In this document: positions 1 through 64,000 of the stretch, one piece after another | How positions within the stretch are numbered: position 1 is the first letter of the stretch | Layout of the letters: every line of letters begins with the position of its first letter | Source: an uncultured Bacilli bacterium | GTDB lineage: Bacteria; Bacillota_I; Bacilli_A; RFN20; CAG-631 | Length of the DNA stretch: 64,000 nt | Assembly: GCA_947599835.1 (NCBI GenBank) | Contig: CANQFQ010000002.1 | Span: 35,402-99,401, forward strand | Direction: 5' to 3' | The notes under the pieces: model-generated | Told to the model about the DNA's origin: nothing | The model's database searches: none | Seen by the model: only the letters and a program-made list of their open reading frames with translations | Translations under genes and position numbers: made by a program

Positions 1-1
1 T

Positions 2-889
2 TTGTTAGATCTTGGACTCAATGAAACTTTATCTTATACGTTAATTAGTAAATCAACAGCCCTTTATTATGATGTTTTTGATCACGATGATTTTATTGTT
101 TTAAATCACCCTTTGACCGTTGAAAAAGAATATTTACGAAAAAATTTAATGCCTAGTTTGTTACAAACGATTGCTTATAATCAAGCAAGAAAGATCGAAC
201 AAGTGGCCATTTTTGAAATGTCAAATGTATATAGTCAACAAAATGAAGGTGAAAAATTAGCGATTGCGATTTCCAATGGTTTGAATACGACTCAACATTT
301 TAACGATAGAAAGGTTGATTTCTATATGATTAAAGGAATTGTCGAAGGATTACTTGCTTTGTTTGGTATCGATGCTACGCGATATGCATTTGAAAACTTT
401 GATAAATATTATCCAAAGCAAATTTTAATGCATCCTGGAAAATCTGCAGTGCTCAAAATTAATGGACAAATTTTTGGATTCTTAGGAGAAGTTCATCCAC
501 AAACGTTACAAAGAGAAAATCTTGCTCCAACTTTATATTTTGAATTAGATTTAAAAAAATTTATGGAATTAAAAACCAATAAAATAAAATATCAACCTAT
601 TTCTAAATTTCCACCGGTAAATAGGGATATCGCTTTACTTGTTAAAGCAGACCTACCCGTCATTCAATTGATTAAAACCATAAAAAAAGCGGGTGGCAGT
701 TTACTTCAAAAGGTTGAAGTTTTCGATGTATATCAAGGTGAACATGTTCAAAGCGAATATAAATCAGTTGCATTGACGATGACCTTTGTTGATAGCACTA
801 AAACTTTGCTAGATGCAGATATACAGCAAATCTTTAATAAAATTTATGAAGCTTGTCAAAAAGAATGTCAAGCCGAAATAAGAAAATAA
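2..889 (+). CDS. pheT: phenylalanine--tRNA ligase beta subunit, C-terminal part (5' end lies outside window)
   Basis: ORF open to window start; C-terminal B3/4 and FDX-ACB-like region (…FDVYQGEHVQSEYKSVALTMTFVDSTKTL…) typical of PheT C-terminus. Confidence 0.85.
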   Translation: MLDLGLNETLSYTLISKSTALYYDVFDHDDFIVLNHPLTVEKEYLRKNLMPSLLQTIAYNQARKIEQVAIFEMSNVYSQQNEGEKLAIAISNGLNTTQHFNDRKVDFYMIKGIVEGLLALFGIDATRYAFENFDKYYPKQILMHPGKSAVLKINGQIFGFLGEVHPQTLQRENLAPTLYFELDLKKFMELKTNKIKYQPISKFPPVNRDIALLVKADLPVIQLIKTIKKAGGSLLQKVEVFDVYQGEHVQSEYKSVALTMTFVDSTKTLLDADIQQIFNKIYEACQKECQAEIRK

Positions 890-1028
890 GTTTTTATTTG
901 CTCCGTCTTTTTGTTAAAAAAGCAGGATTAAACTACTTGCACATCGACACGCTTTTAAAGCAAGAATACGATTTTAAAACTAAGAAATTGTTCGTTTTTA
1001 TCCTGTGAGGAATATTAAATATTTTAAG

Positions 1029-1057
1029 TTGACAGTTTTTATTAAAATAAGTATAAT
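1029..1057 (+). promoter_or_regulatory. sigma-A type promoter, TTGACA-17-TATAAT (perfect consensus) upstream of rpmF
   Basis: TTGACA at 1029-1034, 17-nt spacer, TATAAT at 1052-1057; ~35 nt upstream of rpmF RBS GGAGGTG. Confidence 0.6.
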
Positions 1058-1092
1058 TTATATGCTAATTTGTTTACCTAGGAGGTGTAAAT

Positions 1093-1272
1093 ATGGCAGT
1101 ACCAAAGAGAAGAACATCAAAAACAGTAAAAAAACAACGTAGATCTCACGCTGCTTTAGATGCTGTACAATTAGGTGTTTGTCCAAATTGTGGGGCAAAG
1201 GTTTTACCGCATCACGCATGTCCAGAATGTGGACAATATAACGGCAAACAAATCAAAGAAAAAGCTGAATAA
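1093..1272 (+). CDS. rpmF: 50S ribosomal protein L32 (Cys4 zinc-ribbon form)
   Basis: 59-aa ORF MAVPKRRTSKTVKKQRRSHAALDAVQLGVCPNCGAKVLPHHACPECGQYNGKQIKEKAE; RBS GGAGGTG 5 nt upstream; missing from ORF track because <60 aa. Confidence 0.9.
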   Translation: MAVPKRRTSKTVKKQRRSHAALDAVQLGVCPNCGAKVLPHHACPECGQYNGKQIKEKAE

Positions 1273-1291
1273 TCATTGATAAAAATTAAGG

Positions 1292-1324
1292 TTGAAATGG
1301 ATGGATATTTCAATCTTTTTTTTG
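1292..1324 (+). terminator. Rho-independent terminator after rpmF
   Basis: stem TTGAAAT / ATTTCAA with 8-nt loop followed by TCTTTTTTTTG; AT-rich weak stem. Confidence 0.4.
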
Positions 1325-1388
1325 TTTTAATCTTTGAATAATTTTGATAAAATATAAATATAAGAAATTATGATTAGGAGATGATATT

Positions 1389-2729
1389 TTGGATTGCACA
1401 AAGTTAAATATGTTTATCCTTCGACAAGCAGAACTGAATCCTCAATTGAAAATGTCTGCCTTGGCGAAATCATTAAAAATCAAATCAGATGAATTAATAA
1501 AATATCTTACTTCTGACTTAGATATGGATATTCAATTATACTTACGATTAATTGAGCTTTTAAAAGCTGATTTAGATGAAGTCGTTTTTTGCAAAGAAAA
1601 CATAAAAAATGCTCGCTTTGTTTCTAAATTTGAAAGTGCAATAAAAAATGGAAAAGATGCAATCGATGCATTATACAAGCAAAAAACAAATTTGTTTGAA
1701 GAAGATAGTTATGGATATTATCTATTAGAGTATGCGATGGAGCAAAAAAATATAGAGATTGTTGACTATATTTTATCTAAAAAGTATTTTAAATTATGCG
1801 ATGATCATTATTTAAAAAAACATCCTATAAATACGGATAAAGAATTAGAATATTGCTTTCATGTTCTCGTATTTATTTTAAAATATCAATTAAAATCGCA
1901 TTATGCATTAATTGTTAAATTTAATCAATACAATCATGGAATATTAAGCAATTTGTCAGAAGAATATAAATATGCCTTTTTATATTATTTAGATAAGAAT
2001 CAAATGAGTGAAATGTTAGATTTGATTTTCAAACAAAAAGTGAAAAGTAATATTTTAACGGCTAAAGCAGGGGAAGAACCATTTAATTATTTCTATTTAA
2101 CAAAATATGCGATACAGTATCATTTCAATTTTTTAGCTAGTTATTTAGGAAAAGTAATGGTTGAATTTAAAGATTTCATTTTAGAAGCGGATAAAAATCA
2201 TTATCCAGATGGAATACTCGCTTTTATTCAAAACATGGATAGTGAAAATCTCAAAAAAATGAAAGGCTTTAAAACGGATGCGCAATCGATTTTTATGAAA
2301 TATTGTAAAGAAAAAAATAATTTAATCGTTCAAAATTTAATTGATAAAAAGATTTATGGTGATGTTAATGAAGGATTTGACAATGCTTTAAAAGAAAATA
2401 ATGAAGCACTTTATCAATATATCATTCAACACGCTTATGAAGATATTGATAAAAATAATGCGTTAACCATGGCCTGCAAAACGAATCACTTTCAACTTAT
2501 TGAATTATTTTTAAAAGATGCATCCGATAAAACTAAAAATGAAGTATTAAAAAATGTCAAAGATGATCCTAAAACGATGGTATTATTGCTAAAGTCTGGA
2601 GCAAAATTTGAAAATCATTCAAAATCCTTACCACAAATGAATTTAGTGATTCAATATTTGATCCAAGGTGAGGATAAAGTTAGTGAAGAAGAAAAAAATA
2701 CTCATAAGAAAAGAAAAAAGAACTTGTAA
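1389..2729 (+). CDS. ankyrin-repeat-containing cytoplasmic protein (hypothetical), TTG start predicted
   Basis: 446-aa ORF; repeats fitting ankyrin consensus (…GYYLLEYAMEQKNIEIVDYILSKK…, …NNALTMACKTNHFQLIELFLKDASD…, …TMVLLLKSGAKFEN…); AGGAG 9 nt upstream of TTG 1389; alternative in-frame ATG at 1410; Lys-rich C-terminus. Confidence 0.55.
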   Translation: MDCTKLNMFILRQAELNPQLKMSALAKSLKIKSDELIKYLTSDLDMDIQLYLRLIELLKADLDEVVFCKENIKNARFVSKFESAIKNGKDAIDALYKQKTNLFEEDSYGYYLLEYAMEQKNIEIVDYILSKKYFKLCDDHYLKKHPINTDKELEYCFHVLVFILKYQLKSHYALIVKFNQYNHGILSNLSEEYKYAFLYYLDKNQMSEMLDLIFKQKVKSNILTAKAGEEPFNYFYLTKYAIQYHFNFLASYLGKVMVEFKDFILEADKNHYPDGILAFIQNMDSENLKKMKGFKTDAQSIFMKYCKEKNNLIVQNLIDKKIYGDVNEGFDNALKENNEALYQYIIQHAYEDIDKNNALTMACKTNHFQLIELFLKDASDKTKNEVLKNVKDDPKTMVLLLKSGAKFENHSKSLPQMNLVIQYLIQGEDKVSEEEKNTHKKRKKNL

Positions 2730-2747
2730 GTTTTGCAAGTTCTTTTT
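2716..2747 (+). terminator. Rho-independent terminator overlapping stop codon of ankyrin-repeat gene
   Basis: 11-bp perfect stem AAAAGAACTTG / CAAGTTCTTTT, 9-nt loop, followed by T-run; stop TAA lies in the loop. Confidence 0.6.
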
Positions 2748-2807
2748 AGGTAGAAGCACAATGCGAAGCGCTTCAAATGAATACTTTGTAATATGGGAAG
2801 TGATAAA

Positions 2808-3599
2808 ATGCAACAATTACTTACTTGGCATCCTTTGTTGCTTGCATTTCTGGCCACCCTATTTACTTGGTTTTTAACCTTTCTAGGCGCTATGATGGTT
2901 TGTTTTTTTAAAAAGGTAAATACAAATTTTTTAGATATTATGTTAGGTTTTGGAGCAGGAGTCATGATTGCTGCTAGCTTTTGGTCCTTACTAGCTCCAG
3001 CAATAGAACTATCCATCCAATTACATATGAGTGCGTGGATTTTACCTTCGATTGGTTTTATAACTGGAGGCTTATTTGTAATCATTGCCGATAAGTTTTT
3101 AGATAAAATTATCGTGACGCAACAACAGGGGAATCCTTCTAAAAAAAGAAGTATATTATTAGTGCTTGCAGTCACTTTGCATAATATTCCTGAGGGGCTT
3201 GCAGTTGGTGTAGCATTTGGAGGTTTATTTGCCGATGCGACGATGGCCACTTTAATTGGAGCAATGATGCTCGCTTTAGGGATTGGTTTACAAAATTTTC
3301 CTGAAGGCGCAGCGGTTTCATTGCCTTTAAGAAGAGAAGGTTATTCCATTAAAAAAAGTCTGTTTTATGGTCAATTAAGTGGCATAGTCGAACCCATTAG
3401 TGGGGTGTTAGGCTGTCTTGCTGCCATTTCGATTCAAACGATTTTACCATTTTTACTTGCCTTTAGTGCAGGAGCCATGATTTGTGTCGTTTCTAGTGAA
3501 TTAATTCCTGAAGCATGTAGAAATCATAAAAATTTAGCTTCTTTTGGAGTCATGATAGGATTTGTTATTATGATGATTTTAGATGTCGCCTTAGGGTAA
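2808..3599 (+). CDS. zupT: ZIP family divalent metal (zinc) transporter, ZupT/GufA-like
   Basis: multi-TM protein with HNIPEGLAVGV and NFPEGAAV motifs characteristic of ZIP/ZupT; start ATG 2808 (GGGAAG upstream) preferred over ATG 2793. Confidence 0.8.
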   Translation: MQQLLTWHPLLLAFLATLFTWFLTFLGAMMVCFFKKVNTNFLDIMLGFGAGVMIAASFWSLLAPAIELSIQLHMSAWILPSIGFITGGLFVIIADKFLDKIIVTQQQGNPSKKRSILLVLAVTLHNIPEGLAVGVAFGGLFADATMATLIGAMMLALGIGLQNFPEGAAVSLPLRREGYSIKKSLFYGQLSGIVEPISGVLGCLAAISIQTILPFLLAFSAGAMICVVSSELIPEACRNHKNLASFGVMIGFVIMMILDVALG

Positions 3600-3713
3600 A
3601 TGATTTCAAAAGATAAAGATAGCCAAATATATAAATTTATTATATAATACAAATAACGGAGGAAATTATAAAGTTTTTCAAATTTGGAGTAATTTTATAA
3701 TTGATAAGCAAAT

Positions 3714-6386
3714 ATGAATAAAAATATTAAATATGCATTTCTAGTTATTTTTTCGGCCATTCTTTCTTTAACAAGTTGTGCAAAAAAAGCAAATAATCGT
3801 AGCAGTAGTAGTGAAGAACCCTATATTCGTGATTCACATTATTTTTGGTCCATTGATGAACAAGAATATTTGCATCGTCAAGTGGACTTAGTTGTTGGTT
3901 CAACATTAGAATCTACGGGTACATTGACCACCAAAATTGGTTCTCATACTTTTGATGAAGATACTTCCATTCAAATCCAATCGACATTAAATTATATTGG
4001 GGATACAATTAATTCAGATAATTCTAATAATGCTGCAGATTATTTGTATGTGAATGGTCAAAAATTGAAAAAAATTGTTTCCGATGGTAGTAAAGGGGTA
4101 ACCATTGATGAAAATCTTTTCGTTTTAGGAGAAAATATTTTAACCATTAAAATTGGTCCTTATTGGAGTACAAATGATTATGATGAGTCCAAAAATCATG
4201 GAAATAAATGGCAAAATTGTGATGATTTTAGTTTGACCGATGTTCATTTAACTTTACCGACCAACGCAAAATTATACCCTACAACCATCGTTCGTTATTA
4301 TCCAATTGCGGTTGGAAAACCTGTAAGTAACAATAATTTAAAAACTGTTGAAGAACCTTATGATCCTGCAAAAACAGAACGTTTAGGAGATGGTTGGGGT
4401 CCTGATGGCAGTGGTGTTTATCATGATAGTTACTATGGAAGTACAGAATTAGAAGGAAGATACAATATTCCATTTAAAGTAGATTTTGTATTCAATTATC
4501 CTAAATTTAACTATCATACTTTTAAAATGGATACCAGTGTAGTTGAAGATGGAAATTACAACGTTGCTTTATATGATGAAAATAAAAAATTAATTCAACA
4601 ATCCATGATTGTGGATAATACAGCACCGACAATCCATAGTAATATTCAAGATAATTCGATTGTAAATATTGATGTAGAAAAATTAGAAGGTACTTTTTCT
4701 GATTCTTTAAGTGGCTTAGAAGAAAGTTATGTGAAAATTGACGGACAAACTTGTGAAATTCCATGTACCTTTGATGCTAATTTGAATCAAGGAAAACATA
4801 CCATTTTGTTTTATGCCAAAGATAAAGCGCAAAATACCACTTATAAACCAATTGAATTTTATGCTAGTGAAGTAGGAAAATTTAAAAATTATCAAAAAAC
4901 GAATACGGCGACAGAAATTCAATATACTTCAGAGGATGCATTTAAAACGACCTATTATCAAGCACAATTAGCTAATGTAACTTTAAAACAAGGAAAGATG
5001 AATACTAGTGAATTTTCTAGTTTAACTTTACCATCGACAACGTCAATTACAGATGGGATTCCTTATCATAGTATGACATTTACTGTAAGCAATGAAACCA
5101 CGAAAGTTTTTGTAAAATATGATGGAGGTACAAATGAGTTTGAACGGTATGCCATTAAAGCAAAAAATGTTCAAACACAACAAATGGATACCCTAATTAC
5201 TGGTTATGGTCAAGAAGTTCTAGAATTTGAAATGGATGTCACGAATTATGTAACCCAAAATCAAGTTGAACTTTTCATTACGAATGATTTAGTAACGAAT
5301 GGTGGGGACACTTTAATGTGGGTTACGGATACACAACATTATACAAAATTCGATGATTTAAATGAAATGTTATACAATATGATGGAATATTGTATACAAC
5401 GTTATAATTCGGGTAGAGCTGCTTATTTTTTACATACCGGAGATTTAGTAGATGATAATATTGTAGGTACTGCAGATAGAAACTTGGTTACAAAAGAATG
5501 GCAAATTGCCTCTCGTGCCCATAAAATTATTGAAGATGCAAATATGCCTAATGGCGTTGTTACCGGTAATCATGATACGAGTTCTTCATTACAAACATTA
5601 ACTTATGAAGATTACGGAAAATATTTTGGACAAGATCGTTTTAATCAAAAACCTTGGTATGGGGGTTCCTTAAATAATAATGCCAGTCATTATGATTTAG
5701 TTACCATTGCCGATATTGATTTTATGTTTGTTTATCTAGGTTATGGTGTTGAAGGCGATGCCGATACCATTGGATGGGCAAATAATGTTATTCAACGTTA
5801 TCCTCATCGAAATGTCGTTTTAGCTACGCATGATTATCTGGCTTATAATAATGGAAACGGCAGTGCTTCTCCAACGTCTCGATATAATGAAATTTTTAAT
5901 CAAATTATTGTTCCAAATGACAATGTGATTATGGTTTTATGTGGTCATGATAACGGTGCTTTTAATCGTAGTGTAAACGTTCCAAATTCATCACGTGTAG
6001 TTCACGAAATTTTATCTGATTATCAATTTGTTGATTTAGATCCAGACCCATCCAAACATAAAATTGGAAGTGTGACAGGTTGTAGTGGTAGTGGATTTTT
6101 AAGAGAACTACGATTTACGAAACAAGGAATGTTTGCTTCAACGTATTCTCCATGGTTCAAACAAACGAATCCATTTGGAGCTGCTAAGGATAATTTTTCA
6201 TTGTCAATTAGTTATGTGCAAAATCAACGATTATTAGTTTCCAATAGTATTGAAGTTTATGCATTGTCTAGTCCAACCACAGCGAGCCGTTTTGAAACTT
6301 CTCAAACAATTCCATACAATTCAAGTAATAAATATGTAGTTCGTTTAGAAGATGAAAAGGGAAATTATACTTACGAATTAATTTAA
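3714..6386 (+). CDS. large lipoprotein with C-terminal calcineurin-like metallophosphoesterase domain
   Basis: signal peptide plus lipobox LSLTSC; phosphoesterase motifs HTGDLVDDN…ADRN, VTGNHDTSS, LCGHDNGA, ATHDYL in residues ~540-760; N-terminal ~500 aa without recognisable motifs. Confidence 0.7.
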   Translation: MNKNIKYAFLVIFSAILSLTSCAKKANNRSSSSEEPYIRDSHYFWSIDEQEYLHRQVDLVVGSTLESTGTLTTKIGSHTFDEDTSIQIQSTLNYIGDTINSDNSNNAADYLYVNGQKLKKIVSDGSKGVTIDENLFVLGENILTIKIGPYWSTNDYDESKNHGNKWQNCDDFSLTDVHLTLPTNAKLYPTTIVRYYPIAVGKPVSNNNLKTVEEPYDPAKTERLGDGWGPDGSGVYHDSYYGSTELEGRYNIPFKVDFVFNYPKFNYHTFKMDTSVVEDGNYNVALYDENKKLIQQSMIVDNTAPTIHSNIQDNSIVNIDVEKLEGTFSDSLSGLEESYVKIDGQTCEIPCTFDANLNQGKHTILFYAKDKAQNTTYKPIEFYASEVGKFKNYQKTNTATEIQYTSEDAFKTTYYQAQLANVTLKQGKMNTSEFSSLTLPSTTSITDGIPYHSMTFTVSNETTKVFVKYDGGTNEFERYAIKAKNVQTQQMDTLITGYGQEVLEFEMDVTNYVTQNQVELFITNDLVTNGGDTLMWVTDTQHYTKFDDLNEMLYNMMEYCIQRYNSGRAAYFLHTGDLVDDNIVGTADRNLVTKEWQIASRAHKIIEDANMPNGVVTGNHDTSSSLQTLTYEDYGKYFGQDRFNQKPWYGGSLNNNASHYDLVTIADIDFMFVYLGYGVEGDADTIGWANNVIQRYPHRNVVLATHDYLAYNNGNGSASPTSRYNEIFNQIIVPNDNVIMVLCGHDNGAFNRSVNVPNSSRVVHEILSDYQFVDLDPDPSKHKIGSVTGCSGSGFLRELRFTKQGMFASTYSPWFKQTNPFGAAKDNFSLSISYVQNQRLLVSNSIEVYALSSPTTASRFETSQTIPYNSSNKYVVRLEDEKGNYTYELI

Positions 6387-6450
6387 GCAAATCCAAGGAA
6401 ATTGGAAAAATCGTAGATATGGATCCTTTTCCATGGTAATAAATTTTAAA

Positions 6451-6491
6451 AAAAAGAACTGTGCTTTTATTATATGAGTACAGTTCTTTTT
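6451..6491. terminator. bidirectional Rho-independent terminator between convergent genes
   Basis: 11-bp perfect inverted repeat AAAAGAACTGT … ACAGTTCTTTT, 17-nt loop, A-run upstream and T-run downstream. Confidence 0.6.
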
Positions 6492-6512
6492 ACAAAAAAA
6501 TTAAAATAGTTT

Positions 6513-7289
6513 TTAAATCGAAGGCATTACATTACCGCCACAAACAGGCAGATAACAACCTGTAATATAACTCGCTAGATCACTAGCCAAAAATAATACG
6601 GCATTCGCCACTTCTTGATCGGTTCCCCTTCTTTTTAATGGAATATGGATATCACTTTCAGGTTGCACTTCACTATGATTTTCGCGATCTCTATCTGAAA
6701 TTGTCCATCCAGGAGCAATTTCATTCACGGTAATATGATAGGCTCCTAATTCTTTTGCTAAAACTTTTATGATGCCATCCATTCCCCTTTTAGCAGCGGC
6801 ATAGGCCCCTTGGGTAGGATAACATTGCATTGCACATTCTGTATTAATTCCAATGATTCGTCCATATTTTTTTGCTATCATTGCTGGTGCAAAGGCTTTC
6901 GCCATACAAACTTGTTGCAAAACACAACTTTGATATTGACTATCAAAATCTTCTATGCTTTGTTCTAAAATGGGTTTCCACGAATAACTAATCACCGCAT
7001 TGTTTACAATAATATCTGGCATGAAAAATTCTTTTTCAATTTTATTTTTCATTGCTAAAACACTTTCTAAATTGCAAATATCTGCTTGAACGATGAAACA
7101 TTTTACTTGATAAGAAAGTATTTCTTGTTTTAATTTTTGTGCCATGATTTCATTTTTGTGATAATGTAAAATGATATTTGCACCTGCTTTTGCTAAAGTT
7201 CTTACCATTACGCGACCTAACTGTCCTGTTGCACCAGTGACGAGCGCTGTTTTATTTTTTAAATCGATGGATATCATAGTTTCATTCAA
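6513..7289 (-). CDS. SDR family oxidoreductase (FabG-like short-chain dehydrogenase)
   Basis: N-terminal TALVTGATGQLG Rossmann motif, catalytic YAAAK motif, 258 aa. Confidence 0.8.
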   Translation of the reverse strand: MNETMISIDLKNKTALVTGATGQLGRVMVRTLAKAGANIILHYHKNEIMAQKLKQEILSYQVKCFIVQADICNLESVLAMKNKIEKEFFMPDIIVNNAVISYSWKPILEQSIEDFDSQYQSCVLQQVCMAKAFAPAMIAKKYGRIIGINTECAMQCYPTQGAYAAAKRGMDGIIKVLAKELGAYHITVNEIAPGWTISDRDRENHSEVQPESDIHIPLKRRGTDQEVANAVLFLASDLASYITGCYLPVCGGNVMPSI

Positions 7290-7359
7290 TCATTTAGTTA
7301 TCAATACTAAATTTATTTTCCTTTCATTTTAGTGTTAAGAGAAGGGTTGAAACGACCCA

Positions 7360-9021
7360 TTATATAGAGATAATAACCGGTAAAATCATTGGATCTTTAT
7401 TTAATTTGGTTTGTACAATTTGACTAATATTTTTTTTGCAAAGATTTCTTAGTGCAGCAAAATCCACCATACCAGGTTGTTTGATGACATTATACACAGT
7501 GTTTTCAAAACATTTAGCAATTTCAGCAACTAAATCTTGATCATTCTTTAAAAAGATTAAGCCACGCATTTGAACATCGGGTCCAGCCACAATTTCCCGC
7601 GTACTCATGGAAAATGAAATTCCTAAAACCATTACGCCATCTTTGCCTAACTTACGACGATCATTAATCACGATATCACCTACATCGCCAATGCCGATAC
7701 CATCCACCATGATTTCATTACATTCAACATTTTCATGCGTTTGGATTAAATTTCCATTTTCAAAATTAGCCACCATACCATTATCGTAAACTAAAATGTT
7801 CGTATGGTTATATCCTAATTCTTGTGCTAGTTTAGCATTTTCAATCATTTTAATATAATATCCACGCACAGGCATGTAATATTTTGGCCTAAAAATCGAA
7901 AGCATCATTTTTAAATCTTCGGATCCAGCATGCATAGAAATCACTTGTTTAGAATTAAAATTTATAATTTTAGCATTTGTTTGATAAAGTTTATCCAATA
8001 TTTTAGCAAACATTAATTCGGTCCCCGTATGAGGAGGAGAAGCTAATATAATGGAATCATTTTCTGTGATATGAAGTGAATTTTCTTTTTGATTATTCTC
8101 AGCGATTTCAATGAGCGATTGAAATACATTTGTGCCATTTTCCATGACTAAAACAAGGGTGTTCATTTCTAATGCGTTTTTTGTTAGCATCGTTTCAGGA
8201 ATTATCTTTTTTCCATATATTTCTTCTAAAATCTGAATAATTTGTCTTGAATATTCGGTATAAAGCATAATTTTATATTTGTTTTTCTTAGCCGCAGCAA
8301 TGATTTCTTCCAATCCAAAAAAGTTTTGTCCGTATAATGAAATAAAAACCCGTCCTTTTGTGGTGTTTTCTAAAACTTGTGCCACTTTTGATTCAATTTT
8401 ATGATACGGAGATACGGAACCGATATGTGTACTATTATAAGATTCACTTAAAAGGCATAGAACCGGTTTAGATGAAAGAAAACTAATGCGATTAAAATCG
8501 CTCTTATAGGGTTCAGCAGCAGAAAAATCTAAAATATAATCTCCCGTGTAAACAACTAAACCATAAAGTGTTTCAAGCGCATACCCAACGGCTTCACCAG
8601 AACCATGGGTCACCGCAAAGGCATAAACATTTCTTTGATCAATCGTAATATTTTGGTTTCGTTCGATTTCAATAAAATGAATTTGACGATAATTTTTATT
8701 AAATTTTTTTGCCGTTTTGCTGATCATTGCGATCGCTAGTTTCGTTGCATAAACAGGGGCATCTATTTCTTCACAAAGAAATGGGATGGCTCCCATATTT
8801 TCATCATGTGCATGCGTAATAAAAAAAGCTTTAATGCGATCTTTATTTTCAAAAAGATAATTGATTCCTGGTAAGATAATATCGATTCCTAATAAGCTTT
8901 CTTCTGGATATCGAATTCCCGCATCAAAAATATATAAATCATTATTAATGTCTACAACATAACAATTCTTGCCATTTTCATCAAGGCCACCTAATGCAAA
9001 TATTTTAATATGTTCATCCAT
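7360..9021 (-). CDS. rnj: ribonuclease J (metallo-beta-lactamase/beta-CASP RNase)
   Basis: 553 aa, HAHDENMGAIPFL (HxHxDH) motif, overall RNase J1/J2 architecture; RBS GGAGG 8 nt upstream. Confidence 0.88.
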   Translation of the reverse strand: MDEHIKIFALGGLDENGKNCYVVDINNDLYIFDAGIRYPEESLLGIDIILPGINYLFENKDRIKAFFITHAHDENMGAIPFLCEEIDAPVYATKLAIAMISKTAKKFNKNYRQIHFIEIERNQNITIDQRNVYAFAVTHGSGEAVGYALETLYGLVVYTGDYILDFSAAEPYKSDFNRISFLSSKPVLCLLSESYNSTHIGSVSPYHKIESKVAQVLENTTKGRVFISLYGQNFFGLEEIIAAAKKNKYKIMLYTEYSRQIIQILEEIYGKKIIPETMLTKNALEMNTLVLVMENGTNVFQSLIEIAENNQKENSLHITENDSIILASPPHTGTELMFAKILDKLYQTNAKIINFNSKQVISMHAGSEDLKMMLSIFRPKYYMPVRGYYIKMIENAKLAQELGYNHTNILVYDNGMVANFENGNLIQTHENVECNEIMVDGIGIGDVGDIVINDRRKLGKDGVMVLGISFSMSTREIVAGPDVQMRGLIFLKNDQDLVAEIAKCFENTVYNVIKQPGMVDFAALRNLCKKNISQIVQTKLNKDPMILPVIISI

Positions 9022-9072
9022 GATTTTTTAGCCTCCATATTTGAATTTAGAATATGAATTTTAAACATATTC

Positions 9073-9101
9073 ATTATACAAAATACGGCGCCTAAAAACA
9101 A
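9073..9101 (-). promoter_or_regulatory. candidate sigma-A promoter for rnj (TTGTTT-17-TATAAT with TG extension), minus strand
   Basis: reverse complement reads TTGTTTttaggcgccgtattttgTATAAT; leader of ~45 nt begins with small inverted repeat GAATATG…CATATTC. Confidence 0.4.
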
Positions 9102-9195
9102 GATAAAATCGTTCTTTCAATCCTTTGAATTTTCCTCGTCGTTGAAAAAAATTTAAATCTTTTTATTCGTGTTTTTTCTACATAAAAAATATAAA

Positions 9196-9228
9196 AACTT
9201 CGTTTCAATGCCAAACGAAGTTTTAAAA
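9196..9228 (-). terminator. Rho-independent terminator downstream of membrane-protein gene (minus strand), potentially bidirectional
   Basis: 10-bp perfect stem AACTTCGTTT / AAACGAAGTT with 7-nt loop, flanked by A-run and T-run. Confidence 0.6.
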
Positions 9229-9229
9229 A

Positions 9230-10096
9230 TTAATTTGTTTTCTTTGCACTTTCTAACAAGGCATCCATGAATTGAAAAAATGGATGATATTCTTTTCTTA
9301 ATTCATGAATATCATTTTCATTAACTGGAGTTTTTAAATTAGGTTCAAAAGAAGCCTTTTGTTCATCAATAGCAAAATATAAACGATTATTCGATAAAAG
9401 GACAAACATTCTTAAGGCACACATTTTTTTTACTTTTCGTAAAGTTTCAATGAGTAATTTCACGAATGAAGAGATATCTGTGTTCGGCTGTGTACTAAAA
9501 AATTCAAAATATTCATCAAAATTATCATTTCCTGTTTTTATTAAATATTGATAAGGCGTATTTTTCATACGGGATAATTGGCTATCGTTATGTTTCTTTC
9601 TTTCGGCAATAAAAAGACTCGCCTTTTCATCAGTTTCGATAGGAATGGATAAAAGTTTCCCACAAAAATCATAATCTTTGATATAAACTTTATTCGTTTT
9701 GATTTCATTGAAAGAAATCACAGTGCCTAATTCAAAATTAATTCCTTTATAATTCGCCAAAAAATAATAATCAGTTACATAATCCTTTCCTAAAGGAATG
9801 ATTGGGTTTTCTTTAATAAATTCTTTAGTAAATCTAGATTTACTAAATTCTAATTCATCGATATAAGTGTGTAACGTTTCTTCTATAATGATTTTTTTAT
9901 ACGTTTTCATTAATGGAAAAATGCATAAGTTAGCGAATAAAACGAGTAAAACTACCGCAAGAAAAAAGAAAATTCCACCCAGTAACCATCCTAGAAAAAT
10001 GGAGGGAATTGCTCCGGCAGCTACAATAATGATGCATCCGATAATAGAAAAAGCCATAATTTTTTTTCTTGTTGATGAAAACCGTTTGAAATTCAT
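9230..10096 (-). CDS. hypothetical membrane protein (two N-terminal TM helices, cytoplasmic C-terminal domain)
   Basis: 288-aa ORF with RBS AAGGAG 5 nt upstream; hydrophobic stretches IIGCIIIVAAGAIPSIFLGWLLGGIFFFLAVVLLVLF; no recognised catalytic motif. Confidence 0.5.
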   Translation of the reverse strand: MNFKRFSSTRKKIMAFSIIGCIIIVAAGAIPSIFLGWLLGGIFFFLAVVLLVLFANLCIFPLMKTYKKIIIEETLHTYIDELEFSKSRFTKEFIKENPIIPLGKDYVTDYYFLANYKGINFELGTVISFNEIKTNKVYIKDYDFCGKLLSIPIETDEKASLFIAERKKHNDSQLSRMKNTPYQYLIKTGNDNFDEYFEFFSTQPNTDISSFVKLLIETLRKVKKMCALRMFVLLSNNRLYFAIDEQKASFEPNLKTPVNENDIHELRKEYHPFFQFMDALLESAKKTN

Positions 10097-10141
10097 AAAA
10101 TCGCTCCTTATTGCTTTATAATAAACAAGTTTATTATAAAA

Positions 10142-10999
10142 TTAATCTAGTATATTGTCAATTAATTGCTTAAACGGAGTAGATAGTGGAACTAAAGGAA
10201 GTCGTAATTGATTTAATATTAATTTATGCTTGTATAAAATATATTTAATCGGTGCTGGACTTGATTCTATGAATATAATTTCGGCTAAAGTTTGAATATA
10301 TTCATATAATGAGATATTTTCAAAATGATGTTCAAGATAATCATCAATGAGTTCATAAACTTCGTTGCCATAAAAATTGGTTAATACAGAAATAATTCCA
10401 TCCCCATGATTTTTAAAAACATCAAGAATATAGCGATCTTCACCCCCATAGACTAATAAATTTGGTAATTCTTTCTTGATTGAAGAAATATATTGAATAT
10501 TTGTGCTTGCATGTTTAATACCAATAATATTATTGCAATCATTATATAAACGGATTAAAGTAGGAATGTTGATTTCTACTCCACACCGCGAAAGAATATT
10601 ATAAAGAATAATTGGTTTTTTGCTGATTTCATCGATAGATTTAAAATGCATATAAAGGCCTTCTTGAGAAGGTTTGTTATAATATGGGCAGGTAATTAAA
10701 TAGGCATCTACCTCTGTTTCATTCAGTATTTTAATTTGTTTAATTGTTTCGGCTGTGTTATTTGTTCCGATTCCAGCGATAATTTTAGTATTCTTGTTGA
10801 CAATTCTTTTAGCAAAACTAAATAAACTCAGTTTTTCTTTAAAAGAAAGGGTCGGCGCTTCCCCAGTAGTACCGCAAACGACAAAGGCATCAGTATGTTC
10901 TTGTTCTAGTTTTTTTAAAAGTGTGCCAAATGCACGATAATCAATGTTTTTATTTTCATCAAAAGGTGTTACAATAGCTGTTATAATTTTTCCAAACAT
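10142..10999 (-). CDS. dapA: 4-hydroxy-tetrahydrodipicolinate synthase
   Basis: 285 aa; motifs GTTGE, PYYNKPSQEG, catalytic Lys context GIKHAS, C-terminal RLPLVPL, all matching DapA family. Confidence 0.85.
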   Translation of the reverse strand: MFGKIITAIVTPFDENKNIDYRAFGTLLKKLEQEHTDAFVVCGTTGEAPTLSFKEKLSLFSFAKRIVNKNTKIIAGIGTNNTAETIKQIKILNETEVDAYLITCPYYNKPSQEGLYMHFKSIDEISKKPIILYNILSRCGVEINIPTLIRLYNDCNNIIGIKHASTNIQYISSIKKELPNLLVYGGEDRYILDVFKNHGDGIISVLTNFYGNEVYELIDDYLEHHFENISLYEYIQTLAEIIFIESSPAPIKYILYKHKLILNQLRLPLVPLSTPFKQLIDNILD

Positions 11000-11000
11000 A

Positions 11001-11834
11001 TTATTCCCCCTTGAAATAATCTCGAATTTCTTTTTTGAAACTAGTGGCCAAATTTTCCCCTATCAGTTTGACATATTTTTGACTAATGAATGTATATGGA
11101 AAAATAATTTTTCTATTTTTCATTTCTTTCATTTCTTCTTTATAATCTATGTAATAAATATTTTGAATATCATTTCTTTTAAATAATTTATTAAAAAATG
11201 AATCTTCAATGATTACATTATCAAACTGAATCGGTGAAGTGTTTATTTCTTCTTTTAATAAGATGCCATAACCATCTTCTTTTGCCTCAAGTAAGGATTG
11301 TAGTAAGGTATCACTTACAATCACAATCATTCGATTGGCGGTTAAAGTTTCACATAAAACTTTTGCATGATCATTATAACCAAGAATCAAAGTTTTTTGT
11401 TGATATAGTAATTTTGAGTTATCTTCAATTAATTGTTTGATTAATAAGTCACTTAAGGCAATTTTACTTGTAATATAAAAAGGTGAAATATTTGAAAAAT
11501 TAAAATGTGTAATATTGTATTTATCGATAAAATATTCCATGCGATCATTCGTATTTATTGTAAACCATAATGCATGTTGATGCGTTTTAAACACACTCTC
11601 ATCTAATGTTTTAAACCCATCTTTTAGATAAATTTTTTGATCTATTTGTTGCAAATCCAATAAAATAATGGCATCGACGAAATGATGTTCTAAAATAAGA
11701 TCACTAGCGGTAATTTTTTCAACATCTAATGCTTTTCCATAATCATTATTTTCCACTTTAATATCACAAAAGTCTTTGAGGTGTTCCACAAGATAAGGCA
11801 AGATGGGGCTATTTCCCAAAATATAAATTTTCAT
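11001..11834 (-). CDS. dipicolinate synthase subunit A (DpaA/SpoVFA)-like protein, divergent and lacking Gly-rich NAD motif
   Basis: 277 aa, collinear similarity to SpoVFA architecture by recall (MKIYILGN…, …KTLILGYNDHAKVLCETL… in place of GLGRTG); 1-nt gap to dapA as in spoVF-dapA operons; assignment tentative. Confidence 0.35.
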   Translation of the reverse strand: MKIYILGNSPILPYLVEHLKDFCDIKVENNDYGKALDVEKITASDLILEHHFVDAIILLDLQQIDQKIYLKDGFKTLDESVFKTHQHALWFTINTNDRMEYFIDKYNITHFNFSNISPFYITSKIALSDLLIKQLIEDNSKLLYQQKTLILGYNDHAKVLCETLTANRMIVIVSDTLLQSLLEAKEDGYGILLKEEINTSPIQFDNVIIEDSFFNKLFKRNDIQNIYYIDYKEEMKEMKNRKIIFPYTFISQKYVKLIGENLATSFKKEIRDYFKGE

Positions 11835-11884
11835 TGTATCCCTTCTTCACTGCTTTATACTATGCAAAATTTCTAAAAAGCGTT

Positions 11885-11912
11885 AAAAAAAAGAAGAGTA
11901 CGCTTCTTCTTT
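11885..11912 (-). terminator. weak Rho-independent terminator (minus strand) after small hypothetical gene
   Basis: AAGAAG…CTTCTT stem with short loop followed by T-run on minus strand; AT-rich. Confidence 0.3.
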
Positions 11913-12176
11913 TTATAAATGATATTTATTTTTTGTGATTTCTAAAAGTTTTAATAATTTTGGTTGACTTTCTTCGCCAAACGATTGTTTAACAAGTAAA
12001 ACGATCCGTTCATAATTGTTATGATTACATAAAACGAATTTATAATTTTGCTTAATAAATTCAACGGCTTTCGTAGCCTCTTCACAAGATAAAATGATGC
12101 CTTGATTGTAAGCATATTTTTGCATTGCATTTGGCGTCAAATAAGTTAGATAATTTTCAATCATTTCTTTAAACAA
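11913..12176 (-). CDS. small hypothetical cytoplasmic protein
   Basis: ORF conserved in frame; start uncertain (GTG 12185 inside GAGGTGG RBS, TTG 12176 with 5-nt spacing, or ATG 12164). Confidence 0.4.
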   Translation of the reverse strand: MFKEMIENYLTYLTPNAMQKYAYNQGIILSCEEATKAVEFIKQNYKFVLCNHNNYERIVLLVKQSFGEESQPKLLKLLEITKNKYHL

Positions 12177-12231
12177 AATACCCACCTCTTATATTAATAA
12201 CATATGAAATGATTAAAAAATTATGTGGGCA

Positions 12232-13284
12232 TTAAAATGAATAGGCATCGATGGCTTGCATCAATTCTTGGATAATTTCTTCTTCATGAATTTGCTTAAT
12301 AATTTGACCATGTTGAAACAAAACGGCCATTCCTTTTCCTCCGGCAATGCCAATATCTGCTTCTTTAGCCTCTCCAGGACCATTGACCACACAGCCCATG
12401 AGAGCAACTTTAATTGGCTTATTGATTTGATAAAGATAATCCTCAATGATAGGCACATATTTTAAAAGATTAATTTGTGTTCTGCCACAGGTTGGACAAC
12501 TAATTAATTTCGGCATAGTGATCAAATGATTGGCCATAAGAATTTGTTTTGCGACTTTAATTTCATTGACGGGATTGTCACTTAATGATACGCGCAGAGT
12601 ATCACCAATGCCTAAGGCGAGCAATTGATTTAAAACATAGCAAGATTGTACGGTTCCTTCAATTAAAGGCCCTGCTTCTGTCATTCCTAAATGAATGGGA
12701 TAAGGATAACGTGTTGCAGCTTTTTTATAGGTTTCCAAACAAGTATCGATATCCGAAGATTTTAAAGAAATACAAATATCATAAAAGTTTAAATCCTCAA
12801 GAATTTTAATGTTTCGATCTAAACTTTCAATCATTTTATCGGCTAAAGAAAGTGAAGAAGCAGCTAAATCTTTTTCAAGAGAGCCACTATTTACACCAAT
12901 ACGAATAGGAATTTTTTTTGCTTGACAGGCATGAACGACTTTTTTAATGTTATCTAAAGAGCCAATATTTCCAGGATTGATTCGAATTTTATCCGCGCCA
13001 TAATCCATCGCAAGTAAAGCCAATTGATAATTAAAGTGGATATCAGCCACAAGTGGAATGTGAATCTGAGATTTTATTTTAGAAATGGCTTTAGCATCTT
13101 CTTCATCTAAAACGGCAACTCGAATTAATTGACAACCATATTTTTCAAGTTCAATAATTTGTTGTGTTGTTTTTTCTACATCTTTTGTTACAGTATTTGT
13201 CATGGATTGAATAATAATTGGATTTCCATTTCCCATGGTCAAATGACCAATTTGGATGGGTTTTGTTTGTTTTCTAGTAAACAT
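12232..13284 (-). CDS. ispG: 4-hydroxy-3-methylbut-2-en-1-yl diphosphate synthase (flavodoxin), MEP pathway
   Basis: TIM-barrel GcpE family with C-terminal CPTCGRT Fe-S motif; start reassigned to ATG 13284 (MFTRKQTKPIQIG…) with GAAGGG RBS; ORF-track N-terminal 23 aa extension unlikely. Confidence 0.88.
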   Translation of the reverse strand: MFTRKQTKPIQIGHLTMGNGNPIIIQSMTNTVTKDVEKTTQQIIELEKYGCQLIRVAVLDEEDAKAISKIKSQIHIPLVADIHFNYQLALLAMDYGADKIRINPGNIGSLDNIKKVVHACQAKKIPIRIGVNSGSLEKDLAASSLSLADKMIESLDRNIKILEDLNFYDICISLKSSDIDTCLETYKKAATRYPYPIHLGMTEAGPLIEGTVQSCYVLNQLLALGIGDTLRVSLSDNPVNEIKVAKQILMANHLITMPKLISCPTCGRTQINLLKYVPIIEDYLYQINKPIKVALMGCVVNGPGEAKEADIGIAGGKGMAVLFQHGQIIKQIHEEEIIQELMQAIDAYSF

Positions 13285-13393
13285 AATATCCCTTCTTCTT
13301 GTATAAAATATATCATAAAAAAAAGAATTTATAAACAGGAAAAGTATATCCATTTTTGTAAATTATAAGTTAAAGAAAAATGATTTTGAATCT

Positions 13394-13433
13394 TATAAAA
13401 AAAGCATGACTCCAATTGTTATGGAATCATGCT
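13394..13433 (-). terminator. Rho-independent terminator after kinase-like gene (minus strand)
   Basis: AGCATGA(C/T)TCC … GGAATCATGCT stem (10/11 bp) with 9-nt loop followed by T-run on minus strand. Confidence 0.5.
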
Positions 13434-13457
13434 AATGATTCAATATTTTAACTGATT

Positions 13458-14843
13458 TCAATTAATTTTTGGTAAACTTGCAGCAGCAATGGATTGACCT
13501 ACACGGCGATTCTTTTCATCGGGCATAGTTAAGTTAATATTTGCATATTCTGGAAATTCATTTTTAAGTACTTCTTTGGCCGTTTGTAAAATAATATTTC
13601 CACCCTTTCCGCTGGTTACGCGTCCTAAAAGTAAAATATGTTTAATTGCATAAAAGACACTATAATAAGCAATAGAATAACCTAAATAAGTTCCGATAGA
13701 TTCATATATTTTTTGTGCACGAGGATCATCTTGTTCAATTAATTTTTGAACAACTTTTAATTTTTCGGCTGGAGATAATGAACCATCAAGTTCAATGCCA
13801 GCAGCAGGTGCTAATTTAATAACTGAATCTTGAGAAAAATATTTTACACCACAGCCATAATCTAAAGACCATTCATCCACCATAGCATCTTGATTAAAAT
13901 CAACAGGTACAAAAGCAAGTTCATTTAACCATCCTGTTAAATTTCCGTTACTATCGACATATCCTGCGGCTTCACTCGTTCCCATAGCAATTCCTAAAAC
14001 GTTCGTATCTTTTAATTCCATAGCGCCAGCAAGTGCGGTTACATCTCCATCATTAGCAACTTCAAGAGGAATTGGGTGTCCCACTTCTTTTTCAAGTTGC
14101 TTAGCAATATCAATATACATCGTTTTCACATGTTTTTCGAATAATTCTTTATTGACTTTGACAAACAAAGAAGCAACCATAATTTTATTGTCAATATAAA
14201 CCCCCGCAGAACTAACACCAATGGCATCAATTTGATTATTCATTTTTTGGGCTGCAGTTTTCATTGCGGTATAGATGCCATCATAGTGATATTGCGGATT
14301 TTCTTGCGTTTTAGGAAACCAAACAACTTCTTCACTATATACCGTTTCACCATTGACAACAGCTGAAACTTTACGATCTGAACCCCCTGCGTCAAATCCA
14401 ATACGATTGCCTTCTAAATGGCCTCCTGCAGGAACCGAACTTTCTTTAACTTTTGGTAATTGATCGAAAGTACACTCCATAACTTCAAATGGCTTTTCAT
14501 ATACACCAGACATAAAATGAAAATCAAAATCCCGTAATCCGCCATCACGATAAGCATCTTTTATTTTGTTAAATAGCGTTTTTGATCCAGCGATATAAAT
14601 TTTATAACCACCAACGACCCAAAGCATGGATTTAATAATTCTTTCAACAATGAAAAAATTTCTTTCATCTGCGATACCATCTTGAAAAACATCTAAATCA
14701 AAACGATAAACATAGCCATTGTTTCTTTCCAAACAAATTGCCAAAGGCATCGATTTTTTGGAAGCTAAAACCTCTTTTTGAAAAGCTCTCAATTCTAAAA
14801 TAGCAGGTTGATAATTTTTATCTAAAATAGGAATATATTTCAT
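13458..14843 (-). CDS. ROK/BadF-like actin-fold ATPase (putative sugar kinase) with ~140-aa N-terminal extension
   Basis: phosphate-1 motif IGFDAGGSDRKVSAVV, ROK-like VANDGDVTALAGA motif, C-terminal glycine-rich GKGGNI; no ROK zinc CxCGxxGC motif. Confidence 0.5.
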   Translation of the reverse strand: MKYIPILDKNYQPAILELRAFQKEVLASKKSMPLAICLERNNGYVYRFDLDVFQDGIADERNFFIVERIIKSMLWVVGGYKIYIAGSKTLFNKIKDAYRDGGLRDFDFHFMSGVYEKPFEVMECTFDQLPKVKESSVPAGGHLEGNRIGFDAGGSDRKVSAVVNGETVYSEEVVWFPKTQENPQYHYDGIYTAMKTAAQKMNNQIDAIGVSSAGVYIDNKIMVASLFVKVNKELFEKHVKTMYIDIAKQLEKEVGHPIPLEVANDGDVTALAGAMELKDTNVLGIAMGTSEAAGYVDSNGNLTGWLNELAFVPVDFNQDAMVDEWSLDYGCGVKYFSQDSVIKLAPAAGIELDGSLSPAEKLKVVQKLIEQDDPRAQKIYESIGTYLGYSIAYYSVFYAIKHILLLGRVTSGKGGNIILQTAKEVLKNEFPEYANINLTMPDEKNRRVGQSIAAASLPKIN

Positions 14844-14904
14844 TTTTTAATTCTCCTTTTTCTACAATGTTTATTTTATCATAAATAAAATAAAATACAA
14901 TGGA

Positions 14905-16656
14905 TTATTCAGTGGTTAAATGACTGGATTGAAATTGACTGTAATATAATTTTTTGTAGAGTCCATTTTTTTGAAGTAAGCTATCATGGGTACCGATTTC
15001 GACAATTTTTCCAGATTTCATAACTAAAATTTTATCGGCACTTTGAATTGTCGAGAGGCGATGTGCAATCACAAAACTAGTTCTACCTTCTAAAATTTGA
15101 TCAAATGCTTGATTAATTTTAATTTCGGTTCGCGTATCAATATTGGAAGTGGCTTCGTCTAAAATAATCACTTCAGGTAAGCAAAGCATAATTCTAGCAA
15201 TCGTTAACAATTGTTTTTCACCTTGTGAAAGGCCACTATTTTGGCTGATAATCGTATCGTAGCCTTGAGGTAATCGTTTGATAAAAGAATGGGCGTGCAC
15301 TTTTTTACAGGCTTCAATCACTTCTTCTTTGGTGGCATTTGGCATAGCATAGGCTACATTTTCATAAATCGTACCTTTAAATATCCAAGTGTCTTGTAAC
15401 ACCATTCCAAAATTTTTTCGCAAGGCATTTTTCGGTATTTCGTTAATATTGGTTTCGTTGATATAAATTCCTCCGGATTGAACATCATAAAAACGCATTA
15501 ATAAATTAATGATTGTTGTTTTACCACATCCAGTAGGACCCACAATCGCTATTTTTTGTCCTTTTTGGACACCTAAAGTGAAATCTTCAATCAATTTTTT
15601 GTTTTCATCATAAGAAAAATATACATGATCAAATTTTATCGTTTGGATTGGATGTTGAAGAATTATATTTCCTTGGTCTATTTCTTTATCAAGTTCAAGA
15701 ATTTCATTCACCCGTTTAAGACTTGATAATGCACTTTGTAATTCAGTTACAACCCCTGAAATTTCATTAAATGGTTTGGTGTATTGGTTGGCATAAGTCA
15801 AAAAAGAAGAAAGACCACCAATCGTGAGTAATGGGATAAAAGATTGATGATGTAACATGAGTAAAGCACCAATGATGCCAACTGCTGCATAAACTAAGCC
15901 ATTCACAAAACGAGTACATGGATTTGTAGTTGAAGATGCAAATTGGGCATTTTTACCCACCTCATATAGTTGATGATTATATTCTTTAAAGGTTGCTATT
16001 GCGATATTTTCATAACATAATCCTTGAACTTCTTTTTGATTTTCAATCATTTCTAAAACATAGGCACTTATTTGTCCTTTCAATTTTGCTTGTTTTTGAA
16101 AATAATGATGTGTTTTTCTAGAAATGAAAGTGGCAATAAATAAGGAAAGTGGCGTAATGATGACTACCACAATGGCAAGGATATAATTGACATAAATCAT
16201 TAATCCTAAGGTTACTAAAATGGTTACAATCCCCTTGTAAAATTGTTTAAATCCTTCAAGAAGACCGGTGCTAATTTGTTCAATATCAGCGACTTCACGA
16301 CTCACTAAATCACCATGAGGGTGACTATCGATATATTGAATTGAAGATTGTTGTAACTTTATAAATAAATCATTGCGTAATTCTTTAACCACTTTTTGTG
16401 TGATTTTAGAAAAGCATAATTCATAGAAATAATTGAAAATTGCTGCTAGCACAAGAAATACGGCAATCCAAATTAAATAATAGGTAATATTGTCGAACCA
16501 AACGTTGTTTTTATCGATCATTTGGTCAATCGCTTGTCCAATTAATATAGGTATAAATAACGTTAATGCTACGGATAAAAAGACAAATATAAAAGAAAAA
16601 ATGAGATACCAACGGCAAGGTGACAAGTATTTTTTTAATGCTCGTAAAGTTTTCAA
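14905..16656 (-). CDS. ABC exporter permease/ATP-binding protein (heterodimeric multidrug-type, subunit 2)
   Basis: 6-TM domain plus NBD (Walker A GPTGCGKTT, signature LSQGEKQ); start reassigned to TTG 16656 preceded by perfect GGAGG RBS and overlapping upstream stop as TTGA; ORF-track start 16710 is an over-extension. Confidence 0.85.
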   Translation of the reverse strand: MKTLRALKKYLSPCRWYLIFSFIFVFLSVALTLFIPILIGQAIDQMIDKNNVWFDNITYYLIWIAVFLVLAAIFNYFYELCFSKITQKVVKELRNDLFIKLQQSSIQYIDSHPHGDLVSREVADIEQISTGLLEGFKQFYKGIVTILVTLGLMIYVNYILAIVVVIITPLSLFIATFISRKTHHYFQKQAKLKGQISAYVLEMIENQKEVQGLCYENIAIATFKEYNHQLYEVGKNAQFASSTTNPCTRFVNGLVYAAVGIIGALLMLHHQSFIPLLTIGGLSSFLTYANQYTKPFNEISGVVTELQSALSSLKRVNEILELDKEIDQGNIILQHPIQTIKFDHVYFSYDENKKLIEDFTLGVQKGQKIAIVGPTGCGKTTIINLLMRFYDVQSGGIYINETNINEIPKNALRKNFGMVLQDTWIFKGTIYENVAYAMPNATKEEVIEACKKVHAHSFIKRLPQGYDTIISQNSGLSQGEKQLLTIARIMLCLPEVIILDEATSNIDTRTEIKINQAFDQILEGRTSFVIAHRLSTIQSADKILVMKSGKIVEIGTHDSLLQKNGLYKKLYYSQFQSSHLTTE

Positions 16657-18407
16657 TGGGTTTCGCCTCCTTTTTGTTGAGAATGATAAATTTCTTGATA
16701 GATTGGACAATTTTGTAACAATTCTTGATGCTTACCTATGCCCACAATCGTTCCATTATCGATAACAATAATTTGATTTGCATCCTTGATGGTTGTAGTC
16801 CGTTGTGAGGCAATGAAAATGGCTGGCTTATTTTTAAGCTTTTGTAAATTTTGTCTCACTTTTAAATCTGTGAGATAATCCAAGGCACTCGTAGCATCAT
16901 CCAAAATGAGTAATTGGCATGGATTTAATATGGCTCGTGCAATGCAAATTCGTTGCTTTTGACCGCCTGAAAAATTTTTCCCATTTTCTTCCACCAAATG
17001 ATCTAATTGATCTGGATAGAGATTAACAAACTCATCCGCACAAGCAAAGGCTAACGCATTCATAAGTTCTTGATCGCTGACCTTTTGATTTTTCATTTTT
17101 AAATTGGAACGTAATGTTCCTTTAAATAGCGTTGATTTTTGAAAGACAAGAGAAATTTGATTGCGGAGTTGTTCTATAGGAATATTTTTAATATTTATTC
17201 CATAAAAAAGAATCTCGCCTTGACTGACTTCATAAAAACGTTCAATCAGTTGAATAATCGTGGATTTTCCTGACCCAGTACCTCCAATGATTCCTACAAT
17301 TTCATTAGGCTGAATCGTAAAGGATATATTAGAAATAGCTTCATTATCACTCAAAGGATATTTAAAAGAAACATTTTTAAATTCAATTAAAGGTTGCTTA
17401 AAATCAAAATTAAACGAAGTGTTAGGGTTTTCTTTGATTGAAGATTTTAAATTAAATAATTGGTTGCAACGGTCCAATGAAGTTTTTGCTTTTGTAAAAA
17501 TCACAACAAGATTACTTACAACAATTAAAGCTAATAAAATTTGATTTAAATAATTGACTAATGCAATCACATTTCCTTGAGTTAAAGAACCAACATTAAT
17601 TTGAATTGCTCCAAAGTATAAAACAGCAAGAATTGCTAAATTAATGCAGGCAAAGGTTAAAGGATTTAACCATGAAGTGATTTTGGCAATTTTCACTGCT
17701 TCATCATGATAAAATTGCGTTGCTTTATTAAAGCGACTAATTTCATTTTCTTGCTTTACAAAAGATTTAATTACTCTTGCGCCGCTTAAGTTTTCCGAAG
17801 TTATTTTCGAGATTTCATCTAATTTTTTTTGTACTACTGGATAACGTTTAGCTGAGTGTTTCATGATAAGCCAAAGAATTAAACCAATAAGAGGAATAAT
17901 AAAAACAAAAATTAAGGCCACTTTGACATTAATAATAAATGCCATCACTAAACTACCTAAAACTAAAAAAGGTGCTCGTATAACTAAGCGAATAAACATG
18001 GCTACGGCAGTTTGTAATTGATCAATATCAGCCGTCATAATGGTAATCAAATTTGCTGATCCTAATTGATCTAATTCCTGAAACGAAAGCTGATTTATAT
18101 GACTAAACAATTCGTTTCGTAAGACCGTTCCGTACCCTTGTGAAGCTCGGGATGCAAAAAATTGACAAACTAGGGAACTACATAATCCTAAAACTCCTAA
18201 TCCAACAATGATGGCCCCCATTGTGAGAATATATTTTTCATTTCCACCAATAATCTTGCCACTTGCATCACTTATCAACCCTTTATCAATAATGAATGCC
18301 ATTATCATGGGGATGATTAATTCAAAAATGGCTTCGATTAATTTAAAAATCGGACCTAAAATTAATTGTTTTTTAAAAGGTTTTAAATATTTTAAGCATG
18401 GATTCAT
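16653..18407 (-). CDS. ABC exporter permease/ATP-binding protein (heterodimeric multidrug-type, subunit 1)
   Basis: 6-TM domain plus NBD (GGTGSGKST, LSGGQKQR); start ATG 18407 (MNPCLKYL…) with GGTGA RBS preferred over track TTG 18413. Confidence 0.85.
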   Translation of the reverse strand: MNPCLKYLKPFKKQLILGPIFKLIEAIFELIIPMIMAFIIDKGLISDASGKIIGGNEKYILTMGAIIVGLGVLGLCSSLVCQFFASRASQGYGTVLRNELFSHINQLSFQELDQLGSANLITIMTADIDQLQTAVAMFIRLVIRAPFLVLGSLVMAFIINVKVALIFVFIIPLIGLILWLIMKHSAKRYPVVQKKLDEISKITSENLSGARVIKSFVKQENEISRFNKATQFYHDEAVKIAKITSWLNPLTFACINLAILAVLYFGAIQINVGSLTQGNVIALVNYLNQILLALIVVSNLVVIFTKAKTSLDRCNQLFNLKSSIKENPNTSFNFDFKQPLIEFKNVSFKYPLSDNEAISNISFTIQPNEIVGIIGGTGSGKSTIIQLIERFYEVSQGEILFYGINIKNIPIEQLRNQISLVFQKSTLFKGTLRSNLKMKNQKVSDQELMNALAFACADEFVNLYPDQLDHLVEENGKNFSGGQKQRICIARAILNPCQLLILDDATSALDYLTDLKVRQNLQKLKNKPAIFIASQRTTTIKDANQIIVIDNGTIVGIGKHQELLQNCPIYQEIYHSQQKGGETH

Positions 18408-18435
18408 TTTCAATCACCATTATTATTATATAGAC

Positions 18436-18464
18436 TTGAAAACTATATTAAAAATATTTATAAT
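18436..18464 (+). promoter_or_regulatory. sigma-A promoter TTGAAA-17-TATAAT for lysR-type regulator, in divergent intergenic region
   Basis: TTGAAA 18436-18441, 17-nt spacer, TATAAT 18459-18464; RBS AGAGGTGA precedes ATG 18506. Confidence 0.5.
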
Positions 18465-18505
18465 ATATGCAAACTATACATAAAAAATATAGAGGTGATA
18501 CCTAA

Positions 18506-19381
18506 ATGGATATTCGGCAATTACAATATTTTGTCAGTGTTGTACAAGAAGGAAATATTTCTAAAGCTGCTAAGGCATTAAGCATTAGTCAGCCTCCATT
18601 AAGTCATGCAATTAAATTGCTTGAACAAGAATTAAATACAACTTTATTTATTCGAGGCTCAAGAAACATCACTTTAACTGAAACGGGTAAAGTCTTATAT
18701 GCAAAAGCGATCAATTTAATCGAATTGCATAAGCAAAGTATTAAAGAAATTAACGATATTGAAAGAAATGTCCAAGGCAATATTGCTTTAGGTTGCATTT
18801 CTTCAGCTCATATGTTTTTACTTGAAAAAGGAATTTTGCCTTTTTTTAAAGAACATCCTCAAGTGACTTATGAACTGTATGAAAAAAACACCTATGAATT
18901 GATTGAATTACTGCAGGCAAATTTAATTGAATTCGCATTGGTTAGAAGTCCCTTCTCATCGACACATCTTGAAGTTGAAGAATTAAACGAAGAACCCCTA
19001 GTGGCAGTCTTTAATCAAGAAGCTTTTGCCATTCAAAAGGACGTTGTTTCAATTTATAAATTACAAGATATGCCATTCATATTTTATCGTAGATTTTATC
19101 AAGTTTTAGATTCTATATTTCAAAAGAAAAAGATTTTACCAAGAATTATTTGCCAATGTGATGATGCACGAAGTGCTATTTTATGGGCAAGTCAAAAAAT
19201 GGGGATTGCCATTGTTCCGTTTTCAGCGACAAAATACATTACTAATGAAAATACAAAGTTCGTTTATATCCAAGATTTGAATATTCTTTCAAAAATGGCA
19301 ATCATTTATAAAAAGAATCATTATCTAAGTCAATCCGCCCAAGCAATGATCCAAACCATTAAAAATCATTTATCGCTTTGA
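18506..19381 (+). CDS. LysR family transcriptional regulator
   Basis: N-terminal HTH MDIRQLQYFVSVVQEGNISKAAKALSISQPPLSHAIKLLE…; 291 aa; divergently arranged with ABC exporter pair. Confidence 0.85.
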   Translation: MDIRQLQYFVSVVQEGNISKAAKALSISQPPLSHAIKLLEQELNTTLFIRGSRNITLTETGKVLYAKAINLIELHKQSIKEINDIERNVQGNIALGCISSAHMFLLEKGILPFFKEHPQVTYELYEKNTYELIELLQANLIEFALVRSPFSSTHLEVEELNEEPLVAVFNQEAFAIQKDVVSIYKLQDMPFIFYRRFYQVLDSIFQKKKILPRIICQCDDARSAILWASQKMGIAIVPFSATKYITNENTKFVYIQDLNILSKMAIIYKKNHYLSQSAQAMIQTIKNHLSL

Positions 19382-19416
19382 TGCATTGATGCCAGCATAG
19401 ATTCTACTGAGTTAAA

Positions 19417-19445
19417 TTGACAAAAAAGTTCATTATAGGTATAAT
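19417..19445 (+). promoter_or_regulatory. sigma-A promoter TTGACA-17-TATAAT (perfect consensus) for LRR lipoprotein gene
   Basis: TTGACA 19417-19422, 17-nt spacer, TATAAT 19440-19445. Confidence 0.6.
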
Positions 19446-19477
19446 TTATGCGTCATTTTATGAAAGGAATGTCGGTT

Positions 19478-21475
19478 ATGAAACAATTAAAATTACTTTT
19501 ATGTCTTGTGCTTTTTGGAGGTACCATTTTAACGGGTACAAGTTGTACGAAAAAAAGTAAAACACAGCAAGAAATCAATTTAGGAATGACCCAAAATAAA
19601 GTCCAAACAATTTTAGGAAAAGCAGACAAAGTAAATGAAAATACATGGTATTATTATGATGCTAAAATTGTACAAAAAGAAAAGTCTTATTATCATTCTA
19701 TCAATCAAAATGATTCAAACAAAGCCAATGAAATTTTAGATGATTTGAAATCAATGACTTATTCATATACTTTAATTCGGTTTAATGAAGAAAATAATGT
19801 AAAAGAAGTTTTCGTCGATAAAAAACATCATTATAGTTTGGATAATGAATATGAATCTGTTCAAAAAGAACTAAAAAATGTGAATTTATCGGCAAATTTA
19901 ATTAATTACTATCTGAAGGGCGTGGATCAAAAGAAAACCATTGTAGATGGTTCATTAGATACTTTAACTTATCATGCCACATTTACAGATGGTAGTAGTA
20001 TGAAAAACTATCTGGATTTGGAAAATTGTATTCTTCAATTTGATAGTTTAGCACATCTTACTTGGTCTGATGCAATTTGTAATTACGAATCTTCCGTTAA
20101 AGCAGAAAATGTCGGTCAATTGGATGAAAATCAACGATTAACTTCATGGAAACAAAAGGGCAAAGTAGTACTTCCTGAAGATACCCTTGAAATTGTGGAT
20201 CATTTGTTTGAAAATCGGAATGATGTTTCTTCTATCATTTTACCAAAATCCTTGAAAAAAATTGGAAACGATGCTTTTTTAAATTGTAGCCAATTGCATG
20301 CCGTTTATTTTAATGGAACATTGAAGGATTGGTTAGGTATTCAATTTTCGAATGCGACATCCAACCCAATGAATTGTAAGGCCAATTTTTTCATTGGCAA
20401 TGAATTAGTTCAATCGATTGAAATTCCCGATACGATTAATGAATTAAATTATACTTTTAATGGATGCCTTTCATTAGAAGAAGTGACATTAAATCAATCT
20501 GTTTTAAAAATTGGAAAAGACACGTTTGCTCATTGTGAAAATATTAAGAAAGTGAATTATGTAGGTACCAATATTACAATCGCTGATTGGAATGCGATTA
20601 CATTTGAAAATGCCAGTTCAAATCCCTTACATTCAGGTGCGGATTTGTATTTTAATGATGAATTAGTGAGTGAAATTGAAATCGATTCTACAATGACGAC
20701 GCTTAATGCCTATGCATTTATGGGTTGTACTTCATTAACCCAAGTTACTTTTAAAGAAAATAGTCAGTTGCAAGCCATTCGAACTTCTGCTTTTGAAAAT
20801 TGTCGTTCATTAATTCACTTTCAATTACCAGATACGATAAATACGATTGAAGCGAATGCTTTTGCTGGTTGTCAAAAACTCGTTTTAAATGAATATGAAA
20901 ATAGTTTATATTTAGGTAATGAAATACATCCATATTTGGTTTTAGTAAGTGCAAAAAATATGAATATTTCCACGACTTCGATTCATTTTGATACCTTTAT
21001 GATTTTAGATAATGCATTTAAGTCTTGTTCTAAACTGACCCGCATTGAAATTTCTGAAAAAATACAATTTATAGGAAACGAAGCTTTTGCACATTGTATT
21101 TCATTAAAAGAAGTATCTTTTTCAAATGATAGTCAGTTGGTTAAACTTGAAAATTCAACTTTTTATCATTGCAGTGCATTAGAAAATATTGTTTTACCTC
21201 ATTCCATTGTTGATATCGGTACGAGTGCATTTGCTTATTGTGAGCAACTCAAAACCATTCAAATATCCGATCAATTAAAGTGTATTCAAACAACGGCTTT
21301 TGCGTGGTGCACGCATTTGACAAGTATCACCATTCCAGCAACGACGACCACTATTGGCGCGCATGCTTTTTATCAATGTCAATCCTTAACGATTTTATGT
21401 GCAACCTCGAGTGCCTTGGAAAGTTGGGATAGTGATTGGAATAGTAGTGATTGTCCAGTGCAATACCAAGCATAA
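19478..21475 (+). CDS. cell-surface lipoprotein with BspA-type leucine-rich repeats (LRR_5-like)
   Basis: signal peptide and lipobox LTGTSC; C-terminal two-thirds made of ~22-24 aa repeats of type I…IP.S/TI..IG..AF..C..L..I (e.g. IGNDAFLNCSQL, IGNEAFAHCISLKEV); start ATG 19478 (AAAGGAA RBS) preferred over 19448. Confidence 0.75.
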   Translation: MKQLKLLLCLVLFGGTILTGTSCTKKSKTQQEINLGMTQNKVQTILGKADKVNENTWYYYDAKIVQKEKSYYHSINQNDSNKANEILDDLKSMTYSYTLIRFNEENNVKEVFVDKKHHYSLDNEYESVQKELKNVNLSANLINYYLKGVDQKKTIVDGSLDTLTYHATFTDGSSMKNYLDLENCILQFDSLAHLTWSDAICNYESSVKAENVGQLDENQRLTSWKQKGKVVLPEDTLEIVDHLFENRNDVSSIILPKSLKKIGNDAFLNCSQLHAVYFNGTLKDWLGIQFSNATSNPMNCKANFFIGNELVQSIEIPDTINELNYTFNGCLSLEEVTLNQSVLKIGKDTFAHCENIKKVNYVGTNITIADWNAITFENASSNPLHSGADLYFNDELVSEIEIDSTMTTLNAYAFMGCTSLTQVTFKENSQLQAIRTSAFENCRSLIHFQLPDTINTIEANAFAGCQKLVLNEYENSLYLGNEIHPYLVLVSAKNMNISTTSIHFDTFMILDNAFKSCSKLTRIEISEKIQFIGNEAFAHCISLKEVSFSNDSQLVKLENSTFYHCSALENIVLPHSIVDIGTSAFAYCEQLKTIQISDQLKCIQTTAFAWCTHLTSITIPATTTTIGAHAFYQCQSLTILCATSSALESWDSDWNSSDCPVQYQA

Positions 21476-21505
21476 ACAAAGATAATTTTCAAATTGTAAA
21501 AATTC

Positions 21506-21542
21506 GCAGTATATTGCTATGCAATATGCTGTTTTTGTTTTT
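21506..21542. terminator. Rho-independent terminator after LRR lipoprotein gene (possibly bidirectional)
   Basis: GCAGTATATTGC-tat-GCAATATGCTG hairpin (10/12 bp) followed by TTTTTGTTTTTT. Confidence 0.55.
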
Positions 21543-21618
21543 TAAAGAAGTAAGACATAAAAAAAGCCATCGAATCGATCATTCAATAGCTTTGAAGATA
21601 AAAAATCAAATTTCAGTT

Positions 21619-22191
21619 TTATTCTGCCCGGGTTTTATTGATAATTTTAATGACTTGCAAAATGCTTGGAGATAAAATAGCACTTAAAGCAAATTCAATG
21701 ATAAAATTCCAACCAATCATCCCTAGAAAAATATAAGTATAAACATTGCTGCCACCGGCAAAAGTTTTAGTAAGAGAAGCAAAAATGGTCATACAAGCGA
21801 TCGCAAATAATAAAGAATTAATGACTGGAATCATCAAAGAAGCTACGACAGTGGCTAGTACAAAATTAAATTTATTGAGTCCTTTAAAAATCCACCCTGC
21901 AGCAAAACCCGCCAATCCAGTTTTTAAAATGCATACCAGTATCGTGGCAAAGGCATTAAAACTAAGAAAAGTTGATGTGCCTGGTGCTGTTAAAACCACA
22001 ATTCCCAAAATAGCACCAAGAATAAAACCGCTTGTGGGTCCAAAAATAATTGCCCCAATAGCGACAGGAATTAATGCCAAAGTAATACTATTGACAAATA
22101 CAATATAATTCGAAATTAATTGTAAAACGACAACAATAGCGGCTAGCATGGCAGTGCCGACTAGCCTTTGAATCACTACTCGATTTTTCAT
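21619..22191 (-). CDS. ECF transporter substrate-specific (S) component, substrate unknown
   Basis: ~190-aa 5-6 TM protein with S-component-like pattern (…AIIFGPTSGFILGAILG…); start ATG 22191 (AAGGAA RBS) preferred over track start 22275; no EcfA/EcfT genes adjacent. Confidence 0.6.
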   Translation of the reverse strand: MKNRVVIQRLVGTAMLAAIVVVLQLISNYIVFVNSITLALIPVAIGAIIFGPTSGFILGAILGIVVLTAPGTSTFLSFNAFATILVCILKTGLAGFAAGWIFKGLNKFNFVLATVVASLMIPVINSLLFAIACMTIFASLTKTFAGGSNVYTYIFLGMIGWNFIIEFALSAILSPSILQVIKIINKTRAE

Positions 22192-22275
22192 TTTTTTATT
22201 TTCCTTTCTTTTTAGGCCATCGAATGGTCCCCTAAGAGATGTAATAATTATAAAAAAATCATAATGAAAATGCAA

Positions 22276-23964
22276 TTAATAATGTAATTTTTTTAATATG
22301 GATTTTAATTCATCTGCATTGACTTTTAAGACTTGGCGATCATAAGTAAGTAAACCATTTGTCTCCTCTTCAACGTCACTCAATTGTGTATAAATACATG
22401 CACATAATCCTCGATGAATGGCAGGAATAATTTGTTTTTCATATAGTTTTAAAATCGCATTTTGATAGGCTTTAGCCCTTTTAAAAAATTTATAACCATA
22501 AGTTTTATTTAAACTATAAATGTGATTTTTACATTGATAGGCATAACCCCCAAATTCACTTAAGGTAATGGGGCGTACGTCTGATTTCCATTTTATTTTA
22601 TGAAAGTAAATATGTAAACTTTTTACATCACTTGCACCATAATCTACCCAACCGCTGGTGGTATCAATTATTCTTGTCGGATCCCATTTTTTGACTTTTT
22701 GATATAATTTTTGACTACAAAATTGACCCCACCCTTCATTGAAAATCGTCCACAAGATAATGGAAGGAAAGGGTTTTAATAAGGCGATGGTCTGTTGACT
22801 ATGTTCGATAAAAATTTTGCGTGATTTTGGATTTTTATGATTGCATTCATCCGCATGGGGGATTTCTGGTGCATAGGTTGTTGTTCCATTATTTACCATA
22901 TCTTGCCATACCAGCATTCCGAGTTTATCACAAAGATAGTAAAATAAACGAGGCTCTATTTTGATATGTTTTCTTAAAGTATTAAATCCTAGACTTTTCA
23001 TTTTTAAAATGTCATCTTCATAGGCTTTCCAGGTTGCAGGGGTGTAAAGACCATCACTAAAATAGCCTTGATCAAGTAGACCATTATTAAAGCAAGGCTG
23101 ATTATTTAAAAAAATCCGCGGATAATTTTGATACTTTTCGATGGTGACTTTGCGAAAAGCAAAATAAGAAAGAATTTTATCCGATGGTGTTTTTATTTCA
23201 ATTTGATATAAGAAGGGATCTTCACAACTCCAAGGATGAAATTCATCGATATGCAAGGTCACTTGCTTTTGTTGAATCCGTTTTTTATAAAGAATTTTTT
23301 GCTGGGCAAAAATCGTAATTTCAAATTGTTGACTCAAACTATCCATCGTTAAGGTCACATCGGAAGTATCAAAATGAACATCGATAGTCACGTTTTGAAT
23401 GTAATCTTTACTCACGGATTCTAGCCAGACACTTTGCCAAATGCCACTGCAAGGTGTATAAAAAGCACCCCCAGGGTGTTTCGTTTGTTTGCCATAGGGA
23501 TACAAAATACTGATAGGATTCGTTACAGTAACGATTAATTCATTATTTTCTTTTAAATTGGATGTAATATCGATTTCAAAAGGAAGATAAGCCCCTTGAT
23601 GTTCAAAAACTTGCTTGCCATTCAAATAAACTTTACAAAATTGCGATACGGCTTCAAAATGTAAGATTACTTTTTCTTGGATAAAGGAAGAAGGCAAATG
23701 AAACGATTTATGATAAATTAAAGTCTCATTTTTTTGCAGCTTTTTGCCCACTTGTGATAATAACGATTCGACACAAAAAGGAACACAAATTTTTCCTTGA
23801 TAATGGAGTTGTGTTAAATCATATTTTTTTAAAATCGCATAGTCCCATAGCCCATTTAAGGATAAAAAGGAATCGCGAATTAAATTTGGACGTGGGTATT
23901 CAGGCCAAGGATGATTCAAATCACATTGATCATAATAGGGAGTTTTAAGATGCACAGTATCCAT
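22276..23964 (-). CDS. glycoside hydrolase family 2-like protein (cytoplasmic)
   Basis: 562 aa, GH2-like sugar-binding/TIM-barrel signatures (WSCEDPFLYQIEI, WTIFNEGWGQ); no signal peptide; AGGTGA RBS. Confidence 0.55.
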   Translation of the reverse strand: MDTVHLKTPYYDQCDLNHPWPEYPRPNLIRDSFLSLNGLWDYAILKKYDLTQLHYQGKICVPFCVESLLSQVGKKLQKNETLIYHKSFHLPSSFIQEKVILHFEAVSQFCKVYLNGKQVFEHQGAYLPFEIDITSNLKENNELIVTVTNPISILYPYGKQTKHPGGAFYTPCSGIWQSVWLESVSKDYIQNVTIDVHFDTSDVTLTMDSLSQQFEITIFAQQKILYKKRIQQKQVTLHIDEFHPWSCEDPFLYQIEIKTPSDKILSYFAFRKVTIEKYQNYPRIFLNNQPCFNNGLLDQGYFSDGLYTPATWKAYEDDILKMKSLGFNTLRKHIKIEPRLFYYLCDKLGMLVWQDMVNNGTTTYAPEIPHADECNHKNPKSRKIFIEHSQQTIALLKPFPSIILWTIFNEGWGQFCSQKLYQKVKKWDPTRIIDTTSGWVDYGASDVKSLHIYFHKIKWKSDVRPITLSEFGGYAYQCKNHIYSLNKTYGYKFFKRAKAYQNAILKLYEKQIIPAIHRGLCACIYTQLSDVEEETNGLLTYDRQVLKVNADELKSILKKLHY

Positions 23965-23974
23965 TCGAATTCAC

Positions 23975-24613
23975 CTATTTTAGATTTAAGTAATGGATTA
24001 ATTCATCCATATGATCAAAAACTTTTGCATGTGTGGCTGCTAATCTATTTTTTGTAAAATGTCCATAACTCATTAAAACACAATCAGCATTTAAAGCTTT
24101 GGCAACTTCAAAATCGTGCGTTGAATCTCCAATACAAAGCATTTTTTGATTTTCTAAATGGTTTTCTTTTAACCAATTTTGTGCAATTTTGATTTTACTT
24201 TTAGCATAAATATTATCTAATCCTAAAATAAAATCAAAATAAGTATCAATCTTAAAATATTCAAGTTGCATTTTTAAATGATCGACTTGACTTGCAGAAA
24301 GACAAACTTGAAGGATCTTTTGCTCTTTAATTTTTGCTAAAACTTCTTCAATTTTAGGATATAAAGAACAGTGCAAACAATCCTTTTGATAAAGTTCCAT
24401 AAAACGTTTTGATAAGGCATCGTAATTGGAAACATCAAAACCCATATCACGATAATAATCTTTGACTGGAAAATAAAATTGGTTACGATATTTTTCCATG
24501 CTAGCTGGAGGTAAATGATTTTCTTTTAATAATTGTTCTAATATTTCATAGCATAATTGTACATCATCTAAAAGAGTTCCATTAAAGTCCCAAATCACAA
24601 TATTATAGTTCAT
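23975..24613 (-). CDS. HAD superfamily hydrolase (beta-phosphoglucomutase/phosphatase-like)
   Basis: motif I VIWDFNGTLLDD, motif IV CIGDSTHD; 10 nt upstream of GH2 gene, likely co-transcribed. Confidence 0.75.
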   Translation of the reverse strand: MNYNIVIWDFNGTLLDDVQLCYEILEQLLKENHLPPASMEKYRNQFYFPVKDYYRDMGFDVSNYDALSKRFMELYQKDCLHCSLYPKIEEVLAKIKEQKILQVCLSASQVDHLKMQLEYFKIDTYFDFILGLDNIYAKSKIKIAQNWLKENHLENQKMLCIGDSTHDFEVAKALNADCVLMSYGHFTKNRLAATHAKVFDHMDELIHYLNLK

Positions 24614-24736
24614 GCTAAACTCCTCCGTGTAAAGATAAAATCATTATAAACGAAATCAATAAAAAAAACAAAAAATAAAAAAATTTAAAAAAAGTATTGA
24701 ATTTCGATATACGATGTGGTTTAATATAATTACCAA

Positions 24737-24770
24737 GTGGAAGAAAATGGAGAAAAATGGTAGAAAAGGG
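24737..24770 (+). promoter_or_regulatory. array of 10-bp-periodic TGG direct repeats immediately upstream of mraZ (candidate MraZ operator)
   Basis: GTGGAAGAAA / ATGGAGAAAA / ATGGTAGAAA / AGGGAATAAA in exact 10-bp register ending at mraZ ATG; last repeat doubles as RBS. Confidence 0.45.
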
Positions 24771-24778
24771 AATAAAAA

Positions 24779-25234
24779 ATGGGCACAATTCAATTTAGAG
24801 GAAGATTTGAACATAATTTAGATGAAAAAGGCCGCATTATATTGCCTAGTACTTTTAGACAAAAACTTGGTGAAAATGCTGTTATGAGTTTAGGTCTTGA
24901 TGAAAGTACGATTACCATCTATCCAGAAGAAGAATGGAACAAGTTACAAGATTCTTTATCTGAAACGACATTACCCGATCCTGTCCTTCGCGACATTCAA
25001 ATTGTATTAAATACAAATGCGGTGGATGTGGAAATTGACAAACAAGGAAGAGTAAAGATTCCTGATTATTTATTAAATGTTGCTAAGATTACAAAGAATG
25101 TTTGTATCGTGGGAAATGCTTCCAAGATAGAAATCCGTGATCTTGATACTTGGAATCAAAAAATAGGTAATGCTTTAAAAGTTTATAACAAAAATATTGA
25201 TCACCTAGCGAAAAGAAATCAGAAAAAGGAGTAA
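24779..25234 (+). CDS. mraZ: transcriptional regulator MraZ
   Basis: 151 aa, two DXXXR-containing SpoVT/AbrB-like repeats (…LDEKGRIILP…, …DKQGRVKIP…); first gene of dcw-type cluster. Confidence 0.88.
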   Translation: MGTIQFRGRFEHNLDEKGRIILPSTFRQKLGENAVMSLGLDESTITIYPEEEWNKLQDSLSETTLPDPVLRDIQIVLNTNAVDVEIDKQGRVKIPDYLLNVAKITKNVCIVGNASKIEIRDLDTWNQKIGNALKVYNKNIDHLAKRNQKKE

Positions 25235-25240
25235 TACACG

Positions 25241-26170
25241 ATGGAATTCAAACACATTTCCGTGATGCGACACGAAAGTATCGAATTCTTAAATGTAAAA
25301 TCCGATGGAATTTATGTTGATGGTACGCTTGGTGCCGGAGGGCATAGTAGTCTTATTTTGAATGGCTTAAGAAATGGACACTTATATGCCTTTGATAAAG
25401 ACGTTGAGGCAATCGAAGCAGCCGATCAAGTATTAAAAACGATTTCGAATCATTACACGCTCATTCATCGCGATAATCGCGAAATTCGGGATGCATTAGC
25501 TGAATATGGTGTTTCAAAGGTCGATGGTATTTTGTTAGACCTTGGAGTATCTTCCTATCAATTTGATAATTCAGAAAGAGGCTTCTCTTATCGAAGTAAT
25601 GCAAGATTAGATATGCGGATGGATCGAAGCAGTTATTTAGATGCCTACCAAGTGGTAAACACTTATTCTTATGAAAGATTGAGCAAACTTTTATTTGAAT
25701 ATGGTGAAGAACCTTATGCTCGTCAAATCGCTAAAAAAATTTGTGAAAAAAGACGCATAAAACCGATAGAAACGACATTTGATTTGGTAGAAATCATAAA
25801 AGAAACGCTTCCTAATCAACAAAAAAATAAAAAAGGCCATCCAGCAAAACAAGTCTTTCAAGCGATTCGAATTGAAGTCAATCATGAATTAGAAAGTTTA
25901 AAAAGTATTTTAAAAGTGGGTTTAGATATGCTAAATCCAAATGGACGATTTGTAGTAATTACTTTTCATTCATTAGAAGATCGAATAGTAAAAACGATTT
26001 TCAATGAAGCTGTTCGTGGGCCGAAATCAGTTAAAGGATTAGTCGATCTCAACCAAGGAACCGAAAAATTCCGATTAATTCTTAAAAAGCCTTTCGTTGC
26101 AACCGAACAAGAAATTGCTATGAATCCAAGGGCACATAGTGCCAAACTTAGAGTTATTGAAAAAATTTAG
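25241..26170 (+). CDS. rsmH: 16S rRNA (cytosine1402-N4)-methyltransferase
   Basis: 309 aa, SAM-binding DGTLGAGGHS motif, conserved position after mraZ. Confidence 0.9.
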   Translation: MEFKHISVMRHESIEFLNVKSDGIYVDGTLGAGGHSSLILNGLRNGHLYAFDKDVEAIEAADQVLKTISNHYTLIHRDNREIRDALAEYGVSKVDGILLDLGVSSYQFDNSERGFSYRSNARLDMRMDRSSYLDAYQVVNTYSYERLSKLLFEYGEEPYARQIAKKICEKRRIKPIETTFDLVEIIKETLPNQQKNKKGHPAKQVFQAIRIEVNHELESLKSILKVGLDMLNPNGRFVVITFHSLEDRIVKTIFNEAVRGPKSVKGLVDLNQGTEKFRLILKKPFVATEQEIAMNPRAHSAKLRVIEKI

Positions 26171-26186
26171 GAAAGGGGTGTACAAG

Positions 26187-26420
26187 ATGAGATATGTAAA
26201 TTTAAAAAAGCAAAGAACTTCTAAATTAGAAAATAATTCTAAAAAATTTGCCATCATAGGTTTTGTTACATTATTATTTACAGCCCTTCTTGTATTGCCT
26301 GCAACACGCCAATTAGAAGCTTCAAATTCTGCTACGCAAGATAGCAACTTGCAATTGGAAAATAATGTGATCACAACCGACGGCGATGTTTATAATTTCC
26401 TAGAATCCGTTCAAAATTAA
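26187..26420 (+). CDS. FtsL-like small bitopic membrane protein (cell-division protein candidate)
   Basis: 77 aa with single TM FAIIGFVTLLFTALLVL, in the FtsL position after rsmH; start ATG 26187 with GAAAGGGG RBS (track start 26139 unlikely). Confidence 0.5.
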   Translation: MRYVNLKKQRTSKLENNSKKFAIIGFVTLLFTALLVLPATRQLEASNSATQDSNLQLENNVITTDGDVYNFLESVQN

Positions 26421-26480
26421 TTTTAAATTTTTTAGTTTTTATAATAGTTTTTCTTTAAATATTTTATTTTTATTTTTCTT

Positions 26481-26512
26481 AAAGGTATCTGTGGCTAGGA
26501 TACCTTTTTTGT
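26481..26512 (+). terminator. Rho-independent terminator after mraZ-rsmH-ftsL-like operon
   Basis: AAAGGTATC / GATACCTTT 9-bp stem with 9-nt loop followed by TTTTTG. Confidence 0.6.
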
Positions 26513-26617
26513 ATATAAAGAAAGAAAAGCATTGAAAAAATACAGCAATTGAGTAAAATAATTGTGGTAGTCTATTCTAATATTTGATAAAATATTAAAA
26601 TAGAGAGGTGGATTTTT

Positions 26618-27130
26618 ATGGATTTAAATAAATATATTGCAACGATTCAAGATTTTCCTAAAGAAGGCATTTTATTTCGGGATATGACGCCTTTACTTCA
26701 AGATGGAAAAGCTTTTAAATATACGATTGATCAACTTGCAGATTTTGCACGTAATGCAGGTGCCGATGTCATTGTCGGCCCTGAAGCGAGAGGATTTATT
26801 TTTGGAACACCAGTAGCAAGTAAATTAGAAATTGGGTTTGTTCCTGTCCGTAAACCTAATAAATTACCTAGAGAAACAATTTGTTATGAATATGCCTTAG
26901 AATATGGCACAAATACACTACATATACATAAAGATGCCATCAAAAAGGGCCAAAAAGTGGTCATTATTGATGATTTGTTGGCTACAGGTGGAACCATTGA
27001 AGCTGCGATTCATTTAATCGAAGCTTTAGGCGGAATTGTTGTGGGTTGTGCTTTTTTAATTTGCCTAGATGCTCTTCATGGAGAAGAACGTTTAAAAAAA
27101 TATAAAACATTAAGTTTATTACATTATTAA
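26618..27130 (+). CDS. apt: adenine phosphoribosyltransferase
   Basis: 170 aa, PRPP-binding [13 protein letters not shown] motif, strong APRT-family similarity; RBS GAGAGGTGG. Confidence 0.92.
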
Positions 27131-27152
27131 ATGAATTGAAAGAAAGGTTATC

Positions 27153-29369
27153 ATGGAATATCATACAAGTAAAACATTTCAAGATGTTCTTTTACAAATG
27201 AAAACATATATTCATAATCAAGAAGATATTGACTTTGTCTTATCTGCTTTTGATTATGCTTCAAAACATCATTTTCAACAATTTAGAAAATCGGGAGAAC
27301 CCTTTATTAACCATTGCATTGAAGTGACCTATATTCTTGCAACGTATCAAATGTCGCCCACTACTTTAGCTTGTGGATTGTTGCATGATGTGATTGAAGA
27401 TTGTCAAGTCACTTATCAAGAATTAAAGGAAAAATTTGGGGAAGAAGTAGCGAATATTGTAGAAGCTGTGACAAAAATTCATCGTTTGCCTTCTGTTAAT
27501 TTGGAAGAAAGTACGGCCGCTACGCATCGAAAATTAATTCTTGCCATGGCAAAAGATGTGCGGGCGGTAATTGTTAAACTAGCCGATCGCTTACATAATA
27601 TGCGTACATTACAATTTCATACCCCTGAAAAACAAAAAAAGATTGCCCAAGAAACCTTAGAAGTTTATGCGCCATTAAGCCATCGCTTAGGGATGAATGA
27701 ATTAAAAAATGAACTCGAAAATCTTTCTTTTTATTATTTAGATCGCGAAAAATATGTAGAAATTGAAAAATTAATTCATGAAAAACTAGCGCATAGTGAA
27801 AATGGAGTGGATTTGTTGATTAGTGATATTTCTAAATTACTAGATCAACGCCATTATCATTATCGTATTTTTGGTCGTACAAAACATATTTATAGTGTCT
27901 ACAAAAAAATCTATGTCAAGGGCGTGATGTTTGAACGTATTTTTGATTTACAAGCGATTCGAATTATCACGGAAACCAAATTACAATGTTATGAAATTTT
28001 AGGTTTAATTCATGAAAAATATGTTCCTATTCCTGGACGTTTTAAGGATTATATTGCGATGCCAAAACCAAATCTTTATCAATCGCTTCATACAACCATT
28101 TGCGATAGCAATGGAAATTTATTCGAAATTCAAATTCGGACCAAAGAAATGGATCGCATTGCCGAAAATGGTGTGGCTGCGCATTGGATTTATAAAGAAA
28201 GTTCCGCTAGTAAAGATGCTTCGAAGAAGCAAAAATTAACTAGGGAACAATTCGCTTGGTTAAACCAATTGATTAATATGTATGAAGAAAATCCTGATAG
28301 CAGTGATGAAGAGTATATCAAACAAGTTCAAAAAGATATTTTTGAAGCCAATGTTTACTGTTTAACGCCTAAAGGAAAAATTGTGGATCTTCCACAAGGC
28401 GCCACCCCGATTGATTTTGCTTACCACATTCATACCGAAGTTGGAAATCGGGCCATTGGTGCACTAGTAAATAAAATGATTGTCCCTCTAAATACCGTTT
28501 TAAAAACGGGAGATGTTGTCGAAATTAAAACTTCGAAAAATATGATTGGTCCTAGGTCAGATTGGCTAAAATTTGTTAAAACGAATAGCGCACGGTCGCA
28601 AATTAAAAAAGCTTTAGCTAAAAAAGAAGCACAAGAACATGATGAAATTAATGAAGGATATTATAAACGGGGAGTTCAATTACTTGAAGATGTTATTGAA
28701 ACCAAACAATTCAATAAAGAAGAAATTTTTGATTCTTTAGAACAAATCAGCATTTTAAATTATTTCAATGCGAAGAGTGCTCGAGATTTAATCATTGATG
28801 TCGGAAAAAAAGTCTTTTCAGCACAAATGGTGGTCAATCAATGTAGTGATTTAAAACCAAATTTAATTGTTCAAATCAATCAATTAGTCAAAAAAATGCA
28901 TGTTTCTTCCGAAATGAAAAATAATCCATCGGATATCAAAATTAAGGGCATTGATGGAATTAAAGTAGAACCTGCCAGTTGTTGTAAGCCAATTCCTGGC
29001 GATATCATTATAGGATATATTACGCGGGGAAATGGCGTTAAAGTGCATCGTAAAAATTGTCCAAATATTTTACACGAAAAAAAACGCTTGATCGAAACAT
29101 CTTGGTCGGATACTTTAACTTTAACGTATTATCCGGTAGATTTAGATATTTTAGCGAATGATAGAAAAGATTTAGTGCTAGATTTATTAAGTTTAATTTC
29201 GAGTACCAAAATTCGGATTGATAATATTAATGCGAAATCGCATTATGAAAACAAAACAGCGACCATTTCTTGTACTGTTTATGTTTCAGATGTCAACCAT
29301 TTAGAAACTTTAATTTCGAATTTGAGTAAAATTACTGGAATCTTAGAAGTGAATCGAGTATTCCATTAA
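27153..29369 (+). CDS. relA: bifunctional (p)ppGpp synthetase/hydrolase Rel (RelA/SpoT family)
   Basis: 738 aa; HD hydrolase domain, RelA_SpoT synthetase domain, TGS and ACT C-terminal domains; follows apt as in Bacillus. Confidence 0.92.
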   Translation: MEYHTSKTFQDVLLQMKTYIHNQEDIDFVLSAFDYASKHHFQQFRKSGEPFINHCIEVTYILATYQMSPTTLACGLLHDVIEDCQVTYQELKEKFGEEVANIVEAVTKIHRLPSVNLEESTAATHRKLILAMAKDVRAVIVKLADRLHNMRTLQFHTPEKQKKIAQETLEVYAPLSHRLGMNELKNELENLSFYYLDREKYVEIEKLIHEKLAHSENGVDLLISDISKLLDQRHYHYRIFGRTKHIYSVYKKIYVKGVMFERIFDLQAIRIITETKLQCYEILGLIHEKYVPIPGRFKDYIAMPKPNLYQSLHTTICDSNGNLFEIQIRTKEMDRIAENGVAAHWIYKESSASKDASKKQKLTREQFAWLNQLINMYEENPDSSDEEYIKQVQKDIFEANVYCLTPKGKIVDLPQGATPIDFAYHIHTEVGNRAIGALVNKMIVPLNTVLKTGDVVEIKTSKNMIGPRSDWLKFVKTNSARSQIKKALAKKEAQEHDEINEGYYKRGVQLLEDVIETKQFNKEEIFDSLEQISILNYFNAKSARDLIIDVGKKVFSAQMVVNQCSDLKPNLIVQINQLVKKMHVSSEMKNNPSDIKIKGIDGIKVEPASCCKPIPGDIIIGYITRGNGVKVHRKNCPNILHEKKRLIETSWSDTLTLTYYPVDLDILANDRKDLVLDLLSLISSTKIRIDNINAKSHYENKTATISCTVYVSDVNHLETLISNLSKITGILEVNRVFH

Positions 29370-29381
29370 GGAGGTAAAAAG

Positions 29382-30644
29382 ATGGCCAATTATACACGAT
29401 GTCGTGGAACCTTAGATATTTATGATAAGCAAGCTTCTTTAATTCAAAAAGTAGAAAGGGCTTGTCAAAAAATTGCGCATCAATTTCATTATAGCTATAT
29501 TCAAACCCCAATGTTTGAATCGAGTGAATTATTTACACGTAGTAGTGGAGAAACAAGCGATATTGTAACCAAAGAAATGTATACATTTTTAGATAAAGGA
29601 AATCGGAGTATTACTTTACGACCTGAAGGAACCGCCGGTGTCATTCGGGCCATTATCGAAAACAAATTATATGCGACTAACGATTTACCCTTAAAATATT
29701 ACTATTCAGGTTCATTTTTTCGATATGAACGTCCACAAGCTGGAAGATATCGTGAATTTATGCAATTTGGGGTCGAAGTCGTAGGAACGCAATCTTATTT
29801 AGATGATGTTGAAACGATTTTATTTATCGTGGCTATTTTAAAAGAATTAAATTTAAATGAATACACCATTAAAATGAATAGTTTTGGAAATGAAATTTGT
29901 AAAAATCGTTATCGGGATACTTTGAAAAATTATTTTTGGCAATTTAAAGAACAACTTTGTGAAGATTGTCAAACCCGCTTGCAAGTGAATCCTTTACGTG
30001 TATTAGATTGTAAAGTGGATCATGACTTTTTCAAAACGAAAGAGATTCCTACGGCTGTATCTTGTTTAGATGCCCAAGCACAAGAAGAATTTGCTTTGGT
30101 TCAAAAAATTTTAACACAACAAAAAGTTCCTTATATTGTCGATCATCAATTAGTTCGTGGACTGGATTATTATACCGGATTAATTTTTGAAATCGATATT
30201 CAAGCTGTTGATGGTAAGGTGTATACCATTGGTGGAGGGGGTCATTATAGTAATCTTGTAAAAGAATTAGGCGGTCCTGATTTATCTTGCGTAGGTTTTG
30301 GATTAGGAATCAATCGACTTGCTTTAATTTTACAAGAACAATATCAAGACAAATCAATGGACACGACACCATCAATTTATATCATGCCATTATGTGAAGA
30401 TGCTATTTTTATTGCCATGGATATGGCTAAACAACTTCGTGAACACGATTATGTTGTCACCATTGAAAATGGTAAGAAAAGTGTTTCTTCCATGTTTAAA
30501 TATGCTTCAAAAAAACAGTTTAGTTATGCCATTGTCATTGGTGAAAATGAAATCAATGCGAAAAAAGTTAATCTAAAAAATATGCAAACACAACAACAAG
30601 AAATGGTTGCTGTAGATGAAGTTTTAAATGTTTTAAGGGGGTAA
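29382..30644 (+). CDS. hisS: histidine--tRNA ligase
   Basis: 420 aa class II aaRS with HisRS motifs (…LRPEGTAGVIRA…, …GGGHYSNL…); only 12 nt after relA, no T-box leader. Confidence 0.92.
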   Translation: MANYTRCRGTLDIYDKQASLIQKVERACQKIAHQFHYSYIQTPMFESSELFTRSSGETSDIVTKEMYTFLDKGNRSITLRPEGTAGVIRAIIENKLYATNDLPLKYYYSGSFFRYERPQAGRYREFMQFGVEVVGTQSYLDDVETILFIVAILKELNLNEYTIKMNSFGNEICKNRYRDTLKNYFWQFKEQLCEDCQTRLQVNPLRVLDCKVDHDFFKTKEIPTAVSCLDAQAQEEFALVQKILTQQKVPYIVDHQLVRGLDYYTGLIFEIDIQAVDGKVYTIGGGGHYSNLVKELGGPDLSCVGFGLGINRLALILQEQYQDKSMDTTPSIYIMPLCEDAIFIAMDMAKQLREHDYVVTIENGKKSVSSMFKYASKKQFSYAIVIGENEINAKKVNLKNMQTQQQEMVAVDEVLNVLRG

Positions 30645-30648
30645 TCAT

Positions 30649-32385
30649 ATGCAATTAAAGCACCGGACACATCATAATAATGAATTGCGTTTGACAGATG
30701 TAGGTCAAATTGTAGAATTAAAAGGATGGGTCGCTAAAAAAAGAAATTTAGGCTCATTAGTTTTTATTGATTTACGCGATAAAGAAGGGATTACACAATT
30801 AGTTTGTGATGAAAAATTCGAAAAAATCACTACAAAAATTAGAAATGAATATGTGATTTATGCTAAAGGAAAAGTCATTGAACGAACAGCTAAAAATCCA
30901 AATTTAGCCACTGGTGATATTGAAGTAGAGGTTGAAGAATTACAAATTATCAACACTTCTGAAACGCCTCCAATGATTATTGCAGCGGAAACGGATGCTT
31001 TAGAAGAGACACGATTAAAATATCGTTATTTGGATTTAAGACGTCCACAACTTCAACAAGCACTCAAATTACGGTATGAAATTACTAAATCGATTCGAGC
31101 TTATTTTGATGCTCTCAATTTTATTGAAATTGAAACACCGATTATTGCTAAAACAACACCAGAAGGGGCTAGAGATTATTTAATTCCAAGTCGTGTCAAT
31201 AAGGGAAAATTTTATGCTTTACCTCAATCTCCACAAATTTTTAAACAATTATTAATGGTGGCTGGATTTGAAAGATATTTTCAAATTGCTAGATGTTTTA
31301 GAGATGAAGATCTAAGAGCGGATCGTCAAATGGAATTTACTCAAGTGGATTTTGAAGTGAGTTTCTTTGAAATTGAAGAATTTTATGCTTTAGTTGAAGG
31401 ATTGTTTGTCAAAATCATGAAAGATATCAAAAATATTGATTTGAAAGTACCTTTTCAACGACTTACATGGCATGATGCGATGAATCGTTATGGCAGTGAC
31501 AAGCCGGATTTACGTTTTAAAATGGAATTAGTCGATGTCAGTGATATTTTTAAAGACACGACGGTCCCTTTTTTACAAAATGAATGTGTCAAAGCCATCA
31601 AAGTTGAAAAAGGCAACACCATTACACGAAAAGAGATTGATCACTATACCGAACTTGTTAAAAAATATAAGGCTAAAGGACTTTGTTTTGTTCGCATGAA
31701 TCATGGTGTATTAGAAGGTAGTAGTGCAAAATTGCTCACAGAAACCGAAAAAGAAAAATTGATTCAAACGTTAGATTTGCAAGATACCGATTTGGTCTTT
31801 TTTATCAGTGATCAATGGTTAATTACAGTTACAGCCCTCGGTGCTTTAAGAAATGCTTTAGCAAAAAAATTAGACATCATTGATGAAAATGAGTATAATT
31901 TCTTGTGGATAGTTGATTTTCCAATGTATGAATATAATGATGAGGGTGAGTTATGTGCGATGCATCATCCATTCACTTCTTATCGAAAAGAAGATGAAAA
32001 ATATCTTGAAAGCGATCCATTAAAAGTTCGTGCAAATGCCTATGATGTTGTTTTAAATGGGTATGAATTAGGTAGTGGTAGCGTGCGTATTTTTAATCAA
32101 GATGAACAACGCAAAGTGTTTGAAAAATTAGGTTTATCTGATGAAGACATTCGGTATAAATTTGGTTTCTTTGTGGATGCCTTAAAATATGGTACACCAC
32201 CTCATTGTGGCATGGGACTTGGATTAGATCGCATTGCTATGATTTTAAATCATAGTCAATCCTTACGTGATGTCATTGCTTTTCCAAAAAATGCCTCAGC
32301 GATTTGCCCAATGTCTGAAGCACCATCTACCGTAAGTCAAAAACAATTGGATGAATTAGCCATTCAAATTAAAATGGAGAAATAA
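30649..32385 (+). CDS. aspS: aspartate--tRNA ligase
   Basis: 578 aa; OB-fold anticodon domain, class II motifs FRDEDLRADRQ, GLGLDR. Confidence 0.92.
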   Translation: MQLKHRTHHNNELRLTDVGQIVELKGWVAKKRNLGSLVFIDLRDKEGITQLVCDEKFEKITTKIRNEYVIYAKGKVIERTAKNPNLATGDIEVEVEELQIINTSETPPMIIAAETDALEETRLKYRYLDLRRPQLQQALKLRYEITKSIRAYFDALNFIEIETPIIAKTTPEGARDYLIPSRVNKGKFYALPQSPQIFKQLLMVAGFERYFQIARCFRDEDLRADRQMEFTQVDFEVSFFEIEEFYALVEGLFVKIMKDIKNIDLKVPFQRLTWHDAMNRYGSDKPDLRFKMELVDVSDIFKDTTVPFLQNECVKAIKVEKGNTITRKEIDHYTELVKKYKAKGLCFVRMNHGVLEGSSAKLLTETEKEKLIQTLDLQDTDLVFFISDQWLITVTALGALRNALAKKLDIIDENEYNFLWIVDFPMYEYNDEGELCAMHHPFTSYRKEDEKYLESDPLKVRANAYDVVLNGYELGSGSVRIFNQDEQRKVFEKLGLSDEDIRYKFGFFVDALKYGTPPHCGMGLGLDRIAMILNHSQSLRDVIAFPKNASAICPMSEAPSTVSQKQLDELAIQIKMEK

Positions 32386-32386
32386 A

Positions 32387-33508
32387 ATGATTACATTAAA
32401 AGAAGTGCATACAAGAAAAGAATTAAAAACTTTTATTAATTTTCCAGTGAAATTATATAAGGATTGTCCTTATTATACGCCTTTATTAATGATGGATGAA
32501 ATTCATTGCTTAGATCCTAAAAAGAATCCTGCAAGTTCTTATTGTCAATTTAAATTATTATTAGCTTATAAAGATAATCAATTAGTAGGACGAATTTGTG
32601 GCATTATTAATCATTTTGCCAATCAAAAATATCATCAAAAAAGAGTTCGTTTTAATCGTTTGGATATGATTGATGATATTGAGGTTACAAAAGCCTTAAT
32701 TGGTGCTATTGAAGCTTGGGGAAAAGAAAACGGACTTGAAGAAATTAATGGACCTTTAGGCTATAGTGATCAAGATAAGGAAGGATTATTAATTAAAGGT
32801 TTTGATCAACTCAATATGTTTATAACTTGTTATACACATGAATACTATGTTCAACATTTAAAGCAACTTGGATTTATACCGGATGCTTATTGGAATGAAT
32901 ATAAAATTTTTATTCCAAAAGCTATCGATCCTCGGATGGAAAAAGTGGCCCAAAGAGTTGAAAGTCATTATCATCTTCATATGGTTCATTTAAAGTCTAA
33001 AAGACAAATCAAATCTTATGTCATGAAAGCGTTATATTTGGTAAATGAGTGTTATAAAGATTTATATGGTTATGTTCCTATTGATGATGATCAAATTGCT
33101 CATTTAGCCGCACAATATGTGCCATTAATTAATCTAGATTATTTACAATTAGTGGAAACTGAAGATAAAAAAATTATCGGTCTTGGATTAATGGTACCTT
33201 CTCCTGCTTTGGCCGTTAAAAAAAGTAAAGGAAGGTTGTTTCCTTTGGGATGGATTGGATTTTTTAATGCCTTAAAAACATCAAAAGTTCTCGAAATGTT
33301 ATTAGTGGCGATTGATCCTGCCTATCAAAATAAAGGTGTGAATGCGATGATTATGGTCGAAGCAGTGAAAAATGCGATAAAAAATAACATCGAATACGCA
33401 GAAACCGGTCCTGAATTACAAACCAATATTCAAGTGCAAAGTTTATGGAAAACATTTGAAACAGAACATCATAAAGAAAGATGTTGCTTTTTAAAACCGA
33501 TTGACTGA
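32387..33508 (+). CDS. uncharacterised GNAT-fold / FemAB-like predicted N-acyltransferase
   Basis: 373 aa, contiguous with aspS (1-nt gap); family assignment from recall of similar N-terminal motif (FINFPVKLYKDCPYYTPLL); tentative. Confidence 0.35.
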   Translation: MITLKEVHTRKELKTFINFPVKLYKDCPYYTPLLMMDEIHCLDPKKNPASSYCQFKLLLAYKDNQLVGRICGIINHFANQKYHQKRVRFNRLDMIDDIEVTKALIGAIEAWGKENGLEEINGPLGYSDQDKEGLLIKGFDQLNMFITCYTHEYYVQHLKQLGFIPDAYWNEYKIFIPKAIDPRMEKVAQRVESHYHLHMVHLKSKRQIKSYVMKALYLVNECYKDLYGYVPIDDDQIAHLAAQYVPLINLDYLQLVETEDKKIIGLGLMVPSPALAVKKSKGRLFPLGWIGFFNALKTSKVLEMLLVAIDPAYQNKGVNAMIMVEAVKNAIKNNIEYAETGPELQTNIQVQSLWKTFETEHHKERCCFLKPID

Positions 33509-33510
33509 GT

Positions 33511-33540
33511 AAAGAAATCCATTTTTTTGGATTTCTTTTT
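33511..33540 (+). terminator. Rho-independent terminator after apt-relA-hisS-aspS-acyltransferase operon
   Basis: perfect 11-bp stem AAAGAAATCCA / TGGATTTCTTT with T6 loop, followed by T-rich run. Confidence 0.65.
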
Positions 33541-33593
33541 GGTTTTGCTTTTTTTATAGGTAAAAAAAAGTTATAATAAAAAAGGTGATAGAC

Positions 33594-33815
33594 ATGATTG
33601 ACCCGAAATTAATCCAACGTATTAATGAACTTGCAAGAAAAGAAAAATTAACCGATGCTGAAAAAAAAGAGCAAGAAGCTCTCCGAAAGCAATATCTTGC
33701 ACTTTTTCGAATGGGATTTAAAGAACAACTTGAAAATATTAAAGTCATTGATGCAGAAGGTCATGATGTGACGCCAAATAAAATTAAAGAAATGAGGAAT
33801 AAAACTAATGGATAA
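33594..33815 (+). CDS. UPF0291/DUF896 family small protein (YnzC-like)
   Basis: MIDPKLIQRINELARKEKLTDAEKKEQEALRKQYL…IDAEGHDVTPNKIKE matches DUF896 pattern; start ATG 33594 with AAAGGTGA RBS. Confidence 0.7.
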   Translation: MIDPKLIQRINELARKEKLTDAEKKEQEALRKQYLALFRMGFKEQLENIKVIDAEGHDVTPNKIKEMRNKTNG

Positions 33816-35754
33816 TCTATGTATCAACACTTTAAGATGTTTAGCAATGGATGCAATTGATAAAGCAAATTCAGGACATCCTGGTATGGCATTAGGAAGT
33901 GCACCCATTTTGCATACCCTTTTTACCCGGCATATGATTTCAACTCCGGTGGATTCTAAATGGATTCAACGCGATCGTTTTGTTTTATCTTCCGGACACG
34001 TTTCCGCTTTGTATTATAGTTTATTACATTTATGTGGATATCATATTTCATTAGAGGATTTAAAAAATTTTAGACAATTAAATTCTTTAACACCCGGCCA
34101 TCCTGAAGCCACTTTAACTGATGGCGTGGATGTTTCCACGGGCCCATTAGGACAAGGGGTAGCCACTGCAGTAGGCATTGCAATGGCTGAAAGACATTTG
34201 GTAGCGACTTATCCAAATTTGGATGTATTGTCCCATTATACTTATGTTTTATGTGGGGATGGTGATTTAGAAGAAGGCGTTGCTATGGAGGCCATGTCGT
34301 TAGCGGGTTTATATAAATTAAATAAGTTAATTATATGTTATGATAATAACGATGTGACATTAGATGGTCCGCTAGCTCAATCCAATGTGGAAAACATGAA
34401 AATGAAGGCGGAATCCATGAATTGGAATGTCATTGAAGTTAAAGATGGAAATGATATCAATGCCATCGATGCAGCAATTATTGCTGCAAAAAAACAAGCA
34501 GAAAAACCTACTTTAATTATTTGTAAAACCATTATTGGTTATGGTAGTGAACAACAAGGAACTTGTGCGGTTCATGGAGCTCCACTAAAAAAAGAAAAAA
34601 CCGCAAAATTAAAAGAATTTTTAAAAATGCCAGCTAAGGATTTTTATATTCCAGAAGAAGTTAAAAAGTTTTATCAAAATACTTATATTGCAAGAGGAAC
34701 GCAAGCGTACTTAAATTATCAAAATAAAGTGAAATCATTATCAGAAAAGCAACAAAAACAATTGCAAATGATTTTAAAAAATGAAATTCCTATGGAAATC
34801 TTTGAAAAAGTGGCTGCTTATCCTTCTGGATATAGCAATTCCACAAGAAATGTTTCCGGTGAATTACTCAATTATTATTGTGATCATTCTAGTTTACTTT
34901 TTGGGGGTTCTGCAGATGTTGCAAAATCTGTCATGACAGGATTAAAGAATCATGATGATTTTACATGTCAAAATTATGCTGGACGGAATATTAATTTTGG
35001 CATTCGTGAATTTGCTATGGCTTGCATTTGTAATGGTTTTGCTTGTCATGGCGGAATCAAACCTTATTGTGGTTCTTTTATGGTGTTTGTGGATTATTTT
35101 AAAGCAGCCATTCGGATGGCCGCATTGATGGAACTTCCAGTCATTTATTTAATGTCCCACGATAGTATTGCGGTAGGTGAAGATGGACCCACTCATCAAC
35201 CGATTGAACAATTATCTACTTTGAGAGCAATTCCAAATTTAAATACCCTTCGTGTAGCTGATGCTAATGAAACCATAGGTGCTTATCAAATTGCGCTACA
35301 ATCTAAAAAGACCCCAACCGCTATCATTCTTTCTAGACAAAATCTTACCACTTTACCTAATTCTAGTAGCGAAAAAGTGGCTTTAGGTGCCTATATTATT
35401 GCCAAGGAAGAAGAGAAACTAGATGCTATTTTAATCGCGACAGGTAGTGAAGTGGAATTAGCATATAAAGCAAAACTTGCTTTAAAGAGTTATGGCATTG
35501 ATGTTCGAGTAGTTTCGATGCCATCTTGGTATTTATTTGAAAAACAATCGGATGCTTATAAAGAAAGTATTCTCCCTGCACATTGTCAAAAAAGATTATC
35601 CATTGAAATGGCAAGTGAATTTGGTTGGCATAAATATGCAAATCAAACCTTATCGATTCAAGAATTTGGTCGCAGTGGAAAAGCAAGTGATGTCATTGAA
35701 TTTTTTAAATTTAATGTCGACACGATTATTGAAAAAGTTAAAAATATGCTTTAG
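33808..35754 (+). CDS. tkt: transketolase
   Basis: 648 aa, ThDP-binding SGHPGMALGSAPI motif and full transketolase N/pyr/C architecture. Confidence 0.92.
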   Translation: MDNLCINTLRCLAMDAIDKANSGHPGMALGSAPILHTLFTRHMISTPVDSKWIQRDRFVLSSGHVSALYYSLLHLCGYHISLEDLKNFRQLNSLTPGHPEATLTDGVDVSTGPLGQGVATAVGIAMAERHLVATYPNLDVLSHYTYVLCGDGDLEEGVAMEAMSLAGLYKLNKLIICYDNNDVTLDGPLAQSNVENMKMKAESMNWNVIEVKDGNDINAIDAAIIAAKKQAEKPTLIICKTIIGYGSEQQGTCAVHGAPLKKEKTAKLKEFLKMPAKDFYIPEEVKKFYQNTYIARGTQAYLNYQNKVKSLSEKQQKQLQMILKNEIPMEIFEKVAAYPSGYSNSTRNVSGELLNYYCDHSSLLFGGSADVAKSVMTGLKNHDDFTCQNYAGRNINFGIREFAMACICNGFACHGGIKPYCGSFMVFVDYFKAAIRMAALMELPVIYLMSHDSIAVGEDGPTHQPIEQLSTLRAIPNLNTLRVADANETIGAYQIALQSKKTPTAIILSRQNLTTLPNSSSEKVALGAYIIAKEEEKLDAILIATGSEVELAYKAKLALKSYGIDVRVVSMPSWYLFEKQSDAYKESILPAHCQKRLSIEMASEFGWHKYANQTLSIQEFGRSGKASDVIEFFKFNVDTIIEKVKNML

Positions 35755-35778
35755 AGGCATATAAACTGACAAAAAAAG

Positions 35779-35813
35779 ACACCTCCAATCCTTTATAATG
35801 TGATTGGAGGTGT
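35779..35813 (+). promoter_or_regulatory. 12-bp perfect hairpin whose 3' arm is the GGAGGTG RBS of the downstream gene; loop contains TATAAT
   Basis: ACACCTCCAATC (35779-35790) pairs with GATTGGAGGTGT (35802-35813); loop CTTTATAATGT; ATG at 35818. Confidence 0.4.
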
Positions 35814-35817
35814 TATT

Positions 35818-36198
35818 ATGAAGAAAATATTATTTTATCAATTACAACCGGATTTTCAAAATTTATTTGATAATGAATCGGATATTATTGGGAATTTAAT
35901 TGCCAATCAAGAAATTGATACGGCGCGTGAACAATTACATTTCATGTTACAGCCCATCGATTATCAACATATCTTGAATTTAATTGTTCATGAATGTCAT
36001 GATTTACCAGAATTAATCGTTTCTGAAAATGTCATTCACCTAAGTATCAAAAATGAATTTTTTGAACAAATTGTAATTTTTGATTATTATATTTCCTATG
36101 AATTTGATAATGATTACAAAATTTTGTATAAAAAATTGCAAAGAACATTGAAAGATTATCAAGAGTGTAATGAATTAAAAAGTAAAATTATGATATAA
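35818..36198 (+). CDS. hypothetical small acidic cytoplasmic protein
   Basis: 126-aa ORF starting MKKILFYQLQPDF… 4 nt after GGAGGTG RBS; no recognised motifs. Confidence 0.45.
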   Translation: MKKILFYQLQPDFQNLFDNESDIIGNLIANQEIDTAREQLHFMLQPIDYQHILNLIVHECHDLPELIVSENVIHLSIKNEFFEQIVIFDYYISYEFDNDYKILYKKLQRTLKDYQECNELKSKIMI

Positions 36199-36272
36199 AA
36201 ACTAAGAAAATAGAACTGAACCTCTTTTGTTTTTTTTATGAGTTCATATGAAGTTCGTTTTTCTTAGTTTTT
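36197..36272. terminator. nested inverted-repeat region between convergent genes (putative bidirectional terminator)
   Basis: outer 12-bp inverted repeat AAACTAAGAAAA … TTTTCTTAGTTT enclosing inner GAACTGAAC / GTTCATATGAAGTTC pairing and a T8 run. Confidence 0.4.
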
Positions 36273-36291
36273 TATATGCTATACCATTTAT

Positions 36292-46565: not shown

Positions 46566-47661
46566 AAAAGTATTATTATTTGGAGGATCTTATAATCCTA
46601 TCCATCAAGGACATTTGAATGCTGCCATCAATGCTTGTAATTATTTAAAATGTGATGAAGTATGGCTAATTCCTAGAAAATATAACTATGATGGCTCATT
46701 GCTTCTCGATAGTAAACATCGAATTGCAATGATGAAAATGGCGCTAACTGGCCTTGACAATTTTAAGATTTGCGATATTGAATTAAAAGATAAAAATAAA
46801 TCTTTTATTTATACGTATAACACTGCTAAATATTTAAAAAGAAAATATAAAGATCAATATCAATTTTATTTTTTAATTGGCGCGGATCAATTAAATAATA
46901 TTGAAAATTGGTATGCCATCGAGCAATTAACAAAAATGTTTCAATTTGTTTGTTTTAAACGTCCTGGTTATCCAATTATGAATGATTTAGCCGATAAATA
47001 TCATATTACAATTATTGATGGTCGGCAAATTGAAGCTTCAAGTACAATGGTACGTTCAGGCGATTTTGATAAAATTAATGACAATATTCAAAAATACATT
47101 ATGGAGCATGGATTGTATTTGAAAGAAAGAATTATGCCACGGTTACCTGAACGCTTATTCATTCATAGTTTGACGAGTGCACGGCTTGCAAAAAAAATTG
47201 CAATCAGTTTACATGTCAATGCGAATCGTGCTTATGTTGCAAGTCTTTTACATGATATTTCTAAATCATTAACTGCCGATGAAATCAAAAAAATTATTGA
47301 AATTCATTATCCTTGTAAACTGCATTTACCAGATTTTGCTTGGCATCAATATGCAAGTGCGTATCTTGCTAAAGTAGAATTTGGTATTCATGATAAAAAA
47401 ATATTAAAAGCCATTGAAAGTCATTGTTATGCTACCATGAAGATGTCACTTTTAGATAAAATTGTGTATTGTTCAGATAAATTAGAAGAAAGCAGATCCT
47501 TTGCCGATGAAGTGATTGAAATTAGAAAGGAAGCTTTGACCAATATTCATCTTGCCTTTATCCATACGATGGAAGAACAGTTACGCATTTTAAAAAATAA
47601 AAAATTACCGGTCGATACGCATTTGGAAAAACTTATAAATTATTATAAAAGAAAGGAATAA
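46549..47661 (+). CDS. nadD: fusion protein: nicotinate-nucleotide adenylyltransferase (NadD) + HD-domain phosphohydrolase (YqeK)
   Basis: N-terminal half GGSYNPIHQGHL (NadD HxGH) and SxT region; C-terminal half HD domain HSLTSARLA…LLHDISK; single uninterrupted ORF; start ATG 46549/46555 overlapping yhbY end (uncertain). Confidence 0.8.
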   Translation: MLMESKKVLLFGGSYNPIHQGHLNAAINACNYLKCDEVWLIPRKYNYDGSLLLDSKHRIAMMKMALTGLDNFKICDIELKDKNKSFIYTYNTAKYLKRKYKDQYQFYFLIGADQLNNIENWYAIEQLTKMFQFVCFKRPGYPIMNDLADKYHITIIDGRQIEASSTMVRSGDFDKINDNIQKYIMEHGLYLKERIMPRLPERLFIHSLTSARLAKKIAISLHVNANRAYVASLLHDISKSLTADEIKKIIEIHYPCKLHLPDFAWHQYASAYLAKVEFGIHDKKILKAIESHCYATMKMSLLDKIVYCSDKLEESRSFADEVIEIRKEALTNIHLAFIHTMEEQLRILKNKKLPVDTHLEKLINYYKRKE

Positions 47662-47665
47662 ATTC

Positions 47666-48004
47666 ATGAATGATCCAAAATTAAAAGTTATATTATCTGC
47701 TTTACTTGATAAAAAAGCTGAAAATGTCGTGTATATTGATGTTCACGAGGTCAATCCATTTTCCGATTATTTTATTATTGCCACCGCTACGAGTCAACGT
47801 CATGCTTTAGCGCTAGGTCAACATTTAAAAGAAATTTTGGTAGAAAATGAGATTCCAACCCACCATATTGAGGGTAGAAATTCGAGTGAATGGGTGCTTG
47901 TCGATGCTAATGAATATGTCATTCATATTTTTAGTGAGCAAGCTAGAATTCACTATGGATTGGAAAAATTGTGGTCAAATTTGAAAATTGTCCGGGTGAG
48001 TTAA
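47666..48004 (+). CDS. rsfS: ribosomal silencing factor RsfS (YqeL)
   Basis: 112 aa, DUF143/Iojap-like motifs VYIDVHEVNPFSDYFIIATATSQRHALAL. Confidence 0.85.
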   Translation: MNDPKLKVILSALLDKKAENVVYIDVHEVNPFSDYFIIATATSQRHALALGQHLKEILVENEIPTHHIEGRNSSEWVLVDANEYVIHIFSEQARIHYGLEKLWSNLKIVRVS

Positions 48005-48676
48005 ATGAAAATATTATTAATCGTTGCGATGCAGTCAGAACTTGATGGCTTTTTAAAAAACTGTAAATTTGAAATGCGTTTTGATGATGGATTTGATTAT
48101 TACTATACAAAACAAACACCGGATAAAGAAATCTTTTTAGTTAAAACGGAAGTGGGTAAGGTCCATGCGGCCATTGTTACGACAACTTTTATTCAAAAAA
48201 TTAAACCCAATTATGTATTAAATGCTGGCATTGCTGGTTCTCTACATGAAAAAATTCCGCCTTTAACAACAATTTATGCTACTAAAACAGCATATTTTGA
48301 TGTGGATTTAACACCTTTCGGATGCAAATTAGGACAATTAGAAAATCTAGATTTATACTTTAAAACGAGCAAAGATTTCTTCAAAAAGATTGATGTAAAT
48401 GATTATCAAGGCTTAATTGTAAGTAGTGATACCTTTGTTTCCACCGTGGAGCAAAAAAATCATATTTTAAAATATTTTCCGAAAGCACTTGCTTGTGATA
48501 TGGAAGGTGCAAGTATTTGTCAAGTCGCCCATTTTTTTAGAAGAAAATTTATGGTTATACGAACCATTTCTGATGTGGTTGGAACTGATCATCATGTGGA
48601 TAATTATCATGATTATAAAGAAGAAGCAATTCAAATGGTGGTTAAGAAAACGCTTCGTTGTCTCGAAACATTATAA
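48005..48676 (+). CDS. mtnN: 5'-methylthioadenosine/S-adenosylhomocysteine nucleosidase
   Basis: 223 aa, MKILLIVAMQSELDGF N-terminus and PNP/UDP fold motifs; abuts rsfS stop. Confidence 0.82.
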   Translation: MKILLIVAMQSELDGFLKNCKFEMRFDDGFDYYYTKQTPDKEIFLVKTEVGKVHAAIVTTTFIQKIKPNYVLNAGIAGSLHEKIPPLTTIYATKTAYFDVDLTPFGCKLGQLENLDLYFKTSKDFFKKIDVNDYQGLIVSSDTFVSTVEQKNHILKYFPKALACDMEGASICQVAHFFRRKFMVIRTISDVVGTDHHVDNYHDYKEEAIQMVVKKTLRCLETL

Positions 48677-48680
48677 AAAT

Positions 48681-48704
48681 AAAAAGGCGATTTGCCTTTT
48701 TTTT
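48681..48704 (+). terminator. Rho-independent terminator after mtnN
   Basis: AAAAAGGC-gattt-GCCTTTTT hairpin followed by T-run. Confidence 0.6.
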
Positions 48705-48867
48705 ATTTAATTTAGGTCAAAAAATGCAAATTTTACTTAAAAATAATATGCCTGTTTATACTATTTGTTTAAAGATTACAATTTTTTTATTTTTTTCTAG
48801 TATTAACTTTTTATTTATTATATAATAAATATGGTTTACATTGTAGTCCGTATAGGAGGGTAAATTT

Positions 48868-51800
48868 ATGAAAAAATCAATTAGCAAAACTATATTCAAA
48901 GGAGTTTCGTTTTCTTTTTTGTGTGCAAGTTTATTTTTAACTTCTTGTTCATCCAATACAAAGAAAAATTGGAATCCAAAAAATAGCGATTCTTCAAAAT
49001 GGGAAGATGTATCCACTTATAAACGCTTATTAGCCCCTGCTAATTTAAAATACGATGCTTCCAAATCCATCCTTTCATGGTCAGCTGTGGATGGTGCAAG
49101 AGCTTATGTTGTTAATTTGAATGGTGAGATTATTAGTTCGCGTGTTACCACTTGTGAATATGAATTTACCTTGTCAAATTTAGAATTGCTTGCAGCTAGT
49201 CAAACCAGCCTAATTAGTGTTCGTGCATTAGCAAAAACAGATGTATATGAAGATTCTCCATATGCTAGTATTACGATTAATCGAACTGATGCTACATCTA
49301 ATTTTACTTATCGGTTATCCGATGATGATCAAACATTAGAAATTACAGGTTTTGCCAATAACATTGATACCACGAAATATGAAGATGAAGGTCTTACATT
49401 TCCGAACACCATTGATGGATTTACTGTTACGCGGATTGCTGACAGAGCCTTTTATCGAAATACCTATCGATTTGATGTTTCGTTTGAAGAAGGATATTTG
49501 TCTATTGGTGAATCTGCGTTTTATAATTCACGTTTTGTGAGTATAACTTTACCAACGACATTAAAAACAATTGAAGACCACGCTTTCCAATCTAGTCGTA
49601 TTAACACAATAATACTTCCTCGAAATATAGAAACTTTGGGTGTGGGTGCTTTCCAAGAAAGTTACTTAGAAACCGTGACTTTTGATGAAAATATATCGCT
49701 TCAAACAATTCCTGAAAATTGTTTTGATTCAACTTCTTTACAATCAGTTGTTTTACCTGCTTCTGTAAAGCAAATTGAAAAAGAAGGTTTTGCAAGAATT
49801 TCTACTTTGAAAGAACTTAAATTTGCTCCCGATGGAAAAACGAGTCTATTAGAATCCATTGGTGAATCTGCATTTATCGGAGCAACTTCTTTAAAAAATA
49901 TTGTTTTTCCGGCTTCTTTAAGAGAAATTAAAGACTCTGCATTTGCTTCGACAGTGGGTTCAAATTGTTCTTATGAAACCATTATGTTTGATACGGATTC
50001 TCGTATAGAAACCATTGGTAATTCCGCTTTTATTCGTTCTTTGAATAGTAATAATTTCAAATATTTTGGAGTCAAAGTGGAAGATAGTGCTGCACTTCCA
50101 GAAGTGGCTACTATTGTATTTCCTAAAACGTTAAAATCTATTGGAATAAGCGCTTTTCAAACTGCTGCTGTTGTTGAAATTCAATTTGAACCTGGAAGTG
50201 TGATTCAAAATATTGATAATCAAGCCTTTTATCAAAATTCACGATTAGTATCGGTTCAACTTCCTGCATCATTGGAAACCATTGGCGAATCTGCATTTAA
50301 TGGATGTACAAATCTTGAGATCGTTGATGCAACTTCTCTCGATGCACAACTTAAAAAAGTTTATGCTAATTCCTTTAATGGAACCAAATGGTATGAGGCT
50401 TCTAATTATATTGTCTTAAATAATGTTTTAATTAAAGATGTCGATCCGATAGACACACCAAGAGAAACGCTTCAAATAGCCGAAGGAATCAAATACATTG
50501 CGAATGGTCTTTATAGTAATGGAAAATATACTTCCATTACTTTACCTAATTCGTTGATTGGTATTTATGAATCAGCTTTTAGTAATAATAGTGAAATTAC
50601 TGCCATCTCAATTCCAAGCAATGTCGAATTTATTGATCAAACGGCATTTTATCGTTGTGAAAAGGTTGAAACTTTGATTTTTGAACCAAATAGTCATCTT
50701 CAAACGATTGGGGTGGGTGCCTTTTCTGGATTAAAATTGTCCTCTATCCGTATTCCTGATAGTGTCATTACCATTGATAGTAGTGCTTTTTCAAACAATA
50801 CGAATGTTAGTTCCGTTATTTTTGAAGGAACTCCTAAAGTTGAAACGATTGGTGCGAATAGTTTCTATGGAATGTCACTATTAAATACATTTACTTTACC
50901 TGATTCTGTAAAAACCATTGGTCAATTAGCTTTTGCTATTGATGCCAATGCTATGAGTGGATTAACTTCTTTTGAAATTTCAAATCAAAGCAATCTTCAA
51001 TTTATTGGCAATTCTGCATTTAGTAATCAACAATACTTAACCACTTTTAAATTACCGGATAGTGTTGAAATTATTGATGATAATGCTTTTTATAACACAA
51101 AATTATTACAAGATTTTCAAATCAGTAATACCTCACAACTTAAAGAATTACATGCTTCTGTTTTTGATGGTAGTGGCATTACTTCCTTTACCCTTCCTGC
51201 AAGTATGGAATATTTAAGCAATGCTGCTTTTAGTGGAGCTAGTGCCTTAACCAATGTTACTTTTGATGATCAATCTTTTGCAAATGCCCTAGAAGAAAAT
51301 CAAACTTTATTTGCAGATACTTTCAGAAATTGTCTTTCACTTCGTGAAATTCATTTACCACAACACATTTTAAATATTGAAAGAAATGCTTTCAACGGAT
51401 GTAGTAATTTACTTACGATTACTACGTATGCTTCAACAATTGATTCTAGTGCATTTGATGGTACGGCATTTGCCGATTCATTTGAAAATGGCATGATTAC
51501 TTTAAATCATGTATTGGTAAAATATTCTGGAAATGATGCAACGATAGTTTTGCCAAATGATATTATCACGATTAATGAAAATGCTTTTGTGGACAAAACA
51601 AATTTAGTTTCCATTACTCTTCCTGCATCTTTGGTTACAATCAAGGATAATGCTTTTGCAAATTGTGAAAACTTAACCACCATTGTTTTACCAAATAATG
51701 CACAATTAGAAACGATTGGCAATCATGCTTTTGCAAATTGTTATGCTTTAACGAATTTTAATTTCACTTCACATTTAAAAACAATGGGTGAATTTGCCTT

Positions 51801-53073
51801 TTTAAATTGTCGTAATCTTGGTGCTGCAAATTTAGCAAGTACCCAACTTGAGACCATTCCATTTGCGGCCTTTGCGAATAACCGTAAATTGCAAGAAGTG
51901 ACTTTACCAGAAACGCTTCAAACGATTGATACGGCTGCTTTCTATTTCGATAGTATTACAAGTATTTCTATTCCAAGTAGTGTGGTAAGTGTTGCAGCTT
52001 ATGCATTTGCATTTAATATTTCTTCTACGAATGCCCCTGCAATTCAAATCACGACAATGATGCAAGAAAATACTTTAGAAACAATTGTCAATCATAAAAA
52101 TAGTTTAATTGAAAATATAAGCAATTATGATTTTACGATTGAAAATTTATCTTTTGCTCTCACGGGTCAATTAGAAACTGTTGGAACCTATGCTTTTAGT
52201 GGCTCAAAAATCACAGAATTATTACTTCCTAATCATGATAATGCAAGTATTTATCTTGAAGCCGATGCTTTTAGTTATGCGACAAAACTTACAAAAGTTA
52301 GTTTTGAAGTGAATGTTTCCTTTGATCTTGGCGTCTTAAGAGGAGCCACTTCTTTACAAGAAATCGAACATAATAGTGAGATTCTTACTTTTACTGCATT
52401 TGGCAATACGGTGACTTCTTTACCAAAAAGCCTAGAAAAAATTGTGATTTCCGATGGTTCAACTAAAATTTTAGATGATGCTTTTAATGGCTATTCCTTT
52501 ATTAAAGAAATTGTTTTACCTGATACCATTCAATCGATTGGTAAACATGCTTTCTATGGTTGTCGCCAATTAACCCAAATCAATCTTGAAAATGTTGAAA
52601 CCATTGGTGATGAAGCTTTTGTCGGTTGTGTTCAATTAAGTCAAATTACCATGGGAACATCTTTAACAAAAATCGGAAATAAAGCTTTCATGGCAACAGC
52701 TTATCTTAATGGTAAGCAAGATGCAGACAATCCATTTATTATTGAAAATGGTATACTATTACTTTACACCGGAAATGAAAAGGAAGTTACACTTCCAGAG
52801 GGTGTTGTTCGGATTGCTGGCGGAGCCTTTAGTGGCAATGCAACAGTCGAAAAAATTATTGCTTCTAGTCAGTTAAAATATATCGATGCCAATGCTTTTG
52901 ATAGTGCAATTCATCTTACGAATTTAGATTTAACGCATTGTACTTCGATTGTCGAAATCGGCTTATATTTATTTAACGATGCGGCGAAAGAATTTAAGGT
53001 AACAGTAACGAATGTGGATGATTATGTTGAATCTAGTGTTTATTGGAAATTATATAGAGATTATCTAGCTTAA
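48868..53073 (+). CDS. giant cell-surface lipoprotein: N-terminal Fn3-like module followed by >40 BspA-type leucine-rich repeats
   Basis: 1401 aa; signal peptide and lipobox LTSCSS; LSWSAVDGARAYVVNLNG module; long array of ~23-aa repeats (…IGESAFYNS.F.SITLP.TLKTI…); AGGAGGG RBS. Confidence 0.8.
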   Translation: MKKSISKTIFKGVSFSFLCASLFLTSCSSNTKKNWNPKNSDSSKWEDVSTYKRLLAPANLKYDASKSILSWSAVDGARAYVVNLNGEIISSRVTTCEYEFTLSNLELLAASQTSLISVRALAKTDVYEDSPYASITINRTDATSNFTYRLSDDDQTLEITGFANNIDTTKYEDEGLTFPNTIDGFTVTRIADRAFYRNTYRFDVSFEEGYLSIGESAFYNSRFVSITLPTTLKTIEDHAFQSSRINTIILPRNIETLGVGAFQESYLETVTFDENISLQTIPENCFDSTSLQSVVLPASVKQIEKEGFARISTLKELKFAPDGKTSLLESIGESAFIGATSLKNIVFPASLREIKDSAFASTVGSNCSYETIMFDTDSRIETIGNSAFIRSLNSNNFKYFGVKVEDSAALPEVATIVFPKTLKSIGISAFQTAAVVEIQFEPGSVIQNIDNQAFYQNSRLVSVQLPASLETIGESAFNGCTNLEIVDATSLDAQLKKVYANSFNGTKWYEASNYIVLNNVLIKDVDPIDTPRETLQIAEGIKYIANGLYSNGKYTSITLPNSLIGIYESAFSNNSEITAISIPSNVEFIDQTAFYRCEKVETLIFEPNSHLQTIGVGAFSGLKLSSIRIPDSVITIDSSAFSNNTNVSSVIFEGTPKVETIGANSFYGMSLLNTFTLPDSVKTIGQLAFAIDANAMSGLTSFEISNQSNLQFIGNSAFSNQQYLTTFKLPDSVEIIDDNAFYNTKLLQDFQISNTSQLKELHASVFDGSGITSFTLPASMEYLSNAAFSGASALTNVTFDDQSFANALEENQTLFADTFRNCLSLREIHLPQHILNIERNAFNGCSNLLTITTYASTIDSSAFDGTAFADSFENGMITLNHVLVKYSGNDATIVLPNDIITINENAFVDKTNLVSITLPASLVTIKDNAFANCENLTTIVLPNNAQLETIGNHAFANCYALTNFNFTSHLKTMGEFAFLNCRNLGAANLASTQLETIPFAAFANNRKLQEVTLPETLQTIDTAAFYFDSITSISIPSSVVSVAAYAFAFNISSTNAPAIQITTMMQENTLETIVNHKNSLIENISNYDFTIENLSFALTGQLETVGTYAFSGSKITELLLPNHDNASIYLEADAFSYATKLTKVSFEVNVSFDLGVLRGATSLQEIEHNSEILTFTAFGNTVTSLPKSLEKIVISDGSTKILDDAFNGYSFIKEIVLPDTIQSIGKHAFYGCRQLTQINLENVETIGDEAFVGCVQLSQITMGTSLTKIGNKAFMATAYLNGKQDADNPFIIENGILLLYTGNEKEVTLPEGVVRIAGGAFSGNATVEKIIASSQLKYIDANAFDSAIHLTNLDLTHCTSIVEIGLYLFNDAAKEFKVTVTNVDDYVESSVYWKLYRDYLA

Positions 53074-53093
53074 TGTTGTCGGTGGTGGTTTAA

Positions 53094-53528
53094 ATGGAAA
53101 CACAAATTAAAATGAGTCGTACAAAAATGCATGAAAATGCTATGATTTGTCTATATCAATATCTCATTTATAATAAAGTTTCAAAAAAATATCGTAAAAG
53201 TATTACAGAAATTGTAAGTGATATTATGGAAGTTTCTTTTGATGATTGTGATGAGTTTTTCAGGTGTATCTTATTTGAAGCCATTCAAGATAAAAAACAA
53301 TTAATTGAAAAGATATCTTCTTGTTTGTCACAAACATGGAAGTTTAATCGTTTGGCGATGATTGCCCAAGCGATTCTTTTGTTGTTTAGTGGAGAAATTA
53401 CGCATCATCGTTTAGAAATCCATGTGGCTATCGATGTGGCTGTTGATTTGGCCAAACGATATTTAGATGAAAATGATTATAAATATATTCATGCGGTTTT
53501 AGATCGTATTGGTAAAGAGTATGCTTAA
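53094..53528 (+). CDS. nusB: transcription antitermination factor NusB
   Basis: 144 aa all-helical; MSRTKMHENAMICLYQYLIY start region similar to NusB MSRR.ARE.ALQ.LYQ; conserved position before xseA. Confidence 0.7.
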   Translation: METQIKMSRTKMHENAMICLYQYLIYNKVSKKYRKSITEIVSDIMEVSFDDCDEFFRCILFEAIQDKKQLIEKISSCLSQTWKFNRLAMIAQAILLLFSGEITHHRLEIHVAIDVAVDLAKRYLDENDYKYIHAVLDRIGKEYA

Positions 53529-54789
53529 TTCAAATTTTTTAACTGTGAGTGAAGTAAACAGTTATATTAAAACTTATCTTGAAAACAATTATTTTTTGAG
53601 TGATATTTACGTTAAAGGTGAAATATCTAATTTTAAACGTCATCAAACAGGGACGTTTTATTTTAGTATCAAAGATGCCACTTCGAAAATCAATGTGGTT
53701 ATGTTTTCAAGCTATGCAAATAAAGTAAAAGATCCTTTGAAAGATGGAAGTCTTGTGTTAATCCGAGGTCACATTTCTGTATATGAAGCAGCGGGAAATT
53801 ATCAAATTATTGCCACAGAATTATCCCTTGATTCCATCGGCCAATTATATTTGGAATATGAACGATTAAAAAAACAATTAGAAGCCGAAGGATTATTTGA
53901 TGAAAAATATAAAAAAGCGTTACCTGCCTATCCTAACAAGATTGGAATTATCACAGCTCCTAAAGGGGCTGCGATTCATGATATGCTAAATACCATCCAA
54001 CATCGTTGGCCTCTAGCTGATGTGATTTTATTTCCTTCCTTAGTTCAAGGAATAAAAGCTGCAGAAGATATTGTCAAAAATATTCAACTCGCGGATCAAT
54101 ATGATTTAGATGTCATTATTTGTGGTCGGGGTGGAGGTTCCATCGAAGATTTGTGGCCATTTAATGAAGAAATTGTAGCAAGAGCCATTTTTCATTGTAA
54201 AACACCTATAATTTCTGCGATTGGCCATCAAAGTGATTATACGATTGCTGACTTTGTTGCCGATAAAAGAGGGCTGACGCCTACCGATGGTGCTGTCCTT
54301 GCTACACCTAAAAAAGAAACTGAATTAGAAAAAATAAGCAATCAAAAGAAATTATTGTTGCATTTGATGACGCAAATCATCAATCAAAAGAAAACCTTAT
54401 TAGCTCAACAAAAAAAGGCCTATATCTTTCAACATCCTCAAAAGCTATATGAAACTTATCGTTTAAAATTAGAACATCTTGAAAAGATGATGATGCAAGA
54501 AATGGAGCAAAAAAATCAATTAACTAGAAAAGATATCGAGACGAAAGCACAAACGCTCATCCATTCTTTTCAAAATTTATTCAATCAAAAACGATATAAT
54601 TTTACAACTTTAATGGGAAAGTTAGATGCTTTAAGTCCCTTAAAAATTTTAAAAAGAGGTTATGGCGCTTTATTTAAAGAAAATCATAATGTAAAAAGTA
54701 TTCATGAAATTCAAGAAAATGATCTTCTTTCGATTCGGTTAGCCGATGGAAAAATAGTTACAAAGGTCATTCATAAGGAGGAAAAGTAA
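53521..54789 (+). CDS. xseA: exodeoxyribonuclease VII large subunit
   Basis: OB-fold N-terminus (LTVSEVNSYIK…), 423 aa from ATG 53521 (overlaps nusB end; TTG 53509 alternative). Confidence 0.85.
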   Translation: MLNSNFLTVSEVNSYIKTYLENNYFLSDIYVKGEISNFKRHQTGTFYFSIKDATSKINVVMFSSYANKVKDPLKDGSLVLIRGHISVYEAAGNYQIIATELSLDSIGQLYLEYERLKKQLEAEGLFDEKYKKALPAYPNKIGIITAPKGAAIHDMLNTIQHRWPLADVILFPSLVQGIKAAEDIVKNIQLADQYDLDVIICGRGGGSIEDLWPFNEEIVARAIFHCKTPIISAIGHQSDYTIADFVADKRGLTPTDGAVLATPKKETELEKISNQKKLLLHLMTQIINQKKTLLAQQKKAYIFQHPQKLYETYRLKLEHLEKMMMQEMEQKNQLTRKDIETKAQTLIHSFQNLFNQKRYNFTTLMGKLDALSPLKILKRGYGALFKENHNVKSIHEIQENDLLSIRLADGKIVTKVIHKEEK

Positions 54790-54791
54790 CC

Positions 54792-55025
54792 ATGGAAGAT
54801 AAAAATACATTCGAAACATCATTAAAAAAATTAGAAGATATTGTTACTAAACTGCAAAAGGGTGATGTTGAATTAGAAGAAGCCTATTCCTTATTTGAAG
54901 AAGGAATCAAATTAACGAAAGAATGTGAAGAAAAATTAACGCGGATTGAAGAAAAATTAGCTAAAATACTTCAAAATAATGAACTTGTAGACTTCCATTT
55001 AGATACGGAATCTTCCAATGAATAA
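54792..55025 (+). CDS. xseB: exodeoxyribonuclease VII small subunit
   Basis: 77 aa helical protein FETSLKKLEDIVTKLQKGDVELEEAYSLFEEGIKLTKECEEKL. Confidence 0.85.
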   Translation: MEDKNTFETSLKKLEDIVTKLQKGDVELEEAYSLFEEGIKLTKECEEKLTRIEEKLAKILQNNELVDFHLDTESSNE

Positions 55026-55827
55026 ACAAAGATTAGACCGAAGATTAGTAGAAAAAAAACAAGTCAATTCCCGTTCCAAAGCTTTACAATTCATCAAAGC
55101 CGGAATCGTTTATGTAAATAAAATCAAAGTGACCAAAGCCGGATTCATGTGTGATGAAAACGATGAAATTGTGATTCAAGAAAATCCACTCTGCGAATAT
55201 GTTTCTAGAGGAGGATTAAAATTAAAAAAGGCTTTAGATTTTTTTCATGTAGATTTGAAAAACAAAGTCGTTTTGGATATTGGAGCTTCAACGGGAGGAT
55301 TTACCGATTGCTGCCTTCAAAATGGGGCTCAGCATGTTTTTGCTTTAGATGTGGGAAGTCATCAATTAGCCGATGCCTTAAGATGTGATTCGCGCGTTAC
55401 TTCCATAGAAAATATGAATTTTAAAAATGCGACATTATCCTTATTTCATCTGCCTATAGATTTAATCACGATTGATGTTTCGTTTATTTCTTTAGAATCC
55501 ATATTTTTTAAAATTAAAGAATTATTTAATAACATTCCAGTGATTGCTTTATTTAAACCACAATTTGAGGTAGGTATTGAAAAAATTAACAAAAATGGCG
55601 TTGTTAAAAATCAAGCCGCACATATTGAAGCTTTAAAGCAATTTCAGTTTTTTTTAAGTCATATCGGTTTTATTTTAAATGATATTACGTTTTCGCCAAT
55701 CATCGGTTTTAAAGAAGGAAACATAGAATATTTATGTTGCATTAACTTTGAAACAAAGATAAAACCCATCGATCCTCAAGTGGTTGTCAATGAGGCTTTT
55801 AAATCCTTAAGGGGGAGTCAATCATGA
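55018..55827 (+). CDS. tlyA: TlyA family rRNA 2'-O-methyltransferase (S4 domain + FtsJ-like)
   Basis: N-terminal S4 RNA-binding domain (RLDRRLVEKK…), SAM-binding VLDIGASTGGFTD; overlaps xseB stop (ATGAATAA). Confidence 0.85.
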   Translation: MNKQRLDRRLVEKKQVNSRSKALQFIKAGIVYVNKIKVTKAGFMCDENDEIVIQENPLCEYVSRGGLKLKKALDFFHVDLKNKVVLDIGASTGGFTDCCLQNGAQHVFALDVGSHQLADALRCDSRVTSIENMNFKNATLSLFHLPIDLITIDVSFISLESIFFKIKELFNNIPVIALFKPQFEVGIEKINKNGVVKNQAAHIEALKQFQFFLSHIGFILNDITFSPIIGFKEGNIEYLCCINFETKIKPIDPQVVVNEAFKSLRGSQS

Positions 55828-57470
55828 TTAAGCAACTGACCATTAAAAATCTCGCTATTTTAGATGATATTACTTTAGATTTTGATGATGGTTTAAATAT
55901 TTTTACAGGGGAAACCGGTGCCGGTAAATCGATTATTATCGATGCCCTATCTTTAGTTTTTGGAGCTAGAGCCAATCTGGATATGATTCGTCATGGTGCG
56001 GAACAAGCCAAAATTGAAGCTTTATTATTTTTGTCTAAAGAACATGCTGCGAAAGTGTATGAATGTACCGAGATTGATGTGAGCAATGAATGTATTATTC
56101 AACGGGTTTTATACACCAATGGTCGATCCACTGCAAAAATCAACGGGAATTTAATTCCGATTTCGACTTTATCTAAAATCGCTGAATTTTTGATTGATAT
56201 TCATTCACAACATGAAAGTCAATTTTTATTAAAACAAGAACAACATTTACCTTTATTAGATCAATATATTCAATCTTTTGATCCCCATTTTTTAAATCCA
56301 TATCAAGAAGAATATGCCAAATTAAAGCACCTGATGGAAGAACAAACAAATTTAATGACCAAGTTTCAATCCATTCAAGATATGGATTATTTACAATATC
56401 AATTGAATGAACTTAAAGATGTTTTAACGGATGAACAAGAACTTGCACTTCAAGAAGAATATAAAAATTTGCAACTTGTAGAAAAAAATGCCGCCATAAT
56501 CGATGAAGTCTTATTCCATTTAGATGGTTCCCAACAAGCCCTAGATCAATTATACTATGCGTTAAAAAGTTTATCTAAAATGGCAGACAATCAACAAAGT
56601 CAAAGTTATTATCAACGATTAGAAAGTGATTATTTAGATATTAAAGATTTTGTAGAAACATTTAAAAAGACGTTTGATGTTTCGCAATATGATGAATCGA
56701 AAATGAATGAACTACAAGAACAAATTACCAAGATGAATCGGTTAAAAAGAAAATATAATGTAAGCCATCTCTATCAACTCAAATTAGATATTGCTGAAAA
56801 AATTCAATTATCTGAAAGTTTTAAAGAAAAAATGGAGGATTTGGATGAAAAAATTCAACAACAAAGAAAACAATGTGAACGGCTTGCAAAACAAATCACT
56901 GAAATTAGAAAAAAATATGCGTTACAATTAGAAAATGAAATTCAATGTGAATTAAAAGATTTATATTTAGAAGATGCTAAGTTTAGTATTCGTTTTGAAA
57001 ACGCAAATATACTTACAATTCATGGAAATGATGCCGTTGCATTTTATTTATCAGCCAATAAAGGAGAAATTCCAATGCCTTTGGTTAAAGTGGCTTCCGG
57101 TGGTGAAATCAGTCGAATGATGTTAGGAATAAAAACAGTCTTTTGTAGAGTGGCAAAATTATCCACCATCATTTTTGATGAAATTGACACGGGAGTGAGC
57201 GGTAAAGTGGCGATGGCAATGGGTCGGAAAATGAAAGAAATTGCCAAAACGAGCCAAGTTTTAGCCGTTACGCATTTACCTCAAGTGGCTTGCTTTAGCA
57301 AAAATCATCTTTATATTTCCAAAACGGTTGTAGATGAAAGAACACAAACCAAGGTAGAACGTCTAACGCAAAGTCGAAAAATAGAAGAAATTGCTCGATT
57401 GCTATCGGGAAAGGAAATTACAGAAAATTCCATTCTTTTAGCCAAAGATTTAATATTTACCAATCAATAG
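55824..57470 (+). CDS. recN: DNA repair protein RecN
   Basis: 548 aa SMC-like; Walker A GETGAGKSIIIDAL, coiled-coil, C-terminal signature/Walker B (IIFDEIDTGVSG); ATGA overlap with tlyA. Confidence 0.9.
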   Translation: MIKQLTIKNLAILDDITLDFDDGLNIFTGETGAGKSIIIDALSLVFGARANLDMIRHGAEQAKIEALLFLSKEHAAKVYECTEIDVSNECIIQRVLYTNGRSTAKINGNLIPISTLSKIAEFLIDIHSQHESQFLLKQEQHLPLLDQYIQSFDPHFLNPYQEEYAKLKHLMEEQTNLMTKFQSIQDMDYLQYQLNELKDVLTDEQELALQEEYKNLQLVEKNAAIIDEVLFHLDGSQQALDQLYYALKSLSKMADNQQSQSYYQRLESDYLDIKDFVETFKKTFDVSQYDESKMNELQEQITKMNRLKRKYNVSHLYQLKLDIAEKIQLSESFKEKMEDLDEKIQQQRKQCERLAKQITEIRKKYALQLENEIQCELKDLYLEDAKFSIRFENANILTIHGNDAVAFYLSANKGEIPMPLVKVASGGEISRMMLGIKTVFCRVAKLSTIIFDEIDTGVSGKVAMAMGRKMKEIAKTSQVLAVTHLPQVACFSKNHLYISKTVVDERTQTKVERLTQSRKIEEIARLLSGKEITENSILLAKDLIFTNQ

Positions 57471-57481
57471 CAAGAATAATA

Positions 57482-57530
57482 AAAACCTCTTCAATTCACA
57501 CAATATAGGTAAAGGAAGGAGGTTTTTATT
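57482..57530 (+). terminator. recN-distal hairpin plus T-run; 3' arm is the GGAAGGAGG RBS of spoIVB (terminator / RBS-sequestering structure)
   Basis: AAAACCTCTTC (57482-57492) pairs with GAAGGAGGTTTT (57514-57525, one bulge); 21-nt loop; followed by TTTTTATTTTG and TTG start at 57531. Confidence 0.45.
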
Positions 57531-58541
57531 TTGAAAAAGCGTTATTTATTATTTTTAATAGGATTAACTGTCTTTAGTAGTCATGCCAATCAAACGCAAG
57601 GCGTCAATGCACAATCCCTTTATTTACCAGGAGGGGAAAATATTGCCATTGAAATTAAAGCCGATGGTTTATTAGTTACTGGCACTTATGATATTCAGAC
57701 CGATAAGGGAACATATAATCCTTCAAGGGACAATGATATTTGGCGTGGTGACTTGATTTATGAAGTGAATCATCAAAAAATCACGTCGATCAAAGATTTG
57801 CCAAATGTGATTGAAGATAAGAACCAACAAGAATATCATCTACCGATCAAATTATATCGAGATCACCTTTCTTTAGATAAAAATCTACGTTTGATTAAAG
57901 TTTCTAAAGATGGCTCTTTAAAAACTGGATTATTAGTTAAAGAAAGAATATTAGGAATTGGAACGGTTTCTATTTATAATACACAAACGAAAACTTATGC
58001 GGCTTTAGGGCATCAATTTACGGATAATGACTTTGAAAATGTCGTTGAATTAACGACAGGAAACATTTATGATAGTGAAGTCGTAGGTATTCGGAAAAGT
58101 AATAATGGGAGCCCAGGAGAAAAAGTTGCACAAATTGATGAAAATAAGCATTTAGGTTCGATTATTAAAAACAATCCATACGGCATTTATGGACATATCG
58201 ACCAATTGCCCAATAAAAAGGGAATGGAAATTGCAAAGCAAGATGAAATCAAAACCGGGAATGCAGAAATATGGACTGTAATGAAAAATAAAACCATCAG
58301 TAAATATAAAATTAAAATTACCCATTTAAAACAACAAGAAAATATCGCACCGAAAGGCATTACTTTTGAAATCGTTGATAAAGATCTATTAAAGATAAGT
58401 AATGGGATTGTTCAAGGAATGAGTGGCTCGACGATTGTTCAAAACAATAAAATAATTGGCGCAGTCACGCATGTTCTTGTTGATGATGTAAAAAAAGGAT
58501 ATGGGATTTATATCGAATGGATGATACAGGAAATGGAATAA
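57531..58541 (+). CDS. spoIVB: SpoIVB peptidase (stage IV sporulation serine peptidase, S55 family)
   Basis: signal-anchor N-terminus, PDZ-like region, catalytic GMSGS and HV motifs; TTG start with strong RBS; conserved recN-spoIVB-spo0A order. Confidence 0.85.
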   Translation: MKKRYLLFLIGLTVFSSHANQTQGVNAQSLYLPGGENIAIEIKADGLLVTGTYDIQTDKGTYNPSRDNDIWRGDLIYEVNHQKITSIKDLPNVIEDKNQQEYHLPIKLYRDHLSLDKNLRLIKVSKDGSLKTGLLVKERILGIGTVSIYNTQTKTYAALGHQFTDNDFENVVELTTGNIYDSEVVGIRKSNNGSPGEKVAQIDENKHLGSIIKNNPYGIYGHIDQLPNKKGMEIAKQDEIKTGNAEIWTVMKNKTISKYKIKITHLKQQENIAPKGITFEIVDKDLLKISNGIVQGMSGSTIVQNNKIIGAVTHVLVDDVKKGYGIYIEWMIQEME

Positions 58542-58550
58542 AATAAGACA

Positions 58551-58576
58551 AAACAGGCAATCATTTGCCTGTTTTG
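58551..58576 (+). terminator. Rho-independent terminator after spoIVB
   Basis: AAACAGGCA-atcatt-TGCCTGTTT perfect 9-bp stem; short T-run. Confidence 0.5.
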
Positions 58577-58683
58577 AACGTTTAAGAAAATATTTTGATA
58601 AAAAAATAAAATTTTAGTGATGTAAAATTATGTAGTTTTCTTCCTATTTATCTATAATTTAGTCAGACTTGAGGAGGAAAAAA

Positions 58684-59496
58684 ATGAAAAAATTTAAAAT
58701 GATTGTTGTTGATGATAGTATTGCTGTTTTAAAAATGTTTGAAAACGCTGTAAGCGATTATCCAAACTTTGAATTAATTCGCAAATATGATCGTGGAGAT
58801 TTATTTTTAGAGTATTTAGAAACCTCGAATGAAGAAGTAGATTTTGTCATTTTAGATTTAATCATGCCTGACATTGATGGAATTGAAATTGCCAAAATGA
58901 TTAAGCAAAGATACATGAATAAAGTCAAACATACGATATGTATGTCAGGTCTATCGAGTGAAAGCATGTTAAATCAAGTAAGCTATATTGGAATTGATTA
59001 TTTTGTAATGAAGCCCTTTGCAATGGATATTTTATTTAGAAAACTTGAGAATATTGCAGAAATGAGTTCAAAAATAGAATATAATCATAATCAAATGGAT
59101 GCTGAAACGTTAAGAATTCAAGTCGAATCAGATATTACGGATATTTTACATGAAATTGGTATCCCCGCCCATATCAAAGGGTATACTTACCTTAGAAAGG
59201 CCATTAGTGATGTCTTTTTTAATCAAGAATATTTAGGTCAAATTACAAAATTATTATATCCTGAAATAGCAAAATATTATCAAACGACTTCATCTCGTGT
59301 AGAAAGAGCCATTCGTCATTCGATTGAAACCGCATGGAACCGCGGAAATGTGGATGCAATTAATCACATTTTTGGTTATACCATTAATGCTAGTAAAGCA
59401 AAACCCACGAATTCTGAATTTATTGCTATGATTGCCGATAAATTACAATTAGATTATAAAATTAAAGAAACGAAGCTTTATCAATTACAATATTAA
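58684..59496 (+). CDS. spo0A: sporulation master response regulator Spo0A
   Basis: receiver domain (MIVVDDS…, DLIMPDIDG) plus diagnostic Spo0A C-domain ([56 protein letters not shown]); ATG 58684 6 nt after GAGGAGG; track start 58669 is an upstream TTG. Confidence 0.92.
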
Positions 59497-59580
59497 AAAA
59501 CTTTATTTTTTATCATCTTATAATCTTGTTTGTATTTTATTTTAATGGCCATTGTGCTAGAATATTTTTTGGTGATGCGC

Positions 59581-60237
59581 ATGTATGATACCGTTATTTT
59601 TGATTTAGATGGGACTTTGTTAAACACTTTGAATGATTTATATCAAAGTTGTAATATGGCATTAATGCAATTTGGATATCCGCCAAGAACCTATGAAGAA
59701 ATTCAACAATTTGTAGGTCATGGCATCAAAAATTTGATCTATCGTGCTTTGCCAATGAATCAAAAAGAAGCATTAGAAGCTGTTTATGAAGCATTTTTAA
59801 CCATTTATGAAAAACACCAATTAGATACGACACGACCTTATCCAAACATTCTCGAATTATTAGAGCAATTATCTCAAAGAAAAATCAAAATGGCGATTGT
59901 TTCAAACAAAATAGACTCAGCGGCGAAAACCATTGCAGCGGCATTCTTTTTACAATATCCGATGATGGTGATCGGTGAAACTTTAAAATTAAAAAGAAAG
60001 CCCGCTCCGGATATGCTGCTTGAAGCCTTAAGTAAACTTTCGAGTCAAAAGCAAACGACGCTTTTTGTCGGCGATAGTGAAACCGATATCGAAACAGCCA
60101 AAAACGCACAAATCGATGTATGTGCGGTTACTTGGGGATTTCGAAGTGAAGCCCTACTAAAAGCAGAACATCCCCAATATTTAATCTCACATCCATTAGA
60201 ATTATTAAAAATTATCGATGGCAGACATCTCAATTGA
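59581..60237 (+). CDS. HAD family hydrolase (phosphoglycolate/pyrophosphatase PpaX-Gph-like)
   Basis: motif I VIFDLDGTLLNT, motif IV VGDSETD; start ATG 59581 5 nt after GGTGA. Confidence 0.75.
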   Translation: MYDTVIFDLDGTLLNTLNDLYQSCNMALMQFGYPPRTYEEIQQFVGHGIKNLIYRALPMNQKEALEAVYEAFLTIYEKHQLDTTRPYPNILELLEQLSQRKIKMAIVSNKIDSAAKTIAAAFFLQYPMMVIGETLKLKRKPAPDMLLEALSKLSSQKQTTLFVGDSETDIETAKNAQIDVCAVTWGFRSEALLKAEHPQYLISHPLELLKIIDGRHLN

Positions 60238-60279
60238 AGATAAATGGGGTTATCTTTCAATAAATTGAGATGTTTTTTT
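60226..60279 (+). terminator. Rho-independent terminator overlapping stop of HAD hydrolase gene
   Basis: CATCTCAATT … AATTGAGATG 10-bp stem with inner AGATAA/TTATCT pairing, followed by T7. Confidence 0.6.
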
Positions 60280-60289
60280 AATGAAGATA

Positions 60290-60298
60290 TGGTATAAT
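60290..60298 (+). promoter_or_regulatory. extended -10 promoter element TGgTATAAT upstream of membrane-protein gene
   Basis: TGGTATAAT at 60290-60298; TGAGGTGA RBS 6 nt before ATG 60322. Confidence 0.35.
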
Positions 60299-60321
60299 AA
60301 TAAATCATGAGGTGAAATCTA

Positions 60322-61683
60322 ATGTTCAATTGGCTCAAATTTATAACAGGGAGTGTTATTTTTGATAGAGATGTGAAGCAAGCATCTCAAAGAAAATTTT
60401 GGAATGTTTTGTTTTTTTTGTTTATGTTATTAATTTTATTAAGTTGTTTTTTTGCGATTGGTTATAATTTTGCTTTTAAATATCATTACAAGCAATCTCC
60501 GGAATATATCAAGGCCTATTCCTATGCAATGAAACAAGTCAGTGATGAAGATCCCTCTTTTGGATTCAATTGCAAAATTAACAAAAATGAATTAGTTTGT
60601 TTTGAAAATGATTCGATTGATGAAAAGGATAGTGGAAAACTTTATTTGGATACCCGCACTCAAGATCCATCTTTAGTTGCTGACTTAGATTATGAAATTA
60701 TCATTGATACGCGTGATCGGGATACGCTTATCGATTATACGGCAACTTATGTTTCCAAAACCGATAAAACACATACCATTACGCATATCGATTATCTTCA
60801 ACTTTCTAGCGAAGAAAGAAAAGATTTTAAATTCAGTACCATTGAATATTCACAAAATTCTTTAGATCAAAATACTTACTTAGGTTATGCCAATGTTTAT
60901 TTTAATGCACTCGCTGAGGATTCTAAAGAAAAAGCCGAGTATGAAAAGCTTAAAACCGATGTAGATAAGATTAATTATTTTACCAAAGTTGCCTTACCCG
61001 ATGTGGTCAACGATTATGATTCTGCACCCATTTTAATGAGTTATTATAGTGCTGAATTTTTAAAGACAAATAGCAAAAAAGAATTTGGATATGAACATGA
61101 TCGTTATATTTTATTATTAAAAGATAGTTTAGTTACCGCTTTTGTAACGAAACATAATGTCTTTGTTTATTTTGAAGGCACTTATCGCAAAGTTGCTGAT
61201 AATTTTAGGTTTCATGATAAAAATAGTTTAACCATGACCCAAGCTAAATTTAATCGTCACATTCAAGACTTTGTTATGTCTGTCTATGATGATATTGGTT
61301 CGACACAAATCTTAAATTATGCGATTAATATTTTCACTTATATGCCATTTTTAATCATTATTATCGCTGCGCTAGCCTTATTTATGTTCTTATTAACGCG
61401 AATTTCAAATGATGATTATGCCGATGGAAAATATATCGGTTGCTTTAAGATTGTTAGTGCTTGTTTATTAGGTGCTAGTTTGGCTACAGGCATTCTTGGT
61501 TTTATTCTTACCTTTTTCTTAAATCAAGGTGTTGCTTTTGCCATTTCGATGTCGTTATTAATTTCATTACTTGTCTTAAGAGTTTTACTTTTATCTTTAA
61601 TTTCCTTTATTAAAAAGAAAAGAGAAAATAAAAAAGCGACTTTGAATGAAGAAAGCAGTTCAGAAAAAATGGAATTATTATAG
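60322..61683 (+). CDS. hypothetical integral membrane protein (N-terminal TM, ~280-aa extracytoplasmic domain, C-terminal 3-4 TM bundle)
   Basis: 453-aa ORF; hydrophobic segments FWNVLFFLFMLLILLSCFFAIGY and C-terminal FLIIIIAALALFMFLL…ISMSLLISLLVL; no recognised motif. Confidence 0.5.
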   Translation: MFNWLKFITGSVIFDRDVKQASQRKFWNVLFFLFMLLILLSCFFAIGYNFAFKYHYKQSPEYIKAYSYAMKQVSDEDPSFGFNCKINKNELVCFENDSIDEKDSGKLYLDTRTQDPSLVADLDYEIIIDTRDRDTLIDYTATYVSKTDKTHTITHIDYLQLSSEERKDFKFSTIEYSQNSLDQNTYLGYANVYFNALAEDSKEKAEYEKLKTDVDKINYFTKVALPDVVNDYDSAPILMSYYSAEFLKTNSKKEFGYEHDRYILLLKDSLVTAFVTKHNVFVYFEGTYRKVADNFRFHDKNSLTMTQAKFNRHIQDFVMSVYDDIGSTQILNYAINIFTYMPFLIIIIAALALFMFLLTRISNDDYADGKYIGCFKIVSACLLGASLATGILGFILTFFLNQGVAFAISMSLLISLLVLRVLLLSLISFIKKKRENKKATLNEESSSEKMELL

Positions 61684-61705
61684 GGAATAGTTTATTCCCT
61701 TTTTA
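61683..61705 (+). terminator. Rho-independent terminator after membrane-protein gene
   Basis: GGGAATA-gtt-TATTCCC perfect 7-bp stem followed by TTTTT. Confidence 0.6.
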
Positions 61706-61730
61706 TATGAAATCAAAATGGAGGATACAT

Positions 61731-64000
61731 ATGCATACAATAACGAAAAAAATATCTATGTTTGTCTGTTTTTTAAGTTTAATTTTCGTGGGTTGTTCCA
61801 ACCAGGCAAAACATATCGATTCTACGAGTCATGCTAACGACACCTATGTCGGTGGAGATGAAACCTCATCGCCAAAATATGTTTATGTTGATTCGGGTGT
61901 TTTAGCAAGTAGTCATCTTCTATTGAATGGCAATCAAACATTACCCGTGGTGATCAATCCTCAAAGATTACCTAATCCGACAGCTTTAGATACTTCAACT
62001 CGTATTTTTAATGTGGATATTGATATTTTTCATCAATCATCCTCGTATAAAAATGGCATTGAATGCATCGTATATACACCCGATTTTTATTTTTCTTATA
62101 CGAATGCCACCGATGAATATGATGAAGTCGTAGCTGAATATGATACATCCATCAATCGTTATTGTGTGACTCAAATACATACATCGGGACATTCTTATAT
62201 TCCTTTAAATGGTATCGTTGTGGCGATTCCTAAATCCAATCCACAAAAAAATATTACGATCACGAATCCTTTTCAAATTGGATCTTATGTGAATTTTGAA
62301 ACCGGAATTCAAATTTCAAGATATGCCTATGCCATTACCAATCAAGAAAATATTCGTCTGCCCTTTTCTAAAATCAATGAATATCGGGAGGACAAAGAAG
62401 TCGTTTTATTTTCAAGAGAATATGGTTCTTATACAAAAACCAATGCGTATGGCGCAGAAATTTATGTCGATTATGATTTAAAAAATCATTCCTATTATGT
62501 GGCTGGATTTCGAGGCTATGCAAAAGAATTAGGCAATTTAAATGAAGATCCACGACATTACGGGGGTAAAATTCCGGAAATGGGTTTTGTGATTAGTGCC
62601 CAAAGTAATGCGATAAGTTTTGAAACCTATCGTGAAGGTCGAAAATTGATCAAAGGGGACCAGATACGTTTTGAAAATTATGCCCTTTATACCTATCAAG
62701 AAGATGTCGTCTTTAATAAAAACATTGTAGATAATGCTGCCGTTCGATCGACAACAAGTATTAATAAAGTCACTCGTGATGCGCCATTTTTAGATGAGTA
62801 TGGTTATACCAATTATGGTTTATGGTCGGCATATGAACTCGCAGTTAAGGAAATGGGCGAATATGGATTAGTGGTTGCGATGGATCGAGAAGTCGGTTGT
62901 CCTGAAGAGGGTTATTTATTATCTTGTGAAGGAGCCATTGCTTCACAATTACAAAAAGTCGTACAGTTAGGTTCCTTAGTCAAAATCGATGGGAATAAAA
63001 TCCATATTATGAATGATGTCGGTTTAAATCAATCGATAGAATTATTCTATTATGAAAATATTTTAGAAACGAAGTTGTTGGAAGGAAAAGAAAATTTTTA
63101 TGATTATGATTACGATACATTGCAAACAAATTATGCAATGCTAAAGCAATATAATCAAGAAATCATGAATTTAAAAAAGAACATCAATCAGACCACGGAT
63201 TTAAAACGCATTCAAACCTATGCGATTCAAATCATGCAAAAGATGAATTTAGCTACTGAATGTTATTGGAAAGCTTATGCCAGTGCTACCGAATCAAGAT
63301 ATGTCGATGGCCGTGCAGCTTGGCTTTTTGGAACGAATACAAAATCCTTAAAAGAAATCCAAGATATGATTCAACATTATAAAAATGCAAACATCAATTT
63401 GATTTATTTGTGTATTTTTGATGGAACGACATATTTTGAATCTAAAATGGTACCGTATAATCAAAATTATGTGGGCGATTTTGGAGAATATGGAAAAAAT
63501 AATTTTTTAGGGGCTTTTATTGGTGAAGCCCACAAGGCTGGAATTCAAGTGCATGGTTGGACGACAAATTTTCATGTTGGTAATGTTGGAGATCCCAATG
63601 TTCTTTTCAATCAGCATAAAGATTGGCAACAAGTTTATTATGATGGAAAGGTCGATAGTGAGGATGAAATGACCGAACAAACCTTACTTTACTTTGATCC
63701 AGCCAATCCTGAAGTGCAAGATTTTTTAATTGATTTTTATAAAGAAGTTTTAGATCAATTTGCGTTAGATGGATTACATTTAGATTATATTCGTTATGCT
63801 GCGGGAAATGATGTGACCTCTTTAAATAGTGCGTATTGTAAAATTCAAAGCGGTGGAAAATTATATGCCGATCAGTGTTTAAATCGAACACAAGGCTATA
63901 CTTCCTATGCCATGTCTGCATTTAAAAAAGAATATGGTTTAGATGCATCTGTAGATGTCAAAGAATATGTAAAAGAGGTTTCCAATTATTTAAAATGGTC
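61731..64000 (+). CDS. lipoprotein with C-terminal glycoside-hydrolase-like family 10 (GHL10, YngK-type) domain; 3' end beyond window
   Basis: ATG 61731 5 nt after GGAGGA; signal peptide and lipobox FVGCSN; open frame to window end, checked by hand at several points; C-terminal region with GIQVHGW…DGLHLDYIRY characteristic of GHL10; absent from ORF track because no in-window stop. Confidence 0.65.
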   Translation, partial: MHTITKKISMFVCFLSLIFVGCSNQAKHIDSTSHANDTYVGGDETSSPKYVYVDSGVLASSHLLLNGNQTLPVVINPQRLPNPTALDTSTRIFNVDIDIFHQSSSYKNGIECIVYTPDFYFSYTNATDEYDEVVAEYDTSINRYCVTQIHTSGHSYIPLNGIVVAIPKSNPQKNITITNPFQIGSYVNFETGIQISRYAYAITNQENIRLPFSKINEYREDKEVVLFSREYGSYTKTNAYGAEIYVDYDLKNHSYYVAGFRGYAKELGNLNEDPRHYGGKIPEMGFVISAQSNAISFETYREGRKLIKGDQIRFENYALYTYQEDVVFNKNIVDNAAVRSTTSINKVTRDAPFLDEYGYTNYGLWSAYELAVKEMGEYGLVVAMDREVGCPEEGYLLSCEGAIASQLQKVVQLGSLVKIDGNKIHIMNDVGLNQSIELFYYENILETKLLEGKENFYDYDYDTLQTNYAMLKQYNQEIMNLKKNINQTTDLKRIQTYAIQIMQKMNLATECYWKAYASATESRYVDGRAAWLFGTNTKSLKEIQDMIQHYKNANINLIYLCIFDGTTYFESKMVPYNQNYVGDFGEYGKNNFLGAFIGEAHKAGIQVHGWTTNFHVGNVGDPNVLFNQHKDWQQVYYDGKVDSEDEMTEQTLLYFDPANPEVQDFLIDFYKEVLDQFALDGLHLDYIRYAAGNDVTSLNSAYCKIQSGGKLYADQCLNRTQGYTSYAMSAFKKEYGLDASVDVKEYVKEVSNYLKW

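Follow-up and report, generated by a model that had tools for sequence, protein, structure and literature searches.

The 64-kb stretch of DNA analysed here (the window) carries, directly upstream of dapA, a 277-codon reading frame (X) whose product is a homologue of dipicolinate synthase subunit A (DpaA, or SpoVFA). We put the probability at about 0.55 that X is, taken as a whole, a vestigial DpaA retained as an accessory of a dipicolinic acid (DPA) module that is driven by sigma-K. According to this proposal, X would be the orthologous descendant of DpaA/SpoVFA, in the ancestral slot at the head of a sporulation dpaA-(dpaB)-dapA operon from which dpaB was deleted in an uncultured, Erysipelotrichaceae-like gut lineage. 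After the loss of dpaB, the NADP-type site and most family-invariant DpaA residues would have decayed, with the two-domain fold kept. X and dapA would now form a translationally coupled two-gene unit, set off by an upstream terminator and by a separate sigma-70 promoter downstream, in which the DapA product (HTPA/dihydrodipicolinate) feeds DPA synthesis. X itself would be an accessory, non-catalytic or differently catalytic, that binds the DapA product or DapA, or that docks an unlinked flavoprotein, and the oxidation step would be supplied by a gene outside the window. The features to which we refer are as follows.

10133-10161, minus strand: sigma-70-type promoter TTGACA-17-TATAAT, overlapping the dapA stop (12/12 match)
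10142-10999, minus strand: dapA, 4-hydroxy-tetrahydrodipicolinate synthase, 285 aa (TIGR00674)
11001-11834, minus strand: X, degenerate DpaA (SpoVFA) homologue, 277 aa, without the GxGxxG loop
11005-11012, minus strand: dapA Shine-Dalgarno sequence AAGGGGGA, inside the last X codons
11840-11849, minus strand: X ribosome-binding site TGAAGAAGGG, read from the sequence
11856-11883, minus strand: sigma-K-type promoter of X-dapA, with -35 AC at 11882-11883, a 17-nt spacer and -10 CATAGTATA at 11856-11864
11884-11915, minus strand: hairpin and U-run after the DUF2624 gene, likely terminator (RNA fold)
43842-44537, minus strand: sigK, predicted trans-acting reader of the X-dapA promoter (NF004471, 299 bits; cut-off 252)

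The dapA product and the relationship of X to DpaA

The initial annotation had described a clear DapA 1 nt downstream of the 277-aa frame, and we could verify the coordinates, all of the quoted motifs and the assignment itself: the dapA product scores 283 bits with the equivalog HMM TIGR00674, above the 206-bit cut-off, and 227 bits with PF00701. The motifs GTTGE (residues 43-47), YYNKP (106-110), YNILSR (133-138), GIKHAS (160-165) and RLPLVPL (266-272) can be read in the sequence, as can T44/T45, Y107, Y133, R138 and the Schiff-base lysine K162 within GIKHAS; by reference to E. coli DapA, we take these residues to be the catalytic ones.

The homology of X to DpaA was visible only through fold search or profile-profile comparison. 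A Pfam scan of X matched no model, DpaA_N (PF16924) included, TIGR02853 (cut-off 320 bits) gave no match, and the DpaA model NF006162 gave 22 bits for X (E 8.5e-5) and 27 bits for its relative P0009, against a cut-off of 261 bits. Pairwise BLAST and phmmer comparison of B. subtilis DpaA with the window found nothing, hhalign of X against one single DpaA sequence was insignificant (E 0.24), and a profile search of PDB sequences with X returned just an ADH match with an E-value of 1.9. The likeness to DpaA that had been proposed initially thus failed at the HMM cut-off, yet it was borne out by other means. Alignment by hhalign of the X profile to a DpaA profile, for which the reference alignment consisted of 6 sequences only, gave 98 % (E 2.5e-13); an exhaustive search of 1.84e9 proteins with X had DpaAs as its only matches outside the X family; and the closest structure in the fold search was the DpaA two-domain fold, with an N-terminal DpaA_N domain and a Rossmann domain. 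By these three criteria, X is a DpaA homologue.

In comparisons with the structures from B. subtilis (2RIR) and B. halodurans (3D4O) and with the models NF006162/TIGR02853 and PF16924, X differs from DpaA/SpoVFA in an identity of 13-14 %, in lying under every curated cut-off, and in having G-Y-(N/S/Q)-x-x-x in place of GxGxxG. As the initial annotation had read it, GYNDHA (X residues 152-157) aligns to GLGRTG at positions 161-166 of B. subtilis DpaA. The central glycine of this loop (DpaA G163) is N, S or Q in all 9 members of the X family, and the first glycine is Ser in one of them, P0007. The DpaA-invariant R185 is replaced in X by an invariant aspartate, D175; the GGD near the DpaA N-terminus, P64, G102 and G139 are gone; and of the 10 positions that are invariant in DpaA and fall within the aligned part, X keeps 2 (G161 and G197). 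The C-terminal third of X could not be aligned to DpaA by sequence, the catalytic-half motifs NTIP, DLAS-PGG-D and LPG-AP are without counterpart, and X contains 8 glycines versus 24 in B. subtilis DpaA. Judged from these replacements, X is a strongly decayed yet conserved DpaA whose cofactor-binding motifs are lost; we infer a loss of NADP binding, and X most likely is no longer an NADP-dependent oxidoreductase. X retains a basic residue ahead of beta-1, most members have the first glycine, and an invariant aspartate follows 18 residues past the loop. Except for the missing central glycine, this is the classical NAD fingerprint, and X may bind a nucleotide.

The retained residues bear on the possibility, which we consider unlikely, that X is a still-catalytic, DpaB-independent single-subunit DPA synthase that oxidizes or dehydrates the DapA product via a re-modelled nucleotide site. 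The G152...D175 spacing fits the GxGxxG-x17/18-D fingerprint, and such a site may prefer NAD, given that beta-2 ends with the invariant Asp175. X is under purifying selection, its best-kept block is the Rossmann beta2-alphaC-beta3 segment (NRMIVIVSDRLLxxLxEAKxDGYGILLKEE), and the gene shares a sporulation promoter with dapA, to which it is coupled. Also, Turicibacter sp. H121 has been reported to be without dpaB and spores of T. sanguinis contain DPA, which, coming from different strains, is a hint only. Against a catalytic X stand the replacement of the central loop glycine in every member, and of the first in P0007, the missing motifs and unalignable C-terminal third described above, and the sister lineages, described below, that dropped X and retained dapA behind a sigma-K-type promoter.

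Conservation of X and of its pairing with dapA

The X-dapA pairing was kept in 9 of the 9 X-lineage loci examined, and the pairing is therefore not a matter of chance (X-lineage assemblies: GCA_052837625.1; CANQVX01, Lapin-014 bin57; CAAEBM01, HGM10901; CAAFHD01, HGM10900; also a 597-kb contig that carries P0209). At least 6 lineages have an intact X of 276-277 codons. The X proteins are 45-58 % identical to each other, which is comparable to the flanking IspG, RNase J and DUF proteins, and the family alignment has 39 invariant columns. Synonymous divergence is saturated (dS 1.0-1.6), and dN/dS is 0.22-0.62 and below 1 in 10 of 10 pairs. A pseudogene is ruled out by ORF integrity and dN/dS; by these measures of sequence change X is under purifying selection and still functional.

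It is highly improbable, in our view, that X has no protein function and that the DNA of the reading frame is kept only for the sake of dapA, whose expression relies on the promoter, leader and ribosome-binding site carried there. The non-synonymous rate of X is some 4-5 times that of dapA, whose product is 84-92 % identical across the X-lineage loci (dN/dS 0.05-0.14); the conserved C-terminal KGE/KEA codons of X double as the dapA Shine-Dalgarno sequence; and sister lineages have a clean deletion of X, with the promoter directly before dapA. However, at 28-31 % GC an unconstrained 830-nt frame would gain stops and indels well before dS reached the values observed, and the codons of X have been kept. 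The dN/dS values, the invariant columns and an identity on par with that of the adjacent proteins likewise argue against this explanation, and the AF2 model of X is confident, as for a foldable protein.

Signals for transcription and translation of X-dapA

The hairpin at 11884-11915 has a predicted energy of -10.6 kcal/mol (z = -2.7 versus shuffles), and equivalent hairpins or T-runs were seen in loci L001, L003, L016 and L018. This putative terminator likely insulates the X-dapA unit.

A sigma-K promoter upstream of position 11834 had been suggested as a check on the initial annotation, and the motif is indeed there, at 11856-11883 on the minus strand, and is conserved in orthologous loci. 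We counted as sigma-K-type a -35 AC, a 16-17 nt spacer and a -10 CATAnnnTA, properly placed upstream of a gene. Sigma-E and sigma-K have the -10 box in common, and AC rather than ATA at -35 points to sigma-K (PMC3789822, which also gives the sigma-K consensus). The X promoter is an exact match to AC-N17-CATANNNTA, the only one in the X-dapA region, and lies 21 nt ahead of the X ATG. The window and L001-L003 share an identical TGCATAnTATAA but differ in the spacer, and L006 and L015/L016 carry the motif as well; in summary form, the conserved promoter before X reads AAC-N16/17-GCATAnTATA. The same promoter type precedes a lone dapA in L010-L013 and dpaA in L018. The motif alone occurs in the window at chance frequency (3 found versus 2.3 expected), with a background of 9e-5 per nt, or ~1 % per 100-nt region. 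From the motif taken together with its conservation, we infer that X-dapA would depend on sigma-K in vivo, and because this sigma-K-type promoter is conserved, the unit would probably be expressed at a late stage of sporulation, in the mother cell. Sigma-K transcribes dpaAB in both B. subtilis and C. difficile, and the SigK regulon of B. subtilis also includes dapA (PMC3789822; PMC9024752). The sigK product of the window scored ~90 bits higher with NF004471 than with SigE models; the window also encodes SpoIVB and Spo0A, in agreement with the sporulation genes listed initially.

Candidate sigma-70 promoters for X-dapA or within X had just 9/12 matches, at background frequency, and were rejected; the -35 region of the conserved X promoter is unlike TTGACA. 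No lysine riboswitch or other Rfam element was found in the whole window.

With regard to translation, GAAGAAGGGA/GAAAGAGGGA is conserved as the X ribosome-binding site in orthologous loci. The X TAA stop and the dapA ATG are separated by a single T, and a GGAG/GGGG box lies 8-10 nt ahead of the dapA ATG in 5 of the 5 loci compared. The location of the dapA Shine-Dalgarno sequence within X suggests that translation of the two genes is coupled. On the 3' side, the promoter at 10133-10161 is, by its perfect match, a separate predicted vegetative promoter of the DUF3137 gene, and delimits the X-dapA unit there.

Loci with and without dpaB

The X locus has no dpaB, asd or dapG between X and dapA, and, as had been noted initially, no dpaB comes next: dapA is followed by the gene for a DUF3137 protein and then by that for RNase J, and tblastn and phmmer searches with a validated DpaB query found nothing in the 64-kb window and L001-L003. 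Pfam and NCBIfam scans of 21 window ORFs, together with a reading of the other translations, revealed no ETF gene in the 64-kb window; neither a dpaB nor an ETF gene was found in the window and the 9 X-lineage loci with their ~20-kb flanks, and no flavoprotein gene in L004-L008 and L015-L017. The downstream RNase J and a YmfI-like SDR mirror the spoVF-dapA-rnjB neighbourhood of B. subtilis. This synteny supports the earlier suggestion of a locus left over from the spoVF-dapA arrangement, as do two dpaA-dpaB-dapA loci with the same promoter architecture (L014 and L018, below).

X could also be a paralogue or leftover beside a canonical DPA pathway encoded elsewhere (dpaA-dpaB, an orphan dpaB or etfAB), either pairing with an unlinked flavoprotein or drifted from DPA; we regard this as unlikely. 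Low-GC gut bacteria do include loci with an orphan dpaB behind a sigma-K-like promoter (L021-L023) and with dpaAB pairs without dapA (L024-L027), and the X-lineage genomes were inspected over ~64 kb plus ~20-kb flanks only. Yet the X-lineage sequence inspected yielded no dpaB, dpaA or ETF gene, and the orphan-dpaB loci differ in composition from the window (r ~0.2 for tetranucleotides, versus 0.46-0.93 for X-lineage DNA); none of the unlinked dpaB or dpaAB loci examined could be tied to the window by tetranucleotide composition. Moreover, X sits exactly in the place of dpaA, behind a promoter of the same type, and orthology accounts for this better than paralogy.

Orthology of this kind, with X as a vestigial DpaA, can be set beside L014 and L018, which are Erysipelotrichaceae loci (Amedibacillus/Longicatena-like) from low-GC gut Bacillota, like the X lineage, and have short DpaA-DpaB-DapA-Cse60 operons that include dapA. 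As in the X locus, the dpaA-like gene lies right behind a terminator and an AC-N16-CATA(G/C)TAT(A/G) promoter; the order of terminator, AC-N16, CATAGTATAA and ribosome-binding site was observed at the head of the L018 operon, with a near-match in L014. DpaA from these loci is also divergent (75 bits, no Pfam match, 252-256 aa). It retains, however, GYG(H/V)CG, the Arg after beta-2 and LPG, all of which X has lost, and its gene is followed by that of a bona fide DpaB (223 bits, over the cut-off), whereas X is without a partner. This correlation of motif with partner suggests that the nucleotide site is maintained only where DpaB is present.

To our knowledge, DPA synthesis in spore formers without DpaAB is partly solved, with EtfA in some clostridia and a route unknown in others, and the contributions of DpaA and of DpaB have never been separated from one another. 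The EtfA route of Clostridium perfringens and other cluster I clostridia makes DPA without a linked DpaAB pair; literature reports on EtfA-type clostridia and Turicibacter describe no DpaA-like relic beside dapA, whereas the X lineage has one. The X lineage resembles such DPA makers as a spore former that would be expected to produce DPA with no DpaAB pair linked, and X-dapA would have a role in DPA synthesis. Distinctly unlikely, in our estimate, is a bolder version, in which X and DapA are a minimal two-gene, sigma-K-driven DPA module without DpaB or a canonical NAD(P) site, and X, a re-purposed Rossmann-fold protein, traps the DapA product, which is unstable, and either favours its dehydration/aromatization or passes it to a generic cellular oxidant. 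If true, such a module would add a third route to dipicolinate to those of DpaAB and EtfA, and the conserved role of DpaA would be substrate handling, not hydride transfer. The X lineage offers a natural dissection, with a DpaA-fold protein that lacks a linked DpaB and the nucleotide motifs and is still selected beside dapA behind a sporulation promoter. The practical impact of the finding is modest for now. Curated DpaA models miss relics such as X, and genome-based calls of sporulation or DPA capacity for uncultured gut Bacillota can therefore err either way.

The nearest relatives show both an earlier state (dpaA-dpaB-dapA) and a later one, dapA alone. The latter is seen in the sister lineages L010-L012, in which DapA is 68-73 % identical and falls in the same DapA clade, the neighbouring genes are the same (DUF3137 and RNase J), and an AC-N16-CATA(G/T)TATA promoter lies directly upstream of dapA with X missing; tblastn found no X remnants in the sister loci. 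The sister lineages include the MAG GCA_022767485.1. The lone dapA seems to lie one step further along the same reduction. Since sigma-K-dapA persists in these lineages although X is gone, dapA does not need X for its role there, and the loss of X argues that X would be dispensable, and not a stand-alone synthase. One of these sister loci is labelled as an Erysipelotrichaceae bacterium MAG.

The dapA locus and the identity of its upstream gene

The initial annotation, which described dapA as lying 1 nt downstream of a 277-aa ORF (here X) read as a degenerate dipicolinate synthase subunit A (DpaA, SpoVFA) with no subunit B (DpaB, SpoVFB) following, was confirmed as to the gene arrangement and largely upheld in its reading: X is a relic of DpaA in degenerate form, is coupled to dapA without a DpaB beside it, and follows a conserved putative sigma-K-type promoter. 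The elements of the locus are as follows.

10133-10161, minus strand: perfect sigma-70-type TTGACA-17-TATAAT, overlapping the dapA stop and serving the DUF3137 gene
10142-10999, minus strand: dapA (ORF list, TIGR00674, PF00701)
11001-11834, minus strand: X, 277 aa (ORF list)
11856-11883: putative sigma-K-type promoter AC-N17-CATAGTATA, exact consensus match
11884-11915: hairpin and U-run, free energy -10.6 kcal/mol, z = -2.7
GAAGGG in the 78-nt gap upstream of X: X ribosome-binding site

A single T separates the X stop codon (TAA) from the dapA ATG, and these coordinates confirm the 1-nt spacing; the Shine-Dalgarno box for dapA, AAGGGGGA, lies inside the final X codons and has a counterpart in all five loci compared. 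The dapA product is unambiguously DapA (TIGR00674, 283 bits against a cut-off of 206 bits; PF00701, 227 bits), and all of the DapA motifs initially quoted were found in it. As had been claimed, no dpaB lies downstream of dapA in the window, where the next genes encode a DUF3137 protein and then RNase J, and the SigK, SpoIVB and Spo0A genes are all within the window. The sigK gene (43842-44537, minus strand) is unbroken, without a skin-like insertion, and its N-terminal extension resembles a pro-sequence; this extension together with spoIVB (57531-58541) suggests Bacillus-style pro-sigma-K processing.

Standard annotation gives no Pfam match for X. The similarity to DpaA initially proposed was weak on the NCBIfam DpaA model NF006162 (22 bits, E = 8.5e-5; cut-off 261 bits), and was sustained by exhaustive and profile-profile searches. 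The X family is tiny: its relatives number 8 among 5.8 billion proteins and are all metagenomic, and when 1.84 billion representatives were searched exhaustively with HMMER it formed only 2-3 clusters at 50% identity. The sole matches outside the family with a library-wide E < 1e-3 were five proteins, every one a DpaA (148-302 bits on NF006162), and comparison of the X-family profile with a six-member DpaA alignment gave a probability of 98% and E = 2.5e-13 over 200 columns. The B. subtilis SpoVFA and SpoVFB sequences used for reference scored 640 bits with the B. subtilis DpaA structure 2rir_A and 349 bits with the DpaB model TIGR02852, respectively, which validated them. The homology of X to DpaA is shown by three independent lines, including the exhaustive search and the profile-profile comparison; X represents a previously unannotated form of this known family, in a narrow uncultured lineage. 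One X-family variant of 255 aa (P0008, from a 1.4-kb ENA contig) is identical to another member, P0004, to about residue 185 and unrelated thereafter; it is a disrupted allele or else the product of chimeric assembly.

Motifs lost and selection on X

In the hhalign register, X G152-Y-N-D-H-A157 falls on DpaA G161-L-G-R-T-G166, so that X indeed lacks the Gly-rich dinucleotide motif. The central loop glycine, invariant in DpaA, is N, S or Q across all X-family members, and in one of them (P0007) the first loop Gly is also replaced, by Ser. In Rossmann folds the choice of NADP is usually made at the end of beta-2; the residue there is an invariant Arg185 in DpaA and an invariant Asp175 in X. Also absent from X are the N-terminal GGD, P64, G102 and G139 of DpaA; 2 of 10 DpaA-invariant positions within the aligned region survive (G161, G197), and X has 8 glycines against 24 in B. 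subtilis DpaA. The C-terminal third of DpaA carries NTIP, DLAS-PGG-D and LPG-AP; its equivalent in X no longer aligns by sequence and superposes structurally on DpaA. With these losses, X is therefore placed outside DpaA by every sequence-based membership criterion, with the fold retained.

X still has a lysine ahead of beta-1, hydrophobic core positions and, 18 residues past the loop, an Asp; only the key glycine is missing from the classical NAD fingerprint, and X may bind a nucleotide. That X is still a catalytic synthase, independent of DpaB and with a re-modelled, possibly NAD-type site, seems unlikely to us; no more than a hint of such a route is that dpaB is reportedly missing from Turicibacter sp. 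H121, while T. sanguinis spores have dipicolinic acid (DPA) at levels like those of C. difficile.

Pairwise comparison covered the orthologues of the window and four related loci (L001, L002, L003, L006), ten pairs in total. X is undisrupted in all five (276-277 codons), synonymous sites are saturated (dS 1.0-1.6), and dN/dS ranges from 0.22 to 0.62 in X against 0.05-0.14 in dapA. Intact ORFs at such dS and dN/dS led us to reject X as a pseudogene, and they also contradict the very improbable reading in which the X protein does nothing and the ORF is retained only for dapA expression signals. Between-lineage identity of X (45-58%) is similar to that of its neighbours IspG, RNase J, DUF2624 and DUF3137; the unusually conserved gene is that for DapA (84-92%). 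The X family has 39 invariant columns, the strongest block being NRMIVIVSDRLLxxLxEAKxDGYGILLKEE. A 461-aa ROK-family protein (13458-14843, minus strand; weak Pfam/NCBIfam match), with an N-terminal extension of ~145 aa that matches nothing, is 86-91% identical across X-lineage loci, conserved like DapA and far above its neighbours.

Promoter and operon boundaries

The 78-nt gap upstream of X holds three elements: the hairpin and U-run, the sigma-K-type motif and the ribosome-binding site. The sigma-K consensus used was a -35 AC, a spacer of 16-17 nt and a -10 CATAnnnTA; the -10 box is common to sigma-E and sigma-K, whereas the -35 differs, ATA versus AC (PMC3789822). The motif lies upstream of position 11834, where the initial annotation had raised a sigma-K promoter, and is conserved in X-lineage loci: TGCATAnTATAA and AAC recur in the window, L001, L002, L003, L006 and L015/16, with the spacer sequence free. 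Such motifs are not commoner than chance in the whole window (3 found, 2.3 expected; pooled background 9e-5 per nt, or ~1% per 100-nt region), and the X-dapA region contains one only. The case for this promoter rests on position and conservation, from which we infer its function and expression timing.

No sigma-70-like site above background was found before X or dapA, and an Rfam scan found no riboswitch or other element for X-dapA. At gathering thresholds, Rfam gave zero matches in the 64-kb window: neither a tRNA nor a riboswitch, nor a T-box leader before hisS-aspS (29382-32385). The upstream boundary elements and the separate DUF3137 promoter therefore delimit X-dapA alone as the putative sporulation unit. 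Sigma-K transcribes dpaAB in B. subtilis and C. difficile (PMC3789822), and the B. subtilis SigK regulon includes dapA (PMC9024752).

In the most divergent X-lineage MAG (L003, 8063-9941), yqfD (sporulation) and phoH, not ispG-DUF2624, lie upstream of X. Because promoter and X-dapA are unchanged there despite the different upstream genes, the unit appears to move as a block.

Related loci and the proposed role of X

Our reading covered the window and, for related loci, flanks of roughly 20 kb. The order X-dapA-DUF3137-RNase J is kept in 9/9 X-lineage loci examined, which belong to MAGs of uncultured "Bacilli" in human and rabbit gut. Sequence identity divides the DapA relatives into three tiers: the X lineage (79-93% identity), sister lineages (65-73%; one labelled Erysipelotrichaceae bacterium MAG) and all others (44% or less). 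In three sister loci (L010-L012), tblastn found no trace of X; dapA still adjoins DUF3137 and RNase J, and each has AC-N16-CATA(G/T)TATA immediately before dapA. An AC-N16-type promoter motif also precedes dapA in L013, a lone and more distant copy. The DUF3137 membrane protein gene (9230-10096, minus strand, in the window) adjoins dapA in every lineage examined, as an inverted pair in L011 and L012.

Two Amedibacillus/Longicatena-like Erysipelotrichaceae encode a short DpaA, DpaB, DapA and Cse60, in this order.

L014, 4662-6846: dpaA-dpaB-dapA-cse60 operon
L018, 4250-6424: dpaA-dpaB-dapA-cse60 operon

Like X, their DpaA is divergent (252-256 aa, 75 bits against the 261-bit cut-off, no Pfam match), but unlike X it retains GYG(H/V)CG, Arg and LPG; curated DpaA models under-call this clade. 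Their DpaB is bona fide (223 bits, cut-off 156 bits). At the head of the L018 operon stand a terminator, AC-N16-CATAGTATAA and an RBS, the layout found before X, and the L014 promoter is a near-match to it (CATACTATG).

Taken with the B. subtilis order, spoVFA-spoVFB-asd-dapG-dapA-rnjB, these operon states suggest a three-stage reduction as the most economical history. An ancestral sigma-K promoter-dpaA-dpaB-dapA would have become sigma-K promoter-X-dapA in the X lineage, by deletion of dpaB and decay of DpaA motifs, and then sigma-K promoter-dapA in the sister lineages, by deletion of X; X-dapA would be a natural intermediate. The nucleotide-site motifs are kept where DpaB is present and gone where it is absent, and this correspondence suggests that only cooperation with the flavoprotein subunit keeps the site in place.

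In the best-supported reading, to which we give a probability of roughly 0.55, the locus would be the lineage's mother-cell module supplying DPA precursor, and X a vestigial DpaA, no longer an NADP-dependent oxidoreductase, that persists as an accessory by binding the DapA product or DapA, or by docking an unlinked flavoprotein; we infer the ligand binding, timing and DPA content. A rather unlikely alternative places canonical dpaAB, an orphan dpaB or etfAB (the clostridial EtfA-type route) elsewhere, with X as partner or drifted paralogue. Unlinked DPA genes are possible, since related low-GC gut bacteria have separate dpaA (270 aa, DpaA_N)-dpaB pairs without dapA, beside a Mur ligase gene (L024-L027; L024 9173-10576), and an orphan DpaB-like flavoprotein gene with no dpaA or dapA nearby (L021-L023; L022 5001-5579). 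Tetranucleotide composition tied neither to the window (r ~0.5 for the pair and ~0.2 for the orphan; references, 0.85-0.93 within the window and 0.46-0.80 for X-lineage loci). Ahead of the orphan gene lies a sigma-K-like AC-N16-CATATAATA, and the gene's flanks hold liaF, an integrase gene and ackA-pta.

An apparent mobile anti-phage defence island, lacking from the window, separates an ABC-transporter gene from a ROK-like gene in L004 and L002 (1629-6855 in each); this insertion carries genes for a phage-type integrase, a Band_7/zinc-ribbon protein and a TIR_2-domain protein of 876 aa, and an ORF of 110 aa. The window also encodes large lipoprotein-like surface proteins of 675 and 1401 aa with leucine-rich BspA-type repeats (19448-21475 and 48868-53073, both plus strand) and an ankyrin-repeat protein (1389-2729), unusual in a bacterium.

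Follow-up and report, generated by a model that had tools for sequence, protein, structure and literature searches.

A conserved gene of fixed architecture for a predicted leucine-rich repeat lipoprotein precedes nusB in uncultured gut Bacilli

The intact ORF at 48868..53073 (+) of the 64-kb window (the whole stretch of DNA analysed) is a conserved, single-copy gene of fixed architecture in the Candidatus Caccosoma clade of uncultured gut Bacilli. It starts with ATG, encodes 1401 aa and, as the original prediction stated, is the largest in the window, the runner-up being 890 aa. The domain order of its product is a signal peptide, an S/D-rich linker, one predicted fibronectin type III (Fn3) domain, ~45 LRR_5 repeats and a conserved C-terminal cap (Table 1). 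The protein is likely a surface-tethered Fn3-LRR_5 lipoprotein, conserved in CAG-631, with a binding or adhesive role, and its gene probably heads a transcription unit LRR-nusB-xseAB. By analogy, it belongs to an ordinary type of binding protein in bacteria, the LRR_5 class; it is unusual only as the product of a fixed, conserved gene heading the nusB operon of uncultured gut bacteria, and not as a variable adhesin. The mature lipoprotein would have a mass of ~150 kDa and a pI of 4.6, and the G+C content of the gene equals that of its flanks (0.31-0.33).

Table 1. Features of the LRR lipoprotein locus and the second LRR gene, in window coordinates
Feature	Position	Strand	Remarks
Terminator-like hairpin and T-run after mtnN	48681..48701	+	ends the upstream yqeG...rsfS-mtnN string
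Hexamer at -35 position, TAGTAT	48798..48803	+	weak TTGACA match; 17 nt 5' of TATAAT
16-bp perfect palindrome TTTATTATATAATAAA	48814..48829	+	holds -10 TATAAT (48821-48826)
Ribosome-binding site AGGAGG	48854..48859	+	8 nt 5' of ATG; kept in orthologues
Predicted lipoprotein signal peptide, residues 1-27	48868..48948	+	K-rich n-region, hydrophobic core, lipobox L-T-S-C, Cys27
S/D/N/K-rich low-complexity linker, residues 28-50	48949..49017	+	present in all orthologues; sequence varies
Predicted divergent Fn3 domain, residues ~51-142	49018..49293	+	AF2, Foldseek and profile evidence
LRR_5 block 1, residues ~163-506	49354..50385	+	N-terminal beta-hairpin cap, ~14 repeats
Junction 1, residues 507-524	50386..50439	+	short helix and beta-hairpin (WYEASNYIVLNNVLIKD); model residues 306-323
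LRR_5 block 2, residues 525-866	50440..51465	+	~14 repeats
Junction 2, residues 867-886	51466..51525	+	helix and beta-hairpin; model residues 666-685
LRR_5 block 3, residues 887-1277	51526..52698	+	~16 repeats
Junction 3, residues 1278-1300	52699..52767	+	helix and beta-hairpin; model residues 1077-1099
LRR_5 block 4, C-terminal helical cap and stop codon	52768..53073	+	~4 repeats
Gap between LRR gene and nusB, 20 nt	53074..53093	+	G-rich RBS-like stretch
nusB-xseA-xseB	53094..55025	+	3' of the LRR gene, whose promoter probably drives them
Smaller LRR_5 lipoprotein, 665 aa, ATG 19478	19417..21475	+	promoter included in span

A positional orthologue, in the order mtnN, LRR gene, nusB-xseAB, was found in all ten related lineages, which are gut MAGs around Candidatus Caccosoma (GTDB family CAG-631, order RFN20) assembled from rabbit, chicken and human gut samples; this positional orthology across the clade is new here. 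More distant nusB-xseA loci of Clostridia and Tissierellia hold no LRR gene. The LRR orthologues share 31-58% protein identity, compared with 42-83% for the flanking genes, and their lengths range from 1312 to 1421 aa with two discrete indels only. All orthologues are known from metagenome assemblies. This source, and the proneness of repeat proteins to assembly error, could suggest a non-functional or mis-assembled ORF, i.e. a repeat-induced artefact or a decaying gene, but we give this explanation almost no credence, as assemblies made independently from different hosts contain intact full-length ORFs of matching architecture, the DNA of the repeats has diverged too far to collapse during assembly, and AF2 returns a confident model (pLDDT 89).

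The original prediction saw host-associated surface variation in the presence of two BspA-like adhesins within 64 kb. Such a variable or phase-variable surface antigen, serving immune evasion or host-range switching, would be in keeping with the proximity of the two LRR_5 lipoprotein genes and with the variation in repeat number among proteins of this class in Trichomonas (PMC2843621), yet the idea is already largely refuted and we consider it very improbable. The proposed comparison of repeat number between strains yielded, for the Ca. Caccosoma orthologue, 13 distinct variants within the species, every one of 1394 aa, with 22 variable sites among them, and the near-fixed length of the single syntenic orthologue across the clade argues in the same direction. 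The LRR gene contains no DNA tandem repeats, no homopolymer tracts of at least 7 (A/T) or at least 6 (G/C) and no recent internal DNA repeats, those that exist being at most 53 nt long and 60-90% identical. Because of the fixed length, the few variable sites and the lack of slippage tracts and recent internal repeats in this gene, surface variation is unsupported. Phase or antigenic variation was rejected as a class assignment for a protein whose gene has no slippage tracts, no near-identical repeats, no alleles that differ in repeat number and no cassettes of close paralogues.

The second LRR gene does have the perfect consensus promoter ascribed to it (12/12, TTGACA-17-TATAAT, at 19417-19445), which makes ATG 19478 its likely start. 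Its description as a paralogue fared less well: the two genes are just 23-28% identical across their LRR parts, which counts further against a variable antigen, and the smaller one is, judged by its sequence, a distant family member with the repeat class alone in common, not a recent paralogue.

At the N-terminus, the lipobox (LTSC) noticed earlier is well founded. Residues 17-27, FLCASLFLTSC, satisfy a PROSITE PS51257-type rule (K/R in residues 1-7, an uncharged h-region, [LIVMFWSTAG]2-[LIVMFYSTAGCQ]-[AGS]-C, and Cys at 15-35), which is also passed by 10/10 orthologues and by the small LRR protein, and Cys27 is invariant across all orthologues. The 1401-aa protein is a predicted cell-surface lipoprotein, cut and lipidated at Cys27; neither lgt nor lsp lies in the 64-kb window. 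An LPxTG motif and a C-terminal membrane segment are absent from the translation, which ends ...YWKLYRDYLA.

Residues ~51-142 are best modelled as one divergent Fn3 domain, a call based on fold and profile evidence. Pfam fn3 (PF00041, gathering score 25 bits) did not match the module from the window and gave sub-threshold scores of 18.2 and 15.2 bits on two orthologues (E=0.003 and 0.025, respectively). The AF2 model of the module (pLDDT 88.4) is a seven-strand beta-sandwich, and nearly all of its best 50 Foldseek matches in the PDB are Fn3 domains (probability 0.96-1.00, TMq 0.42-0.70), with TMq at 0.5-0.7 for the leading ones. A PDB profile search linked it to the FN3 of E. faecalis GH31 (E=0.006), and a profile built on the module gave 7831 matches, poly-fn3 proteins included; the three best-ranked contain 11-14 PF00041 domains each by Pfam. 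The earlier proposal of an Fn3-like module is thus upheld by fold and profile, although the Pfam threshold is not reached.

The remainder of the protein bears out the prediction of more than 40 BspA-type repeats. The suggested Pfam search matched LRR_5 (PF13306, gathering score 27.7 bits) with 700.4 bits (E=2.1e-214) in 15 multi-repeat stretches; LRR_5, LRR_8 and LRR_EndoS were the only families matched by Pfam. A self-trained repeat HMM counted 38 units at a spacing of 22-26 residues and a strict regular expression for the IP..V..IG..AF core found 19, while inspection of the gaps and the beta-strands, which recur regularly every ~23 residues in the AlphaFold model, bring the total, degenerate repeats included, to ~45, with the pattern L..I.IP.sV..IG..AF..C..L. 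In the AF2 model, the repeats form four solenoid blocks linked by three helix and beta-hairpin junctions; the pTM is 0.58 and the geometry between blocks is uncertain. Two repeats of block 2 are missing from deep-branching orthologues, and a clade-specific insert, which includes a helix of 17 residues (residues 1066-1082, nt 52063-52113), interrupts block 3. The stretch that varies least across the family opens in the C-terminal part of block 3 (residues ~1151-1277), conservation peaking over residues 1151-1350 at 0.53-0.61 versus 0.25-0.52 in all 50-residue bins outside them, and IAGGAFSGN in block 4 and W1393, L1395, Y1396, D1398 and L1400 in the cap are invariant. The best Foldseek matches for the array in the PDB are 4FS7, 4GT6, 4CP6 and 4H09; phmmer found the same solved LRR_5 proteins and TpLRR (6MLX).

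In the arrangement that we favour, the N-terminal lipid would anchor the protein on the outside of the cytoplasmic membrane, with the flexible linker and the Fn3 domain as its stalk, and the long LRR array would project through or along the wall and offer a large binding surface. Because residues ~1151-1350 are the most conserved and lie farthest from the anchor, they may form a conserved tip that binds the ligand. Judged by BspA, LrrA, PcpA and LrrG/HupY, other surface proteins of the LRR_5 class, the most likely ligand would be a host or microbial macromolecule, bound during adhesion or coaggregation in the gut. Of the solved structures, the nearest relatives are LRR_5 proteins of the cell surface, such as the adhesin PcpA and T. 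pallidum TpLRR, and we counted this for a binding role; the proteins behind the adhesin analogy have only the repeat class in common with this one. Such strong conservation, with a fixed length and little polymorphism, is less usual in host-facing adhesins and would suit a structural or envelope role as well. The protein might instead be a core surface scaffold, made constitutively and needed by the lineage for cell integrity or cell-cell organisation, for example a layer that spans the wall or resembles a coat, or a platform on which other envelope proteins dock. In favour of this are its occurrence at one locus in all ten lineages, where length and repeat register hardly change, its very low within-species polymorphism, and the close linkage and probable co-transcription of its gene with the housekeeping genes nusB-xseAB. 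Even so, we regard a scaffold as unlikely: the LRR protein evolves faster than its housekeeping neighbours, S-layer-homology, cell-wall-binding and self-assembly domains were not detected by Pfam, and we know of no LRR_5 protein that has been shown to act in this way.

Somewhat less probable still is a receptor that captures a nutrient or ligand, such as haem or a host glycoprotein, and passes it to a membrane transporter. This function is suggested by HupY/LrrG, a haem-binding protein of the same Pfam class (PMC6593403), and by the apparent gut dependence of the lineage, given its rabbit, chicken and human gut samples. HupY/LrrG is also the best named match in NCBIfam (NF047961, 9 stretches), but its 247.5 bits are far under the cutoff of 1250, and the protein was rejected as an equivalog. 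Moreover, the gene has mtnN and nusB as neighbours, with no transporter, haem or metal-regulated genes adjacent to it, and the palindrome upstream is, to our knowledge, unlike Fur/PerR/MtsR-type boxes.

A binding protein remains our preferred reading, and its gene indeed lies, as first described, between the mtnN terminator and nusB, with the distance to nusB exactly 20 nt. The upstream gene passes TIGR01704 as mtnN, and in orthologous loci an equivalent hairpin and T-run is found directly 5' of the conserved promoter block. The palindrome TTTATTATATAATAAA occurs once in the 64-kb window, its region matches no Rfam family, and its 15-nt core is the same in all orthologous loci, in contrast to the unconserved intergenic DNA on either side; together with TATAAT, it is a candidate promoter plus operator. 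The TAG of TAGTAT is invariant in all lineages; because this -35 hexamer fits the consensus at 2-3/6, the promoter assignment is not secure. Downstream, the 20-nt gap contains no terminator-like site, the gap to nusB is 4-22 nt and terminator-free in all ten lineages, and no alternative nusB promoter stands out. Read-through into nusB-xseAB, which the original prediction took to be implied, is plausible, and spacing by itself suggests that the LRR gene and nusB are probably co-transcribed. Conservation in every lineage extends to the palindrome, the upstream terminator and the terminator-free downstream junction, an observation that bears on whether this promoter drives nusB. A bolder proposal, to which we assign little probability, is that the lipoprotein is a lineage-defining, indispensable envelope organelle of CAG-631/Caccosoma, and that its palindrome-buried promoter, a candidate operator for a repressor, is the main driver of nusB-xseAB. 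If true, synthesis of an essential antitermination factor would be wired to the making of a surface-binding protein.

Among the large surface proteins of gut bacteria that still lack an explanation, those of the LRR_5 (BspA-like) type rank with the most common, and the usual assumption is that they are variable adhesins. A predicted 150-kDa LRR lipoprotein with a fixed repeat number, little polymorphism between strains and a conserved promoter/palindrome, kept at one housekeeping locus throughout a family-level clade, provides a counter-example. It is a reasonable marker of the clade and a first candidate for attachment to host or partner cells, and studies of binding have a defined target in its conserved distal block (residues ~1151-1350); in other respects, the protein is ordinary for a repeat class that is well known.

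BspA of Tannerella forsythia and LrrA of Treponema denticola are adhesion and coaggregation proteins with which the present protein has the repeat class and predicted surface exposure in common. After its LRR region, BspA has Ig-like (Big_2) domains of the bacterial type and a sorting domain at the C-terminus, whereas Pfam found no Big_2/Ig-like or other C-terminal domain here and the protein ends in a short helical cap. BspA and LrrA are outer-membrane or secreted proteins and ours is predicted to be a monoderm lipoprotein, so that what is shared is repeat class, not orthology. PcpA of Streptococcus pneumoniae (4CP6), a Gram-positive surface adhesin with an LRR_5-type solenoid, is related by sequence (E=5.8e-19) and is the third-best fold match, but has one short LRR domain and is anchored by choline-binding repeats, which Pfam did not find in the present protein. 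LrrG/HupY of S. agalactiae and S. pyogenes is likewise a Gram-positive surface LRR protein, an adhesin that binds haem and aids haem use; it is LPXTG-anchored, has 15 repeats, is regulated by MtsR and is encoded beside hupZ (PMC6593403), in contrast to the lipobox anchor and ~45 repeats found here. Proteins of the LRR_5/BspA type are typical of gut Firmicutes and Bacteroidetes (PMC2843621). The solved examples, BACOVA_04585 (4FS7), an F. prausnitzii cell-surface protein (4GT6), EUBVEN_01088 (4H09) and TpLRR (6MLX), are alike in fold and ~23-residue repeat; they have 6-15 repeats, whereas the present protein has ~45 in four blocks and, unlike them, a predicted N-terminal lipid anchor, a putative Fn3 stalk and a constant syntenic location at the start of the nusB operon.

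The largest ORF in the window is intact and encodes 1401 aa from an ATG with AGGAGG 8 nt upstream, and the predicted lipobox was upheld, as the N-terminal sequence conforms to the rule for lipoprotein signals, with Cys27. The BspA-type leucine-rich repeats (LRR) of the original prediction were recovered by Pfam as LRR_5 (PF13306, 'BspA type'; E=2.1e-214) in 15 multi-repeat stretches, with LRR_8 and LRR_EndoS as secondary matches overlapping LRR_5; a match to the gliding protein Gli349 (88 bits vs a cutoff of 1750) reflected repeat similarity only. A repeat HMM trained on the same protein found 38 units, and degenerate units were recognisable within the longer gaps between them, which together with the AlphaFold strand pattern gives an estimated total of about 45, in agreement with the more than 40 proposed. 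In a model of residues 202-1401 built with six aligned orthologues, local structure was confident, inter-block geometry was not (mean pLDDT 89.4, pTM 0.58), and β-strands were spaced by about 23 residues. As the strands are interrupted by three helix plus β-hairpin junctions, each similar to the N-terminal cap at the start of block 1, the modelled protein resolves into four LRR_5 domains in series, with roughly 14, 14, 16 and 4 repeats, followed by a helical C-terminal cap. By both fold and sequence, its best PDB matches were LRR_5 proteins: 4FS7, 4GT6, PcpA (4CP6), 4H09 and TpLRR (6MLX).

The 97-aa N-terminal module is a divergent Fn3 domain. A word-index homology search gave no match for it, and Pfam fn3 was below threshold, the window fragment being unmatched and two orthologues giving E=0.003 and 0.025. 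AlphaFold yielded a confident β-sandwich (pLDDT 88.4, pTM 0.80), the best 50 PDB matches of which were almost all Fn3 domains (TMq 0.42-0.70). A profile built from seven orthologous modules gave weak matches to the E. faecalis GH31 FN3 domain (6M76, E=0.006) and to 7JGT, an 'Fn3 domain-containing protein', and had 7831 matches among 1.84 billion representative proteins; the top ones contained 11-36 matched stretches per protein, and the three scanned with Pfam were poly-fn3 proteins (PF00041, E of 1e-113 to 1e-164). It is the fold, the PDB matches and this profile link that argue for an Fn3 domain, and because Pfam fn3 was sub-threshold, the original assignment of an Fn3-like module is retained at the level of fold and superfamily only.

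The mtnN-LRR-nusB gene order was found in every close relative recovered when GTDB representative genomes were scanned with the neighbouring xseA and ORFs were labelled by BLAST (Lapin-014 bin57, Lapin-008 bin34, HGM10901, ERR321483-bin.4, a Hadza MAG and Candidatus Caccosoma faecigallinarum), as well as on four more contigs with deep-branch or Caccosoma-type orthologues. Clostridia and Tissierellia loci (xseA ~40% identity) had no LRR gene at that position. Ca. Caccosoma is equivalent to GTDB genus CAG-631, family CAG-631, order RFN20 (PMC8035907), and is placed by NCBI in Bacillota incertae sedis. An identical protein is present in NCBI, encoded by a contig of 138.6 kb; full-length relatives are 1312-1421 aa long, and the next-closest matches, with 1800-2400 aa and 23-28% identity, are generic LRR_5 proteins. 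Because identity at these loci is 31-58% for the LRR protein vs 42-83% for flanking genes, the LRR gene is evolving faster than its neighbours, yet it is clearly maintained. Horizontal transfer or a mobile island was ruled out, since the gene has the same G+C as its flanks and lies in conserved synteny.

The predicted placement between the mtnN terminator and nusB was also accurate. The upstream gene passes TIGR01704, the model for MTA/SAH nucleosidase, and is followed by a terminator-like hairpin, whereas the gap of exactly 20 nt before nusB lacks a terminator-like site; in every lineage this gap is 4-22 nt, without a terminator. NusB was matched by Pfam in orthologous loci, the window copy scoring just under the TIGR01951 cutoff. 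Upstream, all 10 lineages, which are gut MAGs around Ca. Caccosoma, share the post-mtnN hairpin with a T-run, an invariant TAG at -35, a 17-nt spacer, TATAAT within an invariant 15-nt core (TTTATTATATAATAA), a leader of about 30-35 nt, AGGAGG and then the ATG. The intergenic DNA around this motif is not conserved between lineages, and the block of ~40 nt persists despite LRR protein identity of only 31-58%. Equivalent blocks, in which the TAG at -35 is invariant and TATAAT falls within the palindrome TTTATTATATAATAAA, occur in orthologous loci L001, L004, L005, L007, L008, L053-L055 and L069. The palindrome at the core is a perfect 16 bp in the window as well as at four other loci, and the block may serve as both promoter and operator. 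It is not a known RNA element, as no Rfam family matched anywhere in the window, where the motif occurs once. A metagenome-collection scan for TAGWW-N11-TTTATTATATAATAA returned at least 120 loci, with one LRR locus (L069) among the matches listed and the others unrelated, and provides no information on a regulon. On the simplest reading of the sequence, a conserved LRR-nusB-xseA-xseB transcription unit would begin with the LRR gene, which would have a promoter of its own and perhaps an operator.

Coordinates of features in the window (nt) and in the LRR protein (residues)
Feature	Position	Strand	Remarks
Ankyrin-repeat ORF	1389-2729	+	446 aa; weak matches, Ank_2 E=7e-8, Ank_3 E=1e-6
ORF	11001-11834	-	277 aa; no Pfam match at E<=1e-5
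LysR-type regulator	18506-19381
Promoter of second LRR gene	19417-19445		TTGACA-17-TATAAT, 12/12
Second LRR gene	19478-21475
mraZ-rsmH, apt, relA/spoT, hisS, aspS	24779-32385	+	450-nt gap after mraZ-rsmH
ORF	36292-37986	-	564 aa; no Pfam match at E<=1e-5
Sigma-70-family gene	43842-44537	-	231 aa; regions 2 and 4 only
NaMN adenylyltransferase-YqeK fusion	46519-47661	+	380 aa; TIGR00482 and TIGR00488
Terminator-like hairpin 3′ of mtnN	48681-48701
Conserved upstream block	48798-48835
Perfect palindrome	48814-48829
LRR gene	48868..53073	+	1401 aa
spoIVB and spo0A	57531-59496	+	above NCBIfam equivalog cutoffs
ORF	60322-61683	+	453 aa; no Pfam match at E<=1e-5
Helix plus β-hairpin junctions	residues 507-524, 867-886, 1278-1300		AlphaFold
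Indel between clades	residues ~603-650		columns 654-707 of orthologue alignment
Indel between clades	residues ~1062-1082		columns 1140-1161 of orthologue alignment
Helix within insert	residues 1066-1082		17 residues; alignment and model

The host-associated surface variation originally proposed is not supported. The cluster of Ca. Caccosoma faecigallinarum orthologues comprises 188 member sequences, and the 13 distinct full-length ones that were read are all 1394 aa long, with 22 variable positions and on average 5 differences between any two. The architectures of the clades differ by just two discrete indels, namely two repeats and a 21-residue helical insert, which set the window's sub-clade apart from the deep-branching one; the helix in the insert is unique to the former. 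Neither Tandem Repeats Finder nor an internal-repeat search detected recent repeats in the LRR gene, and its internal DNA repeats are at most 53 nt long and 60-90% identical; as DNA, the repeats are old. Runs that might permit slippage are also absent from the gene, whether of A/T (7 or more) or of G/C (6 or more).

The second LRR gene is the only other one among all window ORFs in a repeat-HMM scan. Its perfect consensus promoter was confirmed, and ATG 19478 is its likely start, in line with the original assumption, because the -10 ends at 19445. The predicted paralogue is a second LRR_5 lipoprotein, but the LRR parts of the two proteins are only 23-28% identical. Because of this low identity and its single full-length orthologue in the protein database (55%), it is an accessory member of the family rather than a cassette partner. 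Its N-terminal ~230 aa gave a weak BamE-like match only, and the gene lies directly 3′ of the LysR-type regulator.

Several other genes in the window deserve mention. Bacterial genes seldom encode ankyrin repeats, which are characteristic of host-associated organisms. After mraZ-rsmH, a division/cell-wall cluster would normally continue with ftsL and penicillin-binding-protein genes, but these are absent here. In Bacillus, the NaMN adenylyltransferase and YqeK (Ap4A hydrolase) genes are separate and adjacent; the fusion is retained in relatives (370-375 aa genes, L001 and L004). The sigma-70-family gene, encoded on the opposite strand, is flanked by a DNA_topoisoIV-family (GyrA/ParC-type) gene and by the yqeG-yqeH string, and keeps this place in the same two loci. 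The scores of spoIVB and spo0A place core sporulation genes in an RFN20/CAG-631-like gut lineage.

We propose that a lipid on Cys27 anchors the large LRR protein to the outer membrane face, with the linker and Fn3 module serving as a stalk, and that the acidic array (~150 kDa, pI 4.6) would present binding surfaces. A conserved interaction site may be located in membrane-distal residues ~1151-1350, in which conservation is 0.53-0.61, as against 0.25-0.52 in all other 50-residue stretches. By analogy, the protein is probably a surface-anchored, adhesin-like binding scaffold, and of the specific roles such a scaffold might have, adhesion to a ligand of host or microbial origin would be the likeliest. 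PcpA and BspA/LrrA mediate adhesion or coaggregation. The surface adhesin LrrG/HupY binds epithelial cells and gp340 as well as haem (PMC6593403). The same anchored array might instead be a structural component of the envelope, which we consider unlikely, or capture nutrients, a role that seems slightly less probable still. The locus is of modest interest for the size of the gene, its fixed syntenic place heading the nusB operon, its invariant palindromic promoter element and its lack of variation.

Relative to known systems, the protein is not a BspA ortholog, because it lacks Ig-like and C-terminal domains, nor is it a HupY/LrrG equivalog, because it scores 247 bits vs 1250 and has no LPXTG. 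Its combination of Fn3 and LRR_5 is already found among database matches (PF00041 is listed for proteins P0052 and P0118). All three features tested for the LRR_5/TpLRR repeat class were present, which makes the protein a member of that class. Firmicutes were the source of most bacterial BspA-like proteins found, about 70%, in published searches (PMC2843621).
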